From positions 1-64,000 of IMG/VR virus record IMGVR_UViG_3300031952_000004: a stretch of DNA of 64,000 nt, one strand, 5' to 3'. Within the stretch, counting starts at the first letter, position 1, and each line of letters begins with the position of its first letter. This DNA is from a virus. The notes beneath the pieces are model-generated. The model was not told the DNA's origin, did not search any database, and saw only the letters and a program-made list of their open reading frames with translations. Both the position numbers and the translations under genes were made by a program. Below are positions 1 through 64,000 of the stretch, one piece after another.

Positions 1-334
1 CTTTATCTGTAGCAATAGATTTTGTTGCTCCTTTTTTATTACAAGTGTAACAAGTTTTATATTTATTATCTTTTAATTCTTTTCCGCAAGCTTCACAAGC
101 AAATCCTGTAGATGTTGTTTCTTTTTTAGGTTCTACTACTGCATTTGCTCCAGTTAATTTTGAAACATAACGACTTACTCCTTTTTTCTCGTAAGTTACA
201 ATTATTTCATCACCTTTACTTAATTTTTCCAAATAAGGAACTACATTATCATTCAAATTATACCAGTTGTCATCCGATAATTTAAATGCTTTATTATCAC
301 CTTTTTTTGCTAATATTTTCCCCTTAATTTCCAT
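1..334 (-). CDS. Partial ORF (runs off the window): possible OB-fold plus CxxC..CxxC zinc-finger protein
   Basis: Hand translation from ATG 334 (SD GGAGG upstream): MEIKGKILAKKGDNKAFKL...FACEACGKELKDNKYKTCYTCNK. Confidence 0.5.
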   Translation of the reverse strand, partial: MEIKGKILAKKGDNKAFKLSDDNWYNLNDNVVPYLEKLSKGDEIIVTYEKKGVSRYVSKLTGANAVVEPKKETTSTGFACEACGKELKDNKYKTCYTCNKKGATKSIATDK

Positions 335-498
335 TTTTATTCCTCCCTTATACTAATAGTTTTAATAAATTGTGTTTTCATTACTATTTGACGCAATTTT
401 TGATGTGCTTCTTTTTCTGTTTCTGCTTTTATTTCTGCTCTTCTAATAAATAATTCGGTATCCCAATAATCTAATGTAAATATAAACATTATTTTTCC

Positions 499-651
499 TT
501 ATTTATTTTCTTCTACAAATTTTTTAATTTCTTCGATATTTTCTAAAATCAATCTAGCTTTAGTTAATCCAAAAGCAAAACCAAACTTATCATTTTCATC
601 TTTTTTTAATTTTAATATAGGTTTACCTTGATATTCGCTTCTTTCAATCAT
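499..651 (-). CDS. Small hypothetical phage protein (50 aa)
   Basis: Hand translation MIERSEYQGKPILKLKKDENDKFGFAFGLTKARLILENIEEIKKFVEENK with AAGGAG SD. Confidence 0.65.
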   Translation of the reverse strand: MIERSEYQGKPILKLKKDENDKFGFAFGLTKARLILENIEEIKKFVEENK

Positions 652-663
652 TTTATTTCTCCT

Positions 664-1398
664 TTATAGATTATATAATTTAGAAAGTTCTTCCCTTATA
701 CTATGATAAGGAAGTTTATTTAAATATAAATTTTTTATAGGCAAATTAGATAATATATCTTTCATGGGTTGTTCTATATGTGGTGGTAATTCTAATAAAT
801 TAACTATTCGTTTCCTCCTTTCAAATTCTATTTCCGTCTTAGGTTTTTCTAAAAGATTATCAGAAATATCTCCTTGTATTTTTTCTAATAATACTTTTTC
901 AGGATTTTTTATAATTTTAAATTTTTTAGTGAGTGGAGAATAAATTTTTACGTTAGGAATACTTACTAACATTTCCCAATCTCTATCCGAAGAAACTAAA
1001 ATAATTTCTTTATCTTTATAAAATCTACTTATCATACTCGCCCAATCGTCTGCTTCTAATCCAAATAATCTACAGAAATTCCAATTAATATTAGGTTCTA
1101 ATTTACTATAAAAATCGTCAAAAGTTTTATATATTTCTTTCCACCAATCTTTATCTTCATAAGTTTCTCTAAATTCTTTTCTTTGAGCTTTATAATTAGT
1201 ATCTTCTATTTTACGCCAAGAACGACCGTAATCGCATGCCATTATTACTCTATCTTCTAAAGTTGTTCCTACTTTTTTTAAAGTAGAAATACACATACGC
1301 ATAAAAGTATAAGTAGCAGGCAATTCGGGTCTATTTCTATAACTAAAAATAGCACGATGTTTCAGAAATCCCTCATCTAAAACCACTATTTTATTCAT
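664..1398 (-). CDS. 5'-3' exonuclease / flap endonuclease (T4 RNase H-like, PIN fold)
   Basis: Motifs VVLD, ACD..RSWRK, YKAQRK, LEADD, LVSSDRD, GDISDN. Confidence 0.9.
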   Translation of the reverse strand: MNKIVVLDEGFLKHRAIFSYRNRPELPATYTFMRMCISTLKKVGTTLEDRVIMACDYGRSWRKIEDTNYKAQRKEFRETYEDKDWWKEIYKTFDDFYSKLEPNINWNFCRLFGLEADDWASMISRFYKDKEIILVSSDRDWEMLVSIPNVKIYSPLTKKFKIIKNPEKVLLEKIQGDISDNLLEKPKTEIEFERRKRIVNLLELPPHIEQPMKDILSNLPIKNLYLNKLPYHSIREELSKLYNL

Positions 1399-1845
1399 TT
1401 ATTTTATTTCCTCTTGAGGCTTAAATTTATAGTCTTGAGACCAATTTTTTAATTGTGTTTGTGCTGTAATAATAATTTTCTCAGAAACCGACACGTAGGC
1501 TTCTAAAATATTTCGTACCCTTCTAATTTGAGATACAGATTCGCTTGCTTCTTTATCGAGAGCAGCAACCGTTAGTTTTTCTCCTTTGCTTTCTATTTCT
1601 CTTTTTTTCTCTACAAAGTAATGTAATTCTTCGTTCTCTTTATGAGCGATAGATAAAGAATACAAAGGTTCAAGTGTTCCATAAGCACCTGTTGCTTGAT
1701 TTAATATTTCTTTATATTGGTCTATAGTAGAAACAACTCCTTGTAAAAGTTGTTGAGAAATATCGTCTAATAAATTAAAAATATCTTTATAATCTTCTAA
1801 TAATTTATTTAATCCTTCTACGTTATCGAAATAGTTAAATTTCAT
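1399..1845 (-). CDS. Hypothetical helical protein next to the exonuclease
   Basis: ORF track; ATG 1845 follows a GGAGG SD. Confidence 0.6.
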   Translation of the reverse strand: MKFNYFDNVEGLNKLLEDYKDIFNLLDDISQQLLQGVVSTIDQYKEILNQATGAYGTLEPLYSLSIAHKENEELHYFVEKKREIESKGEKLTVAALDKEASESVSQIRRVRNILEAYVSVSEKIIITAQTQLKNWSQDYKFKPQEEIK

Positions 1846-2353
1846 TTTCTTCGTCCTCCTCAATATTTAATCCTGTAAAAATTGTATAACTATAAAGTAA
1901 TAAAGTACTAGCAAATTCATTAAGATAATTTTTATCTTCTTTTTTAGAATAATATATTATTATTTTTCCTAAACTCTGTAATATTTGAGTTAAAGTTTGT
2001 TCGTAATTATCTAAATCATCTATTACAGAAACTAACCTCTCTTGCATTTCTTCACCTCATTAAGTTTATTTCTTATTGCTTTAATTTCTTTATGCCAATA
2101 GCATTTATCAATCTTAATATTTTTTTCTTGTAATTTAATAATATTCAATCCATCTCCCCAATATTTAAAATGATTAAGCCTGTATAATTCCTCTTTGGCA
2201 TAACGTAATCTTGCTTTGAATATTTTTGTTTTATCTTTATCAATCCTACCACAACAATTACATCCTACGCATATTTCTCCATAAGACCAGCCAGTCGCAT
2301 AACAGTTTTTCATAATTCCATAATCTATATTATTCATACTCTCCTTCAGTCCT

Positions 2354-2737
2354 TTAGTTTTCCTTTCGCAAATAGAGCCATATTTCTCCCAATGCATCAC
2401 AAAGATTATTACTATAGCTAAATGTTTGTAATGCCATTTTATCTACATTATGTCCTACCTGATACCTTACACTATCATTTTCAGGATATTGTTTTATGCT
2501 AACTTCTCTTGGTAACTCCTCTAAAATCTCTGTGGCGAGAGGGGCAGGGTATAGAACCTTGAAATCTACATAGTTTTTAGATAATTCTTTTCTGGAAAAT
2601 ATATCTATGTAGGCAGTCCAAGATTTTGTATTCTCGTGATAATTGCTCCCTTCACAATACCAAAATTCCGTTTCCTTTTTCCACCCTGATTCCTTCAACT
2701 GCTTGGCTATCTCTAAACTTACACAATGCTTATCCAT
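2354..2737 (-). CDS. Hypothetical phage protein
   Basis: ORF track; VSLEIAKQLKE..YPAP...EILEELP pattern common in phage small proteins. Confidence 0.65.
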   Translation of the reverse strand: MDKHCVSLEIAKQLKESGWKKETEFWYCEGSNYHENTKSWTAYIDIFSRKELSKNYVDFKVLYPAPLATEILEELPREVSIKQYPENDSVRYQVGHNVDKMALQTFSYSNNLCDALGEIWLYLRKEN

Positions 2738-2849
2738 TTAGTTTTCCTTTCGTGGGGTTATTAAGACCTCAAAACTTGAAATATGTATTCTTACCACTTT
2801 TATATCTGGCTTAATATCCATTATATATTTCAATCTCTCTTGCATTATT

Positions 2850-3320
2850 TTAACCCCCGCTCTTAAAATTAATACACCCATTCTGATATTCAGAACACCC
2901 ACACCATTTCTTATGCCAGATTTCTTGGCCTTCCTTACACCACTCAGCGCATGCCTTATTCCACTCAGCCCATGTCCTATCCCACTCAGCGCATGCCTTA
3001 TCCAGCTCAGCGCATGCCTTACGCCGCTCAGCGCATGCCTTATCCCACTCAGCGTCTGCCTTACACCACTCAGCGTATGCCTTATCCCGCTCAGTGCATG
3101 TCTTATCCCGCTCAGCCCATGTCCTACGCCAAGCAATCGGTAACTCTTCTATTGCTTCTTTTGGTAAGAGCTTAAACAATCGCAATCTTATTTCTTGTTC
3201 ATTCTGGGGTTTATCTCTTTTTATCGCTTCTACTCTCTCGTCATAATTATAACAATGCTCAATCAAAATATTATGATGACAATGAATAGAAAGACCTGAT
3301 TTAATTATACTCTCTTGCAT
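2850..3320 (-). CDS. Hypothetical protein with heptad repeat (AEWDKAC-like)
   Basis: AAGGAG SD; CHH motif N-terminal; repeat encoded by a 21-bp tandem array. Confidence 0.7.
   Translation of the reverse strand: MQESIIKSGLSIHCHHNILIEHCYNYDERVEAIKRDKPQNEQEIRLRLFKLLPKEAIEELPIAWRRTWAERDKTCTERDKAYAEWCKADAEWDKACAERRKACAELDKACAEWDRTWAEWNKACAEWCKEGQEIWHKKWCGCSEYQNGCINFKSGG
2935..3123. repeat. Nine 21-bp tandem repeats (consensus TTATCCCACTCAGCGCATGCC)
   Basis: Units read directly at 2935, 2956, 2977, 2998, 3019, 3040, 3061, 3082, 3103. Confidence 0.95.
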
Positions 3321-3872
3321 TTATCGCACTCCTTTTCTAAAAATTCTATCATCTTATGCATAGCTATCTTTGGAGAATATCTATATCTTTTATTTAATTT
3401 ATTCTTCATTTAATTCTTTAATAAGTTGTTGAATATCTTCATCAGTTAAATTAGAATCATTTATATCACCATCTGGATATTTAGATAAAGAAGGATAAAC
3501 AATCCAAAATAACCATTCTCTAATAATTTTTATTTTATCCATTTTATAATCCTACCTGTAATCTTTCTTCTATTCCAATTTCTTCCTTACCAAGATTTCT
3601 TCTCATATCATCAATACACTCTTCACAAGGTAAATCTGGTTCTGGAGTACAATCTCTTTCGTATTCTTTATTACAAATAGGACAAGTATGAATTAATCTC
3701 ATATTAGTCCTTTGAGTTTTCTATCAAGATTTTTAGCATCGCTTAATGCTTTTTTGCTTGTTTTTCTATTTTTATCTGTATAATGATTTTCTTTACAGAC
3801 ACCTATCCAATATTTACCTATTTTTAAAGCACAAAAACCTCTTAAAACTTTTATCATTCTTAGTCCTTTGGG

Positions 3873-4361
3873 TTAATCCCAGAGATTGAAATAAAATTTC
3901 TTAAAATAATCAAATGCTCTCTCTAATTCATACATATAACCTTCTGATAATTTTTTATTTTTTAAAACTTTCATTTCGAATAATTCGGGTACTAATTCGA
4001 ATCCTCTAATAATTATATCTAATATTGTTTTCCATTCTTTCTTTGCTAATTTATCTTTTTGTTTTTGTGTTAATTTATTATTGATTCTATATTTTTCATA
4101 AATATCACTAGGACAACCATGATGTACTTTTTTTAAATGTTTAATTCCTTCTGTAATGACTTTAGCTAAATAAATATCAAAATCCCAAGTATCTTCGTTT
4201 GACCAACCTCTAAATCCTCGTTGTATAAATGATTTTATTTTTAAGGGTCTATCATATAACCAATTATACCAAATATAAAATCCATAGTATCTAATGTCAT
4301 CTAACCATGTTCTTTTTGAAATATTTTTAATAAATTTAGGTGTAACTAATTCAGTTTTCAT
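3873..4361 (-). CDS. Hypothetical phage protein
   Basis: ORF track; QRGFRGWS..DTW..D..L...HGCP...F..LWD pattern typical of phage hypotheticals. Confidence 0.7.
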   Translation of the reverse strand: MKTELVTPKFIKNISKRTWLDDIRYYGFYIWYNWLYDRPLKIKSFIQRGFRGWSNEDTWDFDIYLAKVITEGIKHLKKVHHGCPSDIYEKYRINNKLTQKQKDKLAKKEWKTILDIIIRGFELVPELFEMKVLKNKKLSEGYMYELERAFDYFKKFYFNLWD

Positions 4362-4532
4362 TTTTTAATTGTTTTATAATTTCTTCATGTAATAATTCAG
4401 ATGCTTGTCCTCTAATTTCATTATCTATTACTTTTTCTAAATTTTTACATAGATAATAAGTCGTTATTTTTGTTATTAAATAAAGACATAGAAAATAAAT
4501 ACAAATTCCTAATATAATTTTAATGATTATTT

Positions 4533-4907
4533 TCATTTTTCTCCTTTAAAATAATTGGGTAAATCGCTTAATTCTTTTGGAAGTAATCCTCTTTCGATTA
4601 ATTCTTCTGTATGTATCATTGCTCCAACATTCCAAATCGCAGCAGCTAAATGGTCTTCATCTCTTTGTCCTTCTAAATGTTTATAAAGATGCCTAACTGC
4701 ACTATCAAAATAACGAGATAATGGTTGTCCTTTTTCCCAATTTCTATCACCATACTTAACTGCTCCATTTTCAAAGTGTTTGGCTAATCTCTGAAGCATA
4801 AGAGGGCTGATTAAATCATAACGACCTTTGCCAATGTTCGTATCTCTTACACTGCCCGTTTTAAATTCTTGTCTTTTTCCTGAATCTTTTACTTTATCGT
4901 ATTTCAT
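4533..4907 (-). CDS. DUF5664-like dATP/dGTP diphosphohydrolase domain protein
   Basis: GKGRYDLI, GAVKYGDRNWEKG, DSAVRHL, EDHLAAAIWN motifs. Confidence 0.8.
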   Translation of the reverse strand: MKYDKVKDSGKRQEFKTGSVRDTNIGKGRYDLISPLMLQRLAKHFENGAVKYGDRNWEKGQPLSRYFDSAVRHLYKHLEGQRDEDHLAAAIWNVGAMIHTEELIERGLLPKELSDLPNYFKGEK

Positions 4908-5208
4908 TTTTTATTCCTTATTTCTTCAAGAGCTTCTTCACATTGTTCAATTACTATCTTAATACATTCTTTGCAATATTGACCAAAAAAGGTAGTTGAG
5001 GCTGTATTTTTATTTTTACCACAAAATTCGCATTTCATTATTATTTCTCCATTATTTCCCGAAAGGTTGAATATAAATAAAAATATAAAGTATAACCAAA
5101 GCTAAATTCATTCCAAAACCCAGATTCCAATCTTTTTGAATAATACCAATTATAGTTAATCCTCCAAAAGAAGTAATAGCAATAATCTGCAAAATAAATT
5201 TAATATAG

Positions 5209-6816
5209 TTAATCATTCTTTTTTTCCTCTTTTATTTCGATTTTGGGTTCTTTTCTTTTAAGTTTATATTTCTTATCAATAAATTCTAAATAATCCTTCA
5301 AGCTATTAAATGCTTCTCCACCACTAACCAAAACACCTTGTAATAAACTTTTAGGTAATTCTTTTTTCAATAAATCGGTAATTAAATAAATAGGAATATT
5401 ATGTTCTAATGCTATTCCACATTCAAAAAAACTGCCACAATTATGTACGATAAATCCATTGGCTATAAAATTTCCTGTTGTTGTTACTATATCATATACG
5501 GGTAATCTATAATACTTTTCCGAAGTAACAAAATTTCTCATTTTATCAATAGTAACTGTTAATTTTTTTCTTTTATATTCTAACTGACTGGGAATTTCAG
5601 CAAAATATAATTTACTTAAACAAATACATACCTCTCTATGAGAATTAACTTTTCTATTTTTTATAAATGAATCTCGTAATTTTCTTATATTCTTAGAATA
5701 ATGTAAATCTAATTCATTACAATATTTTTCAAATATTGCTATTTGTTCTTCATGAATAATGCTCTGAGTATAACGAATAGATTCTTTTTCATAATATCCA
5801 TCGGCATCGATTGCTCCAGCAATCCAACCCTGCTTAAATGAAATAATATTATCGTGAAGATGTTTCCATTCTTTTAATATTTCGTAATCTCGAATAGAAT
5901 AAGTAGCTACTTCAAAATATATATTATTGTTTTTTTTCAATATTCTTTTTTTTGGATTAAATTTAAAATATTTTAATAAATTATATATTTTATCTATCTC
6001 AATCTCTTTATCACTTAATGCAGAAACTCGATGTGCTACTTTAGATTCCCAGAAATTACCATCGTGTTGTAAATATCCCACCAACCATCCCTTTAAAAAT
6101 AAATCATTTTGATAAGCAAATGGCAAACTAAAAACTTCATTTATATCAGAAATAGATTCATATTTACTTCCATGTTTTTTATTTGGTGATAAAAATTTGT
6201 GTTCGGGAGTTGTTATTATTTGATTGTCAAAAGAATCTTTTGTTAATAAAGTATTTTTTTTGCCTTTATAATATTTCTCCATAACAATTGATGTAATTAA
6301 TTTAGATACTCCATTTATTTTAATTATTCCCTTTATTTTATCCCCTATTTCAATTTCTCGAATTGATTTAGATGTCAAATCATCCATAAGAATTTGACTA
6401 TTTTCTTCAATACAAGGTTTATCTCCTTTACTATAAGTAAAAGTTAACCAATTAGACATAGTTACATAATCAATATCTCCTGGAATATGTACTAATTCTT
6501 CTTTTCCATCTATATATTGTTTACCTTTCCAAATCTCTTTGGCTTTTTCTTTGAATAATTCCCAATTACCAGAAGCTACCCAGCCAGACATTTTTTCTTT
6601 TATTTCTCCTGTTCTTAAACCTGTTTTTGATGTTTCTAATTTTACAGGATTAATCGGATATACATTTCTCAATAATAATTCTTTTTCTACAATTTCTCGT
6701 TTTTCTGTGCCGTCGTCTTTTTCGACACAAATTTCCATAGAACCAATAAGATATGTAATATATCTATACTGTTCTTCTATTTGTTCTGGAAGTGGATAAC
6801 CTCTATTTTCTTCCAT
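5209..6816 (-). CDS. Nucleoside 2-deoxyribosyltransferase-like (NDT/RCL-like) protein interrupted by an intein
   Basis: N-extein YLIGSME...PINP...DIDYV; C-extein CGSFFECGIALEHNIPIYLI matches the NDT G-x-x-x-E-x-G-x-A..P motif. Confidence 0.65.
   Translation of the reverse strand: MEENRGYPLPEQIEEQYRYITYLIGSMEICVEKDDGTEKREIVEKELLLRNVYPINPVKLETSKTGLRTGEIKEKMSGWVASGNWELFKEKAKEIWKGKQYIDGKEELVHIPGDIDYVTMSNWLTFTYSKGDKPCIEENSQILMDDLTSKSIREIEIGDKIKGIIKINGVSKLITSIVMEKYYKGKKNTLLTKDSFDNQIITTPEHKFLSPNKKHGSKYESISDINEVFSLPFAYQNDLFLKGWLVGYLQHDGNFWESKVAHRVSALSDKEIEIDKIYNLLKYFKFNPKKRILKKNNNIYFEVATYSIRDYEILKEWKHLHDNIISFKQGWIAGAIDADGYYEKESIRYTQSIIHEEQIAIFEKYCNELDLHYSKNIRKLRDSFIKNRKVNSHREVCICLSKLYFAEIPSQLEYKRKKLTVTIDKMRNFVTSEKYYRLPVYDIVTTTGNFIANGFIVHNCGSFFECGIALEHNIPIYLITDLLKKELPKSLLQGVLVSGGEAFNSLKDYLEFIDKKYKLKRKEPKIEIKEEKKND
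5440..6414 (-). mobile_element. Intein (325 aa) with LAGLIDADG homing endonuclease
   Basis: Starts CIEENSQILM; block B TPEHKF; LAGLIDADG motifs LVGYLQHDG and IAGAIDADG; ends VYDIVTTTGNFIANGFIVHN followed by Cys+1. Confidence 0.92.
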
Positions 6817-7715
6817 TAATACTTTACTCCTTCAAGAAACGCTTTAATTCTAGGTAAACTAATAGATAAAGCTAGACTAGATTCGGGTACAAAATCTAAA
6901 CCTACTTTATAACCATCTACATTAGAAGGTATTCCTATTAATTCTCCTCTAATATTAAATAAACCTCCACCTGAATTTCCAAATGTACTAGTATTGTCCG
7001 ACATATAAAAATCTTCGTCTTTATTACTTAAAATTCCTTTCGAAATTGTTCTTTCATATCCTAACGGATTACCTATAGAATAAACCGTATCTCCCTTTAT
7101 TGGTTCGTTTTCTGCTATAGGTAATTCTTCTAAATTATCATCTAATACTTTAATTTGAAGTAATGCTAAATCATTATCAGTATCATATTTTTTTATTTCT
7201 GCTTCATATACTATTATACCTCTTACTATATTATTTTCGTCTGATTTACTATACATTACTTTTGCTTTTTCATTTATACCTTGTTCATTTATCCAAATAA
7301 CATCGTCTATAACGTGAGCACAAGTTAATAGGTACATGGAATCTTTTGTCTTTTTAATTATAGTACCAGACCCCATTCCTTCTAATCCTGACACAACAAC
7401 ACTTCCTTTTAGAAGTTTTTCTGTATCTGGAATAATAGGTATAATATCTTTAATTTTAGATATATTATCATTAGTATTTTTTTCTAATTCTTGAACAGTA
7501 GCTAATATTTCTATCATATTATCAAAAGTTTCATTATTCATACTTACTAATTGACTAATTTTTCTATTTATTCTTTTTTCCGACAAAGCGATTTTCATAT
7601 GTAAATTAAAAATATTTAAAATAACAAATACTATCAAAAAAACCTTAAACGTTACTAATAATACTTTTAACGCTACTTTCAAGATTTTTTTAATCATTTT
7701 ACTTTTCCTCCCCAT
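6816..7715 (-). CDS. Membrane-anchored trypsin-like serine protease
   Basis: Triad motifs LTCAHV, DLALL, GNSGGG; N-terminal hydrophobic helix. Confidence 0.9.
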   Translation of the reverse strand: MGRKSKMIKKILKVALKVLLVTFKVFLIVFVILNIFNLHMKIALSEKRINRKISQLVSMNNETFDNMIEILATVQELEKNTNDNISKIKDIIPIIPDTEKLLKGSVVVSGLEGMGSGTIIKKTKDSMYLLTCAHVIDDVIWINEQGINEKAKVMYSKSDENNIVRGIIVYEAEIKKYDTDNDLALLQIKVLDDNLEELPIAENEPIKGDTVYSIGNPLGYERTISKGILSNKDEDFYMSDNTSTFGNSGGGLFNIRGELIGIPSNVDGYKVGLDFVPESSLALSISLPRIKAFLEGVKY

Positions 7716-7938
7716 AAATAAATCTATCCTCTTTTGGTTTTTGTTTTTTTATTTCTGCTATAATAAATTGAAGTAAACATTCGTATTTATCAAAATGATA
7801 AGTTGTAAAATTTATTATTAATGCAATCGGAGTATCTTGTCCTACAATATAAACATCGCAACTTTTACCGCAAGTATCACATATTTTTTCTTTATAGTGT
7901 AGATTATTACATTCTTTACATTTAATTAACTTATACAT
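7699..7938 (-). CDS. Small CxxC zinc-finger protein
   Basis: CKEC, CDTC, HF..ECL; resembles the adjacent 7931-8167 ORF. Confidence 0.6.
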   Translation of the reverse strand: MYKLIKCKECNNLHYKEKICDTCGKSCDVYIVGQDTPIALIINFTTYHFDKYECLLQFIIAEIKKQKPKEDRFIYGEEK

Positions 7939-8167
7939 TTTTATTATTCTCCTTTTTAATTTCGTTTCGAATGAACTCTAGCAAACATTCCTTATTACAA
8001 AAATGACATTCCATTCCATCTAAACCACTTCCGTAACCAAAACTAACTGTTATAGATATATAATTTCCTTTTTCTGTAGATTTTTCACAATTGTCACATA
8101 TATATCCTTTGAGAATATTTCTATGGCATTCCGAACAGCCTTCAATATTTTCCATTTTTTTCTCCAT
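7931..8167 (-). CDS. Small CxxC zinc-finger protein
   Basis: CSEC, CDNC, HFCNKECL. Confidence 0.6.
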   Translation of the reverse strand: MEKKMENIEGCSECHRNILKGYICDNCEKSTEKGNYISITVSFGYGSGLDGMECHFCNKECLLEFIRNEIKKENNKNV

Positions 8168-8290
8168 TTAAAAATAATTTATATAAAAAATTATCTATCT
8201 TTATCTTTATTTTTTCTAATAAAGTTTTTCTGAAAATTCTATTATAATTATCAGAATATCGTTTATTATATCCTACAAATGGTTTATCCA

Positions 8291-8602
8291 TTATTTCTTT
8301 CTTTTATGTGTTTTTCTACGTCTAAATTTTAATCCTTTAGATGAAGCTAATTTTTCTAAATATTTATCAAAAATTAATCCTAAAACGTCTCCCGAAGAAT
8401 AAGATAATGCGTATAAAATTAATAAATTTATATTTTTAATATTTTCTACTATTTGAGAAACTATATATACCCATAAAAATATATTAATAAAAGCAGTTAT
8501 AAAAGATAATAATTTATTACTTTTTTGTCTAAATTTAGAATTTATAGTCGTTCCAAATGCTTCCAATAAACCTATTATAATAACTATTATATATTTAATC
8601 AT
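8291..8602 (-). CDS. Small multi-pass membrane protein (DUF5698/UPF0316-like)
   Basis: Three hydrophobic segments, YALSYSSG..LG motif, basic tail. Confidence 0.5.
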   Translation of the reverse strand: MIKYIIVIIIGLLEAFGTTINSKFRQKSNKLLSFITAFINIFLWVYIVSQIVENIKNINLLILYALSYSSGDVLGLIFDKYLEKLASSKGLKFRRRKTHKRKK

Positions 8603-9375
8603 TCTCTTTTAATTATAAATAAATTTTATCCGTTTTTTATTAACAAATATAAACCTACTAATAATATAATTAAAAAAATAATATTTATCATCTTATTTCT
8701 CCTTTTGTAATTTTAAAGATAATTTAATTAAATCATGGTCTATATTTTCTATTTCTAAAGCGTCTTTATGAATAAGATTTTTTAATCCTCGAATATCATG
8801 TCTTTCAGAAATTGCTCCTAAATCTCCCGATATAATTTTTAAATCTCTTATTATTTCACCTAATCTCTTTGCATCATTAATCGTCTGATTATAATCAAAA
8901 TTAGGAGAAGAATAATCTATGCCCAATTTCTGACAAACTTCTGCAATAGTTAAACTTATCCTTTTGCCTTCCATTATAATTCCTCCACCCAATTACTTTG
9001 ATGTAATAAAAATCTTCTTCCACATACACATTTATTATCTCCATCTTTATATATATCAATCGTTAATTCTTCTTTACAATAAGGACAAATAATACCTGCC
9101 ATTTCCTCATCAATCCAAAGAAAATTTACTCTTATTTTATTAGATTTAATCATTTTTTATCTTTTTGATAATTTATACAATGTTCTTCTTCACATATAAA
9201 TTCATCATTATCTGGATGATTACATAAAAAATTTTGTTCACAATCACATAGAGTTCTAAATTCGCATTTCTGAGAAAATTCTTCCCATACGTTCATAATT
9301 ACCATCTCCTCACAATAAAAATTACTCCCACTATTACTAATAAAAAAATCCAAATATCAATAATTCCAACAATTA

Positions 9376-9639
9376 TCATTCGACATCTCCGTTAGTTTCT
9401 CTTGCTTCATCTTCTCTTTTATCTAAATACCTACGTCTAAATTCATCTGCACAATGTTGAATTGCATAAACACAATCATGAAGGGTGGAATATCTATTTT
9501 CTCTGGTTGACATAAATTTCTTCATAAGGGTAAATACTAAATATTCCAAATCTCCTTTAGTTTCTATTCCAGTAGAAGATTTAATTGCTTTCATTATTAT
9601 ATAATATTTATCTCTTTGAGTTTGATTAATATAAGGCAT
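9376..9639 (-). CDS. Conserved hypothetical phage protein
   Basis: MPYI...GDLEY...EFRRR...ED...NGDV pattern. Confidence 0.65.
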   Translation of the reverse strand: MPYINQTQRDKYYIIMKAIKSSTGIETKGDLEYLVFTLMKKFMSTRENRYSTLHDCVYAIQHCADEFRRRYLDKREDEARETNGDVE

Positions 9640-10005
9640 TTTATCTCCTATCTATTAATTCCTTTATCAATTCAATACCTAATGAAAATATTACAAACAT
9701 TCCTACTAACCAAAAAAAACATAACATTATTATAACTATAACTTTTATCATTTTAATTTTTTAGATAATATATATAATAAACTTCCAATAATCATTGCTA
9801 TTAAAATCGCTAAAATTTTCATTTTATTCTTCCCTTGCAGATAAAATTAAACCACATTTCGAACAAACTCGATTTAAACCTATTCCTTCGAAAGTATGAT
9901 TTTTAATAATAATCTTAGGATTTTGGCATTTATTTACATCTATTGCTCCCTTTTCTTCTAAAATAATTATTTCGGTATGACATTTTTTATCCATTTTCTT
10001 TTCTC

Positions 10006-10389
10006 CTATTTTATTTGATTTATTTCTTTTAAAAGGTCATCAAATACTTCTTTTCTTAAATTACCATTGCTGTAAAAATCACGCCAAAATTGTCTGCGTC
10101 TTTGGCGATTAATTCCTGATTTTTCCATTTTTTCGTCAACGTATTTAAGTATTTTTATACAACGTTGAAGGTCTACTTTTATTTGTTGATATTTATTATA
10201 TTCTTTTTTCTTTTTCTGATATTCAATATCGAAAACTAAAAATAAACTATTATATAATCTTATCAGTTCTCTTAAATAGGCTTTTCCTGTATCTCGGAAC
10301 AGAAAAATAATTTCTTTTAAAGTTTTTTTAATTTTTATTTGAGTATATAAGTACTTTATTAATCCTAAATGTAATCTAACAAATTGCAT
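10006..10389 (-). CDS. Hypothetical protein
   Basis: ORF track, AAGGAG SD. Confidence 0.6.
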   Translation of the reverse strand: MQFVRLHLGLIKYLYTQIKIKKTLKEIIFLFRDTGKAYLRELIRLYNSLFLVFDIEYQKKKKEYNKYQQIKVDLQRCIKILKYVDEKMEKSGINRQRRRQFWRDFYSNGNLRKEVFDDLLKEINQIK

Positions 10390-10400
10390 TTATTCTCCTT

Positions 10401-11120
10401 TTAGAATTTAATGGTAAATTTTCCTAATACTTTCTCAAAAAATCCTCGTTCTCCTTTATTAAATCCTGTTCCTACACTTACTCCAAATGCTGAATTTTCA
10501 CTTAATTTATACGATATTCCAAACGGATAAAATCCCCCATTCGTTAAACAAACGTCTGCAACCCACTTAAAATATTTTGCGTATCTAATTCCTATTCCAT
10601 ATTCCATTCCTGCTTTTACATTACTGATTCCTAATCCACCAACAACAACAGGTTCTAAAATAAATCCATACGGTTTTAAATATTTTCTCAAATTATCTAA
10701 ATCCTTAACCTTAATATCTTTTAATACTGTTTTTTTATCTTTATCTAATACTTGCATACTTCCGTCTTTTTGGATATGTAAATAATGTTCGTTTAATTTT
10801 ACAAATTCTTCTTTTCCTCTCCAATCTATTACAACAGGTTTTCCTAATTGTCCTTTATAATAACAATAACCCCCCCAAACACCCATTACAATACCTATAA
10901 TTGCCAATCTAATTAACCAAGTTCTAATCGATAATTCTTGACTTACAGTTTTTCCCCATAAATCCGACCTAACAACTGACGTAATTCCTGTTACTAATTT
11001 TTTTGTATCAAATTTTTCATTTTGAATTTTTGCTTTTAATTGTCCAGAAATTAAATTTTTTAAAATCCAAATTATTATTCCTGCCAAGAAACCGCCACTT
11101 AACAATAATATATCTTTCAT
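10401..11120 (-). CDS. Membrane protein with Gly/aromatic beta-strand C-terminus ending in Phe
   Basis: Two TM helices; amphipathic strands; terminal F. Confidence 0.55.
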   Translation of the reverse strand: MKDILLLSGGFLAGIIIWILKNLISGQLKAKIQNEKFDTKKLVTGITSVVRSDLWGKTVSQELSIRTWLIRLAIIGIVMGVWGGYCYYKGQLGKPVVIDWRGKEEFVKLNEHYLHIQKDGSMQVLDKDKKTVLKDIKVKDLDNLRKYLKPYGFILEPVVVGGLGISNVKAGMEYGIGIRYAKYFKWVADVCLTNGGFYPFGISYKLSENSAFGVSVGTGFNKGERGFFEKVLGKFTIKF

Positions 11121-11515
11121 TTATGCTCCCATTGGTTTTTTTAATTTATCTAAAAAATAATCTAACGATTTTAGAGGTTCTTTAGGTTTTCCTTTTCCAT
11201 CTATTTCTTGTCTATGATTAACTATACCATTATACCATTTTGTTATTTCTCTAATCTTATTTTCGTATGTCTTTTGACTTCTTCCTTTTTTTCTCATAAT
11301 ATCCTTTTATTGAATATAAATATTAATAAAAAACAAATTATTGCTATAAATAACTCTTTTAATATTTCCATATTACTTTTTAATTAATAAAGTATTACTA
11401 TTTAGTTATAACTAAGTTAAAATACTTACTATAATAAAGCGTAACAGTTCTTTTTTGATTAATCATTTTATATCTTTGTAATTAAATAAAAGGAGAGAAG
11501 ATATTTCCTATTGAA

Positions 11516-12193
11516 TTAACCATTATCCTCATCATTATTTATGGTAGAAAATAGATTCTTCTCTCCGATTATTATTTTAATCTTTTTTGTATAAAATTCT
11601 TGCCAAAAAGTTCTGTTAAAATTTGCTCTTACATTACATGAATTACATAAAGTAATTAAATTTTCTTCATTGTAATTTATATGATTATAATCAATATGAT
11701 GAACATCCAAAATTCTACCTCTTACTATCAAATGTTCTTCTTCGGTCATACCGCAATTTTGACAAGTATAATTATCTCGTTTGCGAATTAATTCTCTAAG
11801 TTCATCATTAAATTCTACGGGATACGACTCATAACCTTTACCATGAATATAAGCACCAGATAGTATACCTTTTCTTATTCCTGTCCTTTTTGCCCATTTA
11901 TGATAGCATTTTTGACATCTAATTCCATAAAAAGTTATATGAGTACCACAATCCATACATTTATTATTTTTGGTTTTACCATGTTTATAATTGTAATGAT
12001 TTTTACCTGTGATAGTTTTAAAATAACATTCTTGACAATGTTTTACATCTTTAGTTATTTCTTTACCACATTCACAATAATATTTTTTAAAATTTTGTTT
12101 GCGACACAAATCAGAACAATATTTTTTATTAGAACCTTTAAAAGATTTAAATTCTTTATTACACTTTGGATTTTTACAAATTTTGATATTCAT
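11516..12193 (-). CDS. HNH homing-type endonuclease with N-terminal zinc fingers
   Basis: IRKRDNYTCQNC...LDVHHIDY...NLITLCNSCN. Confidence 0.85.
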   Translation of the reverse strand: MNIKICKNPKCNKEFKSFKGSNKKYCSDLCRKQNFKKYYCECGKEITKDVKHCQECYFKTITGKNHYNYKHGKTKNNKCMDCGTHITFYGIRCQKCYHKWAKRTGIRKGILSGAYIHGKGYESYPVEFNDELRELIRKRDNYTCQNCGMTEEEHLIVRGRILDVHHIDYNHINYNEENLITLCNSCNVRANFNRTFWQEFYTKKIKIIIGEKNLFSTINNDEDNG

Positions 12194-12194
12194 T

Positions 12195-13367
12195 TTATAG
12201 TTTAAATCCCTTTGATAATTCTATTCCTTTAAAATCTAATTCAAATGCCCAAGTCATAGGTCTGGTCTTATTCGTACCAAAAAACCATTGTTTAGGCTCT
12301 GTATAAATACCATATAATTTACGAGCATAATCATCAAAAGGTATCCATGCCCCGTTAGTTAATAAAACTCCTTTATCTCCTATTGGTTCTTTTTCAAGAG
12401 AATGAAAATGACCCATCATATAGACATCGTACTTTTCTTCTGGTAAGTTTATATAAACATCTTTAGCTTTTCTAATTCGAGTAGTTTTTGCTCCACCACC
12501 GCTTTCATCTCCATGTGTCATAAAAAACATGTGATTATAAACTTTAGTAGAATAATATCTGGATGTAGGGATAGTAACTGTTACTTTATCATTTTTTGCA
12601 GTTTTAAACATTAATTCCAATGTTTTATAAATATGGTATTCTAAATAATTTTCAACTGGCATATCTGCTTTTCGATTACTCGTTGACATCGAATGATTAC
12701 CAACTATACAAAAAACTTCTATTTTTGGAAATAATTTGCATAATTCATTTATTAAAAATGCAAAATCCCTTACAGCATCCCAAATCTGGTTTCCTGCTAT
12801 TTTGGTTATTTTAAATTCTTGCCCTTCAAAAACATAGCCATCTCCTTCTATTAAATCTCCCAATAAAAATATATTTAGTTTTTCAAAACAATATGTATTT
12901 CTTTGCATAGAAATTATCTCTACAATCGAATCTAAATATCTCTGTAACATTATTTTTCTAATACTGTCATTGTAAGTTTCAATTTCTTTTTGTAAAGGAG
13001 GATAATAAACTTTATTCGATTTTCCTATATGCATATCGGAAATAATTGAATTAGCAATTTCAGATTTTTTATTTTTTTTGTAATCTATTAAACATTTTAC
13101 TGGTTTCAATCCACATACATATTTGTCTATTTGACTATTAAAAATTTCAAATATTTGATTATACATTTCACTTCTATTATTTTTGTTTATTATAGATTTA
13201 TCTTCTTTCTCATTTTCAATCATTTTTGGTTTTCCTCTCGTCAAATTTGCTCTGCGGTGCATAACAGATTTATAGGAACGATTAAGTTCTCTCGCTATCT
13301 CTTCCGTAGTTTTGTTCTCTTCTACCATTTCAAGTAATCTTTTTTCTTCTTTATCATTCCATTTCAT
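12195..13367 (-). CDS. Calcineurin-like metallophosphoesterase with N-terminal HTH
   Basis: SDMHIG, GDLIEG, GNH, HGD, GHFH motifs; EEIARELNRS HTH; ATG 13367 has GAGGAG SD. Confidence 0.85.
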   Translation of the reverse strand: MKWNDKEEKRLLEMVEENKTTEEIARELNRSYKSVMHRRANLTRGKPKMIENEKEDKSIINKNNRSEMYNQIFEIFNSQIDKYVCGLKPVKCLIDYKKNKKSEIANSIISDMHIGKSNKVYYPPLQKEIETYNDSIRKIMLQRYLDSIVEIISMQRNTYCFEKLNIFLLGDLIEGDGYVFEGQEFKITKIAGNQIWDAVRDFAFLINELCKLFPKIEVFCIVGNHSMSTSNRKADMPVENYLEYHIYKTLELMFKTAKNDKVTVTIPTSRYYSTKVYNHMFFMTHGDESGGGAKTTRIRKAKDVYINLPEEKYDVYMMGHFHSLEKEPIGDKGVLLTNGAWIPFDDYARKLYGIYTEPKQWFFGTNKTRPMTWAFELDFKGIELSKGFKL

Positions 13368-13522
13368 TTTTTTCTCCTCAAAAATTATATTTATCAGGAG
13401 CAAAATTATAAATTTCTACTATATAATATCCTATTCTAAAGATACCTATATCTTGTGTAAATAAAATTCCAAAACCTAAATAATCTTTATCTTTATAAAT
13501 CTTCATATTATCTCCTAATTTA

Positions 13523-13807
13523 TTATTTAACTTTAGTTAATATTTTTCCTATATAATATTCTTGCCAATAATTTCGATTGTAATTTGCTCTTGTATTACA
13601 AGGATTGCAAGTAGTTATTAAATTATCTTTTTTACAATCTATACAATAATGTTTTTCGAGAGTAAATCCTGTTTTGAAATTAGGATGATTTTTGGGATTT
13701 TTATATTTTCCTTTTTGAGAACAGTGTCGACATTTTTTAGAATTATTTTGAATTAACTTTCCACAGTCTTTACATTTATTATTATCAGAATAATGATATT
13801 TATTCAT
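13523..13807 (-). pseudogene. Internally deleted HNH endonuclease remnant
   Basis: Zinc finger HYCIDCKK fused directly to DNLITTCNPCN; the HH catalytic segment is missing. Confidence 0.65.
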
Positions 13808-14102
13808 TTCTAACTCTTTCTTTTAAAAAATTTGTATATGCAGATAATAAAAAATCCTCTATTTTATTTCCGATTGTTTTATTTATCGGATAAACAGAGG
13901 ATATAACTTTTCCATTAGCCAAAGTAATACGAGGATATGAAATATAATACCCTCCAGTTGGCTTTGTATAAATTCTTGCTTCGTTTATTCTTATTAAATT
14001 TTGGAAAGTAAAAGAAATATAGCAAACTAAACCTTTATCGGTTGGCTTGATGGGATAAAATGTTAATTCACTTATTTCTTCCTTTTTTCTTCGATTAGTC
14101 AT
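13800..14102 (-). CDS. SpoVG-family nucleic-acid-binding protein
   Basis: ISELTFYPI...LVCYISFTF..IRINEARI...YISYP...VYPIN matches the SpoVG layout. Confidence 0.7.
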   Translation of the reverse strand: MTNRRKKEEISELTFYPIKPTDKGLVCYISFTFQNLIRINEARIYTKPTGGYYISYPRITLANGKVISSVYPINKTIGNKIEDFLLSAYTNFLKERVRNE

Positions 14103-14110
14103 CTCTTTAT

Positions 14111-14155
14111 CCTTCTACTTATAAGTATACTAAAAAAACTCAAGAATTTAAGTAA
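14111..14155 (-). promoter_or_regulatory. Putative phage middle promoter TTACTTAAAT-N15-GTATACTTATAAGTAGAAGG
   Basis: Identical bipartite motif with identical spacing at 33888-33932 on the + strand. Confidence 0.7.
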
Positions 14156-14850
14156 TATTTTAATTTTTTTTCTAATTCTTTACTTATTTGACTAATTCTC
14201 GCACTACTAATTCCAAATCTTTTGGCTATATCTACCTTTTTCAACCCTTTTTCTTTCAATAAGATACGAATATATTTTTTTTCTAAATCAGAACAAGAAA
14301 TTATAAAATCTTTCATATCTATATTTTCTAAAAAATCTTCTTCTTTAGTATCTAAAATTTGTAATTCTTCTAATTCTCCTTCGTTATTTTCCTTATTAAA
14401 AGGTTTATGTGTAATACTTTTTATAAAATCTTTAGTTAAAAACGAGGGAGTCCAATCAAACATACAACTATAAAGATAAGTATAGAAACTTTTAGATATA
14501 TCATAATTTTCTATAATTCTTAATATTTCTAAAATTAAATCTTGTTCTACGTCCATATAGTCGCATAAATTATAACTTCTAAGATTAAAAAATCCTTTAA
14601 TACATTCGCATTTATCACAAGTTTTACATTCCGTTTTATTTTCGATTATACATTGACGACAAAATTTACATTTATGATAAAGAGACAATGGATACCATTT
14701 TCTTTCGTAAATATATTTTGCTTTCTTTCTAATCAAAGGTCTAAAATATATAAGTATTTCTTCTAATAATTTTTTATCTTTTATTTCTTTATATAGTTTT
14801 ATTTTATTTTCTATATCTAATCTATTTTCTTCATTAAGTTTATTATTCAT
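14140..14850 (-). CDS. Sigma-70 family sigma factor with Cys-rich insertion
   Basis: Region 2 (FRPLIRKKA...DVEQDLILEILRIIENYD..KSFYTY) and region 4 HTH (DIAKRFGISSARISQI). Confidence 0.8.
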   Translation of the reverse strand: MNNKLNEENRLDIENKIKLYKEIKDKKLLEEILIYFRPLIRKKAKYIYERKWYPLSLYHKCKFCRQCIIENKTECKTCDKCECIKGFFNLRSYNLCDYMDVEQDLILEILRIIENYDISKSFYTYLYSCMFDWTPSFLTKDFIKSITHKPFNKENNEGELEELQILDTKEEDFLENIDMKDFIISCSDLEKKYIRILLKEKGLKKVDIAKRFGISSARISQISKELEKKLKYYLNS

Positions 14851-15268
14851 TATTTTTTCTCCTTCTTTCTATTTCGTCTAAATTTAAAATTTTATATCCT
14901 TCTTCTCTTAATTCTCCCGTTAATAAATCTTTATCTTTTTCTGTAACTCCTAAAAATTTAATTTTATCTTTTTTCTTATTCATAATTTCTAAAAATTCCT
15001 CGTGCATACTTTCTCCTGCTTTCTTACCATTTTTTAAAGCAAGTTCGCAAATTTCTAAATAATCTGATATGTTCATCATAAAAAGTGCTTGTTTTTTATT
15101 TTTCATTTTAAAATTCTCTGACATAATAATCCGACATTCTTTACAAACGTATAAAGGATAAACTACTTCTCCATCGTCGCTAATATTTATAAATTCTCCT
15201 TTAAAAATATACTTACCACAAAAATCGCATTTCTTTAATCCTAATAACTTTAAAATTTTATTCTTCAT
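14843..15268 (-). CDS. Hypothetical zinc-finger protein
   Basis: CDFC...CKEC. Confidence 0.55.
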   Translation of the reverse strand: MKNKILKLLGLKKCDFCGKYIFKGEFINISDDGEVVYPLYVCKECRIIMSENFKMKNKKQALFMMNISDYLEICELALKNGKKAGESMHEEFLEIMNKKKDKIKFLGVTEKDKDLLTGELREEGYKILNLDEIERRRKNNE

Positions 15269-15348
15269 CTTCTTTAACCTCTCTCATAAAATCATTTCTT
15301 TCATCAAATCTATAACTATTTTCTAACCATTCTTGTTCTGTCATTTAA

Positions 15349-16161
15349 TTATCCTATTTGTTTTTTATAAACTTCTTGTGCTAATTTATCGTCGGGATTT
15401 GCATAAATTAGGGTTGTTTGTAAGGAATTATGTCCTAAAATACGTTGTATAACTAATGGACTAATATTTTGTCTCATCATATAAGTAGCGGAAGAATGTC
15501 TAAAAATATGAGTAGATATATTTTTATTTAAATATTTTCCTATTTTCTTCGATAAGTAATTAATTTCTGCTAATGTAATAGAAAAAGCATTATTTAATTC
15601 TTTTTCCGAATTAAAATAATCTGTTAAATCTTTAATAATTATATTAGGAAAATAAACTATTCTTTCAGTCTTATCTTTTTGCCCCCAAATATTTACCGAA
15701 CAATTTATTAAATCTATTTTTTCTCTATTTAAAGAAAGTAATTCTCCTTTTCTAATTCCTGTAAAAAATAAGAATTTTAAGATAGCATTGCATTTAGTAG
15801 AAGACATCCCTGCTTTGCTATAAGTAGAATAATACTTTATTCCTTGTAAAAGTTCTTCAAAAGTAATATATTTAGGTTGTTTTCTTTCTACTTCTAATAA
15901 TTTAATCTTAAACCATTCGTTATTTTCTTTGGCAATATTTAAAAAAGAATAAAATGACCTCCCTGATTTTATAAAATTGTTTTTGCTATTGCTGGAATAA
16001 GAAGAACAATTAAAAAAATCAGTAATATTCTTTTGACTAATATATAAATAATCTATATTTTTTTTATTACAATATTGTAACCATAATTTTATATAATTAT
16101 AATAAACCATTGATTGATTTCTTGCCAATAAATATTCTTTATATCTAATAAGATTTTCCAT
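15349..16161 (-). CDS. Tyrosine recombinase (Xer/integrase family)
   Basis: TGIRKGEL, HIFRHS, LGH..LQTTLIY catalytic R-H-R-H-Y residues. Confidence 0.92.
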   Translation of the reverse strand: MENLIRYKEYLLARNQSMVYYNYIKLWLQYCNKKNIDYLYISQKNITDFFNCSSYSSNSKNNFIKSGRSFYSFLNIAKENNEWFKIKLLEVERKQPKYITFEELLQGIKYYSTYSKAGMSSTKCNAILKFLFFTGIRKGELLSLNREKIDLINCSVNIWGQKDKTERIVYFPNIIIKDLTDYFNSEKELNNAFSITLAEINYLSKKIGKYLNKNISTHIFRHSSATYMMRQNISPLVIQRILGHNSLQTTLIYANPDDKLAQEVYKKQIG

Positions 16162-16849
16162 ATTGCCTTTTTTTATAAATTTTTTGTAGTAATTTACCTA
16201 AAATTATAGTTTCTTTATAATCAAAATAATTACTTTTGATATTACAATTACATCGGCAACACGCCAGAATAATATTATCTAAAGTATATCCTTTATTATT
16301 ATCTTTTCTATCTATCGATAACCTATTTTTATAATATTTGTTAGTTTCTTTTTTATCTTTTTGTAATTGATTTATATTTCTTTTGCAATAATGACATTCT
16401 TTATTCTGTAAATTATACCAATTAATAAAATCTTCTTTTTTAATTGTTACTTTTATATTTTTAGTTTTTGCTCTTGTTTTTAAGCAATTATAAATTCCTT
16501 CTGGAGTTCTATTGTATTTTTTAGCATAAATTAATCTTTTTTGTTTATGTTTTAAATATTGTATTTTATTATATTCTTTAATAATTGACTTATATAACTT
16601 ATATTTCTTTTTATTGTATCTATTCTGATATTTTTTATATTTTAAAGAAGTTTCTCTATATATTTTTAAAACTTTAATGCCCTTTAGAGATTTTATATAT
16701 TTTTTTCTTAAAATTTTTATACATTTTTTACAGTAAGAAGTAATGCCTTCTTTAGAATATTTCCATCTATAAAAATTAGATAGATGTTTTCTTTTTTTGC
16801 ATTTATTACAAATTTTTGTATTCATTTTTACACACATCCCCAACAACAA
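16145..16849 (-). CDS. HNH-family endonuclease
   Basis: CHYC...LSIDRKDNNKGYTLDNIILACCRCN; N-terminal CNKC..YCKKC. Confidence 0.8.
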   Translation of the reverse strand: MLLGMCVKMNTKICNKCKKRKHLSNFYRWKYSKEGITSYCKKCIKILRKKYIKSLKGIKVLKIYRETSLKYKKYQNRYNKKKYKLYKSIIKEYNKIQYLKHKQKRLIYAKKYNRTPEGIYNCLKTRAKTKNIKVTIKKEDFINWYNLQNKECHYCKRNINQLQKDKKETNKYYKNRLSIDRKDNNKGYTLDNIILACCRCNCNIKSNYFDYKETIILGKLLQKIYKKRQYGKSY

Positions 16850-17146
16850 CCTTGTTCAATATTTTCATTTCATTATTAAGTTAATATGATATTCTTTTAT
16901 TTTTTCTAAAAATGTTATTACAAATTCTAAAGCGTCTGTTTCGGAACATTCTGCAAATTGTTGAACAAAATTAGAAAGTATTTCCATAAAAATTATTTCT
17001 TTCTCATTCTGCTTTTTCATTTAATTTTCTTTGTTTATTTTCCCATTGTTTTTGTGTTACGTGTCCTATTACATAACAAATTCTTATACTATCATCTTCT
17101 TCTAACTCTATCATTTCATTACATATTTTGCATTGTTGTTTTTTCA

Positions 17147-18175
17147 TTATTTTAACCCCTGCAAGAATAATAAACCTTTATTTGTAATAATACGCCCCCT
17201 TGAAGTTCGACTTAACATTCCTTGTCTCAATAGGTAAGGTTCGGTTAATTCTTGATATTCCTGCCTTGTTTGATTAGCAATAATTGATAATGCTTCCATT
17301 CCAATTGCTTTTCCGTTAGTATCTTTAAGATGATTTAAAATTTTTACATCTATATCAGTTAATCCTTCAGATATTATGCGGTTCATTTTCATAACCTTAT
17401 CAATATTTCCATTTGTTGCTATTACAAAATCAAAAAATGAAATAGCCATACGGGGCGTGTAACGCACATTTCTACTTATAATATCATAATCTTCTTCTGG
17501 AACATTTAATTTATGTATTTGTTCATTATATTGTTTTAATAAACATTTGATATTTTCCGCCGAATAATCTTCTAAATAAATTTTACATTGTATCCTATCT
17601 AAAAATGGTTGACATCTTTTTGATAATATCCAAGTATCTGTCGTTGCCCCTATTAAAATAAATTTTCTTAAAATTTTTCCGGCTAATTTAAAATCTTCTA
17701 TAATAGGCAACATATAAGTTAAAACTTTTTTATCTAATTCTGCAATTTCATCAATAAATAAAACATTTGGTAAATCGCTATCTTGATTTTTAACTAAAAA
17801 ATCATTTAAAGTTTCTATTTCAAAATTACTGCCCACATATACATTAAAATTAAATCCTAAATTTTTAGTTATTATACCTGCGAGAGTAGTTTTTCCATAT
17901 CCAGCATTACCCATTAGTAAAAAATGTCGGGGAAAACCTTTTTTAATAAGTTCTATTGTTAATTTTGCTTTATCTTTTGCCTTATCCTGCGATATATATT
18001 GTTCAAAAGTTTCGGGTCTATACATAAATTTGGTAGGAGTGTGCGGTTTTTGTATATAACTTTCTTGTAAAGATTTTTCTTCTGGAGAATTTTCGGTATT
18101 CTTTTTTTTCATACCAAATAATTCCATAGCATAACTTAATCCTGTCGCTTCCCAAATAGTATCAAATATATCCAT
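17147..18175 (-). CDS. ruvB: RuvB-like Holliday-junction branch-migration ATPase
   Basis: RPETFEQYISQ, Walker A GNAGYGKT, Walker B LFIDE, LIGATT, LDR, TPR, EPYLL..G..SRTSRGR winged helix. Confidence 0.88.
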   Translation of the reverse strand: MDIFDTIWEATGLSYAMELFGMKKKNTENSPEEKSLQESYIQKPHTPTKFMYRPETFEQYISQDKAKDKAKLTIELIKKGFPRHFLLMGNAGYGKTTLAGIITKNLGFNFNVYVGSNFEIETLNDFLVKNQDSDLPNVLFIDEIAELDKKVLTYMLPIIEDFKLAGKILRKFILIGATTDTWILSKRCQPFLDRIQCKIYLEDYSAENIKCLLKQYNEQIHKLNVPEEDYDIISRNVRYTPRMAISFFDFVIATNGNIDKVMKMNRIISEGLTDIDVKILNHLKDTNGKAIGMEALSIIANQTRQEYQELTEPYLLRQGMLSRTSRGRIITNKGLLFLQGLK

Positions 18176-18987
18176 TTTTTATCCGTTGTCCTTATTTTTG
18201 CCTTGATTTCTTGCCATAGTAGCCCTTTCTTGCCCTTATTAATAAAAAAGACCTATCTACCCTCTATTGAGCCAATTTCTTGGGTAAAATAGGTCTTATT
18301 CTGCCTTAATGAGTTCTTACGAAGTGATTAAGGGCTTTAATAAATTATTTATTTATAATTCTTTATAAATTTCTTTTTCTGTGTCGGCTTCATACTTTAA
18401 TCTCGGAATTAAGCCACCAGCGATATTATTTTCTTCAATAATAATATGGCTCTCTACGAAATTATCTTCTGTCGCTAAATAACCCTCAATATCTTTCGGA
18501 TTATCTGCTTTTACCAAAAATTCGCAATAAACTCTAAATACTTTTTTCATCTTATTCTCCTTTTTCTAATTTCTCAACTGCCTTGTTAAGTCCTGTTAAA
18601 TGTCGTTTTATTTCTTTTAATCTATCAACTCTTGTTTCTGTTTCATCTAAAATTTCCCCTAATAGATTATGTAACCCGCTTTTTGTATCTTCATCTAAAT
18701 TACTTTCTAATAATGAGTTTATTTGTTTTTGTAATAATTGTTTATCTATAATCATCTTTTACCCCTCCTTTCATAATTTATATAATAATTCTCTTATATA
18801 AATACAAATATATTTTAATTCTTTTAATATCAAATGAAGATGTAATAAATCAACTACACAAAAAACTAATAAAACTAAACCTAAAAATAACAATAATATG
18901 TTATTCATTTTATCCTCTATTTTATCATTATACAAATTAAATTGATTAAACTGCAAATTAAAATAATTATCAAACAAATTGTTTTTA

Positions 18988-19296
18988 TCATTTTATTATA
19001 AATCCTCTTTTTTCAAGTTCTCTTTTATAATTTTGATAAACTTTTTCTCCCATTATCTCTTTATTTCTCTGTATTAAACTTAATGTTTCGTCGCCACCTA
19101 TTTCTTTAAACCATTTATTTATATTTTCTTCTGCTTGTTCTTCTAAAGATTTCATAACTATTTCGTCTAAATTTAAGATATGTAATATTTGTCCGCAAAA
19201 TGCACAATGAGTAAAATGTTGTCCACTTTCTATAAGTTCTAATTCGTCTTTTTCAAAATCTGAACAATGATTATCACAAAAGAATTTTATTCGCAT
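18988..19296 (-). CDS. Hypothetical zinc-ribbon protein
   Basis: CDNHC, CAFC. Confidence 0.55.
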   Translation of the reverse strand: MRIKFFCDNHCSDFEKDELELIESGQHFTHCAFCGQILHILNLDEIVMKSLEEQAEENINKWFKEIGGDETLSLIQRNKEIMGEKVYQNYKRELEKRGFIIK

Positions 19297-20190
19297 TATT
19301 TTTTACCCTGTTCTGTTTCTATTAATATCCATTTATCATTTATTTTTTCTTCAATTCTAAAATGAGTTATTTGTTCTTCATTTTCAAAAGAAAGTATATA
19401 ATTATCTACCTCATCTCTTGTAGAAAATTGTTTTGCTTCTATTCTTCCTTTATTAGTTACTATTCCGCATTTATACATTTTATTTTATTAATTTAGATAA
19501 TAAATCTATAATTATTGTGAGTTTATTAGAAATTTCTGCTAAACCCATTATTATAAGTATAATTGCTATAAATCTTAACATTTTTATATCTCCTTCTTAA
19601 TTAAATTATTTATTTAAAGTTTAAACCCTGTAATTAATTCATCTACTTTAATTCTCGGATAACTAACTGCTCGGTATCTTTCGATATGTCCTACTTCTGC
19701 GTCAGTTATTAAAGTAATATCGGCAATTATTTCATTTTTCTTAATAATAATGTTCTTTGCCTCAACTTCTGTTCCACTTAATTTAGATAATCCGTTAGCC
19801 CTCAATTCAAATAATTCTAATGCGGTTCTTACTTTATTTTTGTATTCTTTATTCATCTTATTCTCCCTTTTTGATTAAAATTATAACTCAACTATTTTAT
19901 ATTCAAAAGCACAATTTTCTTTAGCAAATTGAATAGCGTCGTATTCGTTATCAAAGTTTACTATTTCTCCGCTTTCATTTATCATAGCCCCCATAAATCC
20001 CTCTGGTAATAATCCATTCCACTCTAAAATTATATACATTTTATTTCTCCTTTATTTTAACTCTGTATCTATTGCTTCTAAATTACCCGAATATATAACA
20101 CCCTTATCATCTTCTACGGTAACACATAAAATATCCTCGTCGATATATTCGAAACTTCTAATTTCTAATTTAATATTTTTATTTTTCATT

Positions 20191-21279
<1,089 letters not shown>

Positions 21280-22960
21280 TTTTACCTCTCCTTTTTTATT
21301 ATGTTAAATCTATATCTATTTCTTGATTAAAATGATTATCTTCTAATTCTGTGGTTAAAATATGACATTCAAAAATATCAAAACCAAATTCTTCTTTCGC
21401 CCATTCTTCTGCTTGTTCTAAATTCTCTGCTTTTACTAAAACATCTAAAGAAAACTTAAATAACTTTGACATTTTTATCTCTCCTTTTTTATAATGTATC
21501 ATTTATTTCAATTTCTATTTCCTCAATTTCTTCTTCTGTTAAATTTTCTCTATTTTGTATTTCAATAGTCGCTTCATAATCACTAAATTGAGGGTCTTGT
21601 TTTTCATATCTAAAAGCAATTACTTTTTTACCATTAACTTCTAATTCATATCTTGTTTCAGTTTCAAAAAAAACAAACCTTTCATTTAATATTTTAATCA
21701 TTTTTGTTTTCCCCCTTTAATTAAAGTATATATTATAATCCATACCAGAGCAAATTATTACCAACCATAAGAAAACTCTATTCTCCATAAAAATTTATTT
21801 TTATATACTATTCTTTCAAATTTAAAACAACCTATCCTTAAAGCAAATCCTTTATATTTCTTTCCTATTTTAAATCTGGTAATTTTTATCATTTAATTTT
21901 TTTTCCTTATATATAAGTATAAACTATGCTTAATAAGTTCCTCAAAACAAATAACTTATACTACTTTCTTAAATTGAGTTTTTTCTTTCTTTTCTTCTTG
22001 CAAATCAAGATATTTTCTTATCTTTACTGCATAAGAAATAATATCGGATAGAGTATATTTTTTTCTTTCTCTGATTAACTGCTTCTCTGCAAGTGTAAAA
22101 AGACTACCTGTTTTACGCATAATATCCTCGCTTTCTTTATCCCTTAAAAAATATTGTTCTCGCTAATACTAACGCCTCTAATCTCTGTTCAGTATTTAAA
22201 TTCAAATCTAAACCGTCAATAATTTCGGCTAATACTTCGTTTAGCAAATCTTCTAAATTTTCCATTTTATCATTAATTGCACATTCTATATTTTTTATTA
22301 CTAACCCATTTAATTCTTTAGATATTTTCATCACTCCTCCTCAAATTAAATCTTCAAATCTTGTAAAAGTTTTTTCTAATTTATTCATTATCCTAAATTC
22401 TTCCACCCATTCTGTTAAGTCCTCAACTATGGTCTTACGATAAATATATTCCCCTTCTATTGTCATTAAACTAACCCCTGAATTGATTTCTTGCATTACT
22501 TTTTCTAATACTTTATTATACATTTTTTTTGTCATTTTTTGTTCTCCTTATTTGATTAATTATTTAATACAATTCTCGCAACCCAATATTTTAGGTTTTT
22601 TTCACTTTCAGTTAGCATATTATCTAACCACTCGTTTAACAAAGAATAACCTGCGTCAAAATCAAATTCATAATCTCCATCAAATTTTGTTCCATTTATT
22701 ATAGTAGTAAATTCTTGCTGAATATAATATTTTTTAACTTCTTTTTTACATTTGAGGCATTTCATTTTTTTATCTCTTTTTTTTTTCTAAAATTTGTTTA
22801 CTTAAAATTCCGTTCTCTCTTTTCCAACAAGCCTCACATAAATAAGGTTCTACCATAGGATTAACGTGTCCTATATTTTCTTCAATTTTACATTTTGAGC
22901 ATTTATATTTCATAATTTAACCTTCCTAAAATTTAAAAATATTTTTTCCCGGTCAGTCTT

Positions 22961-23209
22961 CTAAAAATCATTTTCTCGCCTTCGGTTCATTTCTTTTACA
23001 AATTCTACACTACCTTCAGTTCCTTTTTGCACTTCAAATCTACTCGGCACATAATTTCCGTAATAATCTCTATATCTTTTTAATCCCAAATAACAATACC
23101 CCTCTTTAATCATATCCATAGCATATCTACCTATGCTACCCTCTAAATGCCAACATATACCACTATTTATCATCTTTTGCACTCTTTTTATTTCTGCCAT
23201 TTTTATCAT
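22961..23209 (-). CDS. Small early protein, paralog of 29813-30022
   Basis: Shared G..W.L.GS.GR.A...I motif. Confidence 0.65.
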   Translation of the reverse strand: MIKMAEIKRVQKMINSGICWHLEGSIGRYAMDMIKEGYCYLGLKRYRDYYGNYVPSRFEVQKGTEGSVEFVKEMNRRRENDF

Positions 23210-23879
23210 TTTGACCTCTTTTTTATAAGTTATTGTTATTATTAAAGTTATGATTATTCATTCTTGAAAAATTTATTTTCCCGGGCATGGAGACAAAAAT
23301 AAAAATTTTTTTAAGCATCTGACCGGGCACAGAAAAAAATTTAATTTTCCAGAAGTTAGTTCTGGTCATTTTTAACCTCTTTTTTCGGTTCGCACTTCTC
23401 ACAAACCCCCTGCCAAACTCCCTTATTAACTTCTACTACCTCTTTAAAGGGTCTTTCTTTACAAATATCACATACAATTATCCTGTTTTCCATTTTAAAT
23501 AGGTTAGTCATTTTTATTTCCCTTCTAAATAATCGCCTATCCACCATTTAGAAAAATAGTTATTTAATCCAAGAAAAATTTTTAATCCTGTCTTATACCA
23601 TAAATAATTAACTAAACAATGTAATTTATATCCTATTTTTGCTTTAAATTTCATTTTTCCGGTCTCCCGGTCGGATAAAATAAAATTATCTAATTAAACT
23701 CAATACTGCTGACTTATCTTGTTCACCTAATCCAATTAAAACATCTGCTACTGCGTCAAGTTCAAAATCGTAATACTCGCAATTATCGTATCTTGACAAA
23801 ATATCTGTGGTCAAAACTTCGTTCACTTTCCTTGCCAATAATCTTTTTTTTGCGTCGGTCATCATCTTTTACTCCTTTT

Positions 23880-24233
23880 TTATGCTACAATTTCAAACAT
23901 TTTACTACATTTACTACACTCTAAATGATAATTTCTTGTAATTAAATCTATTATATCAAACCCATTATTGATAATATTTGCACTACAACATTCACTTTTT
24001 AATTTCTCAATTTCCCATTCGCCATATTGTAATAAATATTCTAATTGTTTTTCTGTGGTATCTATTTTCCAAAATTTAAAATAATCCCATATACTTAATT
24101 CATTATCTTTATCATCTGTTCCTACAAAATCAATATCGTGATAATCTGCTAATTCTTCTACTATATCTTCCAAAGTTTCAAATATCCTATTTTCTTTCGT
24201 GCCTACACCTTGCAAATCAATTATTTTATACAT
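23880..24233 (-). CDS. Hypothetical acidic protein with C-terminal zinc ribbon
   Basis: SECC...CSKC. Confidence 0.6.
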   Translation of the reverse strand: MYKIIDLQGVGTKENRIFETLEDIVEELADYHDIDFVGTDDKDNELSIWDYFKFWKIDTTEKQLEYLLQYGEWEIEKLKSECCSANIINNGFDIIDLITRNYHLECSKCSKMFEIVA

Positions 24234-24559
24234 ATTTTTTCCCCTTTTTTATTGTTAATAAATAAAAAACATATTCCAAAAAATCTATATCCTACTGCAT
24301 TAAATTTTGTCGCTATCCATTTATGATAAAACCAATTACCTGCGGAATGTTTCAGAGAAGTAAAATATATATTTATTTCATAACATAACCACTTAATTAC
24401 TATCATTTTATCCCCCTTCAATATATTTTATTGCCTTTTTTATAATATAACATCTTTTTTATCTTTACCTGCAAAAACTCTAAAACATTTATCTATAAAT
24501 TTTATTTCTTTTTTTGTTAAAGTTTTTAGTTTTGTTTTTTTCATTTTAAATTACCCCCT

Positions 24560-25150
24560 TTACAATGTTAATATCAATTTCTTTTGTTTAGTTTCGCCTC
24601 TTAAATAATCGGCTAAAAATTGTATGCCAATTTCTGCAATTATCCTATTACCACATTGTATATGTCTTTCTTCTATATCCTCATTCCTTTGACAACCGCC
24701 CTTTTGTCCATTATCTTTAGTTAATTCAAGGTATTCTATATCATCTTTTTGTGTTAAATAGGCAAATATTGTCTTTCCACTTGCCCTTAAATCTAAAAAT
24801 GGTCTCCCGGCCTCGTAAATAATTTTTCGCACTTCGTTATTGTCGGCACAAATAATAATAAAATCATACTCGGCTATCTGTTCGGCTAATTCTATTTTAA
24901 TATTTATTGCTTTATATCCTGTTCTATCTGCCAAAACTTCGGCTTTATTTCTATCTAAATCTTCTATTTCAAAATTTTGGTAAAGTAAATTTTTTTCCTC
25001 TACTTTATCATAATCTATAATATCAATAGCCATAGGATTAACTCTATTAAGCCCGATTAAATCTCTTTTTATCATTTCGGATAAACTTCGGATAAAATAA
25101 CTACCAATACCCCCACACCCTATTACTGCTATTTTTAAATTATCTTTCAT
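24560..25150 (-). CDS. ThiF/MoeB/E1-family adenylyltransferase (Ubl-activating enzyme-like)
   Basis: VIGCGGIGS, DYDKVEEKNLLYQ, NKAEVLA, ICADN..VR, LDLR; no CxxC Zn pairs; candidate Cys in GGCQ; ATG 25150 with AAGGAG SD. Confidence 0.9.
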   Translation of the reverse strand: MKDNLKIAVIGCGGIGSYFIRSLSEMIKRDLIGLNRVNPMAIDIIDYDKVEEKNLLYQNFEIEDLDRNKAEVLADRTGYKAINIKIELAEQIAEYDFIIICADNNEVRKIIYEAGRPFLDLRASGKTIFAYLTQKDDIEYLELTKDNGQKGGCQRNEDIEERHIQCGNRIIAEIGIQFLADYLRGETKQKKLILTL

Positions 25151-25280
25151 TTTCAAACTCCTTTATCGCTTCTTTTAATAATCTTTCAATTTCAGGAATG
25201 GAGTTTAAATTTTGTTTACCCATTCTAAAAAGTAACCAATTTTTTGCGTATTTATATAATTTTGTTTTTTCTATTTTCAT
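25140..25280 (-). CDS. 46-aa ORF overlapping the E1 start
   Basis: Hand translation MKIEKTKLYKYAKNWLLFRMGKQNLNSIPEIERLLKEAIKEFENER. Confidence 0.55.
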   Translation of the reverse strand: MKIEKTKLYKYAKNWLLFRMGKQNLNSIPEIERLLKEAIKEFENER

Positions 25281-25311
25281 TTTTAATTCCTTTAATTTTT
25301 TATGAAGCCAA

Positions 25312-25371
25312 GAGTGGAGTTTAACTTTTATGGTAACTCCACCCTTTAGGTCAACCTAAATCGGAGTTACC
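25312..25371 (-). promoter_or_regulatory. Mutually exclusive RNA hairpins just after the Ubl stop codon
   Basis: GGUAACUCC/GGAGUUACC enclosing UUUAGG/CCUAAA competes with GGGUGGAGUU/AACUCCACUC. Confidence 0.55.
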
Positions 25372-25568
25372 TAACCACCTATCAAACTATCCGTTATTAC
25401 GATTTCTCTCGGCAATTCGGTAATTCCGTCAAGCGTAACTTCATTGACGAATTTTCCGTCTGCAAAAACAAACTTGTCCTTTAACTCCACTTTTGACTTT
25501 AACTCATCAATCGTGGCTACCTCTAATCTTGTATCCCCTGTTTCGTCTAATACGATTACCTTAATCAT
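25371..25568 (-). CDS. Ubiquitin-like (beta-grasp, ThiS/MoaD/SAMP-like) protein ending in Gly-Gly
   Basis: 65 aa, beta-beta-alpha pattern, VFADGK, terminal strand EIVITDSLIGG-stop; adjacent to E1. Confidence 0.8.
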   Translation of the reverse strand: MIKVIVLDETGDTRLEVATIDELKSKVELKDKFVFADGKFVNEVTLDGITELPREIVITDSLIGG

Positions 25569-25598
25569 TTTTACACCCCCTCTCTTTTACCTCTCTAC

Positions 25599-25637
25599 TA
25601 TAAGTATAACACACCTTTTGCTTTCCCGGAAGTCCTT
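25599..25637 (-). promoter_or_regulatory. Extended -10 promoter element, copy 1 (upstream of Ubl-E1)
   Basis: TGTTATACT extended -10; 35/39 identical to 27784-27822. Confidence 0.7.
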
Positions 25638-25801
25638 TACTCATCTAACTCGCCCCCGGCTAAAAAGAATAACTGCCTATATGCAATCCTCTCTTGATAA
25701 TTCCCTAACTTCTCAATGTTCAACCATATTGCCCTTGCCCCATACTCGCTTATCTTTTCCGTCATCTCATCAATACTGACAAACCTTTTTCCGTTTTCCA
25801 T
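25637..25801 (-). CDS. 54-aa hypothetical protein
   Basis: Hand translation MENGKRFVSIDEM...LFFLAGGELDE with AAGGGGG SD. Confidence 0.55.
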   Translation of the reverse strand: MENGKRFVSIDEMTEKISEYGARAIWLNIEKLGNYQERIAYRQLFFLAGGELDE

Positions 25802-25813
25802 TTTTACCCCCTT

Positions 25814-27484
25814 TTAATGTATTGTACTAATTTCTTCTCGGAGATTTCCGTCGTTCATCATAACCATACAAAATTGAAGTAATTTATCGTATTTGCAAAG
25901 ATAACTTCCCTCTTTTGTCTTTTCGTTAATACAAATATAATCATTTCCCGGGAAAGTCCACACACCCACGTCATTATCATTTTTACGTTTTACAATATAG
26001 TTTTTTAATTTTCCCTTTACCACATAACCACCCTCTCTTATAAATACTCTTGTCTTATTTTTCTCTAAAAATTCATTAAATAACTGTTCGGCTCTCGCCT
26101 CTGCTAATCGTCTTTTTTCCACAAATCCCTTTATCTTATCAATTAAAATGTCCTCTAATTCTGCCCCGGCCTGTAAAGTATCACAAATACTACCAATTGC
26201 AGTTAAACCACCCCCACTTAAATATTTAAAACTATCTTTTACAGATTTATAATCTCTTTTTACCCTAAAATTATCTATACTAATTTCCCAATGGTCTTTA
26301 TCCTCTGCTTTTATGTTAAAATGTATAGGTATAGTCGTTCCGTCTAATCTTATTTCTATGGTCTTTCCGGATAATAATTCTAATTGCGTTCCGCTAAATA
26401 ATCTAATTTTCTCTAAATAATTTTCTAAATTTTGTATTCTTTCTCTTAAAACAGTTTCGTCTATGTTGTTATAATATCCACCGCCGATAAACTCAATGGC
26501 TTTATTCATTTTTTGTATCGGCATTTTTACGTCATTTATTTTAAATCTTAATTTACCTTTATCATTATGATTATTTTCTATTTTAATCTCTTTTAAAAAA
26601 GTTTCTACTTTCGTTTCTTTATCATAAGAATAAATCTTAAAATTCAACCATTTTTTATTACAGTTTTCTGTTAATTTCTTATCTATCGGGGTTTCGTATT
26701 TTCCTACTCTATAAACTCCCTCTAATTTCTGTAAAAAACTTCTATAATCTAACTGAATAAATTTATTATTATAGTTATCTTCACTTACTAAATCATCTTT
26801 ATCAAAAAGTTTTACAACCTTATCTTTAAATTCTATCTTTAATCCTTTATTTTTATCAATAAAATAATTATCCTTAATTATTGTATCATTATCCTCTAAT
26901 AAAGTCATTTTATCATATTGATTAACTAATGCTTTAAATCTTTCTCGTTCCTGTATATCTTTTAGTTCCTCTGTTGTCTTTTCTTTATTCTCTAATTCTT
27001 TTCCCTCTACTTCTATCTCGGCTAATCTATTTTTAATTTTATCTAAATCCTCATTAAAAATTAAATAAATTTCTAACAAATCTATCTTGCCTAAAAGTTT
27101 AAAACTTAAATTTTCTTTATCCTCGTATCGTTCAAAATTTTTAATCTGTTTATCGGTTATAAGCATATCGTTATAAATATAAGATACTAAATTGTTATTC
27201 CTATAATAAGTCCTACCACCTTTTATACTAAACACCCGGCCAGTATCAAGATAATTATAAATTCCCTCGTCGCTTGATATAAAATACAAATAATTATCTA
27301 AATAAAATACTCTTGTGTTTCCGTCAAATTGAAATACATTTAATTTATGGCTATCCTCTGTATCGGGTATTTGCCTATTCTCAAAAAATCCCGGTTCTAA
27401 AATCTGTTTACCAAATTCTACCTTTTGCCATATTCTTAAATAAGTTTCGTCATTTTGTTTTTCTATATGGTATCGTTTAAACAT
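25814..27484 (-). CDS. Large protein with C-terminal Cys-containing domain; candidate Ubl partner (E2-like or target)
   Basis: 556-aa ORF; C-terminus VVKGKLKNYIV...NDYICI...DKLL..MMND; linked to Ubl/E1 by position and shared promoter. Confidence 0.5.
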   Translation of the reverse strand: MFKRYHIEKQNDETYLRIWQKVEFGKQILEPGFFENRQIPDTEDSHKLNVFQFDGNTRVFYLDNYLYFISSDEGIYNYLDTGRVFSIKGGRTYYRNNNLVSYIYNDMLITDKQIKNFERYEDKENLSFKLLGKIDLLEIYLIFNEDLDKIKNRLAEIEVEGKELENKEKTTEELKDIQERERFKALVNQYDKMTLLEDNDTIIKDNYFIDKNKGLKIEFKDKVVKLFDKDDLVSEDNYNNKFIQLDYRSFLQKLEGVYRVGKYETPIDKKLTENCNKKWLNFKIYSYDKETKVETFLKEIKIENNHNDKGKLRFKINDVKMPIQKMNKAIEFIGGGYYNNIDETVLRERIQNLENYLEKIRLFSGTQLELLSGKTIEIRLDGTTIPIHFNIKAEDKDHWEISIDNFRVKRDYKSVKDSFKYLSGGGLTAIGSICDTLQAGAELEDILIDKIKGFVEKRRLAEARAEQLFNEFLEKNKTRVFIREGGYVVKGKLKNYIVKRKNDNDVGVWTFPGNDYICINEKTKEGSYLCKYDKLLQFCMVMMNDGNLREEISTIH

Positions 27485-27770
27485 TTTTTATCTCTCTCTT
27501 TCGTTTAATTATATCTATATGTTTTTGAAGTTCTACCTCGCTAAACTTATTAAGATTAACAAGGTCTTTCGGAAAGTCCGGTTCTAATACTAATATCTCG
27601 GCTATTAGTTTTTCCTTACCCGGTTCTATTGTAGTAACTTCGGCTTTTTGCTTTTTAAGGTCTTTAATTTTATGCTCTAAATCTAACCTCTCTACACTTC
27701 CCGGCCTACATTGAAGTTTAAGTTTTCTTAACCGCCTTATCTCTGCTTTAATTTCTTTAGGTTCTGTCAT
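27477..27770 (-). CDS. Basic coiled-coil hypothetical protein
   Basis: ORF track; overlaps the start of the 556-aa gene. Confidence 0.65.
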   Translation of the reverse strand: MTEPKEIKAEIRRLRKLKLQCRPGSVERLDLEHKIKDLKKQKAEVTTIEPGKEKLIAEILVLEPDFPKDLVNLNKFSEVELQKHIDIIKRKREIKNV

Positions 27771-27783
27771 TTTTGCCTTTCAT

Positions 27784-27822
27784 TATAAGTATAACATATC
27801 TTTTGCTTTTCCGGTAGTCCTT
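27784..27822 (-). promoter_or_regulatory. Extended -10 promoter element, copy 2 (upstream of the 97-aa and 556-aa genes)
   Basis: Near-identical to 25599-25637. Confidence 0.7.
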
Positions 27823-27998
27823 ATTTACAATGCTCGGTTATAATTGCCACTTCGTCTTTATGTTCCCGGCCATAGCAACCACAATTTATTTCTGCTTTGT
27901 GTCCGCAATTCTGATATTTTCCGTCTTTTATCCAAACTTGTTTTTCATAATCATAACTTAACTTTGCTTTATCTTTACTATAATAATTCCGGCTCATT

Positions 27999-28323
27999 TT
28001 ACACCCCCTTATTTTCATATCCTTTTTCACCCCACAAGGTATCACCTCTATCATTTTTCAATGCTTTAAGATAAACTTTTTTGTAAATCGGCACTAATCC
28101 AAACCCGGTCAATAAATCTTTTTCTATTCGCTTAAAATTTTCATTATGTCCGTATGTTTTTGTAGTATCATAATTGATAGAATGTCCTAATTCGTGCAAA
28201 ACATAAGCCCTAAAATATTCTATACCCTCTAAATAAGCCCAAATAGGTATGCTAATTTTCCGGTTATCATAATAAGCAAATCCTCTTTGAATATCTTTTA
28301 CTCTAATTTTTATCGGCTCTCAT
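27999..28323 (-). pseudogene. SprT-like zinc metalloprotease with a +1 frameshift just after the start codon
   Basis: VLHELGH...GHNENFK motif; ATG 28323 (SD GCGAGG) frame stops after 6 codons; HEXXH frame is open from 28319. Confidence 0.65.
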
Positions 28324-28354
28324 TTTTATACCTCGCTTTTTAAATCCTAACTAA

Positions 28355-28383
28355 AGTATAGCACATAAATTACTAATTGTCAA
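28355..28383 (-). promoter_or_regulatory. sigma70-type early promoter
   Basis: TTGACA-17 bp-TATACT with TG extension. Confidence 0.85.
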
Positions 28384-28729
28384 ATTATTTATTACTATAT
28401 ATATCAATAACTTACAACATTATTTAAAAATAATTTTTTAATTTTTCCCGGTTAGATGCCAAAAATAAATTTCTATTTGCATAAAACAAATTAAAAATCC
28501 TATAACTGTCAATATATAAATAATCATTTTAATACCTTTTTTATACAAATAGTTCCAAATTTCGCACAATTATCTATATCTACTTCAAACCAATATAATA
28601 GGGGTAATGTCTTAAAATAATGTCTTTTATTACATAAATCACAAATATAATCTCCCTCAAATATACCTATAAATTTTAAGGGGTAATTATAACCTTTTAT
28701 TTTATAAAAATTCCCCATAACCAACTTAA

Positions 28730-29110
28730 TCATTTCCCGGCCTCTTGTTGATATAATTCTCGCCTTAATGTTTCGTGTTTATCCTCGCTTGAATTTAAAT
28801 ATATAGTTATAATCTGCTTATTTATTCCAATAACTAAAATTATATCAAGTCCTGTTTTATATGGTATTCTGTAACATATCTTAATCGGTTCGCCTATATC
28901 ATTTAAATAATATTCAAAAATCTGCCCGGCCTGTAAAGTTAATTCTTTAATATATAAGAGTAACCCCTCAAGGTCAATTACTCTAAATTTTAAATGGTCA
29001 AGACAATGCTCTGTATATTGCCAATTAAGGCAATTTAACCTTTCCGTAAATTCCCCCAACCGTTGCCAATGCCCCGGCTCTGTATATACTGCTTTGTGGT
29101 ATCTTAACAT
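28730..29110 (-). CDS. Hypothetical early protein, possible BECR/RelE-like ribonuclease fold
   Basis: YTEHCLD, IILVI, IITIYLN..D.H.TL pattern. Confidence 0.4.
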   Translation of the reverse strand: MLRYHKAVYTEPGHWQRLGEFTERLNCLNWQYTEHCLDHLKFRVIDLEGLLLYIKELTLQAGQIFEYYLNDIGEPIKICYRIPYKTGLDIILVIGINKQIITIYLNSSEDKHETLRRELYQQEAGK

Positions 29111-29812
29111 TTTAATTTTTACTCCTATAATATTATACCTTACCTTAAAATCTTTTAACCTTGCCCTTGCTACGCCCGGCTTTTAAATCGCTTTTAATTT
29201 TCCCATATCGCTATAACTAATTTTCCTATTCTAATATAAAACCCACCTAAAACTAAATGTTTAAAAAAACCATATCTTGATATTAAGGTTTTACTAATAG
29301 TTAGACTATACATTTTACACCCCCTTTTTTTTTATTATTTAACTACATACAAACCTATTTCCATATTGATAAACTTTACGCCCGGCCAGTATTTTGTCTG
29401 ATATACCTCTGTGTTTATCTATCCACTTGCGAATTTTAACCGCCCGGCTTAAAATTAATGCTCTTGTCAATTCTTTATTTTCTCTTAATACCTGCAATTC
29501 GGCTAATTTAAATATATTCATATATCCCCCTTTTGTTAGTTTATAGTTTTAATTACTTCTAAAAAATCGACTCTCTCTTGCCCGGAAAAATTATCTTTAA
29601 TAACTTTATTCAATACACTTTCAAATTCAAACCTTTCCCAAGTCCTATTGTAATAACAAACTTTAGTTTTCGCTATACTATACCCGGCTTTGTGCAACGT
29701 TGCTATATGTCTAAAACCGTATCTTGTGCTTTCCGAATTACAAACTATATTATACTCATTATTTAAATTAAATATACGCATTTTACACCCCCTTATTTTT
29801 AAAATTTTTGTT

Positions 29813-30022
29813 TTAATAATTCTTTGCTTTGTCTAATAGTTTCCCTTGCTTTGATATAAACTTATCCTGTATCAAAGCCCAAGCAGTCCGGCCATAACTC
29901 CCCTGTAATTGCCACGCCCGGCCTGTTTTTATCAAGTGACTAAATAGTTTTAATGTTTCCTTATCGTTTAACTCCCCGGCCTCGTATCTAATGATGTAGT
30001 CTAATTCGCTAAATTTTACCAT
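29813..30022 (-). CDS. Small early protein
   Basis: YEAGEL...LIKTG.AWQLQGSYGRTA. Confidence 0.7.
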   Translation of the reverse strand: MVKFSELDYIIRYEAGELNDKETLKLFSHLIKTGRAWQLQGSYGRTAWALIQDKFISKQGKLLDKAKNY

Positions 30023-30038
30023 AACACACCCCCTTTTT

Positions 30039-30683
30039 TTATAACTCTATTTCAGTATCTTCATTTAAATAAATCGCTGTTAATTTTTCCCGGTTATATC
30101 CTAAATTGTAGTCTATTGCTTTCAATAAATCTGCTTCACAATTGCCTATATCTATCCAACAATTAGCCCCCCAACTACCAAACCGGAAATTGCCTCTGGC
30201 GTAACTCTCTATATTCCACCTATGCCTGTCAATTTCAAACTCTATTTTGTATATATCGTAATTTATTATAATCCCGGTCAATTTATTTATTAGGGGATTA
30301 CTTATTTTGTGTTCTTTATATGCTTTTTGTCTAACTTCAAAATAGCACTCCCCACAATACTCGGAATTTTCAAAAGAATGTATATCATCATTGTAAATCA
30401 ATTCGCCACAATTTTCGCAAGAATAAAAATTCTCTGATATACAATTTTCACAGTATAAAGAATTGTCAATATTCTGTAAAATTGTAATTGAAAATTTATC
30501 CCGGCAATTTTCACATTCTTGGAAATATTCCTCATTATATTTTAAATCATTTATAAGAGTTAAAATTTTTATTTCAGTTAACTGTATCTTATTTCCAAAA
30601 CTTAATTGCCCCCTTGCTAACCGCCCGGCCAATTTATTTTCAAATTCGGTTATATTGCCCTTTTTTATTAGTTTATTTAACAT
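30039..30683 (-). CDS. Protein with repeated CxxC zinc ribbons
   Basis: CENC x3, CGEC. Confidence 0.65.
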   Translation of the reverse strand: MLNKLIKKGNITEFENKLAGRLARGQLSFGNKIQLTEIKILTLINDLKYNEEYFQECENCRDKFSITILQNIDNSLYCENCISENFYSCENCGELIYNDDIHSFENSEYCGECYFEVRQKAYKEHKISNPLINKLTGIIINYDIYKIEFEIDRHRWNIESYARGNFRFGSWGANCWIDIGNCEADLLKAIDYNLGYNREKLTAIYLNEDTEIEL

Positions 30684-30694
30684 TTTATCCCCCT

Positions 30695-30898
30695 TTATTT
30701 AACTATTTTTAAACCTAACTCCCGGCCTACATAGTTTATATGTTTTTGTGTAGTTATACTCCACCAACCTAATTGTTTCAATTCCCCTGTTTCATTGTCA
30801 ATAACTGCTACTTTTTTGTTATAGGAATAAACTTCATTCCCTATAACTTTTAAATTTTGCTTATATCTATCCATTTTTTTCACCCCCTTTCTTTTCAT
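30695..30898 (-). CDS. Small conserved early phage protein
   Basis: VYSY..VA.ID...WS.TT.KHIN pattern. Confidence 0.65.
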   Translation of the reverse strand: MKRKGVKKMDRYKQNLKVIGNEVYSYNKKVAVIDNETGELKQLGWWSITTQKHINYVGRELGLKIVK

Positions 30899-31389
30899 TT
30901 AAGATATACCCGGTTAACTGCCAAACCGTTCCCCCCTGCAAACCAAAAACTTGATAAAAATAAATCGGCTCTGAAAAATAATGATAATTATTTATCAATT
31001 CGCTAACTATTCCGTTTATATCATTACTTTTTAAATTTTTTATAACCTTTTTTGCCTGATATAGCATTTTTTTATCTCTTGATATAATCATCTTTATTCC
31101 CCCCCTTTTATGCTGATAAAACTTTAATTTCCTTTACTAACTGCCCGGCTTTAATTATATTCCTATATAAAAAATTTTCTCTATTACCTTGCTTAAAATA
31201 CTTTGTATTAGTTATAACTTTACAAGCAAAAGCCGGGTATCGCTTACTATTGCCTAAATAATAAAAATCATATATTATTACTTCTCTTGCTTCATTAAAT
31301 CCCTTTACTATAAATCGCTTTCCTATGAATTGTCTTTTTTTGTCTATCATTCTATCCTCGCTTTTTGTTTATTGTTTTTTAAATTCTAA

Positions 31390-31788
31390 TTAAAGTATAG
31401 CATATATTCCCGGCTTTGTCAATACCTTGCGTTGTTTTATTTTAGACGAATAAAATAAACATATCACTTTATAATTACTCAATGAATATATAACTCCCCT
31501 ATAATGTCTTTTGATATCTTTCAATGCTCTATCAATATCACGCCCGGCCTTGTCAATATACCTTGCTTTGTCTTTAGTTATATCGTATAATCTGCCCTGC
31601 TCAATTCCTATTATATAAATATATTTACTATTATTTAATAAAAATTCTGGCTTTGGCTTTGTATAATAAAAAGCCCTTGCTAATCCGGATATATTTTTAT
31701 CGTTGTTAGTATAATAATTCGTACCAAAAAAACTTGGCTCAATATATCCCTTAAAATCGGTATTACTATAATGATATAGTTTTATCAT
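31390..31788 (-). CDS. Possible ADP-ribosyltransferase-fold early protein
   Basis: LYHYS...P..FGT...RAFYY...PE..LYD..Y.GV.Y pattern. Confidence 0.4.
   Translation of the reverse strand: MIKLYHYSNTDFKGYIEPSFFGTNYYTNNDKNISGLARAFYYTKPKPEFLLNNSKYIYIIGIEQGRLYDITKDKARYIDKAGRDIDRALKDIKRHYRGVIYSLSNYKVICLFYSSKIKQRKVLTKPGIYAIL
31394..31422 (-). promoter_or_regulatory. sigma70-type early promoter
   Basis: TTGACA-17 bp-TATACT with TG extension; CCCGG site in the spacer. Confidence 0.8.
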
Positions 31789-31789
31789 T

Positions 31790-32104
31790 TTAATCGCCCT
31801 CTCTTAAAATTCCCTTGCTATAATATAATTGACTTTCCAATTCCCGGCCTTTTAAAAATTCTTTTAATAATATATCATCTAATCTATTACCTATATATTC
31901 CCAGCTATGCTTTAATAAATGTTTATTGTCTATACAGTCTAAAATATATAACTTGCCTTCTAAATATAGCCCAGCCTCTAATATATCAAGCGAATTATAT
32001 CCTTTACATCTTGCTAATTGATTATGATGTAAAACATTACTTTTATAATGCCTTAAAAAGCCCTTGCTATTCTTTATTATAATATACTTTGTTTCCTTAT
32101 TCAT
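31790..32104 (-). CDS. Hypothetical early protein
   Basis: ORF track. Confidence 0.6.
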   Translation of the reverse strand: MNKETKYIIIKNSKGFLRHYKSNVLHHNQLARCKGYNSLDILEAGLYLEGKLYILDCIDNKHLLKHSWEYIGNRLDDILLKEFLKGRELESQLYYSKGILREGD

Positions 32105-32115
32105 TGTAGCACCCT

Positions 32116-32484
32116 TTATTTATAGTATATCTCAATATAATACTTCCCGGTCTCATTGTATATCGTACAACCGCTAAAATCCCTCAATGCCTCTTTAATA
32201 GTAGTTTTTAAATCTTGCCTTAAAACTTCTTTATATATCCTATTAGGCAATACTTCTATTTGTTTATCAATACCATTATAAACATAACCGCATTTAAATC
32301 TAACATAAAATAAAGCCTCTTGCCTATACTTAGTTTTTAAATCCTCTAAAATCCAAGTATTGAAATTATAAGTATTGGCTATCCTTAAATAATCATAAAA
32401 GATTTTGCCTTCTGTATTACGCCAAAAACCTCTTATAGATGTTTTGGTTCTACCTTTAATCTCTGGTATAAATACTTTAATCAT
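32116..32484 (-). CDS. Hypothetical early protein
   Basis: ORF track. Confidence 0.6.
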   Translation of the reverse strand: MIKVFIPEIKGRTKTSIRGFWRNTEGKIFYDYLRIANTYNFNTWILEDLKTKYRQEALFYVRFKCGYVYNGIDKQIEVLPNRIYKEVLRQDLKTTIKEALRDFSGCTIYNETGKYYIEIYYK

Positions 32485-32671
32485 TTTAGCACCTATTCAT
32501 TTATTTTTAAGTAATTATTTAAATCTAATAACTTATAATCTAATCTATTTAACAAATAAGTCTTTAATGTTTTAATTGCTAAATGAATTTTAAAATCATT
32601 TGCTTTAATCTCATAATCTATTTTGTTTAGTCTGTTCATTTTAACCTCTCTTTTTGTTTACTTCTATCTAA

Positions 32672-32700
32672 AGTATAACATAATAAAGTCTATTTATCAA
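32672..32700 (-). promoter_or_regulatory. sigma70-type promoter at the head of the early arm
   Basis: TTGATA-17 bp-TATACT with TG extension. Confidence 0.75.
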
Positions 32701-33018
32701 GGTTTCAAGGTAAAATAATTATAACTTATTATAATACAATAAGTTAGGGTATAAAATAATTCTTATTTATCCTAAAATAAATTATTAACTATACTCTAAT
32801 AAAATCTATCTAATAATACAGGGAATAATAAAATGCAATAGCGCACACTCGCCGAAATAACTCATCTTTATTCAATTATAATTAACTATAATAAGTTAAA
32901 TCTAATAAATTATACCCAACCTATTGAAGTATAACAAGATAAGTTATAGGCAGGGTTCATTTTAGCGGATTACAACAGGACACCGAACGATACCCCCACT
33001 ATACCTTTCTTTCGATTT

Positions 33019-33583
33019 TCTACCTTTTTCAACCTCTTTAACTTCAACACATTAAAAATTAAATCCACTCTAAAAATCGTAAAAACACAAATTGGTCGAA
33101 ATATGCCCATAACGGACATTAATATATATAATATCGGAATAGGATTATTGTTATCTTTTTTAGTTATAATTAACTTATTTCTTTTATTTAGGATTAATTA
33201 GCGTTTTTTTTCGGTCTTTTTATAACTTCTACCCTCTTCTACCTTATTGATATTATTATAGTTATATTAATACTAAATTAGTATTTATCAGTATTTTATT
33301 AGTATTTCAAATCTACCTCTTCTACCTTATTGAAAACAAATAACTTACGATTTCTACCTAGTTTCTACCTTTTTAGAAGGTAGAAGATACTAGTTAATTT
33401 TAATACCTATATATATCTACCTATTTCTACTATTCGTTAAATAAACAAGATACGAAAAAATTACAGATAAATGTAATTTTTAAGTACTAAAGGAGGGAGA
33501 AGGAGAAAGTAGTCGTGCTGAAGTTGCCCCCTACCCCCGACTTATTATTAGCTAAGATACTATATTTCTACCCTAATCTACCT
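33019..33583. repeat. Cluster of TCTACC repeats in the divergent non-coding region (candidate origin or packaging region)
   Basis: TCTACC at 33019, 33228, 33238, 33312, 33321, 33353, 33364, 33416, 33567, 33577 and inverted at 33379; near-duplicate TCTACC(C)TCTTCTACCTTATTGA. Confidence 0.65.
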
Positions 33584-33887
33584 TATTGTAAATAAAGAAG
33601 TTAGAAAAAGAATACAATGGTCGAATATATATAACGAGAATACGGTAAGTTAACCTAGCTTTATTAGGTTAACGTATTAGGTCGATAAGACCTAATTAGT
33701 AGACCATAGGGTTCTTCTTTTACGAGTATTTACGTAGTAAATACGAGTAAAAGATAAATTATTACTTTTATCGTATTGTATTGATACTTTATATCATATA
33801 GATTAATATAATATATAAGTATACGTTGGTATAATATTTATACCTTAACTTATTGTAATTATTATAGTTATAAAAATAATAATATAT

Positions 33888-33932
33888 TTACTTAAATAAT
33901 CGGTATTTTCGAGTATACTTATAAGTAGAAGG
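33888..33932 (+). promoter_or_regulatory. Putative phage late promoter TTACTTAAAT-N15-GTATACTTATAAGTAGAAGG
   Basis: Same motif as 14111-14155; faces the structural operon. Confidence 0.7.
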
Positions 33933-34282
33933 TAAAAATGTTCTTTAAAATATATAGACCAATTGAATTGAGTAGAAAGCAGCATAATAACCGATAAAAC
34001 TCGGTAAAGATACTATTAATAACAAACGTCTATCTCGAATGATAGAAACGCAGTTAAAAGAAACTTATAAATAGGCTGCACAAACAAAACTTTAATTCAT
34101 GGTAAATTGTTGAAGAATATTATGATAACGATAATAGTTTGTATAGTTTGGTTATTTTTTATGTGGCTTTTTGGGCTAACTAAAAATATACCAAGAATTT
34201 GATTTATTCTCTTTCTGATTTCTTGAGTTGAGATTGGCTAATAGTAAGCAATCGAAAAACAAATTAAGGATTCAGATTCAGA

Positions 34283-34545
34283 AAGAGTTATTATTGCTTG
34301 GAGGGCGTTAAGCTCTGCTTGATAGCTCTCCTTTGCTAGCTTCATACTGTCGATTGACAGATAAATGGGTAGCTACTGATTATCGGGGGCTACCCGACTA
34401 AAAATTAATTAAGGCTAAAGATAAAGTTATGGACTGGGAAATCCTGGTCGATTTTGTCTTTAGCCTTTTTTATTTGTATCGGGTTAAGGGATTTTTACCT
34501 CTTCCATAAATTGTAAGTTTAAAATGGGAACTTATTAACCCGATT
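34283..34545 (+). ncRNA. Structured leader or possible ncRNA (series of hairpins)
   Basis: AGAGTTATT/GATAGCTCT, GGGTAGCT/GGCTACCC, AAGGCTAAAGATAAA/TTTGTCTTTAGCCTT and ATCGGGTTAA/TTAACCCGAT stems. Confidence 0.4.
34411..34475 (+). terminator. Intrinsic terminator-like hairpin
   Basis: 15-bp stem followed by TTTTATTT. Confidence 0.6.
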
Positions 34546-34609
34546 ATCACGATGGTGAGAAATACTTCATAGAAAGTTAAAAAGTAATGCTCACCCCATA
34601 GGAGAATAA

Positions 34610-35002
34610 ATGATATTAGATTTATATATAACTTATAAAAAAATAGAAGAAATAGATATAATTCAAGACCTCATAATTAAAAAAAGAGATTCTGTAACTT
34701 ATGACTGTTTTTTCTATGACGAAAATAATACTTTAGTTGACATTACAGGAGCCACATTATTTTTTACAATAAAAGAAAAATCATCTGATACAGATGAAAC
34801 TGCAATTCTTAAAAAAACAATTACTTCTTTAACAAATTCTACAGATGGTGAAGCAAAAATCGAATTAAACCCAACTGATACTAATTTAACAGTTGGAAAT
34901 TATATTTATGATATTCAGATTAAACTTTCTACTGGAGAAATATATACTTGTTTAGAAGGAAATATTTGTGTTAAACAAGATATAACAATCAGAACAAGTT
35001 AA
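34610..35002 (+). CDS. BppU N-terminal/Ig-like virion protein
   Basis: VDITGAT..FTIK...GEAKIEL..TDT..L..G.Y.YDIQI; paralog of 57399-57728. Confidence 0.6.
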   Translation: MILDLYITYKKIEEIDIIQDLIIKKRDSVTYDCFFYDENNTLVDITGATLFFTIKEKSSDTDETAILKKTITSLTNSTDGEAKIELNPTDTNLTVGNYIYDIQIKLSTGEIYTCLEGNICVKQDITIRTS

Positions 35003-35003
35003 A

Positions 35004-35747
35004 ATGACTAGAGAATATTATTTAAAACATGGAAAAGAAATTTTAAAATATCATAAAAAATATTTTATAAAAAATAAATGTTTGGATTGTGGAAAAAAAG
35101 TTAGTACAGAACATACTAAAAGATGTAGAAAATGTTATATAATTTTTTCTAAAGGAAAAAATGCGACCAATTATAAAAATGGTCGTTCTTTGATAGAAAA
35201 ATTTTGTATTGATTGTGGTAAAAAAATAGATTGGAAGTCTAAAAATAATTATTGTAAAAATCATGTTGGTAAATATGTATTGCCAAAAGCAGAAAACAGT
35301 TATAATTATATAGATGGAAGATGTTCTAAAAAATATTATTGTATAATTTGTGGAAAAGAAATAAGCCTTTCTTCTGGTTTTTATGGTAATAAAAAATGTA
35401 GTTCATGTCATGCTAAAACAAAGACTCCTACTTTTGGAAAATTGCCTTCTCATGGAAAAAGAATTCATTATAAAAATAATTGCTTTCGTTCTACTTGGGA
35501 ATCAAATTTTGCTAAATGGTTAGATAAAAATAATATAAAATGGTTATATGAATCAAAAACATTTAAATTAGATAATGGAACTTATACACCAGATTTTTAT
35601 TTACCAGAATTTAATTTATGGATAGAAGTAAAAGGCTATTGGCGTGATAATGCTAAAGTTAAATTTGAATTATTTAAACAAAAATACTGCGGCGAAAGAA
35701 TAAAAATTTTAGGAAGACAAGAATTAAAAATATTAAAAATAATTTAA
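35004..35747 (+). CDS. Zinc-finger plus PD-(D/E)XK homing-type endonuclease
   Basis: FRSTWE...YE...YTPDFYL...IEVKGY. Confidence 0.8.
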   Translation: MTREYYLKHGKEILKYHKKYFIKNKCLDCGKKVSTEHTKRCRKCYIIFSKGKNATNYKNGRSLIEKFCIDCGKKIDWKSKNNYCKNHVGKYVLPKAENSYNYIDGRCSKKYYCIICGKEISLSSGFYGNKKCSSCHAKTKTPTFGKLPSHGKRIHYKNNCFRSTWESNFAKWLDKNNIKWLYESKTFKLDNGTYTPDFYLPEFNLWIEVKGYWRDNAKVKFELFKQKYCGERIKILGRQELKILKII

Positions 35748-35762
35748 GGAGGAAATTAAAAC

Positions 35763-36008
35763 ATGATTGATAAATCATTAAGTTTTGGAATTCAAAATTA
35801 TTTTTTTGTTACTCAAGACGAAACAGACCCAGTTTATGTTTATGTTGGTTATCAAAATAAAAAAGGTTCTACATTACTTGGTCGTTACAAAAAAGACGAT
35901 ACTGAAGGTTTATACTATATCGCTGTCGGAGCATTTGCTGGAATTTGGGCAGGTAGAGTAGGATATAGTTACGCTTTACCAAGTTTGCTTGTTGAACCAG
36001 CGATTTAA
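35763..36008 (+). CDS. Small virion-associated hypothetical protein
   Basis: AGGAGG SD; ORF track. Confidence 0.6.
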   Translation: MIDKSLSFGIQNYFFVTQDETDPVYVYVGYQNKKGSTLLGRYKKDDTEGLYYIAVGAFAGIWAGRVGYSYALPSLLVEPAI

Positions 36009-36297
36009 TATGAAACATTATTGCATCGATTGTAAAAAAGAATCAATCCGTAAAAGAGATAACTATATCTGTCAAAATTGTTCGATGATTGAAGAAGAAC
36101 ATTTGATAGTAATAGGTACTAATTTACATATTCATCATATTGATTATAATCATATAAATTACAATGAAGAAAATTTAATTACTTTATGTAATTCATGTAA
36201 TGTAAGAGCAAATTTTAACAGAGATTATTGGAAAAATATTTTTCAAAATAAAATTGCCCAACTAAATAAGGAGGCAACCAAAAATGAGTCAATATAA
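35989..36297 (+). CDS. Internally deleted HNH endonuclease (nuclease core only)
   Basis: HYCIDCKK joined to ESIRKRDNYICQNC...HIHHIDY...NLITLC. Confidence 0.65.
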   Translation: MLNQRFNMKHYCIDCKKESIRKRDNYICQNCSMIEEEHLIVIGTNLHIHHIDYNHINYNEENLITLCNSCNVRANFNRDYWKNIFQNKIAQLNKEATKNESI

Positions 36298-37510
36298 ATA
36301 CAAATTTAATTGTCGTAGTGGAGTTTTTGATTTAGTACCATCTACGATTATTGTATTCAAGGCATCAGTAGCAAATTATGCTGCACTTCCTGCTGTGGGT
36401 AATACCATCGGAGATGCAAGAATTACTGAAGACACAGACCATTGGTATTCATGGGATGGTTCTGTTTGGAATGACCAGGGGGTTTTTATAGCATCAAATT
36501 GGGAAAATATAAATGGTCGTCCATCTTCTCCAGTTGCGGATATTGATGATGCTGTTACAAAAAGACATACACAAAATACAGATACTTATTTAGATAATAT
36601 AGTTAAAAATGTTTTATATGTTGATGGGAATAGAACAGATGTTTATACTGCGAATGGTTCGATAACAAAACCATTTAAGAAAATACAAGATGCTATAGAT
36701 GCTGTAACTGCTCCTTCTGCAATTAATAAATATCTTATTGAAATTGCACCAGGTGCTTATTATTCTGATGCATTAGCAATAAATAAAGTTTATATTACTT
36801 TTAGAAGTTGTGGAATTCAAGGAGCAAGAATTTCTGGTGCTATAACAGTAACAAATCCTTCTGACCCTACTCCAGAACAAATTACATTTGTTGGTCTTAG
36901 AATAAGTGGCGGACTTACTTGTTTAGCATCTCATATTTGTATAAATGCAGTAGATTGTAATATAACTGGTTCTGATTGGGTAATGAATCCAACAGTTCCT
37001 ACTGACGACGAATACTTACAGGTATTTGGTGGTCTTTATAATGTAACTACTACCCTTACAAATGTATATACTTATTTAATGGGGGGCGGTTATTATTGTA
37101 CTTTTGTTGCTACAAATAAAGAATTTAATATAAATAATGCAGATATAAATGACCCATTCCAAGTTACTTTGAATGGAACAGTTATAGCTTCTGCTTATGG
37201 TGATAGAACAGGTAATTCAAAATTTATTGTAAATGCTGGGGCAACTTTAAATATCGATGCAGACACCGAAGGTGGTTCAGTTTTAACTTTAGACCCAGCA
37301 GCAATATTAAATAGAACTACAATAGCAGCAAATATAAAAAATATTCCAGCAGGTACAATTTCTTCAACTAACGTTCAAGATGCTATTAACGAATTAGATG
37401 GCGAAGTATTAAATGCAATTAAATCTACTGCTGGTGGAGATTGGAAAAAAGTTACAGCAATAGAATACAATCCAGCAACTGGAAATTTAAGAGTTAGTTA
37501 CGAAGAATAA
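36284..37510 (+). CDS. Virion fibre/spike protein with beta-helix-like region
   Basis: LYVDG..GSITKPFKKIQDAIDA..IEIAPGAY pectin-lyase-like entry motif. Confidence 0.65.
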   Translation: MSQYKYKFNCRSGVFDLVPSTIIVFKASVANYAALPAVGNTIGDARITEDTDHWYSWDGSVWNDQGVFIASNWENINGRPSSPVADIDDAVTKRHTQNTDTYLDNIVKNVLYVDGNRTDVYTANGSITKPFKKIQDAIDAVTAPSAINKYLIEIAPGAYYSDALAINKVYITFRSCGIQGARISGAITVTNPSDPTPEQITFVGLRISGGLTCLASHICINAVDCNITGSDWVMNPTVPTDDEYLQVFGGLYNVTTTLTNVYTYLMGGGYYCTFVATNKEFNINNADINDPFQVTLNGTVIASAYGDRTGNSKFIVNAGATLNIDADTEGGSVLTLDPAAILNRTTIAANIKNIPAGTISSTNVQDAINELDGEVLNAIKSTAGGDWKKVTAIEYNPATGNLRVSYEE

Positions 37511-37552
37511 GATAAAAGATAATATACTATTTTTTAAAGAGATGAAATAAAA

Positions 37553-38941
37553 ATGGCAATCAAACAAGAAATTCTTACTAAACAATATATTATTGTAGAT
37601 GGAGTTGCCTACGCTAGAACTTCTACAGGAATTAACGCTGCAATAGACGCTTTAGGAAGTTCAGGCGGAGAAGTTTTTTTAACAAAAGGAGATTATGATA
37701 TTACTTCTTCTATATTAATCGATTATAATAATACTACTATAGAAGGAGTTGGTGATGGAACTAGATTATTAGCTACAAATAGAGCAACTTTTGATGATGC
37801 TACAGGTACTCTTTCCGAAGGAGATACAATAACAGGAGGAGTTAATTCATATACTGCTATAGTCGCTAAAATAACTTATAATACAGCGACAACAGGAATT
37901 ATTTGGTATAGAAGTTTATCAAATATATTAGATTTTGAAGACAATGAAGTTCTTAGTAGTGGAGCTAATAATATTACTTTAAATATAACTCCAACTCAAC
38001 CAAATTTTCTTTGTTTAGATTTTAATGGTAAAAATAATTGTAAAATTTCAAATTTAAGAATTATAGGTGGTAGATTTAATACAGCATCAGTAGGTGCTAT
38101 TGGCGGAGGTTTTTGCGAATACGATGTAATAGATAATATTACAATAGAATATTTATATAACGAGAATACAGCAGCTGCTGTATTAAGTGCTGCTTGGGCT
38201 AATTATTATACTATACAAAATTGTAGAATTAAAAATTGCGAAAGTGTTGCAATAGCAGGTGGGGCAGGTGTAGAGAATAGACTTATAATTATTAATAATA
38301 TTATTACAGGGGGATGTAATTACTATGCTATAGGTGGCTATTTGGAACATTCTATTGTGAAAGGTAATACTATTAGAAATACTACAGGAGTAGGCATTCA
38401 AATAACTTCTCATGAACATAATACAATATCTAATAATAGTATAGAAACTTGCGGAAATATAGGAATTTCTATATGGTCTAATTACAATACAATCGTAGGT
38501 AATACTATTAGCGATACAGCTTCAGGATATGCTGATATAAAAATAATTAATGATTATAACATAATTATAGGCAATAATTGTTATGGAGATGGTACATCGG
38601 ATATAGGTATATGGCTTGACGAAGCTGATTATTGTATTGTAGAAGGTAACTATACTGAAAATCATGATATAGCAGGTATACAAATAGATTCAGATTGCGA
38701 TAATAATTCTATAGCAGGTAATATTTGTAAAGATTCTATTCCATATATAAATAATGGAACGAATGGAAAATTTTTTATTCAAGATTCTCTATCTGATGGT
38801 ACTAATAATGTAAAAATTTCAGAAATGAAATCTATAATCGACGGAGGAATTACTTCTACTGCAGGTGGAGATGAGAAAAAAATAACATCTATGACTTATA
38901 ATCCAACTACAGGAAAAATTTCGGTTAATTATCAAGAATAA
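37553..38941 (+). CDS. Right-handed beta-helix (tailspike-like) protein
   Basis: INAAIDAL..GGEVFL..GDY..EGVG; repeated NTI.GNTI/GI.I motifs. Confidence 0.8.
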   Translation: MAIKQEILTKQYIIVDGVAYARTSTGINAAIDALGSSGGEVFLTKGDYDITSSILIDYNNTTIEGVGDGTRLLATNRATFDDATGTLSEGDTITGGVNSYTAIVAKITYNTATTGIIWYRSLSNILDFEDNEVLSSGANNITLNITPTQPNFLCLDFNGKNNCKISNLRIIGGRFNTASVGAIGGGFCEYDVIDNITIEYLYNENTAAAVLSAAWANYYTIQNCRIKNCESVAIAGGAGVENRLIIINNIITGGCNYYAIGGYLEHSIVKGNTIRNTTGVGIQITSHEHNTISNNSIETCGNIGISIWSNYNTIVGNTISDTASGYADIKIINDYNIIIGNNCYGDGTSDIGIWLDEADYCIVEGNYTENHDIAGIQIDSDCDNNSIAGNICKDSIPYINNGTNGKFFIQDSLSDGTNNVKISEMKSIIDGGITSTAGGDEKKITSMTYNPTTGKISVNYQE

Positions 38942-39001
38942 TTTTTAAAGATAAAAAGATAAAAGATATTATATAATATCTAAAAATGGAGGAAAATAAA
39001 T

Positions 39002-39574
39002 ATGGCTATTCTAACAATTACATTCAATCCTCTCGATGGTTCTACTGCTATTGTAAATGCTAGTACTGCGGATTCTAAAGCTGTCGTAGCTTTAGCTGAT
39101 GCTTCTACTGGTATTGTGAACGCAAGTACTGCTGATTCTAAAGCGGTTGTAGGTCTTGCCGACGCAAGTACTGCAGAAGTTGATGCTCAAACAGGTATCA
39201 CTAATGCTTCTACTGCAGATAGCAAGGCTGTTGTAGCTTTAGCGGATGCTAGCACTGGTATCGTTAATGCAAGTACAGCAGATTCTAAAGCGGTTGTCGC
39301 TTTAGCTGACGCTTCTACTGCTGAAGTCGATGCACAGACTGGTATTACTAACGCTTCTACAGCAGACTCTAAAGCAGTCGTTGCTTTAGCGGATGCATCT
39401 ACAGCTGTTGTAAATGCTAGTACTGCAGATAGTAAAGCAACAATAGCAAAAGCTGAAGCTGATTCTGCTATCGGTTCTGAACCTTCTGCTGGTCAATATA
39501 TTGTGACCGATATAAAAAGAGACGCAACTGGTTCGATAGTGGTTGATTACAACGATAGTGCCATAGGTTCTTGA
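39002..39574 (+). CDS. Ala/Ser/Thr heptad-repeat fibre protein
   Basis: About 20 heptads (GIVNAST/ADSKAVV/ALADAST/AEVDAQT); GGAGG SD. Confidence 0.8.
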   Translation: MAILTITFNPLDGSTAIVNASTADSKAVVALADASTGIVNASTADSKAVVGLADASTAEVDAQTGITNASTADSKAVVALADASTGIVNASTADSKAVVALADASTAEVDAQTGITNASTADSKAVVALADASTAVVNASTADSKATIAKAEADSAIGSEPSAGQYIVTDIKRDATGSIVVDYNDSAIGS

Positions 39575-39596
39575 TAGACAAGGACTTATGTAAATA

Positions 39597-39622
39597 GAGG
39601 GGAGATTAATTTCTCCCCTCCC
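39597..39622 (+). terminator. GC-rich hairpin after the repeat fibre gene
   Basis: GAGGGGAGA-TTAATT-TCTCCCCTC; similar hairpins follow the capsid and tail-tube genes. Confidence 0.5.
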
Positions 39623-39631
39623 AAAGAAAAA

Positions 39632-40252
39632 ATGATTAAAACAGAATTTAAAGAATATCAGAAAAAATGGGAAGAAGCAAATCAAGAACATCGTAAAGAA
39701 TATTTAAAAAATTATTGTAAAATTAATAAAGAGAAAATTAATGCTCGTAGCAAAAAACATTATCAGGAGCATAAAGAAGAATATCAAGAGAACCATAAAG
39801 AATATTACGAAACACATAAAGAAGAACATTCTAAAAAAGCAAAAGAATATTATTTAAAGAATAAAAATAAAATTAAAGTGCAACATAGAGATTATTATCA
39901 AAATAATAAAGATAAAATTGTTAAACAACGTAATCAAAGACTTAAAGTAGATTTTAAATTTAGAATTAGAAAAAATTTAAATAGAAGATTGCATCATGCT
40001 TTAAAAGGCGAAATTAAATCAATTTCAGTAACAAAGTTAATTGGTTGTTCTTTGAAATTTTTAAAGAATCATTTAGAATTTCAATTCAAATCTGGTATGT
40101 CTTGGTCTAATTACGGTAAATGGCATGTAGACCATATCAGACCTTGTGCTAAATTTGATTTATCCAAGTCCGAAGAACAATGTAAATGTTTTCATTATAC
40201 TAATCTTCAACCTTTGTGGGCTAGAGATAATTTAAGTAAGAATAAATATTAA
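39632..40252 (+). CDS. HNH endonuclease (WHVDHIRPC family, copy 1)
   Basis: KWHVDHIRPC..FDL...CFHYTNLQPLWARDNLSK. Confidence 0.85.
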   Translation: MIKTEFKEYQKKWEEANQEHRKEYLKNYCKINKEKINARSKKHYQEHKEEYQENHKEYYETHKEEHSKKAKEYYLKNKNKIKVQHRDYYQNNKDKIVKQRNQRLKVDFKFRIRKNLNRRLHHALKGEIKSISVTKLIGCSLKFLKNHLEFQFKSGMSWSNYGKWHVDHIRPCAKFDLSKSEEQCKCFHYTNLQPLWARDNLSKNKY

Positions 40253-40262
40253 AAGAATAAAT

Positions 40263-40832
40263 ATGACCGATTTAAAAAATATAACAATGGTATGTGCACA
40301 TCCTGATGATGAAGTTATTTTTGGTTGGTTGGTATTAAAACAAGCATCTAAAATCATAACAGTTGTTGGTAGTTCTAAATATGATACCTATCATCCGAAA
40401 TGGAGAGATATGGTTTTAGAAGAAATGGGAAAATTTTTAGGCATCGAAGTTATTAATTTACATTATGAAGATTGTATTTGTAGACTTCCAGAGAATGAAA
40501 TAGAAATATTGTTTGAAAAATTAAAAGAAGTAACTAAAGATTCTGAAATTATTTTCACACATAATGAACATGGCGATTATGGGCATCCAGACCATAAACT
40601 TTTATTTCAATTAGTAATGAGATTAAATAAAAGAGTAATGGTAAGTAATATTACTAATTTTACAAAAGATGCAATTAATCATGCATCCGTAAAAGTTACA
40701 GGTAAAGAAATTAAAAAATGTATAAATGATTTAGATTTCTACGAAAAATGTCATAAAATTTACGATAAAAATGCTAGTTGGACTTGGGGGAATCCTCCAA
40801 TAAAAAAAGCAATATTAGTAGAAAAAATCTGA
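40263..40832 (+). CDS. PIG-L/LmbE family N-acetylglucosamine deacetylase
   Basis: AHPDDE and GHPDH metal motifs. Confidence 0.85.
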   Translation: MTDLKNITMVCAHPDDEVIFGWLVLKQASKIITVVGSSKYDTYHPKWRDMVLEEMGKFLGIEVINLHYEDCICRLPENEIEILFEKLKEVTKDSEIIFTHNEHGDYGHPDHKLLFQLVMRLNKRVMVSNITNFTKDAINHASVKVTGKEIKKCINDLDFYEKCHKIYDKNASWTWGNPPIKKAILVEKI

Positions 40833-40847
40833 AAGTAGGGAGAAAAA

Positions 40848-41486
40848 GTGCCTTTAAAAGATTTACAAGCAAGAAAAGAATATAACAGAATGTATCGTAA
40901 GACCCATAGAGAACTACGTAAAAAATGGGCAGAGTCTTATCGTGAAAGGCATAAAGAATACGATAAAAAATATCGTAAAAATAATGTAGAACGAAAACAT
41001 AAATATGATAAGGATTATTATAAAAATAATAAAAAAAGAATTTTAAAAAGAAATAAAATTTATTTTATAAATAACAAAGAAAAAATTAATCAAAATAATC
41101 GAAATTGGTATCAGCTAAATAAAGAAAAAGTAAAGAAATATGTTAGAAAATATAATTATAATAAATATATTATCGATATTAATTATCGAATAAGATGTAA
41201 TTTAAGACATAGGATTTGGGGTGCTTTAAAATATAATTATAAATCTATTTCTACAATGATTTTAATCGGATGTTCTTTGAAAAAATTAAAACAGCATTTA
41301 AAATCTCAATTTTTAGAAGGCATGTCTTGGAACAACTACGGTAAATGGCATATAGACCATATCAGACCTTGTGCTTCGTTTGATTTAAGTAAACCTAAAG
41401 AACAAAAGAAATGTTTTAATTATACAAACTTACAACCTTTATGGGCGAAAGATAATTTAAGAAAGAAGGATAAATATGATAGGTAA
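40848..41486 (+). CDS. HNH endonuclease (copy 2)
   Basis: KWHIDHIRPC...NLQPLWAKDN. Confidence 0.85.
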   Translation: MPLKDLQARKEYNRMYRKTHRELRKKWAESYRERHKEYDKKYRKNNVERKHKYDKDYYKNNKKRILKRNKIYFINNKEKINQNNRNWYQLNKEKVKKYVRKYNYNKYIIDINYRIRCNLRHRIWGALKYNYKSISTMILIGCSLKKLKQHLKSQFLEGMSWNNYGKWHIDHIRPCASFDLSKPKEQKKCFNYTNLQPLWAKDNLRKKDKYDR

Positions 41487-42513
41487 AATTACTCATTGGT
41501 CGAATTGGGCTCCTCGTAGGTCTGGGTTATACGAATGTACGAGAGACCAAATTTTTTATGAGAGAAAACAAGGAATTGATTCTCGTCTCGCAATTACAGA
41601 AACTGAGAATCCTCCAGAAACAATGGTTGATGATTGGTTAAGACCGATTTCATGGAAAGAAACTGAAGATTCAATTTTATTCGTAATTCATAGAGGTCTT
41701 CCTAAAGAATTAGAAGATTTAAAAAAGCCAAACATTATGATTATACATGGTAATGTAGAATTTCTTGTTCTTGAAGAAATTTTTAGTCATGCAGAAAAGC
41801 AAGCAATCAATACTCACGTGAATTTAATTTCTGGGTGTAATGCTTCTGTTTCAGTTAATCGACATGACTACGATATATATAAACTTTATGACCCAAAAGA
41901 TAAATTAACTATAATCCATGATGCCATAGATATTGAAAGATATACTGCCGAAGGTAATCAATATCCTTATTTTCATCATCCTCAAATATTGTGGGCAGAT
42001 TCATTAAGACCTACAAAGTTTCCAATGCATATTATTTGGGCTATGAATGAAATTGTTAAACAAATACCAAATGCGAGATTAACAATTGTTGGATTAGATT
42101 TATTAAGTATTTTAACATTTCGAAATTTAATTTTACGTAGTCCTAATCAACATCTTGCAGCCAACATAGAGAATATTCAATTTTTGACAAACGATAATCC
42201 TTCTTATTTTAGAGGAGCCGATATTTTGTTTAATTCTAATATAGCAGGTATTCCGTCAAGAGTCGAACTCGAGGCTATGGCGTGTGGTTGTCAAGTAGTT
42301 GGTTATGGAGATTTTACGAAGTGGACAGCAAAACCCTTTGATATTAAATCAATCGCAGAACAGATAATAAAATGTTGGGAATCTATAAAAGATAGAAAAG
42401 AAGAAGCAAGACAAGAAGCAAGACAATACGTATTAGACAATCACAATATGGAAAAACAAGTAAAAGAGAAATATATTCCTTTATATAATAAGATTCTTTC
42501 GGAGAAAAAATAA
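41476..42513 (+). CDS. GT-B fold glycosyltransferase (GT4-like)
   Basis: ADILFNS..GIPSRVELEAMACGCQVV; ARLTIVG. Confidence 0.85.
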   Translation: MIGKITHWSNWAPRRSGLYECTRDQIFYERKQGIDSRLAITETENPPETMVDDWLRPISWKETEDSILFVIHRGLPKELEDLKKPNIMIIHGNVEFLVLEEIFSHAEKQAINTHVNLISGCNASVSVNRHDYDIYKLYDPKDKLTIIHDAIDIERYTAEGNQYPYFHHPQILWADSLRPTKFPMHIIWAMNEIVKQIPNARLTIVGLDLLSILTFRNLILRSPNQHLAANIENIQFLTNDNPSYFRGADILFNSNIAGIPSRVELEAMACGCQVVGYGDFTKWTAKPFDIKSIAEQIIKCWESIKDRKEEARQEARQYVLDNHNMEKQVKEKYIPLYNKILSEKK

Positions 42514-42516
42514 AAT

Positions 42517-43140
42517 ATGATTAGAAAAGAGTATAATAAAATTTATTATCAAAAACATAGAAAAAAAATATTAAAAAGATTAAAAAAATATCAAAAAACT
42601 CATAAACAACAATATAAAGAATATTATGAAAAAAATAGAATAAAAATATTGAAACAACATAGACAATATATAAAGAATCATCAAGAACAAAGAAAAGAAT
42701 ATATGAAAGAATATAATCAAGAATACAATTTAAAATATAAATCAAAAAGAAAGAAATATAATAAAAAATATAAAAAATTAAATAGAAAACAAATTAATAA
42801 TAGAGAAAGATTTTTATATAAAACAGATATTAATTATAAATTAGCTAAAAATTTAAGAAATAGATTGGGACAAGTAATAAAAAATAATTCTAAATTTATT
42901 TCTGTTATAAAATTAATTGGTTGCTCTGTTAAATTTTTAAAACAATATTTAGAATTACAATTCGAACCAAGTATGACCTGGAATAATTACGGTAAATGGC
43001 ATGTAGACCATATCAGACCTTGTGCAAGTTTTGATTTAAGTAAAGAATCTGAACAAAAGAAATGTTTTCATTATACCAATCTTCAACCTTTATGGGCTAA
43101 AGAAAATATCAGTAAAGGGAGCAAAGAAAAATGGGAATAA
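42517..43140 (+). CDS. HNH endonuclease (copy 3)
   Basis: KWHVDHIRPC...NLQPLWAKEN. Confidence 0.85.
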   Translation: MIRKEYNKIYYQKHRKKILKRLKKYQKTHKQQYKEYYEKNRIKILKQHRQYIKNHQEQRKEYMKEYNQEYNLKYKSKRKKYNKKYKKLNRKQINNRERFLYKTDINYKLAKNLRNRLGQVIKNNSKFISVIKLIGCSVKFLKQYLELQFEPSMTWNNYGKWHVDHIRPCASFDLSKESEQKKCFHYTNLQPLWAKENISKGSKEKWE

Positions 43141-43652
43141 ATACCCAAACATTATATCAATTAAGTACTAATACTTGGAAAAAAATATATGAAACTACTT
43201 TAACAGATGCAGCAACAAGTGTAACTATATCTTCTTTAGATGGAAATACTGATGAAGAATATAGATTAATAATAAGAGCTACAAATTCAAACATATCTGA
43301 TTCGAATATAGGTATAAGACCAAATAACGATTCTGGTAGTAATTATGGTTATCAATATTTATACGGAAATGATACTACAATAGGTGCAGCAAGAACTACA
43401 TTTAATTATTTTAGATTAGGTGCTTATTTTTATAGAAATTTTAGCGATACCTTAATTCACGCTAAAAGCGGTTATGTAAGAACTGCTATTACCACATATC
43501 TTACAAAGGATGAAAGTACTATATTTATAATAGGTACATTCGGTCAAGTATGGAATAATACAGCCGATAATATAACATCAGTGGTTATTGTGTCCGATGC
43601 AACAAATGGTTTAGGAATAGGTACAGTAATAGAATTGTGGAAAAAAATTTAA
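43131..43652 (+). CDS. Virion beta-sandwich protein (one copy of a repeated domain)
   Basis: LDGNTD..Y, NNDSG.NYGYQY, KSGYVRT, WNNT.DNITS shared with 43665-45674. Confidence 0.65.
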   Translation: MGINTQTLYQLSTNTWKKIYETTLTDAATSVTISSLDGNTDEEYRLIIRATNSNISDSNIGIRPNNDSGSNYGYQYLYGNDTTIGAARTTFNYFRLGAYFYRNFSDTLIHAKSGYVRTAITTYLTKDESTIFIIGTFGQVWNNTADNITSVVIVSDATNGLGIGTVIELWKKI

Positions 43653-43664
43653 AGAGGAATAATT

Positions 43665-45674
43665 ATGTCTATTCAACAATTAAAAGGCTTCATTAATAAC
43701 GATTATAAAACAATTTATGATAGTGGAGAATTAGTTTTAAAAGAATTAGATTATATGGAGTATTCTTCGGACGCAAATGCTCAGGCTGCGTATGTAAATG
43801 GTACTAAGACTACTAATGTTATAAGCAATGCTGTTACCGAAACAGGTTCTGGAGGATTGGGAGATTGGGATAATCAAGAATATCGTTCTGCCCAGATTTT
43901 CACATTAACTACTCCTACTACAATAATAAGTTTTCAAGTAAGACTATATAATGGTCAAGGGGTAACAGGGAATATAGTAGGTAGGATAGAAACTACAAGT
44001 GGTGGTTTTCCTACTGGAACTTTAGCCAATGCTAATCTGACAAAAGTTATTGTTCCTACTGGGGCATTACAAACTGTTACATTTGATACTCCTGCAACTT
44101 TAGCTGCAGGAACTTATGCCTTAAAAATAAATTGTGATAATCAAGCACAGGGTATACATCTTTCTGTAGCGTGGTCTGGTGATAATATTCCAAATTCAAA
44201 TGCTCAACAATCTGTTGATGGTGTTTGGAATAATTATGCTAACAGCGATTTCTGTATGCTTCTTACGGTTGAAGCCCTGCAATGTTTTTCCGAATCCACT
44301 ATTAAAACTCAAGGTTCTTATTCTCTTGGAGTGAGTGCTTATAAGACGGATAGTTTAAATGAAACTCTTACTCGCACAGTCTCACCAACAATAAATTTAA
44401 CAGGAGTAAATACTCTTAAATTTGATATTTATGCTTTAAGGACTGGAGCAAATATAAAAATAGGTATACATGATTCAGGTGGAACCACTACCGAAAAAAC
44501 CTATACAGTATTAGTGGCAAATACTTGGGAAACTGTAACTTGGGATATATCAGGAGTTAGCGATGCAAATAAAGATGCAATAGATTCTATTATAATTACA
44601 ATAGTAAATGCCGATGCAGCAAATACATTTTATATAGATAATTTTTATATGGATATTGCAGGAACTGTAAGAGGAACATCTTTAACTATTTCAGGATTAG
44701 ATGGAAATACTGATGAAGAATATATTTTAATTTGTCGTTTTATTGACGACGATACCACAGGTGGTTATTATCTTCGTTTTAATAACGATAGCGGAAATAA
44801 TTATGGTTATCAATATATAAAAGGTTCATCTTCTACTGCATCAGCAGTAAGAGATACATCAGAAGCACAAATAGATTTAGGTTATACTAATACAGATGGT
44901 AATATTTGTTTTTCTAAACATTTAATTCATGTTAAAAGTGGTTATGTGAGAACAGTAATAAGTGAATCAGCAGAAGACATAGCAACGACCACAGTAACAA
45001 ACATTAAAGAAATAGGTCAAGTTTGGAATAATACAGTCGATAATATAACATCAATAGTTATTGGTGCATTAAATGATAAAATAAATATTGGTTCAAGAAT
45101 TATTCTTCTAAAAAAAGCAAATATAATTGGTTCTGGTTCTGGAATAAAAAATATAATAGCTGGTACAAGAAAAGGAAGTTGGGAAAGAATTTATTCTACT
45201 ACTTTAACAGAAGCAGCAACAAGTGTAACTATATCTTCTTTAGATGGTAATACAGATATTTTATATAGATTGAGAGTAAGAGGAATAGGAGTTAGACCAG
45301 ATACTAATGTAATTGATGTATTAGCAAATGGAATAACGAGTGCTGTTTATGGTTATCAATATGTGTCAGGAAATAATGATACTGTTGCTTCATCAAGAGG
45401 TACTGGAGAAACAGAGTGGAGGGCAGCTTACTTTTCAGATAATAAACAATGTATGTTTGAAACTTTAATTTATGCTAAATCTGGTTATGTAAGAACTGCT
45501 TTATCTACTTCGATTAGGGATATATCTGGAACTACAATAACTGCAATATATCAGTATGGATTTGTTTGGAATAATACAGTAGATAATCTCACTTCTTTAG
45601 TGTTAATAAGTCCTTATGGTTCTTATATAGGTATAGGTACATATATAATTTTAGAAAAATTAGTTTTATCATAA
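43665..45674 (+). CDS. Virion fibre/adhesin-like protein with carbohydrate-binding-like module and two copies of the repeated domain
   Basis: Internal repeat as above; beta-rich T/S/G/N composition. Confidence 0.65.
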   Translation: MSIQQLKGFINNDYKTIYDSGELVLKELDYMEYSSDANAQAAYVNGTKTTNVISNAVTETGSGGLGDWDNQEYRSAQIFTLTTPTTIISFQVRLYNGQGVTGNIVGRIETTSGGFPTGTLANANLTKVIVPTGALQTVTFDTPATLAAGTYALKINCDNQAQGIHLSVAWSGDNIPNSNAQQSVDGVWNNYANSDFCMLLTVEALQCFSESTIKTQGSYSLGVSAYKTDSLNETLTRTVSPTINLTGVNTLKFDIYALRTGANIKIGIHDSGGTTTEKTYTVLVANTWETVTWDISGVSDANKDAIDSIIITIVNADAANTFYIDNFYMDIAGTVRGTSLTISGLDGNTDEEYILICRFIDDDTTGGYYLRFNNDSGNNYGYQYIKGSSSTASAVRDTSEAQIDLGYTNTDGNICFSKHLIHVKSGYVRTVISESAEDIATTTVTNIKEIGQVWNNTVDNITSIVIGALNDKINIGSRIILLKKANIIGSGSGIKNIIAGTRKGSWERIYSTTLTEAATSVTISSLDGNTDILYRLRVRGIGVRPDTNVIDVLANGITSAVYGYQYVSGNNDTVASSRGTGETEWRAAYFSDNKQCMFETLIYAKSGYVRTALSTSIRDISGTTITAIYQYGFVWNNTVDNLTSLVLISPYGSYIGIGTYIILEKLVLS

Positions 45675-45689
45675 AAAGGAGAAATAAAA

Positions 45690-45989
45690 ATGAGTATTAG
45701 ATTAAATAATTGCAATTGCAATTGCATGTTTGAAGAAATTAAAAATAATGTTGAAGATTCTACTGCTAAAGGTTATGTTTTAGTTTCTGAATGTAACGAT
45801 TGTAAAACTAAAAGAGAAACAAATGCAATCGAATCTGCTAAACAAAATCGTAAACAAGAAATTATAAATGAACTTAATGAATTAGATAAGAAAGTAATTC
45901 GACCTCTTTTAGATGGCGAAATAATAAGAGTTAACGAAATAAAAGCACAAAAAGTAGTATTAAGAGAAGAATTAAATCTCTTAGGATAG
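45690..45989 (+). CDS. Small hypothetical protein (fibre-chaperone-like C-terminus)
   Basis: ELNELDKKVIRPL..K..LREEL. Confidence 0.5.
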   Translation: MSIRLNNCNCNCMFEEIKNNVEDSTAKGYVLVSECNDCKTKRETNAIESAKQNRKQEIINELNELDKKVIRPLLDGEIIRVNEIKAQKVVLREELNLLG

Positions 45990-46004
45990 AAAGGAGTAAA
46001 TATA

Positions 46005-47963
46005 ATGGCTAATTCGGGATTAGGAGACGGACTTTTTTCAGCTTTTATTAATTGGCTTTACACAACTGGTGATATTTCAGTTCCACCTGATTTTCATAGT
46101 CGCTGCGAAAAAATTAAAGGAATGATAGATAACGATATTTCGGGGGTTATAAATACAGTTTTAGATTATTCTATTTCTTCTGCTTCTAATGCACAATATA
46201 AAATAGAATGTAGCGATAATAATTTACAAAAATTATTAAATACTTGGTTACAAAAAATTAATTTAGAACTAAAGGGAGTCCCCACAGGATTACAAGAACT
46301 CTCAAAAGAATATTTTAAAGAAAGATGGCAGGGTTCTTCTTTATGTTTATTAAGAATAAAAGGTTGGGAAACTTTAACTATAGATAAAAATACAATAGAA
46401 GTACCTACTATTATGTGGTATGTTAATGGTTCTTCAGTATATGTAAAAAGAGATGCCGACAGTAATTATAAATTAGGTTCAGATATTTATTATTTAGATA
46501 AAGAACATAAAGTAAAAGTTCCAGAAGGAAATAAAGAAGAGATAATAATGCAAAAACCATTTGATAGGTGGTTTGACCAATATGCTACTCCTTATTTAAT
46601 TCGTAAAGGAGTATATAAAAATTGGTTAACAATGAAAGTTTTACAAGAAAAATCTGACGAAGTTATTTCTAAAATTTTACCTTACTTATTTATAATTAAA
46701 AAAGGAACAGAAAGATTATTTATAGAAGGCGATATTAGTTACGATGACCCAGATTTAAAAAAAGTAGTAGATGGATTAAAAGAACAATTAGAATCTTATA
46801 AAAATCAAAAAAGTAAAACTCCTACAAATGCTACTACATTTGATACTGAATATGACCATTTAATTCCCGATTTAAGAAAAATTTTGACAGAAGACCTTTA
46901 TAAACAGGGTTTTCGTTTAATTTTATCAGGATTGGGATTTGTTGACATGTTAGAAATTGCTTCTTCAAGACAGGAAAGTAGAATAAATCCTAAACCATTT
47001 GTAGCAGAAATAAATAATGGTGTAGAAGGTTTTAAGTCTATGTTACTAGATATAGTTTATAAAATTATAGAACGAAATAAAGAAAAACATCCTAAATTAT
47101 TTAGTAACAATAATAAATTATTAATAGTAAATTCTCCTCTAAAAATAAATGTAGAACAAATTTTAGACCAATTAAGAAGCGGTTATATTTATGGAGCAAG
47201 TTCTATTACTACTTACCAAGAAGTATTAGGATTAGACCCCGAAACAGAAAAAGAAAGACGACAAAAAGAATTAGATGAAGGATTAGAAGATTTATTTTAT
47301 CCACATTTAATTCAGAATAGAGAAGATATACCTGATAGAATAATTCCTTCTAAGCCTAAGACAACTAAAAAAGAAACAGAAAAACAAAAAGAAAAAGAAA
47401 CACTTCCAGAACATATGCAAGAAGCAGTTACTCAAGAAGATTTAATGTATCCCCATATAATTAATAATCAAGAAGAAAAAGGAAAAGATACATTTTCTCC
47501 AGCTAAACCTAAAAAAGAAAAAGAAGAAAATGAAGACCAAAATAAAAAGAAAAATACACCAGAAACAAAAACAAAAACTGCTGAATTAGAAGAGAAGCAA
47601 ATAGCAAAATGTAAAAAATGTGGATACGAATTCGATTATCTTTCTGTTCCAGAAGCAGGAATGGGATATATAAAATGTCCTAAATGCGAAGAAGTAGTTA
47701 CACAAGAAGATTTAATTGATTCTTCTTTAATTGAAGATTTAGAGACCGCTCCTTATAAAAATTTAAATGAATTACCTAAATATATAAAAAAAATGACAAT
47801 TGGATGTCAAGAAGTTTTTATGGCAACATTTAATTCTGTTTATGAAGATACTGGAGACGAAGGCAAAAGTTTTGCCATAGCCAATTCTGCTGCTCGTAGA
47901 TGTATGAAGAAGCAAGGTTATAATTATGATAAAGAAACTAAAACTTGGAAAAAGAAAGAATAA
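46005..47963 (+). CDS. Putative portal protein with C-terminal zinc ribbon and ChaB-like domain
   Basis: Position before protease/capsid; helical ~450-aa core; PYKNLNELP..QEVFMATFNS..E.KSFAIA ChaB pattern. Confidence 0.6.
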   Translation: MANSGLGDGLFSAFINWLYTTGDISVPPDFHSRCEKIKGMIDNDISGVINTVLDYSISSASNAQYKIECSDNNLQKLLNTWLQKINLELKGVPTGLQELSKEYFKERWQGSSLCLLRIKGWETLTIDKNTIEVPTIMWYVNGSSVYVKRDADSNYKLGSDIYYLDKEHKVKVPEGNKEEIIMQKPFDRWFDQYATPYLIRKGVYKNWLTMKVLQEKSDEVISKILPYLFIIKKGTERLFIEGDISYDDPDLKKVVDGLKEQLESYKNQKSKTPTNATTFDTEYDHLIPDLRKILTEDLYKQGFRLILSGLGFVDMLEIASSRQESRINPKPFVAEINNGVEGFKSMLLDIVYKIIERNKEKHPKLFSNNNKLLIVNSPLKINVEQILDQLRSGYIYGASSITTYQEVLGLDPETEKERRQKELDEGLEDLFYPHLIQNREDIPDRIIPSKPKTTKKETEKQKEKETLPEHMQEAVTQEDLMYPHIINNQEEKGKDTFSPAKPKKEKEENEDQNKKKNTPETKTKTAELEEKQIAKCKKCGYEFDYLSVPEAGMGYIKCPKCEEVVTQEDLIDSSLIEDLETAPYKNLNELPKYIKKMTIGCQEVFMATFNSVYEDTGDEGKSFAIANSAARRCMKKQGYNYDKETKTWKKKE

Positions 47964-48598
47964 TGAAACATAACAAATGTATAGATTGTAACAAAAATTT
48001 GCATCCACTATCAAAATATCAAGGTTCTATACGATGCAAGTCTTGTGCAAGAAAATATCAATATGCTACAAGACCAGAAACAAATCCATTGTTTGATAAA
48101 AAAGGCAAAAATCATTATCAATGGAAGGGTGGCAAAGATTCGAGAAAATGTTATTGTATAGATTGTAATAAAGAATTAAACGAAAGTGCACATTATAGAA
48201 AAGATAAAAGATGCAAATCTTGTTATTATAAAACATTAAAAGGTGAAGGCAATCCGATGTTTGGAATTCATCGATTTGGAGAAAAAGCTCCTACATGGAT
48301 AGATGGTCGTTCTTTTGAACCTTATACAGAAGAATTTAATTCCGAACTTAAAGAATTAATTCGTGATAGAGACAATCATGAGTGCCAGAATTGTAGTATG
48401 ACCGAAGAAGAGCATTTGATAGTTAGAGGCAGAGTTTTAGATATTCATCATATCGATTACGATAAAAAGAATTGTTCAAAAGAAAATTTGATTACTTTAT
48501 GTAATTTTTGTAATATACGAGCCAATTTTAATAGAGATTATTGGCAAGAACTATTTATGAATAAAATGGAGGAATTATGCAAAACGATAAAAAATTAA
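47963..48598 (+). CDS. HNH endonuclease with zinc fingers
   Basis: IRDRDNHECQNC..LDIHHIDYDKKNC..NLITLC; ATG 47963 overlaps the portal stop. Confidence 0.85.
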   Translation: MKHNKCIDCNKNLHPLSKYQGSIRCKSCARKYQYATRPETNPLFDKKGKNHYQWKGGKDSRKCYCIDCNKELNESAHYRKDKRCKSCYYKTLKGEGNPMFGIHRFGEKAPTWIDGRSFEPYTEEFNSELKELIRDRDNHECQNCSMTEEEHLIVRGRVLDIHHIDYDKKNCSKENLITLCNFCNIRANFNRDYWQELFMNKMEELCKTIKN

Positions 48599-50451
48599 TC
48601 GCAGAAGCCCTTTTAGAAATTGCCAAAAAATCTACGACTGAATTTATAGAAGATTCTAAAATTGATAAAGAAATTAAAGATGCTGCAAAGAAAATTGGGA
48701 TTGAATTACCATCTCCAGATATTAGTATTTTTAAGACAGTATATGCAGAAATTGATAAAGTTAATTTGAATGGTGTAATCCTTCCTCGTAAAGCAGTTGA
48801 AGATGGATTAAAAACATTAATTTCTAAACAAGTAAATTTTGAACATGAAGGAGCAGGTCGTGTATGTGGATATACAATAGATGCAAAAATTAATGAAGAT
48901 AAAATAGAAACAATCAATGTTTTTTTTAAATCTCTATTTTTTGACCAATTTGATGAATTAAAAGAAAAAGTAAAATCTGGAGAAGCTGCGGTATCATTTG
49001 AGATTTGGAATAAAGACCCAGAAACAGGAGAGTCGGTAGTTAAAGAATTAAAAAATGGTTTTAAAGAAATCTCACCAATTATTTTTCATGGTACGGGATT
49101 ACTATTAATTAATTCACCTGCTTGCCCAAAGGCAAAGGTATTTCATCTTGTTGCGAATAAGGAAATTCAAGAAGCAGAAAAAATTGTTAATAAAATATTT
49201 GATGAGAATTTAATTTATGCTTCTTTTGCTATAACAGATTCAAAATGTAAAAACTGTGGTATTTGTATATGCGGAAAAGAAGTAAAAGTAATAATAAAAC
49301 AGATAGAATCTAAAGAATGGATTTGCCCTTATTGTGAAAAAGAAATAGGGGAAAAAGAATTATTTTTGGATGAAAAAACCAATAAATGGTATCATCGACC
49401 TTGTCAAGAAAAGGGAGAAATAATTCTACCAAAAGAAACTGCAAAAGAAAAGGAGGAACAAAAAGTGGAATTAGAAAAATTATATGCTAACGTTACAAAA
49501 GAAGAAGATATTACTTTCGAAATTGCTATGACATTTTATTATTCTACAGAGGAAGAGCAAAAAACATTGACAGAAGATGCTGCAAAATGGACTCGTAAGT
49601 TCATTAATAGCTTACCTGATTCAGCATTTGCTGCAATTGAACCTGCTTATCCTGAAAAATTAGAAGATAAAAATTGTAGACATCTTCCTCATCATAATGG
49701 CGAAGGTGATTTAGGGAAAGACAAATCAAATGCGAATTTAGATTTGCCCCATTATAAAAATGCTTTAGCAAGAGTAAGTCAAATTAAACCAGTTAGTGAT
49801 TCTATTTCTGCCGAAGATTTAATAAATAAAGCAAGTTCTCATTTAGAAAGGCATAAGGATGTTTTAGAAAAATCTTCCGAAGAACCTAAGACTGAAGTTA
49901 AACCAGACGAAACCAAGCCAGTAGATGCTGGTGCTGAAACGAAACCTGTGGAAACTGAAGTCAAAAAAGAAATAGCACAACCTTTAGAAGTTATTGAACC
50001 AAAAATAGTAGTTAAAGTTACTCGTAGTTATACTGATGTTTCTGTAGACACTTATGTCGATGGAACTCCATCTGGAACTTCTCAAGGAAAAACTACTTCA
50101 AAAATTATAACAGAGTATAAAGATGGAACTCAAGATGTGGTTGAATCAGAATCAGAATATAAAAGAAAATATGACCTTGCTGAGCTAGAAGAAGCAGTAA
50201 ATTCTGCCAAAGCCGAAAAGGATACAGAAATTGCTACTTTGAAAGCTGAACAAGATAAAGTTTTACAAGAAAAAGATAAAGAAATTAATACTATCAAAAC
50301 AGAACTTGAGCAGAAGTCTCAAGAGATTGAAAAGGCAAAAGTCGAAGACAAAAAGACGGATGACCTTACTGTAGGTACTGTTGAAGTAAAAGATAATTAT
50401 CAAATCAAAAGAGAAGGTATAGATAATAGAGCTTTTGGAAAAAAGAAATAA
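48577..50451 (+). CDS. Putative prohead protease/scaffold protein
   Basis: NLNG..VNFEH..VSFE..PAC protease-like N-terminus; INSLPDSAFA..RHLPHH..NALAR domain; acidic coiled-coil tail; precedes capsid. Confidence 0.65.
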   Translation: MQNDKKLIAEALLEIAKKSTTEFIEDSKIDKEIKDAAKKIGIELPSPDISIFKTVYAEIDKVNLNGVILPRKAVEDGLKTLISKQVNFEHEGAGRVCGYTIDAKINEDKIETINVFFKSLFFDQFDELKEKVKSGEAAVSFEIWNKDPETGESVVKELKNGFKEISPIIFHGTGLLLINSPACPKAKVFHLVANKEIQEAEKIVNKIFDENLIYASFAITDSKCKNCGICICGKEVKVIIKQIESKEWICPYCEKEIGEKELFLDEKTNKWYHRPCQEKGEIILPKETAKEKEEQKVELEKLYANVTKEEDITFEIAMTFYYSTEEEQKTLTEDAAKWTRKFINSLPDSAFAAIEPAYPEKLEDKNCRHLPHHNGEGDLGKDKSNANLDLPHYKNALARVSQIKPVSDSISAEDLINKASSHLERHKDVLEKSSEEPKTEVKPDETKPVDAGAETKPVETEVKKEIAQPLEVIEPKIVVKVTRSYTDVSVDTYVDGTPSGTSQGKTTSKIITEYKDGTQDVVESESEYKRKYDLAELEEAVNSAKAEKDTEIATLKAEQDKVLQEKDKEINTIKTELEQKSQEIEKAKVEDKKTDDLTVGTVEVKDNYQIKREGIDNRAFGKKK

Positions 50452-50531
50452 AAAAAGCAAAAGACATAAGTCTAGCTTAAAAGATAGTAACAAAAAACGA
50501 AACAATCGATAAAAAAATAGGAGAAATAAAA

Positions 50532-51440
50532 ATGAGTGATAAAAGAGTGGATTTAGAAATAGCAAGATTAATCGGGCAACCTATTAATCCAAATCTGCCT
50601 TCGCCATTGGCGTTGACAGAGGCTTGTAACGTCGAAGCAGCAGCTCCTGGAGAAGAAATTAAAGCATTTACAGGTGATACTAGTGATATAGATGACATTT
50701 ATACTGCAGACGCAGATGGTAAATTAACGATTCATAAATGTACTCCAGTTACACCCGCTGCAGTTACTTGGGTTGGTTTACAGTCATTGTTAGAGTATGT
50801 ATTAATTAATGATGTACTTCCTAGCGAAGACCAGGGTGCATTAGCAAGAAAGAAAGCTGGAATTACTAGAGCTATGGATAAACAAGAAGTAAAATTAGTT
50901 TGTGATGCCGCATTAGGAGTAGTTTCTCAGAGAGTAACAGCAGAAGCTGGTAAAGATGTTCTTCATCGTATTATACAATTAAAGCAAAAAGTTGGAGTTT
51001 ATGGTGATAATTTTGTACTTTTAGTTGGCACAGACATTGCAGATGCAATCGATACTTATGACATTGATTATGTTACTACACATGAATATAAAATAGGTAT
51101 TAAAGATGTATTAGCTAATTTGGGAATTACAGTTATAAAAATAGTTGGCGAAGTTAATGGTGCAGTAATTTTAGGTGCTAAGAAAGGTATTTTAGTAGCT
51201 AGAAATTCTATGTTAGCTGAAGGTAGACCTATTTATTTTCTTAGACGTTCAATTAGTCCTGAAATTGCAGCTCAGATGGGAATCGAAAGTGGCGTGAGAT
51301 TAATTTCCGTTGCTCAAGTTCCTACAATTATAGATACTAAGAATACATTAGGTTATGGATGTTTTGGTTATGAAAGTTTTATGTTAGTTATAACAAACTA
51401 TAGAGCAATTGCTACTATGGTAGACTTATTAGCTGCATAA
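50532..51440 (+). CDS. Putative major capsid protein
   Basis: 302 aa, follows the scaffold, strong SD, downstream hairpin. Confidence 0.65.
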   Translation: MSDKRVDLEIARLIGQPINPNLPSPLALTEACNVEAAAPGEEIKAFTGDTSDIDDIYTADADGKLTIHKCTPVTPAAVTWVGLQSLLEYVLINDVLPSEDQGALARKKAGITRAMDKQEVKLVCDAALGVVSQRVTAEAGKDVLHRIIQLKQKVGVYGDNFVLLVGTDIADAIDTYDIDYVTTHEYKIGIKDVLANLGITVIKIVGEVNGAVILGAKKGILVARNSMLAEGRPIYFLRRSISPEIAAQMGIESGVRLISVAQVPTIIDTKNTLGYGCFGYESFMLVITNYRAIATMVDLLAA

Positions 51441-51455
51441 TCTTTAGATAAAAAA

Positions 51456-51485
51456 GAGGGGGATAGGTAAAACCTTCTCCCTCCC
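51456..51485 (+). terminator. GC-rich hairpin after the capsid gene
   Basis: GAGGGGGATAGG-TAAAA-CCTTCTCCCTC. Confidence 0.5.
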
Positions 51486-51506
51486 ATAAAATTACTAAAG
51501 AAAAAA

Positions 51507-51998
51507 ATGATTAAGAAATTAAATAAAACTAATATACAAGATATTTATGAATTTGTTTCTAAAGTTAAAGATAAAGAAGAAGATTTTTATATTACAGAAA
51601 ATAAACAAAGAAAATTTCTAAAAGAAAATTTTAAGTTAATAGAAAAAATTTTAAAGTATCAAGAAGTATATGGTAAAATAGAAAAAGATAATATAAAAGC
51701 AATTTTTATTATATATAAAGAAAAAGGATTTAGACCTTATTTAAAAATTTTAGGCGAAACTACGGAAGATAGTTTAGATTTAATTAAATTTATAAAATGG
51801 AATTTTTCAGAATTGGAAGTATATTGTAAATTAAAAAAATATAATCCATTAACACAAAAATTACAAAGAGAAGGATTTTTTCCTATCGGAAGCAGAGGAA
51901 AAGAAATATTATTAATTAAAAAAAGTTATAAGACTAATAAAATAGTAGCAAAGGATAAAGGAGAAGAAGATGGATACCATAATAGAAAAGATTCGTAA
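51507..51998 (+). CDS. Possible GNAT-fold protein
   Basis: IKKLNKTNIQDI start; N..L.REGF..IG C-terminal GNAT-like motif. Confidence 0.35.
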   Translation: MIKKLNKTNIQDIYEFVSKVKDKEEDFYITENKQRKFLKENFKLIEKILKYQEVYGKIEKDNIKAIFIIYKEKGFRPYLKILGETTEDSLDLIKFIKWNFSELEVYCKLKKYNPLTQKLQREGFFPIGSRGKEILLIKKSYKTNKIVAKDKGEEDGYHNRKDS

Positions 51999-52575
51999 TC
52001 TCATTGAAGATATATTAATAACTACTGGAAGAGATGTGTTTCAATACGAATCTATAACTTCATCAAAGATTTTTACATTAACAGAAAGTAATATCTCTGT
52101 TTCTACAATAATAGTTTATAAAAATGGAATAGTTTGGGCAGGAACTAATTATTCTTATTCAACCACTACAGGAAAATTAACAGTAACGGGTACTTTAGTG
52201 GTAGGAGATTCATTAGAGATTATTTACTCATATTATGCTAAATATTCGGATAACGAATTAAGAGGATGGATTAGAGCAACATTATCTTATATTTCTGTAG
52301 AAAAATATAGAACATTTGTAGCAAAAAGTGATAATATAATTTTTCCTACTCCATCTGAACCTGAATCTAATTTAATAGCAGTTATTGCTGCAATTTTAAT
52401 AAAAGGAGATATAAGACAATATCGTACACCTGAAATAACTATTAATTTTGAACCTTCGGAATCTAAAGAAAAAAAGATTAGAAGAGCAGTTAGACAATTT
52501 AAAACTAGTTATGGAATTTTAGATTATGTTCAAATGGATAAAAAAATAGTAGAAGTAGTTGACCAAGATATTTAA
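51970..52575 (+). CDS. Putative head-tail adaptor
   Basis: IEKIRNLIED..YSDNEL pattern; gene order. Confidence 0.55.
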   Translation: MDTIIEKIRNLIEDILITTGRDVFQYESITSSKIFTLTESNISVSTIIVYKNGIVWAGTNYSYSTTTGKLTVTGTLVVGDSLEIIYSYYAKYSDNELRGWIRATLSYISVEKYRTFVAKSDNIIFPTPSEPESNLIAVIAAILIKGDIRQYRTPEITINFEPSESKEKKIRRAVRQFKTSYGILDYVQMDKKIVEVVDQDI

Positions 52576-52590
52576 TTAAGAAGGATTGCA

Positions 52591-52968
52591 ATGAATAAAA
52601 GAATAAATTTATTTGGTATTTTAAAAAATGAAAACAAACTCTCTACTTTACTAGTCTATTCTGCTCAGGAAGTAACATTAGACCCGTACGAACGAAACAC
52701 AGAAAAGAAATTTAACAATCCTTTACCAATTAAAGCATTGGTAAGGCAAATTTCTCAAGAATCTTTACGTTGGAAGTATTATGGTATGATTCCTTCAAAA
52801 TCGATTGAGGTCATAGCAGAATTAAAATATGAAACTTTATTTAAAACAGCAGATAAAATTAAATATAATGAAGAATATTATAAATGTTGGAAAGATGATA
52901 GTCAAAATTTTATGATAACTAAAAGAAACGATTACATTTTAGTTATATTAGGAATAAAAAATGATTAG
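52591..52968 (+). CDS. Putative head-closure protein
   Basis: Size and gene order. Confidence 0.5.
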   Translation: MNKRINLFGILKNENKLSTLLVYSAQEVTLDPYERNTEKKFNNPLPIKALVRQISQESLRWKYYGMIPSKSIEVIAELKYETLFKTADKIKYNEEYYKCWKDDSQNFMITKRNDYILVILGIKND

Positions 52969-53518
52969 AATAAGTATAGATTGGAAAGATGGTAAAAAAT
53001 TCGATAACTTAATTCGTTATATCGAGAATAATTTTCTTTATGCTCAAGCACAAGAAGGAATTAGAGTTTTAGGTCATCATACTGCAGATAAAATGAGACA
53101 AGTTATCGATTCTGAAAGAAAAAGACCAGATAAAGGAACTCATAAATTAGAAAATTCAATCACCGCAGAAACTTTAACTACTACAGGTGGAGTAGAAATA
53201 GGAATAGGTAGAATTTCTAAAATGACTGAAGAAGCACCTTATTGGGAAGTTTTAGATAGGGGCGGATATGTTCCAAATTATGGTAATTTAGTTCCTTTAG
53301 GAGCTTTTATTCCTGGAGAACCCATACCCAATCCAAAAAATTTTAGACAAGGAAATTGGGAAGTAGGAGAAGGAAAATATACTTTTAGAGCAACCAGACC
53401 AATCGAAGGAATTGATTATGTAGGAAAATCGATTCGCCATTTAGATTCTGAACTAAAAGAAATGATGTCTAAATTGGGTGCTAAGTTTATTGGTGATATG
53501 GAGAAATCTTCAAAATGA
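52961..53518 (+). CDS. Putative neck/tail-completion protein (HK97 gp10-like)
   Basis: T.KLENSI..APYW.VLDRG pattern; gene order. Confidence 0.55.
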   Translation: MIRISIDWKDGKKFDNLIRYIENNFLYAQAQEGIRVLGHHTADKMRQVIDSERKRPDKGTHKLENSITAETLTTTGGVEIGIGRISKMTEEAPYWEVLDRGGYVPNYGNLVPLGAFIPGEPIPNPKNFRQGNWEVGEGKYTFRATRPIEGIDYVGKSIRHLDSELKEMMSKLGAKFIGDMEKSSK

Positions 53519-54183
53519 AAACTTGTATAGATTGTGGAAAACAAATTTATCAATATAAAAATACTGAGAGATGTCGGTCTTGTTCTAAAAAAGGCAAAAG
53601 AAATATAAATTATATACATGGTAAAAGTTCAGAAAAGAATTATTGTATAGATTGTAATATTGAGATAAATTGGAAAAGTAAAAGATGTGCTTCTTGTGCA
53701 CAAAAAGGAGTATTACATTCTCATTATATAGATGGTAGATGTTCTAAAAAATATTATTGTAAAAATTGTAACTCATTAATAAATTATAAAACATTTAAAT
53801 ATGGTAAGCAAATGTGTTTATCTTGTGCAATTAAAGAAAGATTCAAGAATCCAAGAAATAATCCTAGATTTGGTAAACCAATTGCTAATGGAAAGAGAAT
53901 TTATTATAAAAATATTTGTTTCCGTTCTTCATGGGAAGTTGTTTATGCTAAGTATTTAGATAAACAAGGTATTAAATGGCAATACGAACCAAAAGCATTT
54001 GATTTAGGAAATTGTACATACAGACCAGATTTTTATTTATCAGAAACTGATACTTATATAGAAATAAAAGGTTTTTGGAGAAAAGATGCTTTAAAGAAAT
54101 TTAGATTATTTCAAAAACTATGCTCTAACATTAAAATAAAAGTATTAATGCAAAAAGATTTAATACGATTAGGAGTATTATAA
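53515..54183 (+). CDS. Zinc-finger plus PD-(D/E)XK homing-type endonuclease (paralog of 35004-35747)
   Basis: FRSSWE...YEP..YRPDFYL..IEIKGF. Confidence 0.8.
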   Translation: MKTCIDCGKQIYQYKNTERCRSCSKKGKRNINYIHGKSSEKNYCIDCNIEINWKSKRCASCAQKGVLHSHYIDGRCSKKYYCKNCNSLINYKTFKYGKQMCLSCAIKERFKNPRNNPRFGKPIANGKRIYYKNICFRSSWEVVYAKYLDKQGIKWQYEPKAFDLGNCTYRPDFYLSETDTYIEIKGFWRKDALKKFRLFQKLCSNIKIKVLMQKDLIRLGVL

Positions 54184-54650
54184 TGAGTTATCGTATAAGT
54201 CGTAATCTTGAAGCCAGCTTAATTGATTGGCTCACAGAAGAACTTGAAGATGCTGGCTGGACGGGCATCCGTATAGAGAAGGCTTTTGCAGAAATTTATC
54301 GTGGTACTTTACCAGCTATCTGTATTAATGTAATAGATATTTCTCCTGAAAAATTAGAAATAGGAAGTAAAACTAATCTTAAATATTTTACAGTAAATAT
54401 TAGAATTTTCGCTTTGAATGATGGACAAAGACTTGACCTTTCCGATTGGTTACTTGATTTATTAGAGGATGATATAAATTATTATTCTTATGTTATTACC
54501 AATGGTCAAGTTGCTTCTAAAGATTTAACAGGAAAAATAGTTATAAGAACAATTACAAGAATGGAAAAAGAATTAACCAATACTGAAGGATTAGCTAAAG
54601 AAGATAAATATAGACATCTTATTGAATTTATTTGTTTTGTAGCTAAATAG
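54183..54650 (+). CDS. Putative tail terminator
   Basis: LPAICI..V.I.IFA pattern; precedes the tail tube. Confidence 0.55.
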   Translation: MSYRISRNLEASLIDWLTEELEDAGWTGIRIEKAFAEIYRGTLPAICINVIDISPEKLEIGSKTNLKYFTVNIRIFALNDGQRLDLSDWLLDLLEDDINYYSYVITNGQVASKDLTGKIVIRTITRMEKELTNTEGLAKEDKYRHLIEFICFVAK

Positions 54651-54659
54651 GAGAATAAT

Positions 54660-54863
54660 ATGAATTGGTTAGCTAATTTAGGAATAGGATTTTCTATTAT
54701 TACAGCTATTATTAACGTTTCAGTTTTAATAGCAATGAAATTTAACGACTTACATCACGTTCAAAAAGATTTAGATGAAATAAAAGAAGATTTAAAATGT
54801 TTTAGAGATAAATTTATAAAATTAGATGAAAGAGTTGCTCATATTGAAGGAAAATTAGAATAA
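54660..54863 (+). CDS. Small TM plus coiled-coil protein (holin/anti-holin-like)
   Basis: One TM helix; ERVAHIEGK tail. Confidence 0.45.
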   Translation: MNWLANLGIGFSIITAIINVSVLIAMKFNDLHHVQKDLDEIKEDLKCFRDKFIKLDERVAHIEGKLE

Positions 54864-54981
54864 ATTAAAATAAAAAGATAAGTTTTTGTGAGGAAAATAG
54901 TAATAGTAAGTTGAGTAACAAATTCTGTAAAGAAGACAGAATGAAACCAAATCATTAACAAATCAAAGGAGGATTTAAAAG

Positions 54982-56202
54982 ATGATACCCAGTAAATTTT
55001 GTAAACCTAGAATATTCCCTGCAAATTCGGCAAGAGTGCCAGAACAGGTGGATAGGCTCCAGGACATCGGAATGGATTTAACGCTTAATAGAGAAAAACA
55101 GCATGAAATCGGTAGAGTTGGTATTTTAGCTTATAAGGAAGGAACTCCAGCATTAGCTTATTCGATGAGGCAATTTGAATTTGGCGATATGGCTCTTTGG
55201 TATGCTATGGCTAATAAAGCAGGAACTCCTAATTATGTTAGTTTAGATGATTTTAAAACCAATACTTTTGACATTGCTGCATTTTTAACAGATGATAACG
55301 ATACATTTAGAGGAACAATAGTTCTTCCTAAATTAAGAGTTAATGGATTTTCTATTAATATCGGAGACCCAGATGCTATAGTTGAAAGAAATTTTGATTT
55401 AGTTGGCGAAGATAAAAAATTATTAGACGAAAAATATTATGCTTATGATTCGTTAGCAGTAATAGATGCAGACCCAATACAAACATTAACATTAGACCCA
55501 GTAGCTGTGGAATATGCAACTGGAAAATTTGTTTCTAAAGTTTTAAGAGTAAGAGCAGGAGCAGTTAGTGAATTGGAAGAAGATGCTACTTCTACCTATG
55601 ATGCAAATACTTGGAGATACTCTGCAGGTGCTGTAATTGTTCAAACATGTGAAAATAGTGATTTAATAAAAGTTTATTATGTTTCTTCAACTGCTTATGA
55701 TACACTTTGGACAGACCATAATGAACCAAGTTATTCTAACTTTTTATTGGCAGATTCTTGTACAATTCTTATGAAAGTAGGTGTTGGAGATGCTGCAAAA
55801 ATTTACCGTTTACAATCTGTAGGAACGGATATTGCTTTTGAAAGAGCTGATTATAAAGAAATAGGTAATAGTGAAATAGTTCTTCGTGGTTCTAAAACAG
55901 AAACTGTAATAATCGCATTAAATAAATTTGCTGAAGATTTAACTCTTGAAAGAATCTTAGCAGGCGGTGGTACAGATGTTTTAATCGACCCTAGAGATTT
56001 TGTTGACACTATTCAACTTAGAATAGAAGTTTATGAAGATAAAACAAAAGAAACATTTAAAATTGGTTATTTAATGACAGGACTTACCCCCACTACATTA
56101 GGTACAACTCAGGCGGTAGAAGATTATCAAGTAAGAACAACTAATTTGGAAGGGGCTAACTGTAAAATATCTCATTTAATAGCTCAATTAGCCTGGTTAT
56201 AA
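54982..56202 (+). CDS. Putative major tail tube protein
   Basis: Strong AGGAGG SD, downstream hairpin, gene order. Confidence 0.6.
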   Translation: MIPSKFCKPRIFPANSARVPEQVDRLQDIGMDLTLNREKQHEIGRVGILAYKEGTPALAYSMRQFEFGDMALWYAMANKAGTPNYVSLDDFKTNTFDIAAFLTDDNDTFRGTIVLPKLRVNGFSINIGDPDAIVERNFDLVGEDKKLLDEKYYAYDSLAVIDADPIQTLTLDPVAVEYATGKFVSKVLRVRAGAVSELEEDATSTYDANTWRYSAGAVIVQTCENSDLIKVYYVSSTAYDTLWTDHNEPSYSNFLLADSCTILMKVGVGDAAKIYRLQSVGTDIAFERADYKEIGNSEIVLRGSKTETVIIALNKFAEDLTLERILAGGGTDVLIDPRDFVDTIQLRIEVYEDKTKETFKIGYLMTGLTPTTLGTTQAVEDYQVRTTNLEGANCKISHLIAQLAWL

Positions 56203-56213
56203 AATAAATAAAG

Positions 56214-56245
56214 AAGGGAGGAGTCAATTTGCCTTCTCCCTTCCC
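56214..56245 (+). terminator. GC-rich hairpin after the tail-tube gene
   Basis: AAGGGAGGAG...CTTCTCCCTT. Confidence 0.5.
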
Positions 56246-56437
56246 AAAATACTTATCAAAGGTAGGTATTCTACAAAGGCTTTTCTCATTGAGCCAATAT
56301 TAATCAATGAGAATGTAAGGTAAGAGATAATGGATATAAAAGTAAGTAAAAAATTAATTATAATACACGCAGAGAGGAAACTAACGCCTATCGTATATGA
56401 AAGGTCTGTTTCCTCTTTTTTGCTTTATGGAGAATAG

Positions 56438-57166
56438 ATGCAATTTAAATTTTGCTCAGAATGTAAAACGAGAAAATCTATAAATCAATTTCATAAATGT
56501 ATTAGAGATGGAATATCTAGTTGGTGTAAAGAATGTTATAAAGAATATTATATATTGCATAAAGAAGAAATAAAGAAATATAAAGTGAAACATTATCAAA
56601 TTCATAAAGAAGAAATTAGAGAAAAACACAAAGAATATCAAAGGATTCATATAAAAGAAATTAAACAAAAGCACCACGACTATTGGTTAATAAACAAAAA
56701 ACAATTAAGACAAAAACAAATAAATTACAACATAACTAATCGAGATAAAATTAAGCAGTATCAACATAATTGGTATATAAAACATAAAGAAAAAATAATA
56801 AAACGACAAATCGATAATGAGAAAAGCAAATATAAAACAGATATTTGCTTTAGAATTTTAAAAAATTTAAGAGTCCGAATAAGATTGGCATTAAAAGGCA
56901 ATCTCAAATCCGAAATTACTATGAAGTTATTGGGTTGTAGTATTAAATTTTTTAGAAATTATTATGAATCTAAATTTACCAAAGGTATGTCTTGGACAAA
57001 AGTAATGAATGGAGAAATCCACTGCGACCATATCAAACCCTGTGCTTCGTTTGATTTATCTAAACCAAGCGAGCAAAAGAAATGTTTTAATTACACTAAT
57101 CTTCAACCTCTATGGGCAATTGATAATTTAAGAAAAAATAAGAAGGAATTTATATGCAGCCAATAA
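56438..57166 (+). CDS. HNH endonuclease (copy 4)
   Basis: IHCDHIKPCASFDL..CFNYTNLQPLWAIDN. Confidence 0.85.
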   Translation: MQFKFCSECKTRKSINQFHKCIRDGISSWCKECYKEYYILHKEEIKKYKVKHYQIHKEEIREKHKEYQRIHIKEIKQKHHDYWLINKKQLRQKQINYNITNRDKIKQYQHNWYIKHKEKIIKRQIDNEKSKYKTDICFRILKNLRVRIRLALKGNLKSEITMKLLGCSIKFFRNYYESKFTKGMSWTKVMNGEIHCDHIKPCASFDLSKPSEQKKCFNYTNLQPLWAIDNLRKNKKEFICSQ

Positions 57167-57387
57167 GTTTATTAACGAAGGGTTTAATTTCTCAAAAAGG
57201 AGAAATAATAAATAATTATTTCTTCCCATTTCAAATTTCTATAGATTATGGTGAAAAAATAATTAATGTGGAAGTCGAAGATAACGAATTATTTGTATTA
57301 ATAGAACAACCAGTATTAACAGTTCAGGCAGGACAAGAAAATATAGAAGTAACTTTAGACCAACCAGATATAACAGTAAAAGATTAA
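57154..57387 (+). CDS. Small virion hypothetical protein
   Basis: ORF track. Confidence 0.55.
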   Translation: MQPISLLTKGLISQKGEIINNYFFPFQISIDYGEKIINVEVEDNELFVLIEQPVLTVQAGQENIEVTLDQPDITVKD

Positions 57388-57398
57388 GGAGAAAAATA

Positions 57399-57728
57399 AT
57401 GAGAAATGATATTACTTTAAAGACAAAAGAGCAGAAGGTTCTGAGCTTCACTTACAAAGATAGTTCGGGAACAATTATTCCACTTACGGGATGCACATTT
57501 TCATTAGTAGTTGAGGATGCTGATGGAGTTGAAAAAATCACAAAAACTGATGCTTCATTTGATAAATCTCAAGTTGGAGTGGGTATTGTAAAGGTAACAT
57601 TTACTGTTACAGATTTAACTTTACCAGCAGGAGTATATACCTTAGAAATCAAAACTACGTTTACTACAGGGGAAATCGATAAATCGGTTTCCTTCGCAAT
57701 GAATTTGGTGCAAGCATTAACCGAATAA
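57399..57728 (+). CDS. BppU N-terminal/Ig-like virion protein
   Basis: PLTGCTF..GIVKVTFT..DL.LPAG.Y.LEI. Confidence 0.6.
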   Translation: MRNDITLKTKEQKVLSFTYKDSSGTIIPLTGCTFSLVVEDADGVEKITKTDASFDKSQVGVGIVKVTFTVTDLTLPAGVYTLEIKTTFTTGEIDKSVSFAMNLVQALTE

Positions 57729-57740
57729 AGAGGAGCAATC

Positions 57741-60053
57741 GTGATTCTTAAAAAAATACCTATAATTCTTGAGATTCCAGAGAATACTTGTCAAGTTAGT
57801 CCTAATTATACCGACAATATTCTTACTAAACAATTTTCAACTATTCAGGCTGCTATAGATTATGCAGTTAGCCAAAATCCATCTGAAAACGATGAGTGGA
57901 CAGTTTTAGTTGAAAATGGGATTTATAATGAACAAGTTATTATGGCAGAATATGTTGCTCTTAAAGGAAGAAATAAAGAAACATGTATAGTAGAAAGGGG
58001 TACTTTACCTCTTGTTTATAATGTAGATAATACAGTTATTAATACTATAACTTTTAGAGTTACAGATACAGATGGTAAATTTGCTTCTATAGATGGCGGT
58101 GGGTCTCAAATAGAAATACAAATCTATGATTGCTTTTTACAAGGTACAGGCGATGATAGGAATGTTTTAGAATTAGCAAATAATGTTAAGGCTTATTTAT
58201 ATGAAACAGAAGGAGATAATTGTGGTAGCGGTGATATAGGAAAAAAGATTATAACTTCTTTAGCAAGTGGTTCAAATATAGAACTTTATTTAGAAGCAGC
58301 ATACATCTGCGGTGGAATAACATGGGGTGGTGGAAATCTAATTATTTTTAACATAGAACTTTTAGACGATGCAACTCTGGACATTAATGGTGGCGATGTT
58401 AGATTAGATTATTTATGGATAGAAAATACAAGTACTTATGCTATAAAATTTAATACAACTGGAGAAGTGATATGTAAAAATCTTATTTTAGAAAGTGGTG
58501 GAGCCGAAAATACAATTCAATTTACTGCAGTTCCAAGTTATACTGAATTTACTTCTTGTTCAATTCAAAGTTCAGGACTTTATTCTATTTATGCTTTTAC
58601 TCTTATTTCTGAAGTAGTATTAGAGGCTTCATATTTAGAAAAACCAACTTATAATATTCAAACTCGAAATGTCTTTTTATATAGTCTAACCAAATTAGAA
58701 GCAGGAGATAGTGAAACTTTTACACATTCATCAGATAGTAAATATGCAAGATTAGTTCAGATTAGTAGAATTGGTTCTGCAAATTATACAGACATAGATT
58801 TTGATGAAGCAGATGAATCTTTATTTATTCAAGAAGATGCTACTAAAACTAATTTTATTGGTGGACAAGTACAATTAGCAGGAGATGCTACTTTTGTTTT
58901 GGATTCATCTGGTAATGGAAGAAATGGAGTTACTGTAAATAATCCATTATGGGTTGTAGGAAAATTAAATAATTGTTTACAATTTAATGGAACCAATCAA
59001 CAGGTAAATTGCGGAGATATAGCAAATTTTGAAAGAACACAACCATGTTCTTATGAATTTTGGTTTAATACTACTTCAGTAGATACAAGACTATTTCTTT
59101 CAAATATGGAAATGCCTACTCCTAAAGGTATGAGAATAGCTATGATGTCTGGAAATATTGACATTGGATTCTATAATTCTGGTAGTAATATTCTTAAAGT
59201 TCATACAAATTTAACCTTTAATAATGGTATATTTCATCATTGTATTATAACTTATAATGGTTCTTCTCTTGCTTCTGGTATAAAAATTTATGTGGATAAT
59301 GTTTTACAATCTATAATAATCGATAATAACAATTTAACTGCTACAATTTTGAATACTGCAACTTTTCGTATTGCAGGTAGAAGTGATTTGATTTATTTCT
59401 TTAATGGTAAAATAGACGAAGTAATAATTTATGATAGAGAATTAGATTCAGTCGAAGTTGCTAATAGATATAATGGTGGAACAGGAACAGAAACTTTATT
59501 TGGAACTGCTTATGCTCAGTATCATTTAAATGGTTCGGGTTACGATACTACTAAAGGTTGGTATGTAAGAACAAATATAAATCAAATAGATACATCTACT
59601 TGGTATACTATAGGACATATTAATATAACAGCAACAGTACCCACAAATACAAATATAAAATATTTAATTAGTGTAGACAATAAAGTAACATGGAAAAAAT
59701 GGACTGGAACAAATTGGGTTACAGTTTCTTTGGTAAATATAGATACACAAGGAAATACAGAAGCAGAAATAGAAGTATTAACAGATAGTGAATATGGATT
59801 ATTATTTGTTGCTGGAACTTTAGACATTGTAGCAAGTTTAAAAACAACAGATGCAACAGCAACTCCATCATTAAGTCAAATAGATGTTAATTATTTAGTA
59901 GGAAGTAGACATTTATGTTTTGATAATGATTTAATAATTGAATTTTTAGATGCTACCCATACAAAAATAACGAATACAATCAATCCCCCCGAAACTCTCT
60001 TTGGATTAAAAGTAAATATCTTCTTATGGGGGGGGGGCTATAGCGTAATATGA
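57741..60053 (+). CDS. Virion protein with beta-helix and LamG/concanavalin-like domain
   Basis: FSTIQAAID..G.Y.E; DSSGNGRNG..GK.NNCLQFNG..FNGKIDEV.IYDREL. Confidence 0.8.
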   Translation: MILKKIPIILEIPENTCQVSPNYTDNILTKQFSTIQAAIDYAVSQNPSENDEWTVLVENGIYNEQVIMAEYVALKGRNKETCIVERGTLPLVYNVDNTVINTITFRVTDTDGKFASIDGGGSQIEIQIYDCFLQGTGDDRNVLELANNVKAYLYETEGDNCGSGDIGKKIITSLASGSNIELYLEAAYICGGITWGGGNLIIFNIELLDDATLDINGGDVRLDYLWIENTSTYAIKFNTTGEVICKNLILESGGAENTIQFTAVPSYTEFTSCSIQSSGLYSIYAFTLISEVVLEASYLEKPTYNIQTRNVFLYSLTKLEAGDSETFTHSSDSKYARLVQISRIGSANYTDIDFDEADESLFIQEDATKTNFIGGQVQLAGDATFVLDSSGNGRNGVTVNNPLWVVGKLNNCLQFNGTNQQVNCGDIANFERTQPCSYEFWFNTTSVDTRLFLSNMEMPTPKGMRIAMMSGNIDIGFYNSGSNILKVHTNLTFNNGIFHHCIITYNGSSLASGIKIYVDNVLQSIIIDNNNLTATILNTATFRIAGRSDLIYFFNGKIDEVIIYDRELDSVEVANRYNGGTGTETLFGTAYAQYHLNGSGYDTTKGWYVRTNINQIDTSTWYTIGHINITATVPTNTNIKYLISVDNKVTWKKWTGTNWVTVSLVNIDTQGNTEAEIEVLTDSEYGLLFVAGTLDIVASLKTTDATATPSLSQIDVNYLVGSRHLCFDNDLIIEFLDATHTKITNTINPPETLFGLKVNIFLWGGGYSVI

Positions 60054-60526
60054 AAATACTTGTAAATAAAATAACTAATAAAATTATTGATTATGGAAAT
60101 GATGTTAGTCCATCTTCTGATAATGAATACGTTACAAATATTGCGTCCGACCTTTCAATATGGCAGGGTAGTAAAATTTTTTATAATTCTGTAAGAAGAA
60201 CTTTTGAAAAAGGAGATGGATTTCAAAGTTGGAATAATACTACTAGAATAGAACATCCAGTTGAAGATTTAATTGGTTACAATACAGAAAAAAATAGAAT
60301 AGAATTTTATATAAAAGAATTAGATAAATGGCTTTATTTATGGAGTGAATTTATTGCAATAACAGAAATACCTACTATACCTTATTTCTTAGAAGATTTT
60401 GAAACAGGATGGTTAGTAGAAGGTACATTTAATAATATATTTGATGAATTATTCGAAACAGAATGGTTTATAGATAATTTTTTTACAGGATTATTTGCTG
60501 AAAATTTTCAGGGAATAGATTGGTAA
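60050..60526 (+). CDS. Virion hypothetical protein
   Basis: ORF track; E.FE..W repeats at C-terminus. Confidence 0.55.
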   Translation: MKILVNKITNKIIDYGNDVSPSSDNEYVTNIASDLSIWQGSKIFYNSVRRTFEKGDGFQSWNNTTRIEHPVEDLIGYNTEKNRIEFYIKELDKWLYLWSEFIAITEIPTIPYFLEDFETGWLVEGTFNNIFDELFETEWFIDNFFTGLFAENFQGIDW

Positions 60527-60546
60527 ATTAAAAAAGGAGATTAAAA

Positions 60547-61068
60547 ATGAAATCAGATTGGACTATTACAGGAACAGGTGGTCAAGCAGTAATTGATGAA
60601 GGTGGTTCTAAAAGATGTCAATTGACTGCACAAAAAACGATGTTATGGAATGGTAGAAATAATTTACTTAATGCAGAAATAATTGGGCAAATTAAAGTTG
60701 GTAGTAATGCTAATTATGCTGGGGGTTTTCTTTTAAGATGTGATAGTTCATGCAATAATGCTTATAATTTAAGAGTTTCTGCAAATGGTTCGGTAAAAAT
60801 TTATTATATATATCGAATATTAAATGGAGTATGGACATCCTTAGCAATTTCAAATTCGTCTGAACAATATGGAGTATATACCAAAGTAAGATTTAGAGTA
60901 GATGGAAATCAAATTTCAGTAGAAGAATGGATTACTGGAGTATGGAATTTAATACAGTTAGTTACAGATAATTATGTAACCGTTGCTGGATATGCAGGAT
61001 TAAGAGGAGATAGTTCAGCAGGTTATAGTGTACAATTTGATAATATTGAGGTTAATGAGAAGGCATAA
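60547..61068 (+). CDS. Concanavalin-like beta-sandwich protein
   Basis: GYAGLRG..VQFDNIEV C-terminus. Confidence 0.6.
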   Translation: MKSDWTITGTGGQAVIDEGGSKRCQLTAQKTMLWNGRNNLLNAEIIGQIKVGSNANYAGGFLLRCDSSCNNAYNLRVSANGSVKIYYIYRILNGVWTSLAISNSSEQYGVYTKVRFRVDGNQISVEEWITGVWNLIQLVTDNYVTVAGYAGLRGDSSAGYSVQFDNIEVNEKA

Positions 61069-61265
61069 AATGGAAAAAATATATTGTTCGATACATAATC
61101 TTAATATTAATATTTATTCAAAAGAAGAAGAGGATTTATTTGTAGATGATAATGAACAGGAATCAGTTATTTTTGATAATGGAATTAATAAATATTTAAA
61201 AAGATTTACCATAAATCTTTGTGATGAAAATTGTTTAACCATAAGACAGATTTTAGAAGAATAAA

Positions 61266-62219
61266 ATGATAACTCTATATAAAAATATAGCATATAAACT
61301 TGAATTAGTGGTGCTAGATAACGATGGTAAATTTACTCCTGGACTTACTGTAACATATGAGATTAGAAAATGTTCAGATGATTCTTTATTTGCTTCAGGA
61401 ACAATGTCTGAGACATCTTCAGTTTATTATGTAGATGTTACTTTTACAGTAAATGCAGAATATAAAGTTAAATATGTTACTCCTGTTGGTTATGAAAATG
61501 GATTTGAGGAAATTTTAGTAGAAAATAATTTAGCCAATCAAGTTTGGGATGCATTAACCGCAGAACATACTTTATCTAATACTTTTGGGTACATGTTCAT
61601 TCACATAAATTCTACAGTTGCAGCAATAAATAGTTTATTAGAAAGTGTTTCTAGTACATTAAATACTGTAGAATATTATTGTGAAAATATGGCAGACATT
61701 ATTTGGAGTAATTCAACAAGAACATTAACTTCATTTGGAACATTAGTTGCAAGTATTTGGTCATATGGAACTCGTACTTTGACATCTTATGGAACTTTAG
61801 TTAGCGACATTTCTACAGCAGTTTGGGGAGCAACAACAAGAACACTTACATCTTTTGGTACGTTAATTGCAGACATTTGGAATTATGTTACTCGTACAAT
61901 AACTTCTGGAGGAATAACTGCTGCGGAAGTTTGGACATATATTACTAGAACTTTAACCGCAGGAACCAAAGATTCAGAAATAGATGCAATAAAAACTCAA
62001 ACTGATAAAATTCCTAGAATTTTAGGATTATCTATGGAGAATCACAGAATTTTTTCTCCAGTTTATGATAGTAATAATTGTTTAACTTCTGCGACAATAA
62101 AAATTTATCCTACTAAGGCAGATGTTTTAGCTGACACAAATTCAATAGCAATCTATGCGATGGTAGCAACGTTTGACGTAGATGGAAAATGTTTAACCTA
62201 CAGAATGACGAAGGAATAA
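61266..62219 (+). CDS. Virion protein with W-x3-TRT(L/I)T repeats
   Basis: Five W...TRT(L/I)T units. Confidence 0.65.
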   Translation: MITLYKNIAYKLELVVLDNDGKFTPGLTVTYEIRKCSDDSLFASGTMSETSSVYYVDVTFTVNAEYKVKYVTPVGYENGFEEILVENNLANQVWDALTAEHTLSNTFGYMFIHINSTVAAINSLLESVSSTLNTVEYYCENMADIIWSNSTRTLTSFGTLVASIWSYGTRTLTSYGTLVSDISTAVWGATTRTLTSFGTLIADIWNYVTRTITSGGITAAEVWTYITRTLTAGTKDSEIDAIKTQTDKIPRILGLSMENHRIFSPVYDSNNCLTSATIKIYPTKADVLADTNSIAIYAMVATFDVDGKCLTYRMTKE

Positions 62220-62222
62220 AAA

Positions 62223-62498
62223 ATGGATGAATTTAAATCGATTATAGATTATATTGTTCAACAAGAATCAAGAAAAACAGTTGGCATCCTCTTAAAAAGA
62301 ATAGAATTATCAGTAGAATTAGCTAAAAAAGAAAATAGAGATTATCTAACTTTTCAAGAAGTTGAAGGATTAAAATCTCAAATAAAAGAGGCGACCTATG
62401 AGGCATATAGGAATATAAGAGATTTTTTAAATACTGGTAAAATTATACTTGTAAATGCAAATGAACAAAAACGTAAGGAAAACCTAAAAAAGGAGTAA
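62223..62498 (+). CDS. Hypothetical protein
   Basis: ORF track. Confidence 0.55.
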   Translation: MDEFKSIIDYIVQQESRKTVGILLKRIELSVELAKKENRDYLTFQEVEGLKSQIKEATYEAYRNIRDFLNTGKIILVNANEQKRKENLKKE

Positions 62499-62501
62499 GG
62501 A

Positions 62502-63134
62502 ATGGAAGATAATCATATGGAAGAAGCAAAAAAAATAGTCGAAGAAATGGATAAAGATATAAATTTAAAAAGAGCAGAAGAACTTATTAGAGATAATAAG
62601 ATTCAATTTGAATATAAAGATAAACAATATAGAGTTCGTATGCTTAATTTAAAAGAAAAGGAAGAATTAGATATGCTTCGTAGAAAAAAATTTGGACAAC
62701 TTATTCAGGATAAAGATATTCTTCTCGAAAAAGACCTTATTAAAGTACTTAAAACAAGAGATATAGATGTAGATAAAATTAATGACGATATAAAAAAATT
62801 AGAAGTTGGAGAATTAGATTTACAAATAAAATTAGGAGAAGCTATTTCTAAAAACGAAAATGAAACTATTTTAAAAAGATATAAAGAGCAAATCGAAGAA
62901 ATAAGATTAAAAATAGCAATATTAAATACTCAAAAAACTTTAATATTAGAATTTAGTTTAGAAAATCAACTTTTAAATTATATTTCGCAAATAATTACTT
63001 ATTTGAGTGCAGATATTTTAGAAGATGGAATTTGGAGAAGGATGTTTAATTCTTTGGTAGAATTTCAAAGTTATTCAGACGAATCTTTAATTAATAGAGC
63101 AGGGCAAATGAGTATGATTTTGCAGTATATTTAA
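62502..63134 (+). CDS. Putative tail assembly chaperone
   Basis: Helical; two ORFs before the tape measure. Confidence 0.5.
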   Translation: MEDNHMEEAKKIVEEMDKDINLKRAEELIRDNKIQFEYKDKQYRVRMLNLKEKEELDMLRRKKFGQLIQDKDILLEKDLIKVLKTRDIDVDKINDDIKKLEVGELDLQIKLGEAISKNENETILKRYKEQIEEIRLKIAILNTQKTLILEFSLENQLLNYISQIITYLSADILEDGIWRRMFNSLVEFQSYSDESLINRAGQMSMILQYI

Positions 63135-63138
63135 AAAT

Positions 63139-63477
63139 ATGAATATATGGTATAATATCAGGTTATTAGCTAAGAGTATAAAGGCTCAAAATTTATTTGC
63201 AGCAGCAAAAGAAATTTCAAGTATTAAATTATTTAAAAATAATTTTAATTTTTCTAAAATACAAGAATTATATCTTAACTATTTATATATGTACGATGCT
63301 ATTTTAAAAGATATAATTACCGAAAATATTAGTAAACATGTAATAGACAATGAAATTTATGAAGATGCTTATATGTTATGGCGAAAAGAAAATAGATACA
63401 AAAAACAAAAATCACAAGATAAAAATAAAGGCATTCATTTGGTTGCTGGAAACAAAATAAAATTTAAAGAGGGATAA
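63139..63477 (+). CDS. Putative second tail assembly chaperone
   Basis: Immediately precedes the tape measure. Confidence 0.45.
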   Translation: MNIWYNIRLLAKSIKAQNLFAAAKEISSIKLFKNNFNFSKIQELYLNYLYMYDAILKDIITENISKHVIDNEIYEDAYMLWRKENRYKKQKSQDKNKGIHLVAGNKIKFKEG

Positions 63478-63481
63478 TACT

Positions 63482-64000
63482 ATGCCAAGTGGAGATTTTC
63501 TCGCACGTATAAAATTAGCATTGGAAGGAAAAGAAAAAGTCGTAAGTGGGTTATCAGAAACACAACGTGCTGCTCAACAACTTGCCAAGACTAAAGTAAC
63601 TACTACCTTCGATAAAGAAGGTCTAGCTACAGGTAAACAAATAGAAGAAACTTTTAAAAATATAACTCCAGCAGCATCGAAAGCCTCTGGTATGATGAAC
63701 GATTTTACCAAAGCATTATCTAGAGTTATAATAGTAGCTCCTATTTGGATGGCTTTTAGAGCTGTTATACAGAGTACGTTTGCTTTACTTAGTGAAGGAT
63801 TTAAAACATGGGAGGATTTTGATAGACAATTAATAAAATCTAAAGCTGTTATTCACGATTATTCTGGAACTACTGACCAAGCTATGGTTGTCTTAGAAGA
63901 TAGAATTAGAACTTTTTCTAAAGAATCAGGAATAGCTTTAGACCAACTAACTTCTTCTTTTTATAGATTCGGAACTGTAGGAATAGCTTTCGAAGATGCT
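63482..64000 (+). CDS. Tape measure protein, N-terminal part (runs off the window)
   Basis: Hand translation MPSGDFLARIKLALEG...EDFDRQLIKSKAV...SFYRFGTVGIAFEDA, TP901-like TMP pattern. Confidence 0.75.
   Translation, partial: MPSGDFLARIKLALEGKEKVVSGLSETQRAAQQLAKTKVTTTFDKEGLATGKQIEETFKNITPAASKASGMMNDFTKALSRVIIVAPIWMAFRAVIQSTFALLSEGFKTWEDFDRQLIKSKAVIHDYSGTTDQAMVVLEDRIRTFSKESGIALDQLTSSFYRFGTVGIAFEDA

Follow-up and report, generated by a model that had tools for sequence, protein, structure and literature searches.

The window analysed here is a 64,000-nucleotide stretch, positions 1 to 64,000 of the 109,585-bp contig of an uncultured phage (G000). Its early genes lie in an exchangeable module on either side of which the sister phage G002 is 96-99% identical to G000; virion genes of the two phages are identical at 97-100%. 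The 7.4-kb counterpart module of G002 contains no CCGG, and neither CCGG nor any other clustered word was found in the whole G002 genome. A cassette within the G000 module encodes a 556-aa protein, whose C-terminal part is weakly E2/RWD-like, and a 65-aa Ubl ending in LIGG. Every word-bearing module has this cassette in common with the others, and G002 lacks it. Across the compared genomes the module is mosaic, and comparison of gene content singled out only the E1/E2-like/Ubl cassette, DUF7417 and a 132-aa protein. Scanning of 20 module ORFs (Pfam, PADLOC, NCBIfam) yielded no HTH, repressor or similar family, many of the small ORFs having no family. The divergent control region beside the module is common to G000 and G002 from 32882 on. 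Promoter-like sites were called as consensus matches only. The block covered by the island described below amounts to approximately 8% of the genome and consists of small early genes beside the control region. Coordinates are listed in Table 1.

Table 1. Features of the early region, in window coordinates
Feature	Position	Strand	Remarks
Zone nearly without CTAG, AGCT, CATG and GTAC	12528..33358	.	5 sites in 20.8 kb
Sole CCGG of the window beyond the island	17679..17682	.	GCCGGA on - strand, intergenic
Exchangeable early-gene module	21308..32882	-	only long stretch here absent from sister G002
CCGG island	22948..32150	-	47 sites, consensus R-G-CCGGG-M-R
Extended copy, inverted (GCATCTGACCGGG on +)	23315..23327	-	purely reversed, as only one other site is
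Conserved cassette inside the module	24560..27770	-	97-aa, 556-aa, 54-aa, 65-aa Ubl and ThiF/E1-like proteins
Extended copy CCCGGTYAGATGC / CCCGGTTAGATGC	28447..28459	+	intergenic
Promoter-like TTGACA-17-(TG)TATACT, AAGCCGGGAA in spacer	31394..31422	-	CCGG at 31410
Divergent, mostly non-coding control region	32640..34609	.	repeated promoter-like elements (TACCTTATTG...)

CCGG occurs 49 times in the contig. All copies but two (17679 and 91629) lie in the island, leaving one of the 48 copies in the window outside it. CCGGG on the coding (-) strand, read as CCCGG on the + strand, was counted 36 times in the island and CCGGG on the + strand 4 times; neither occurs elsewhere in the contig. Recounting thus reproduced exactly the coordinates and numbers of an earlier sequence-only reading (about 47 CCGG, 36 CCCGG and 4 CCGGG, with one outlier), and both CCCGGTYAGATGC copies reported there, at 28447 and inverted ending at 23327, are present. 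The sites of the island have asymmetric flanks, C preceding CCGG (position -1) in 4/47 and G following it (+1) in 36/47, and flanks are asymmetric in the relative G001 too. Chance is excluded as the source of the clustering (10-kb clustering test, p ~1e-46). Sites had been described in ORFs, intergenic DNA and promoters; 39/47 lie in ORFs (8, 20 and 11 in codon phases 0, 1 and 2) and the others in spacers, and one site falls between the two boxes of a promoter-like site.

Within-gene synonymous shuffles gave 17.9 +/- 2.6 CCGG in ORFs against 39 observed (z 8.2), and 8.6 CCGGG against 31 (z 12). Following recoding with backbone codon usage, only 3.4 and 0.5 were expected, an excess of about ten-fold and sixty-fold, respectively. 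The CCG share of Pro codons is 47% in the island and 3% in the backbone, that of CGG among Arg codons 9% and 1%; island codon usage is generally moved toward G/C-ending codons. CCGA is also elevated, other GC-rich 4-mers are not. The proposal of a selected array of polar sites, as opposed to a codon-pair artefact, therefore survives the synonymous shuffles (z 8-12): selection acts on the word as a nucleotide sequence, at the expense of codon usage and in some places of the amino-acid sequence. The suggestion that CCGG is avoided elsewhere was correct insofar as the window holds a single other copy, but the scarcity is not specific to CCGG. Outside the island, GGCC was found 2, CGCG 0, GCGC 5 and GATC 0 times in G000, and the genome-wide scarcity of CCGG belongs to a wider shortage that affects GC-rich 4-bp palindromes and GATC alike.

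The same island was looked for in related phages, as the sequence-only reading had proposed, and a syntenic island (73-84% nucleotide identity with the module) was found in the 97-kb relative G001, where 35/38 CCGG lie in the module, 32 of them oriented. The island does not reflect the composition of an imported genome: although the block is an exchanged module relative to G002, it is again the only CCGG-rich part of G001, which apart from the other three sites is CCGG-free. Of the alignable sites of G000, 13/22 persist in G001, against a neutral expectation of 0.32 (p 0.007); non-conserved sites arose independently, often via amino-acid changes. In eleven metagenome loci the 556-aa protein is at least 57% identical. 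Ten of these have 2-13 sites per kb, some of them conserved and others acquired through amino-acid changes, and the eleventh (L046, 1.6 kb) carries one. Since relatives keep or amplify the word, something probably reads it. No relative was found among 185,579 species genomes. Because G002 is near-identical elsewhere and has a different early module without CCGG, the word travels with the exchangeable module. Its central base differs between clades. In G000, a swappable block expressed early thus carries one strand-oriented word, GCCGGG, in genes and spacers, while the rest of the genome is without it.

Orientation ratios were 36:4 in G000 and 32:3 in G001, versus 2.2-2.4:1 expected from composition (p 0.002-0.003). 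In the non-coding leader of L038 the word is oriented 14:4 although G is rarer than C there; the ratio of approximately 2:1 in L041 and L038 does not exceed what strand composition alone would give. Site density drops away from the first module gene or early promoters in four genomes. The word is thus oriented with early transcription and densest beside early promoters. A more distant module, L047 (556-aa protein 37% identical), has 25 CCAGG versus 4 CCTGG, beyond composition, and no CCGG, and AGCCGAG is likewise oriented in all clades. From the oriented CCAGG of L047 and its tandem array, it follows that the signal is an oriented GCC[G/A]GG and not the CCGG palindrome. The earlier emphasis on palindromic CCGG/CCSGG, as methylation marks or restriction decoys, finds no support, given the asymmetric flanks and this distant module.

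The L047 array consists of 9.5 x 12 bp of GCAAAGCCAGGG; some 35 bp separate its end from a TTGAAA-17-TATACT promoter-like site, with the first gene beyond. L042 carries 10.9 x 13 bp of AGCCTAAGCCGGG upstream of a gene, and in L038 and L041 groups of two to five sites, spaced at 12-15 bp, precede the first module gene by about 180 bp. In two contigs, tandem arrays occupy the very ends. No tandem array of the word is present in G000, and no copy lies in its control region, including the backbone-derived promoter region. At the place in G001 homologous to the word-containing promoter-like site of G000, the word again lies in the spacer of a TTGACA-17-TATACT promoter-like site.

The island is nested in the promoter-proximal half of a larger zone, beginning at the divergent control region, in which 5 CTAG, AGCT, CATG and GTAC sites were found, where the frequency elsewhere in the genome (one per ~170 bp) would give about 120. 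A small early-gene block beside a control region, within a zone purged of restriction-type words, resembles the first-step-transfer (pre-early) DNA of T5/BF23 and the early region of T7; such purging is expected where DNA must work before the phage protects itself. In contrast to G000, no enriched oriented word is known from T5 or T7. The assemblies are circular, their ends overlapping by 127 bp. A collapsed long terminal repeat was considered for the island and rejected, since double depth would be expected and unitig depth was flat over island and flanks (52, 52.3, 50.8, 44.2, 34 and 46.5; Logan, run X1, contig means).

Ranked first among the readings, though held tentatively and at less than even confidence, is that the sites are bound by a sequence-specific, module-linked DNA-binding factor controlling early transcription in a stoperator-like manner. 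The island would then be an array of strand-oriented recognition sites with the core GCC[G/A]GG, in G000 of the form R-G-CCGGG-M on the coding strand. The reader would be a sequence-specific factor that is part of, or co-evolves with, the exchangeable module. It most likely binds double-stranded DNA, and we infer a module-encoded protein acting in transcriptional control. A site in or beside a promoter would serve as an operator on early transcription, one within a transcription unit as an orientation-dependent roadblock or loading site. Arrays of GCCTAAGCCGGGA or GCAAAGCCAGGG are candidate targets of a module or phage protein.

The stoperators of cluster A mycobacteriophages are asymmetric, numerous, co-oriented with transcription and co-evolving with the repressor (PMC9283540, PMC6550527). 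With these stoperators and operators of the L5 gp71-type repressor (PMC9283540, PMC6550527), the present sites share asymmetry, high copy number, a single orientation, placement both at promoters and inside transcription units, and a word that varies among related phages. Differences exist as well. Stoperators are 13 bp long, lie in short intergenic spaces and are spread genome-wide, whereas here the core is about 8-9 bp, 39/47 sites are in ORFs in all three phases, and a single exchangeable early module holds the array. Unlike stoperators, the word reaches 3-13 copies per kb, at a cost to codon usage and to the encoded amino acids, and in places forms tandem 12-13-bp arrays. Counted against a DNA-binding factor are the location of most sites within ORFs, where density reaches 13 per kb, the conserved core of only ~8-9 bp, the lack of a DNA-binding protein match among the 20 module ORFs scanned and of a G000 array, and the ~2:1 orientation in L041/L038.

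Alternatively, but improbably, a strand-specific DNA modification encoded by the phage acts at the sites and protects or labels first-exposed DNA after entry, which would fit the position of the island inside the larger zone lacking restriction words. The leading candidate is a phosphorothioate-like mark placed by two SspD/BrxP-type PP-loop enzymes. Two genes with PAPS-reductase domains adjoin PolB in G000 (90943-92597; SspD 1.4e-23 and BrxP 6e-21 by PADLOC; PF01507 matches 3.8e-26 and 1.5e-12). The pair is present in G001 at ~85% nucleotide identity, well above the G001 genome average, while the complete G002 genome lacks the pair, the island and the ThiF/Ubl cassette alike. Leaving aside 17679 of G000 and two G001 sites, CCGG outside the island is found only in these genes, which also hold two of the few CCGG in the partial contigs G004 and G005. 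In the Ssp and BREX type 4 systems, short asymmetric words receive sulfur at a C-C step, and in one strand only (PMC12914056); SspD/BrxP-like genes co-occur with the island. SspABCD and BREX type 4, however, mark whole genomes sparsely, here one 9-kb block is concerned, and modification targets are not known to form tandem arrays by promoters. A partner NTPase is required for phosphorothioation of the Ssp/BREX type (PMC12914056). Pfam recognised neither a partner NTPase (DndD/SspC/BrxC) nor a nickase or cysteine desulfurase among the ten ORFs neighbouring the PAPS-reductase genes, and PADLOC recognised none of these among seven module ORFs; SspB, SspC, BrxC and desulfurase partners were found neither near the PAPS-reductase genes nor in the module. 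PAPS-reductase homologues are common in phages with no role assigned (PMC11437467), 977 relatives exist, and the co-occurrence of the gene pair with the island rests on three complete genomes. The cassette itself resembles E1, E2-like and Ubl components, and thus protein conjugation rather than a sulfur relay (weak Z).

A broader proposal, rated doubtful, is a new cis-acting system on a swappable module, in which a polar code runs through coding sequence. Either the SspD/BrxP-like enzymes would read this code and place a strand-specific backbone or base mark on first-exposed DNA, or a module protein would track from tandem loading arrays; the word would co-evolve by clade (GCCGGG, GCCAGG, GCCGAG).

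Next in order, and unlikely, is action of the word in early mRNA (5'-GCCGGG-3' in the sense strand), either as a cleavage site for an endoribonuclease, of phage or host, ending early expression or as a site for an RNA-binding protein. T4 RegB cleaves early mRNAs at GGAG, mostly in Shine-Dalgarno sequences, and similarly a short sense-strand word is concentrated here in early transcripts: ORF sites are all in sense orientation, use every codon phase and are limited to one early transcription unit, with none in middle or late genes. In contrast to RegB sites, they lie in mid-ORF and upstream of promoters. The L047 array upstream of a promoter-like site and the site in the promoter spacer would fall outside the transcript of the promoter concerned. 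No significant RNA structure was detected around the sites (z -0.5, -2.0), no Rfam family matched, no RNase was recognised in the module, and no RegB-like gene was seen.

Polar signals for a host DNA motor acting on entering DNA, Chi-like (AddAB/RecBCD) or KOPS/SRS-like (FtsK/SpoIIIE), were given still less credence. Like these signals, which act according to the direction in which an enzyme moves over them, the word is short, G-rich and polar. Its density peaks on the promoter-proximal side of a zone resembling first-exposed DNA, tandem arrays lie at the ends of two contigs, the word varies by clade as Chi varies by host, and G002 could have an inhibitor instead. Chi and KOPS/SRS are, however, host-genome-wide, whereas this word follows the module and not the backbone or host, the virion genes of G000 and G002 being shared at the identities given above. 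Physical ends are not given by the circular assemblies. Were the promoter side the end, the nuclease would meet the C-rich complement on the 3'-ended strand, unlike all known Chi.

Very improbable is a link to host CCGG/CCNGG restriction-modification, with the sites as decoys, methylation marks or programmed breaks for recombination and shuffling of early genes. CCGG sites in Neisseria pilE/pilS are reported to be break sites stimulating recombination (PMC13321361); the module is mosaic, the backbone avoids CCGG, GGCC, CGCG, GCGC and GATC, and CCGGG and CCAGG are both CCNGG. Type II recognition is, however, palindromic and strand-indifferent, whereas these sites are oriented with asymmetric flanks, and AGCCGAG is co-enriched although it is not CCNGG. 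Moreover, 47 cleavable sites would be lethal in DNA otherwise avoiding nearly every 4-bp palindrome. The sequence-only reading had suggested looking for a CCGG methyltransferase; no C5 or N4/N6 enzyme was found in the phage, PF00145 and PF01555 being absent from its genome.

The weakest reading, a functionless by-product of module composition, codon usage or mutational bias, could draw on the general shift to G/C-ending codons and the raised CCGA, but is already disfavoured and hardly credible given an excess beyond within-gene synonymous shuffles, other GC-rich 4-mers that are not raised, site conservation above the neutral expectation, tandem arrays in non-coding DNA and a sister clade with a different word.

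CCGG occurred 48 times in the window and 49 times in the whole genome of the phage (G000), and 47 of the window sites lay within 22949-32147, exactly as had been counted by eye in the sequence-only reading. The finding is real. On the + strand, CCCGG was present 36 times and CCGGG 4 times in this island, again as first counted, and both were absent from the remaining 100 kb. Because every island gene is on the - strand, the sense-strand form of the word is CCGGG, flanked as R-G-CCGGG-M-R. Sites in ORFs were found in all codon phases (phase 0, 8; phase 1, 20; phase 2, 11), encoding P-G, A/T/S-G or x-R, and about eight further sites were intergenic, so the word is a signal at the nucleotide level and not a peptide motif. 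No tRNA genes were found as an origin of GC-rich words.

Codon usage was controlled for by shuffling synonymous codons inside each gene and by rewriting the island proteins with the codon usage of the backbone. The excess, for which the earlier reading had proposed such a control, persisted: ORFs contained 39 CCGG versus 17.9 ± 2.6 after within-gene shuffling (z 8.2) and 31 CCGGG versus 8.6 (z 12), and backbone recoding of the island proteins yielded 3.4 CCGG and 0.5 CCGGG. The price is evident from the codon shares, which in island versus backbone were 47% and 3% for Pro CCG, 28% and 7% for Ala GCC, 26% and 6% for Gly GGG, and 9% and 1% for Arg CGG. The array is strongly selected and conserved; a short oriented word is selected hard enough to overrule codon choice, and even protein sequence, over about 26 genes.

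Two near-complete relatives, G001 and G002, were obtained from IMG/VR by a PolB search. In G001 (97 kb, PolB 72% identical), 35 of 38 CCGG, 32 of them oriented, were located inside a 10.4-kb stretch. This stretch is the syntenic early module (73-84% nucleotide and 47-88% amino acid identity), so that the island recurs in a related phage, where the earlier reading had proposed to look for it. The sister phage G002 (105 kb) shares 96-99% identity with G000 along most of its length; in place of G000 21308-32882 it carries a different 7.4-kb set of small genes, and neither CCGG nor any other clustered word was found genome-wide. Judged from the syntenic richness in G001 and the replaced, CCGG-free module in G002, the island marks an exchangeable early-gene module rather than the phage backbone. 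Recent import from a uniformly CCGG-rich genome, initially put forward as a possible refutation, is not borne out: the block has indeed been exchanged as a module, but G001 too is rich in CCGG only within the module. G000 and G002 constitute a natural pair, with the same backbone with and without the word, and hence a ready-made experiment. Site density decreased away from the first module gene: per 2 kb outward, G000 carried 11, 14, 11, 6, 5, 0, 0, 1 and 0 sites, and the metagenome locus L038 carried 31, 21, 19, 10, 3, 5 and 4.

Public data contain about 50 relatives of the largest module protein (556 aa), and 15 metagenome loci encoding such relatives were compared. Ten of the 11 loci in which this protein is at least 57% identical were CCGG-rich (2-13 sites per kb); the eleventh, L046 (1.6 kb), has a single CCGG. 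L041 carries 175 CCGG in 13 kb and L038 106 in 12.5 kb. In a codon alignment of the 556-aa gene, a few sites were common to most sequences and many were gained in single lineages, often by multiple nucleotide substitutions that also changed the encoded residue. Thirteen of 22 alignable G000 sites were kept in G001, versus 0.32 expected at 75% identity (p 0.007).

The initial focus on a palindromic CCGG was not upheld. Flanks in G000 and G001 are asymmetric, with G at +1 in 77-91% of sites and C at -1 at background level, and the orientation (36:4 in G000, 32:3 in G001) is above the strand-composition prediction (p 0.002-0.003). The non-coding leader of L038 shows 14:4 orientation despite G being rarer than C there. 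Among the long loci, L047 is the most distant (its 556-aa protein is 37% identical); it lacks CCGG altogether and carries on the same strand 25 CCAGG versus 4 CCTGG. AGCCGAG is oriented in every clade (CCGAG 23 in the G001 island, 4-6 in L045 and L047; opposite strand 0). Of all coding-strand CC, 24-34% are followed by R-R-G in G000, G001, L041 and L047 and 12% in L045, versus 1-4% in the G002 module or in the backbone. From these flanks, orientations and shares, the signal is best described as an oriented GCC[G/A][G/A]G word with a clade-dependent preferred form, as a recognition site behaves when it co-evolves with the factor that reads it. The word passes between phages inside the early-gene module, its sequence shifting between clades. 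The consensus pause signal follows the rule G-10/Y-1/G+1; it was rejected, as G is unenriched at the required distance. The nicking word of GajA (Gabija), TNNNCGGGNNA (PMC8136825), has a core similar to CCGGG, but its T and A wings are unenriched here.

Closely spaced copies were found ahead of genes in several loci. L047 starts with 9.5 perfect 12-bp repeats of GCAAAGCCAGGG; the array stops some 35 bp short of a TTGAAA-17-(TG)TATACT promoter-like site and of the first gene. L042 starts with 10.9 copies of a 13-bp repeat (AGCCTAAGCCGGG), which precede a gene. In L038 and L041, groups of 2-5 sites spaced 12-15 bp apart precede the first module gene by about 180 bp. Together with the promoter spacer listed in the table, this anatomy points to a signal in DNA. 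Repeated promoter-like elements (TACCTTATTG ... TATAGTTA) in both orientations were also seen at window 32700-33900, in the divergent region common to G000 and G002. Two intergenic copies of AAGGACT(T/A)CCGG(G/A)AAAGCAAAAG occur at window 25626 and 27811, where they precede the Ubl gene and the 97-aa gene by about 40-50 nt; the copy at 27811 is retained at the homologous place in G001.

Features of the early-gene module and of the genome that accompany the word
Feature	Coordinates	Content	Context
Conserved cassette	window 24560-27770	97-aa, 556-aa, 54-aa, 65-aa Ubl and ThiF/E1-like genes	common to all word-bearing modules
Two adjacent SspD/BrxP-like PAPS-reductase-domain genes	G000 90943-92597 (L002:6943-8597, - strand)		beside PolB and an HNH gene
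Strongest promoter-like site of the island	window 31422-31394	TTGACA-17-TATACT, AAGCCGGGAA in spacer	arrangement identical in G001

We tentatively favour, as one possibility, that the word is read by a putative module-linked, sequence-specific DNA-binding factor, which would act there both as an operator and as an orientation-dependent roadblock. Family scans of 20 module ORFs recognised no DNA-binding family. The closest counterpart on record is the stoperator (PMC9283540, PMC6550527); stoperators lie between genes, measure 13 bp and are spread over the whole genome, and the island word differs on all three counts. If a binding protein does read the word, stoperator-type silencing would extend beyond actinobacteriophages to a markedly different group of uncultured, AT-rich sediment phages, and from intergenic to intragenic sites. 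To our knowledge, an oriented-word array in this form has not been described.

Candidate readers were sought in the genes that accompany the word. Of the cassette, G002 retains only a diverged 97-aa homologue; its 556-aa, 54-aa, Ubl and ThiF genes are missing there. The C-terminal LIGG of the 65-aa Ubl was invariant in 10 homologues. Residues 452-551 of the 556-aa protein weakly resemble an E2/RWD fold (Z at most 4.8), and no match was obtained with its whole model in Foldseek. Because of this weak resemblance in the C-terminal 100 residues, the cassette looks like a phage-borne Ubl-conjugation set; a sulfur-relay reading of ThiF and Ubl-GG is weakened by the same domain.

Strand-specific DNA modification of the word is an unlikely alternative to a binding factor. 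In Ssp and BREX type 4 systems, it is the SspD/BrxP enzyme class that adds sulfur to DNA (PMC12914056). The PAPS-reductase-domain pair is present in G000, G001 and the partial contigs G004 and G005, whereas G002 and G003 lack it. The gene of the pair at G000 90943-91854 carries the sole CCGG of G000 beyond the window (91629). Word, cassette and pair occur together in G000 and G001 and are all missing from G002, a co-occurrence (two genomes versus one) that is suggestive but no proof. PAPS-reductase-domain genes are common in phages, and the usual partner NTPase was not found among ten neighbouring and seven module ORFs scanned. The genome encodes no methyltransferase (PF00145 and PF01555 profiles); the earlier reading had proposed to look for one acting on CCGG. 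If the word were a modification target, it would represent a region-limited, phage-made marking of leading DNA, of which we know of no described example. A signal in early mRNA is doubtful: RNA folds of the leader arrays were not significant and Rfam gave no family matches. Polar signals of the Chi or KOPS type for host motors are improbable. Involvement with a CCGG/CCNGG restriction system of the host is very improbable, and absence of any function is scarcely credible given the selection described. A further share of the probability was assigned to none of these explanations.

The phage is uncultured, tailed and from sediment metagenomes. Its contig (109,585 bp, 27% GC) has ends overlapping by 127 bp, which makes the assembly circular, with a length of about 109,458 bp. 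Encoded are a family-B DNA polymerase, a primase, a baseplate-like protein and numerous HNH genes. Leftward genes run from the mostly non-coding divergent region (~33-34.6 kb) through the island and around the circle to ~74 kb; structural genes run rightward from 34.6 kb. The phage is far from any isolated one: Megablast found nothing similar to the island among 50,697 phage records, and PolB tblastn found relatives only at 26% identity or less. No relative was found among GTDB species genomes. With the 556-aa protein as query, the IMG/VR single-protein search returned no match and the IMG/VR alignment search G001 as sole match. Unitig depth in the likely source run was flat over island and flanks (contig means), which rules out a collapsed long terminal repeat for the island.

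The island is nested in a zone (window 12528-33358, 20.8 kb) with 5 CTAG/AGCT/CATG/GTAC sites, versus one per ~170 bp elsewhere, which starts sharply at the divergent control region. GATC is absent from G000 (~230 expected), G001 and G002, and CGCG, GCGC and GGCC are nearly absent from all three. The CTAG/AGCT/CATG/GTAC purge was also found in G001 and in the different, CCGG-free module of G002; purge and word are therefore separate features, and a tie between this extra avoidance, which covers 12.5-33.4 kb, and the island was rejected. The purged early zone, likened to T5 or T7, suggests that this DNA is exposed while the phage still lacks protection, with a presumed entry order.

Further observations concern individual loci. 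A tyrosine recombinase (window 15349-16161; Phage_integrase, 5.5e-18) within the early zone suggests that the phage is temperate or plasmid-like, or that the enzyme resolves dimers. A RuvB-like AAA+ protein (17147-18175) is 41% identical between G000 and G002, with flanks at 88-98%, and is another swapped segment. Among early-side genes, a 362-aa protein with collagen triple-helix repeats (20191-21279) is 99% identical in G002. The central part of a 535-aa ORF with an intein splicing domain (5209-6816; Pfam 2.7e-09) differs between the two phages. Finally, GCGC occurs four times at window 2947, 2989, 3010 and 3031 (spacing 21 or 42 bp); this repeat recurs at the ends of the G002 contig and may represent an array of the iteron or pac type.
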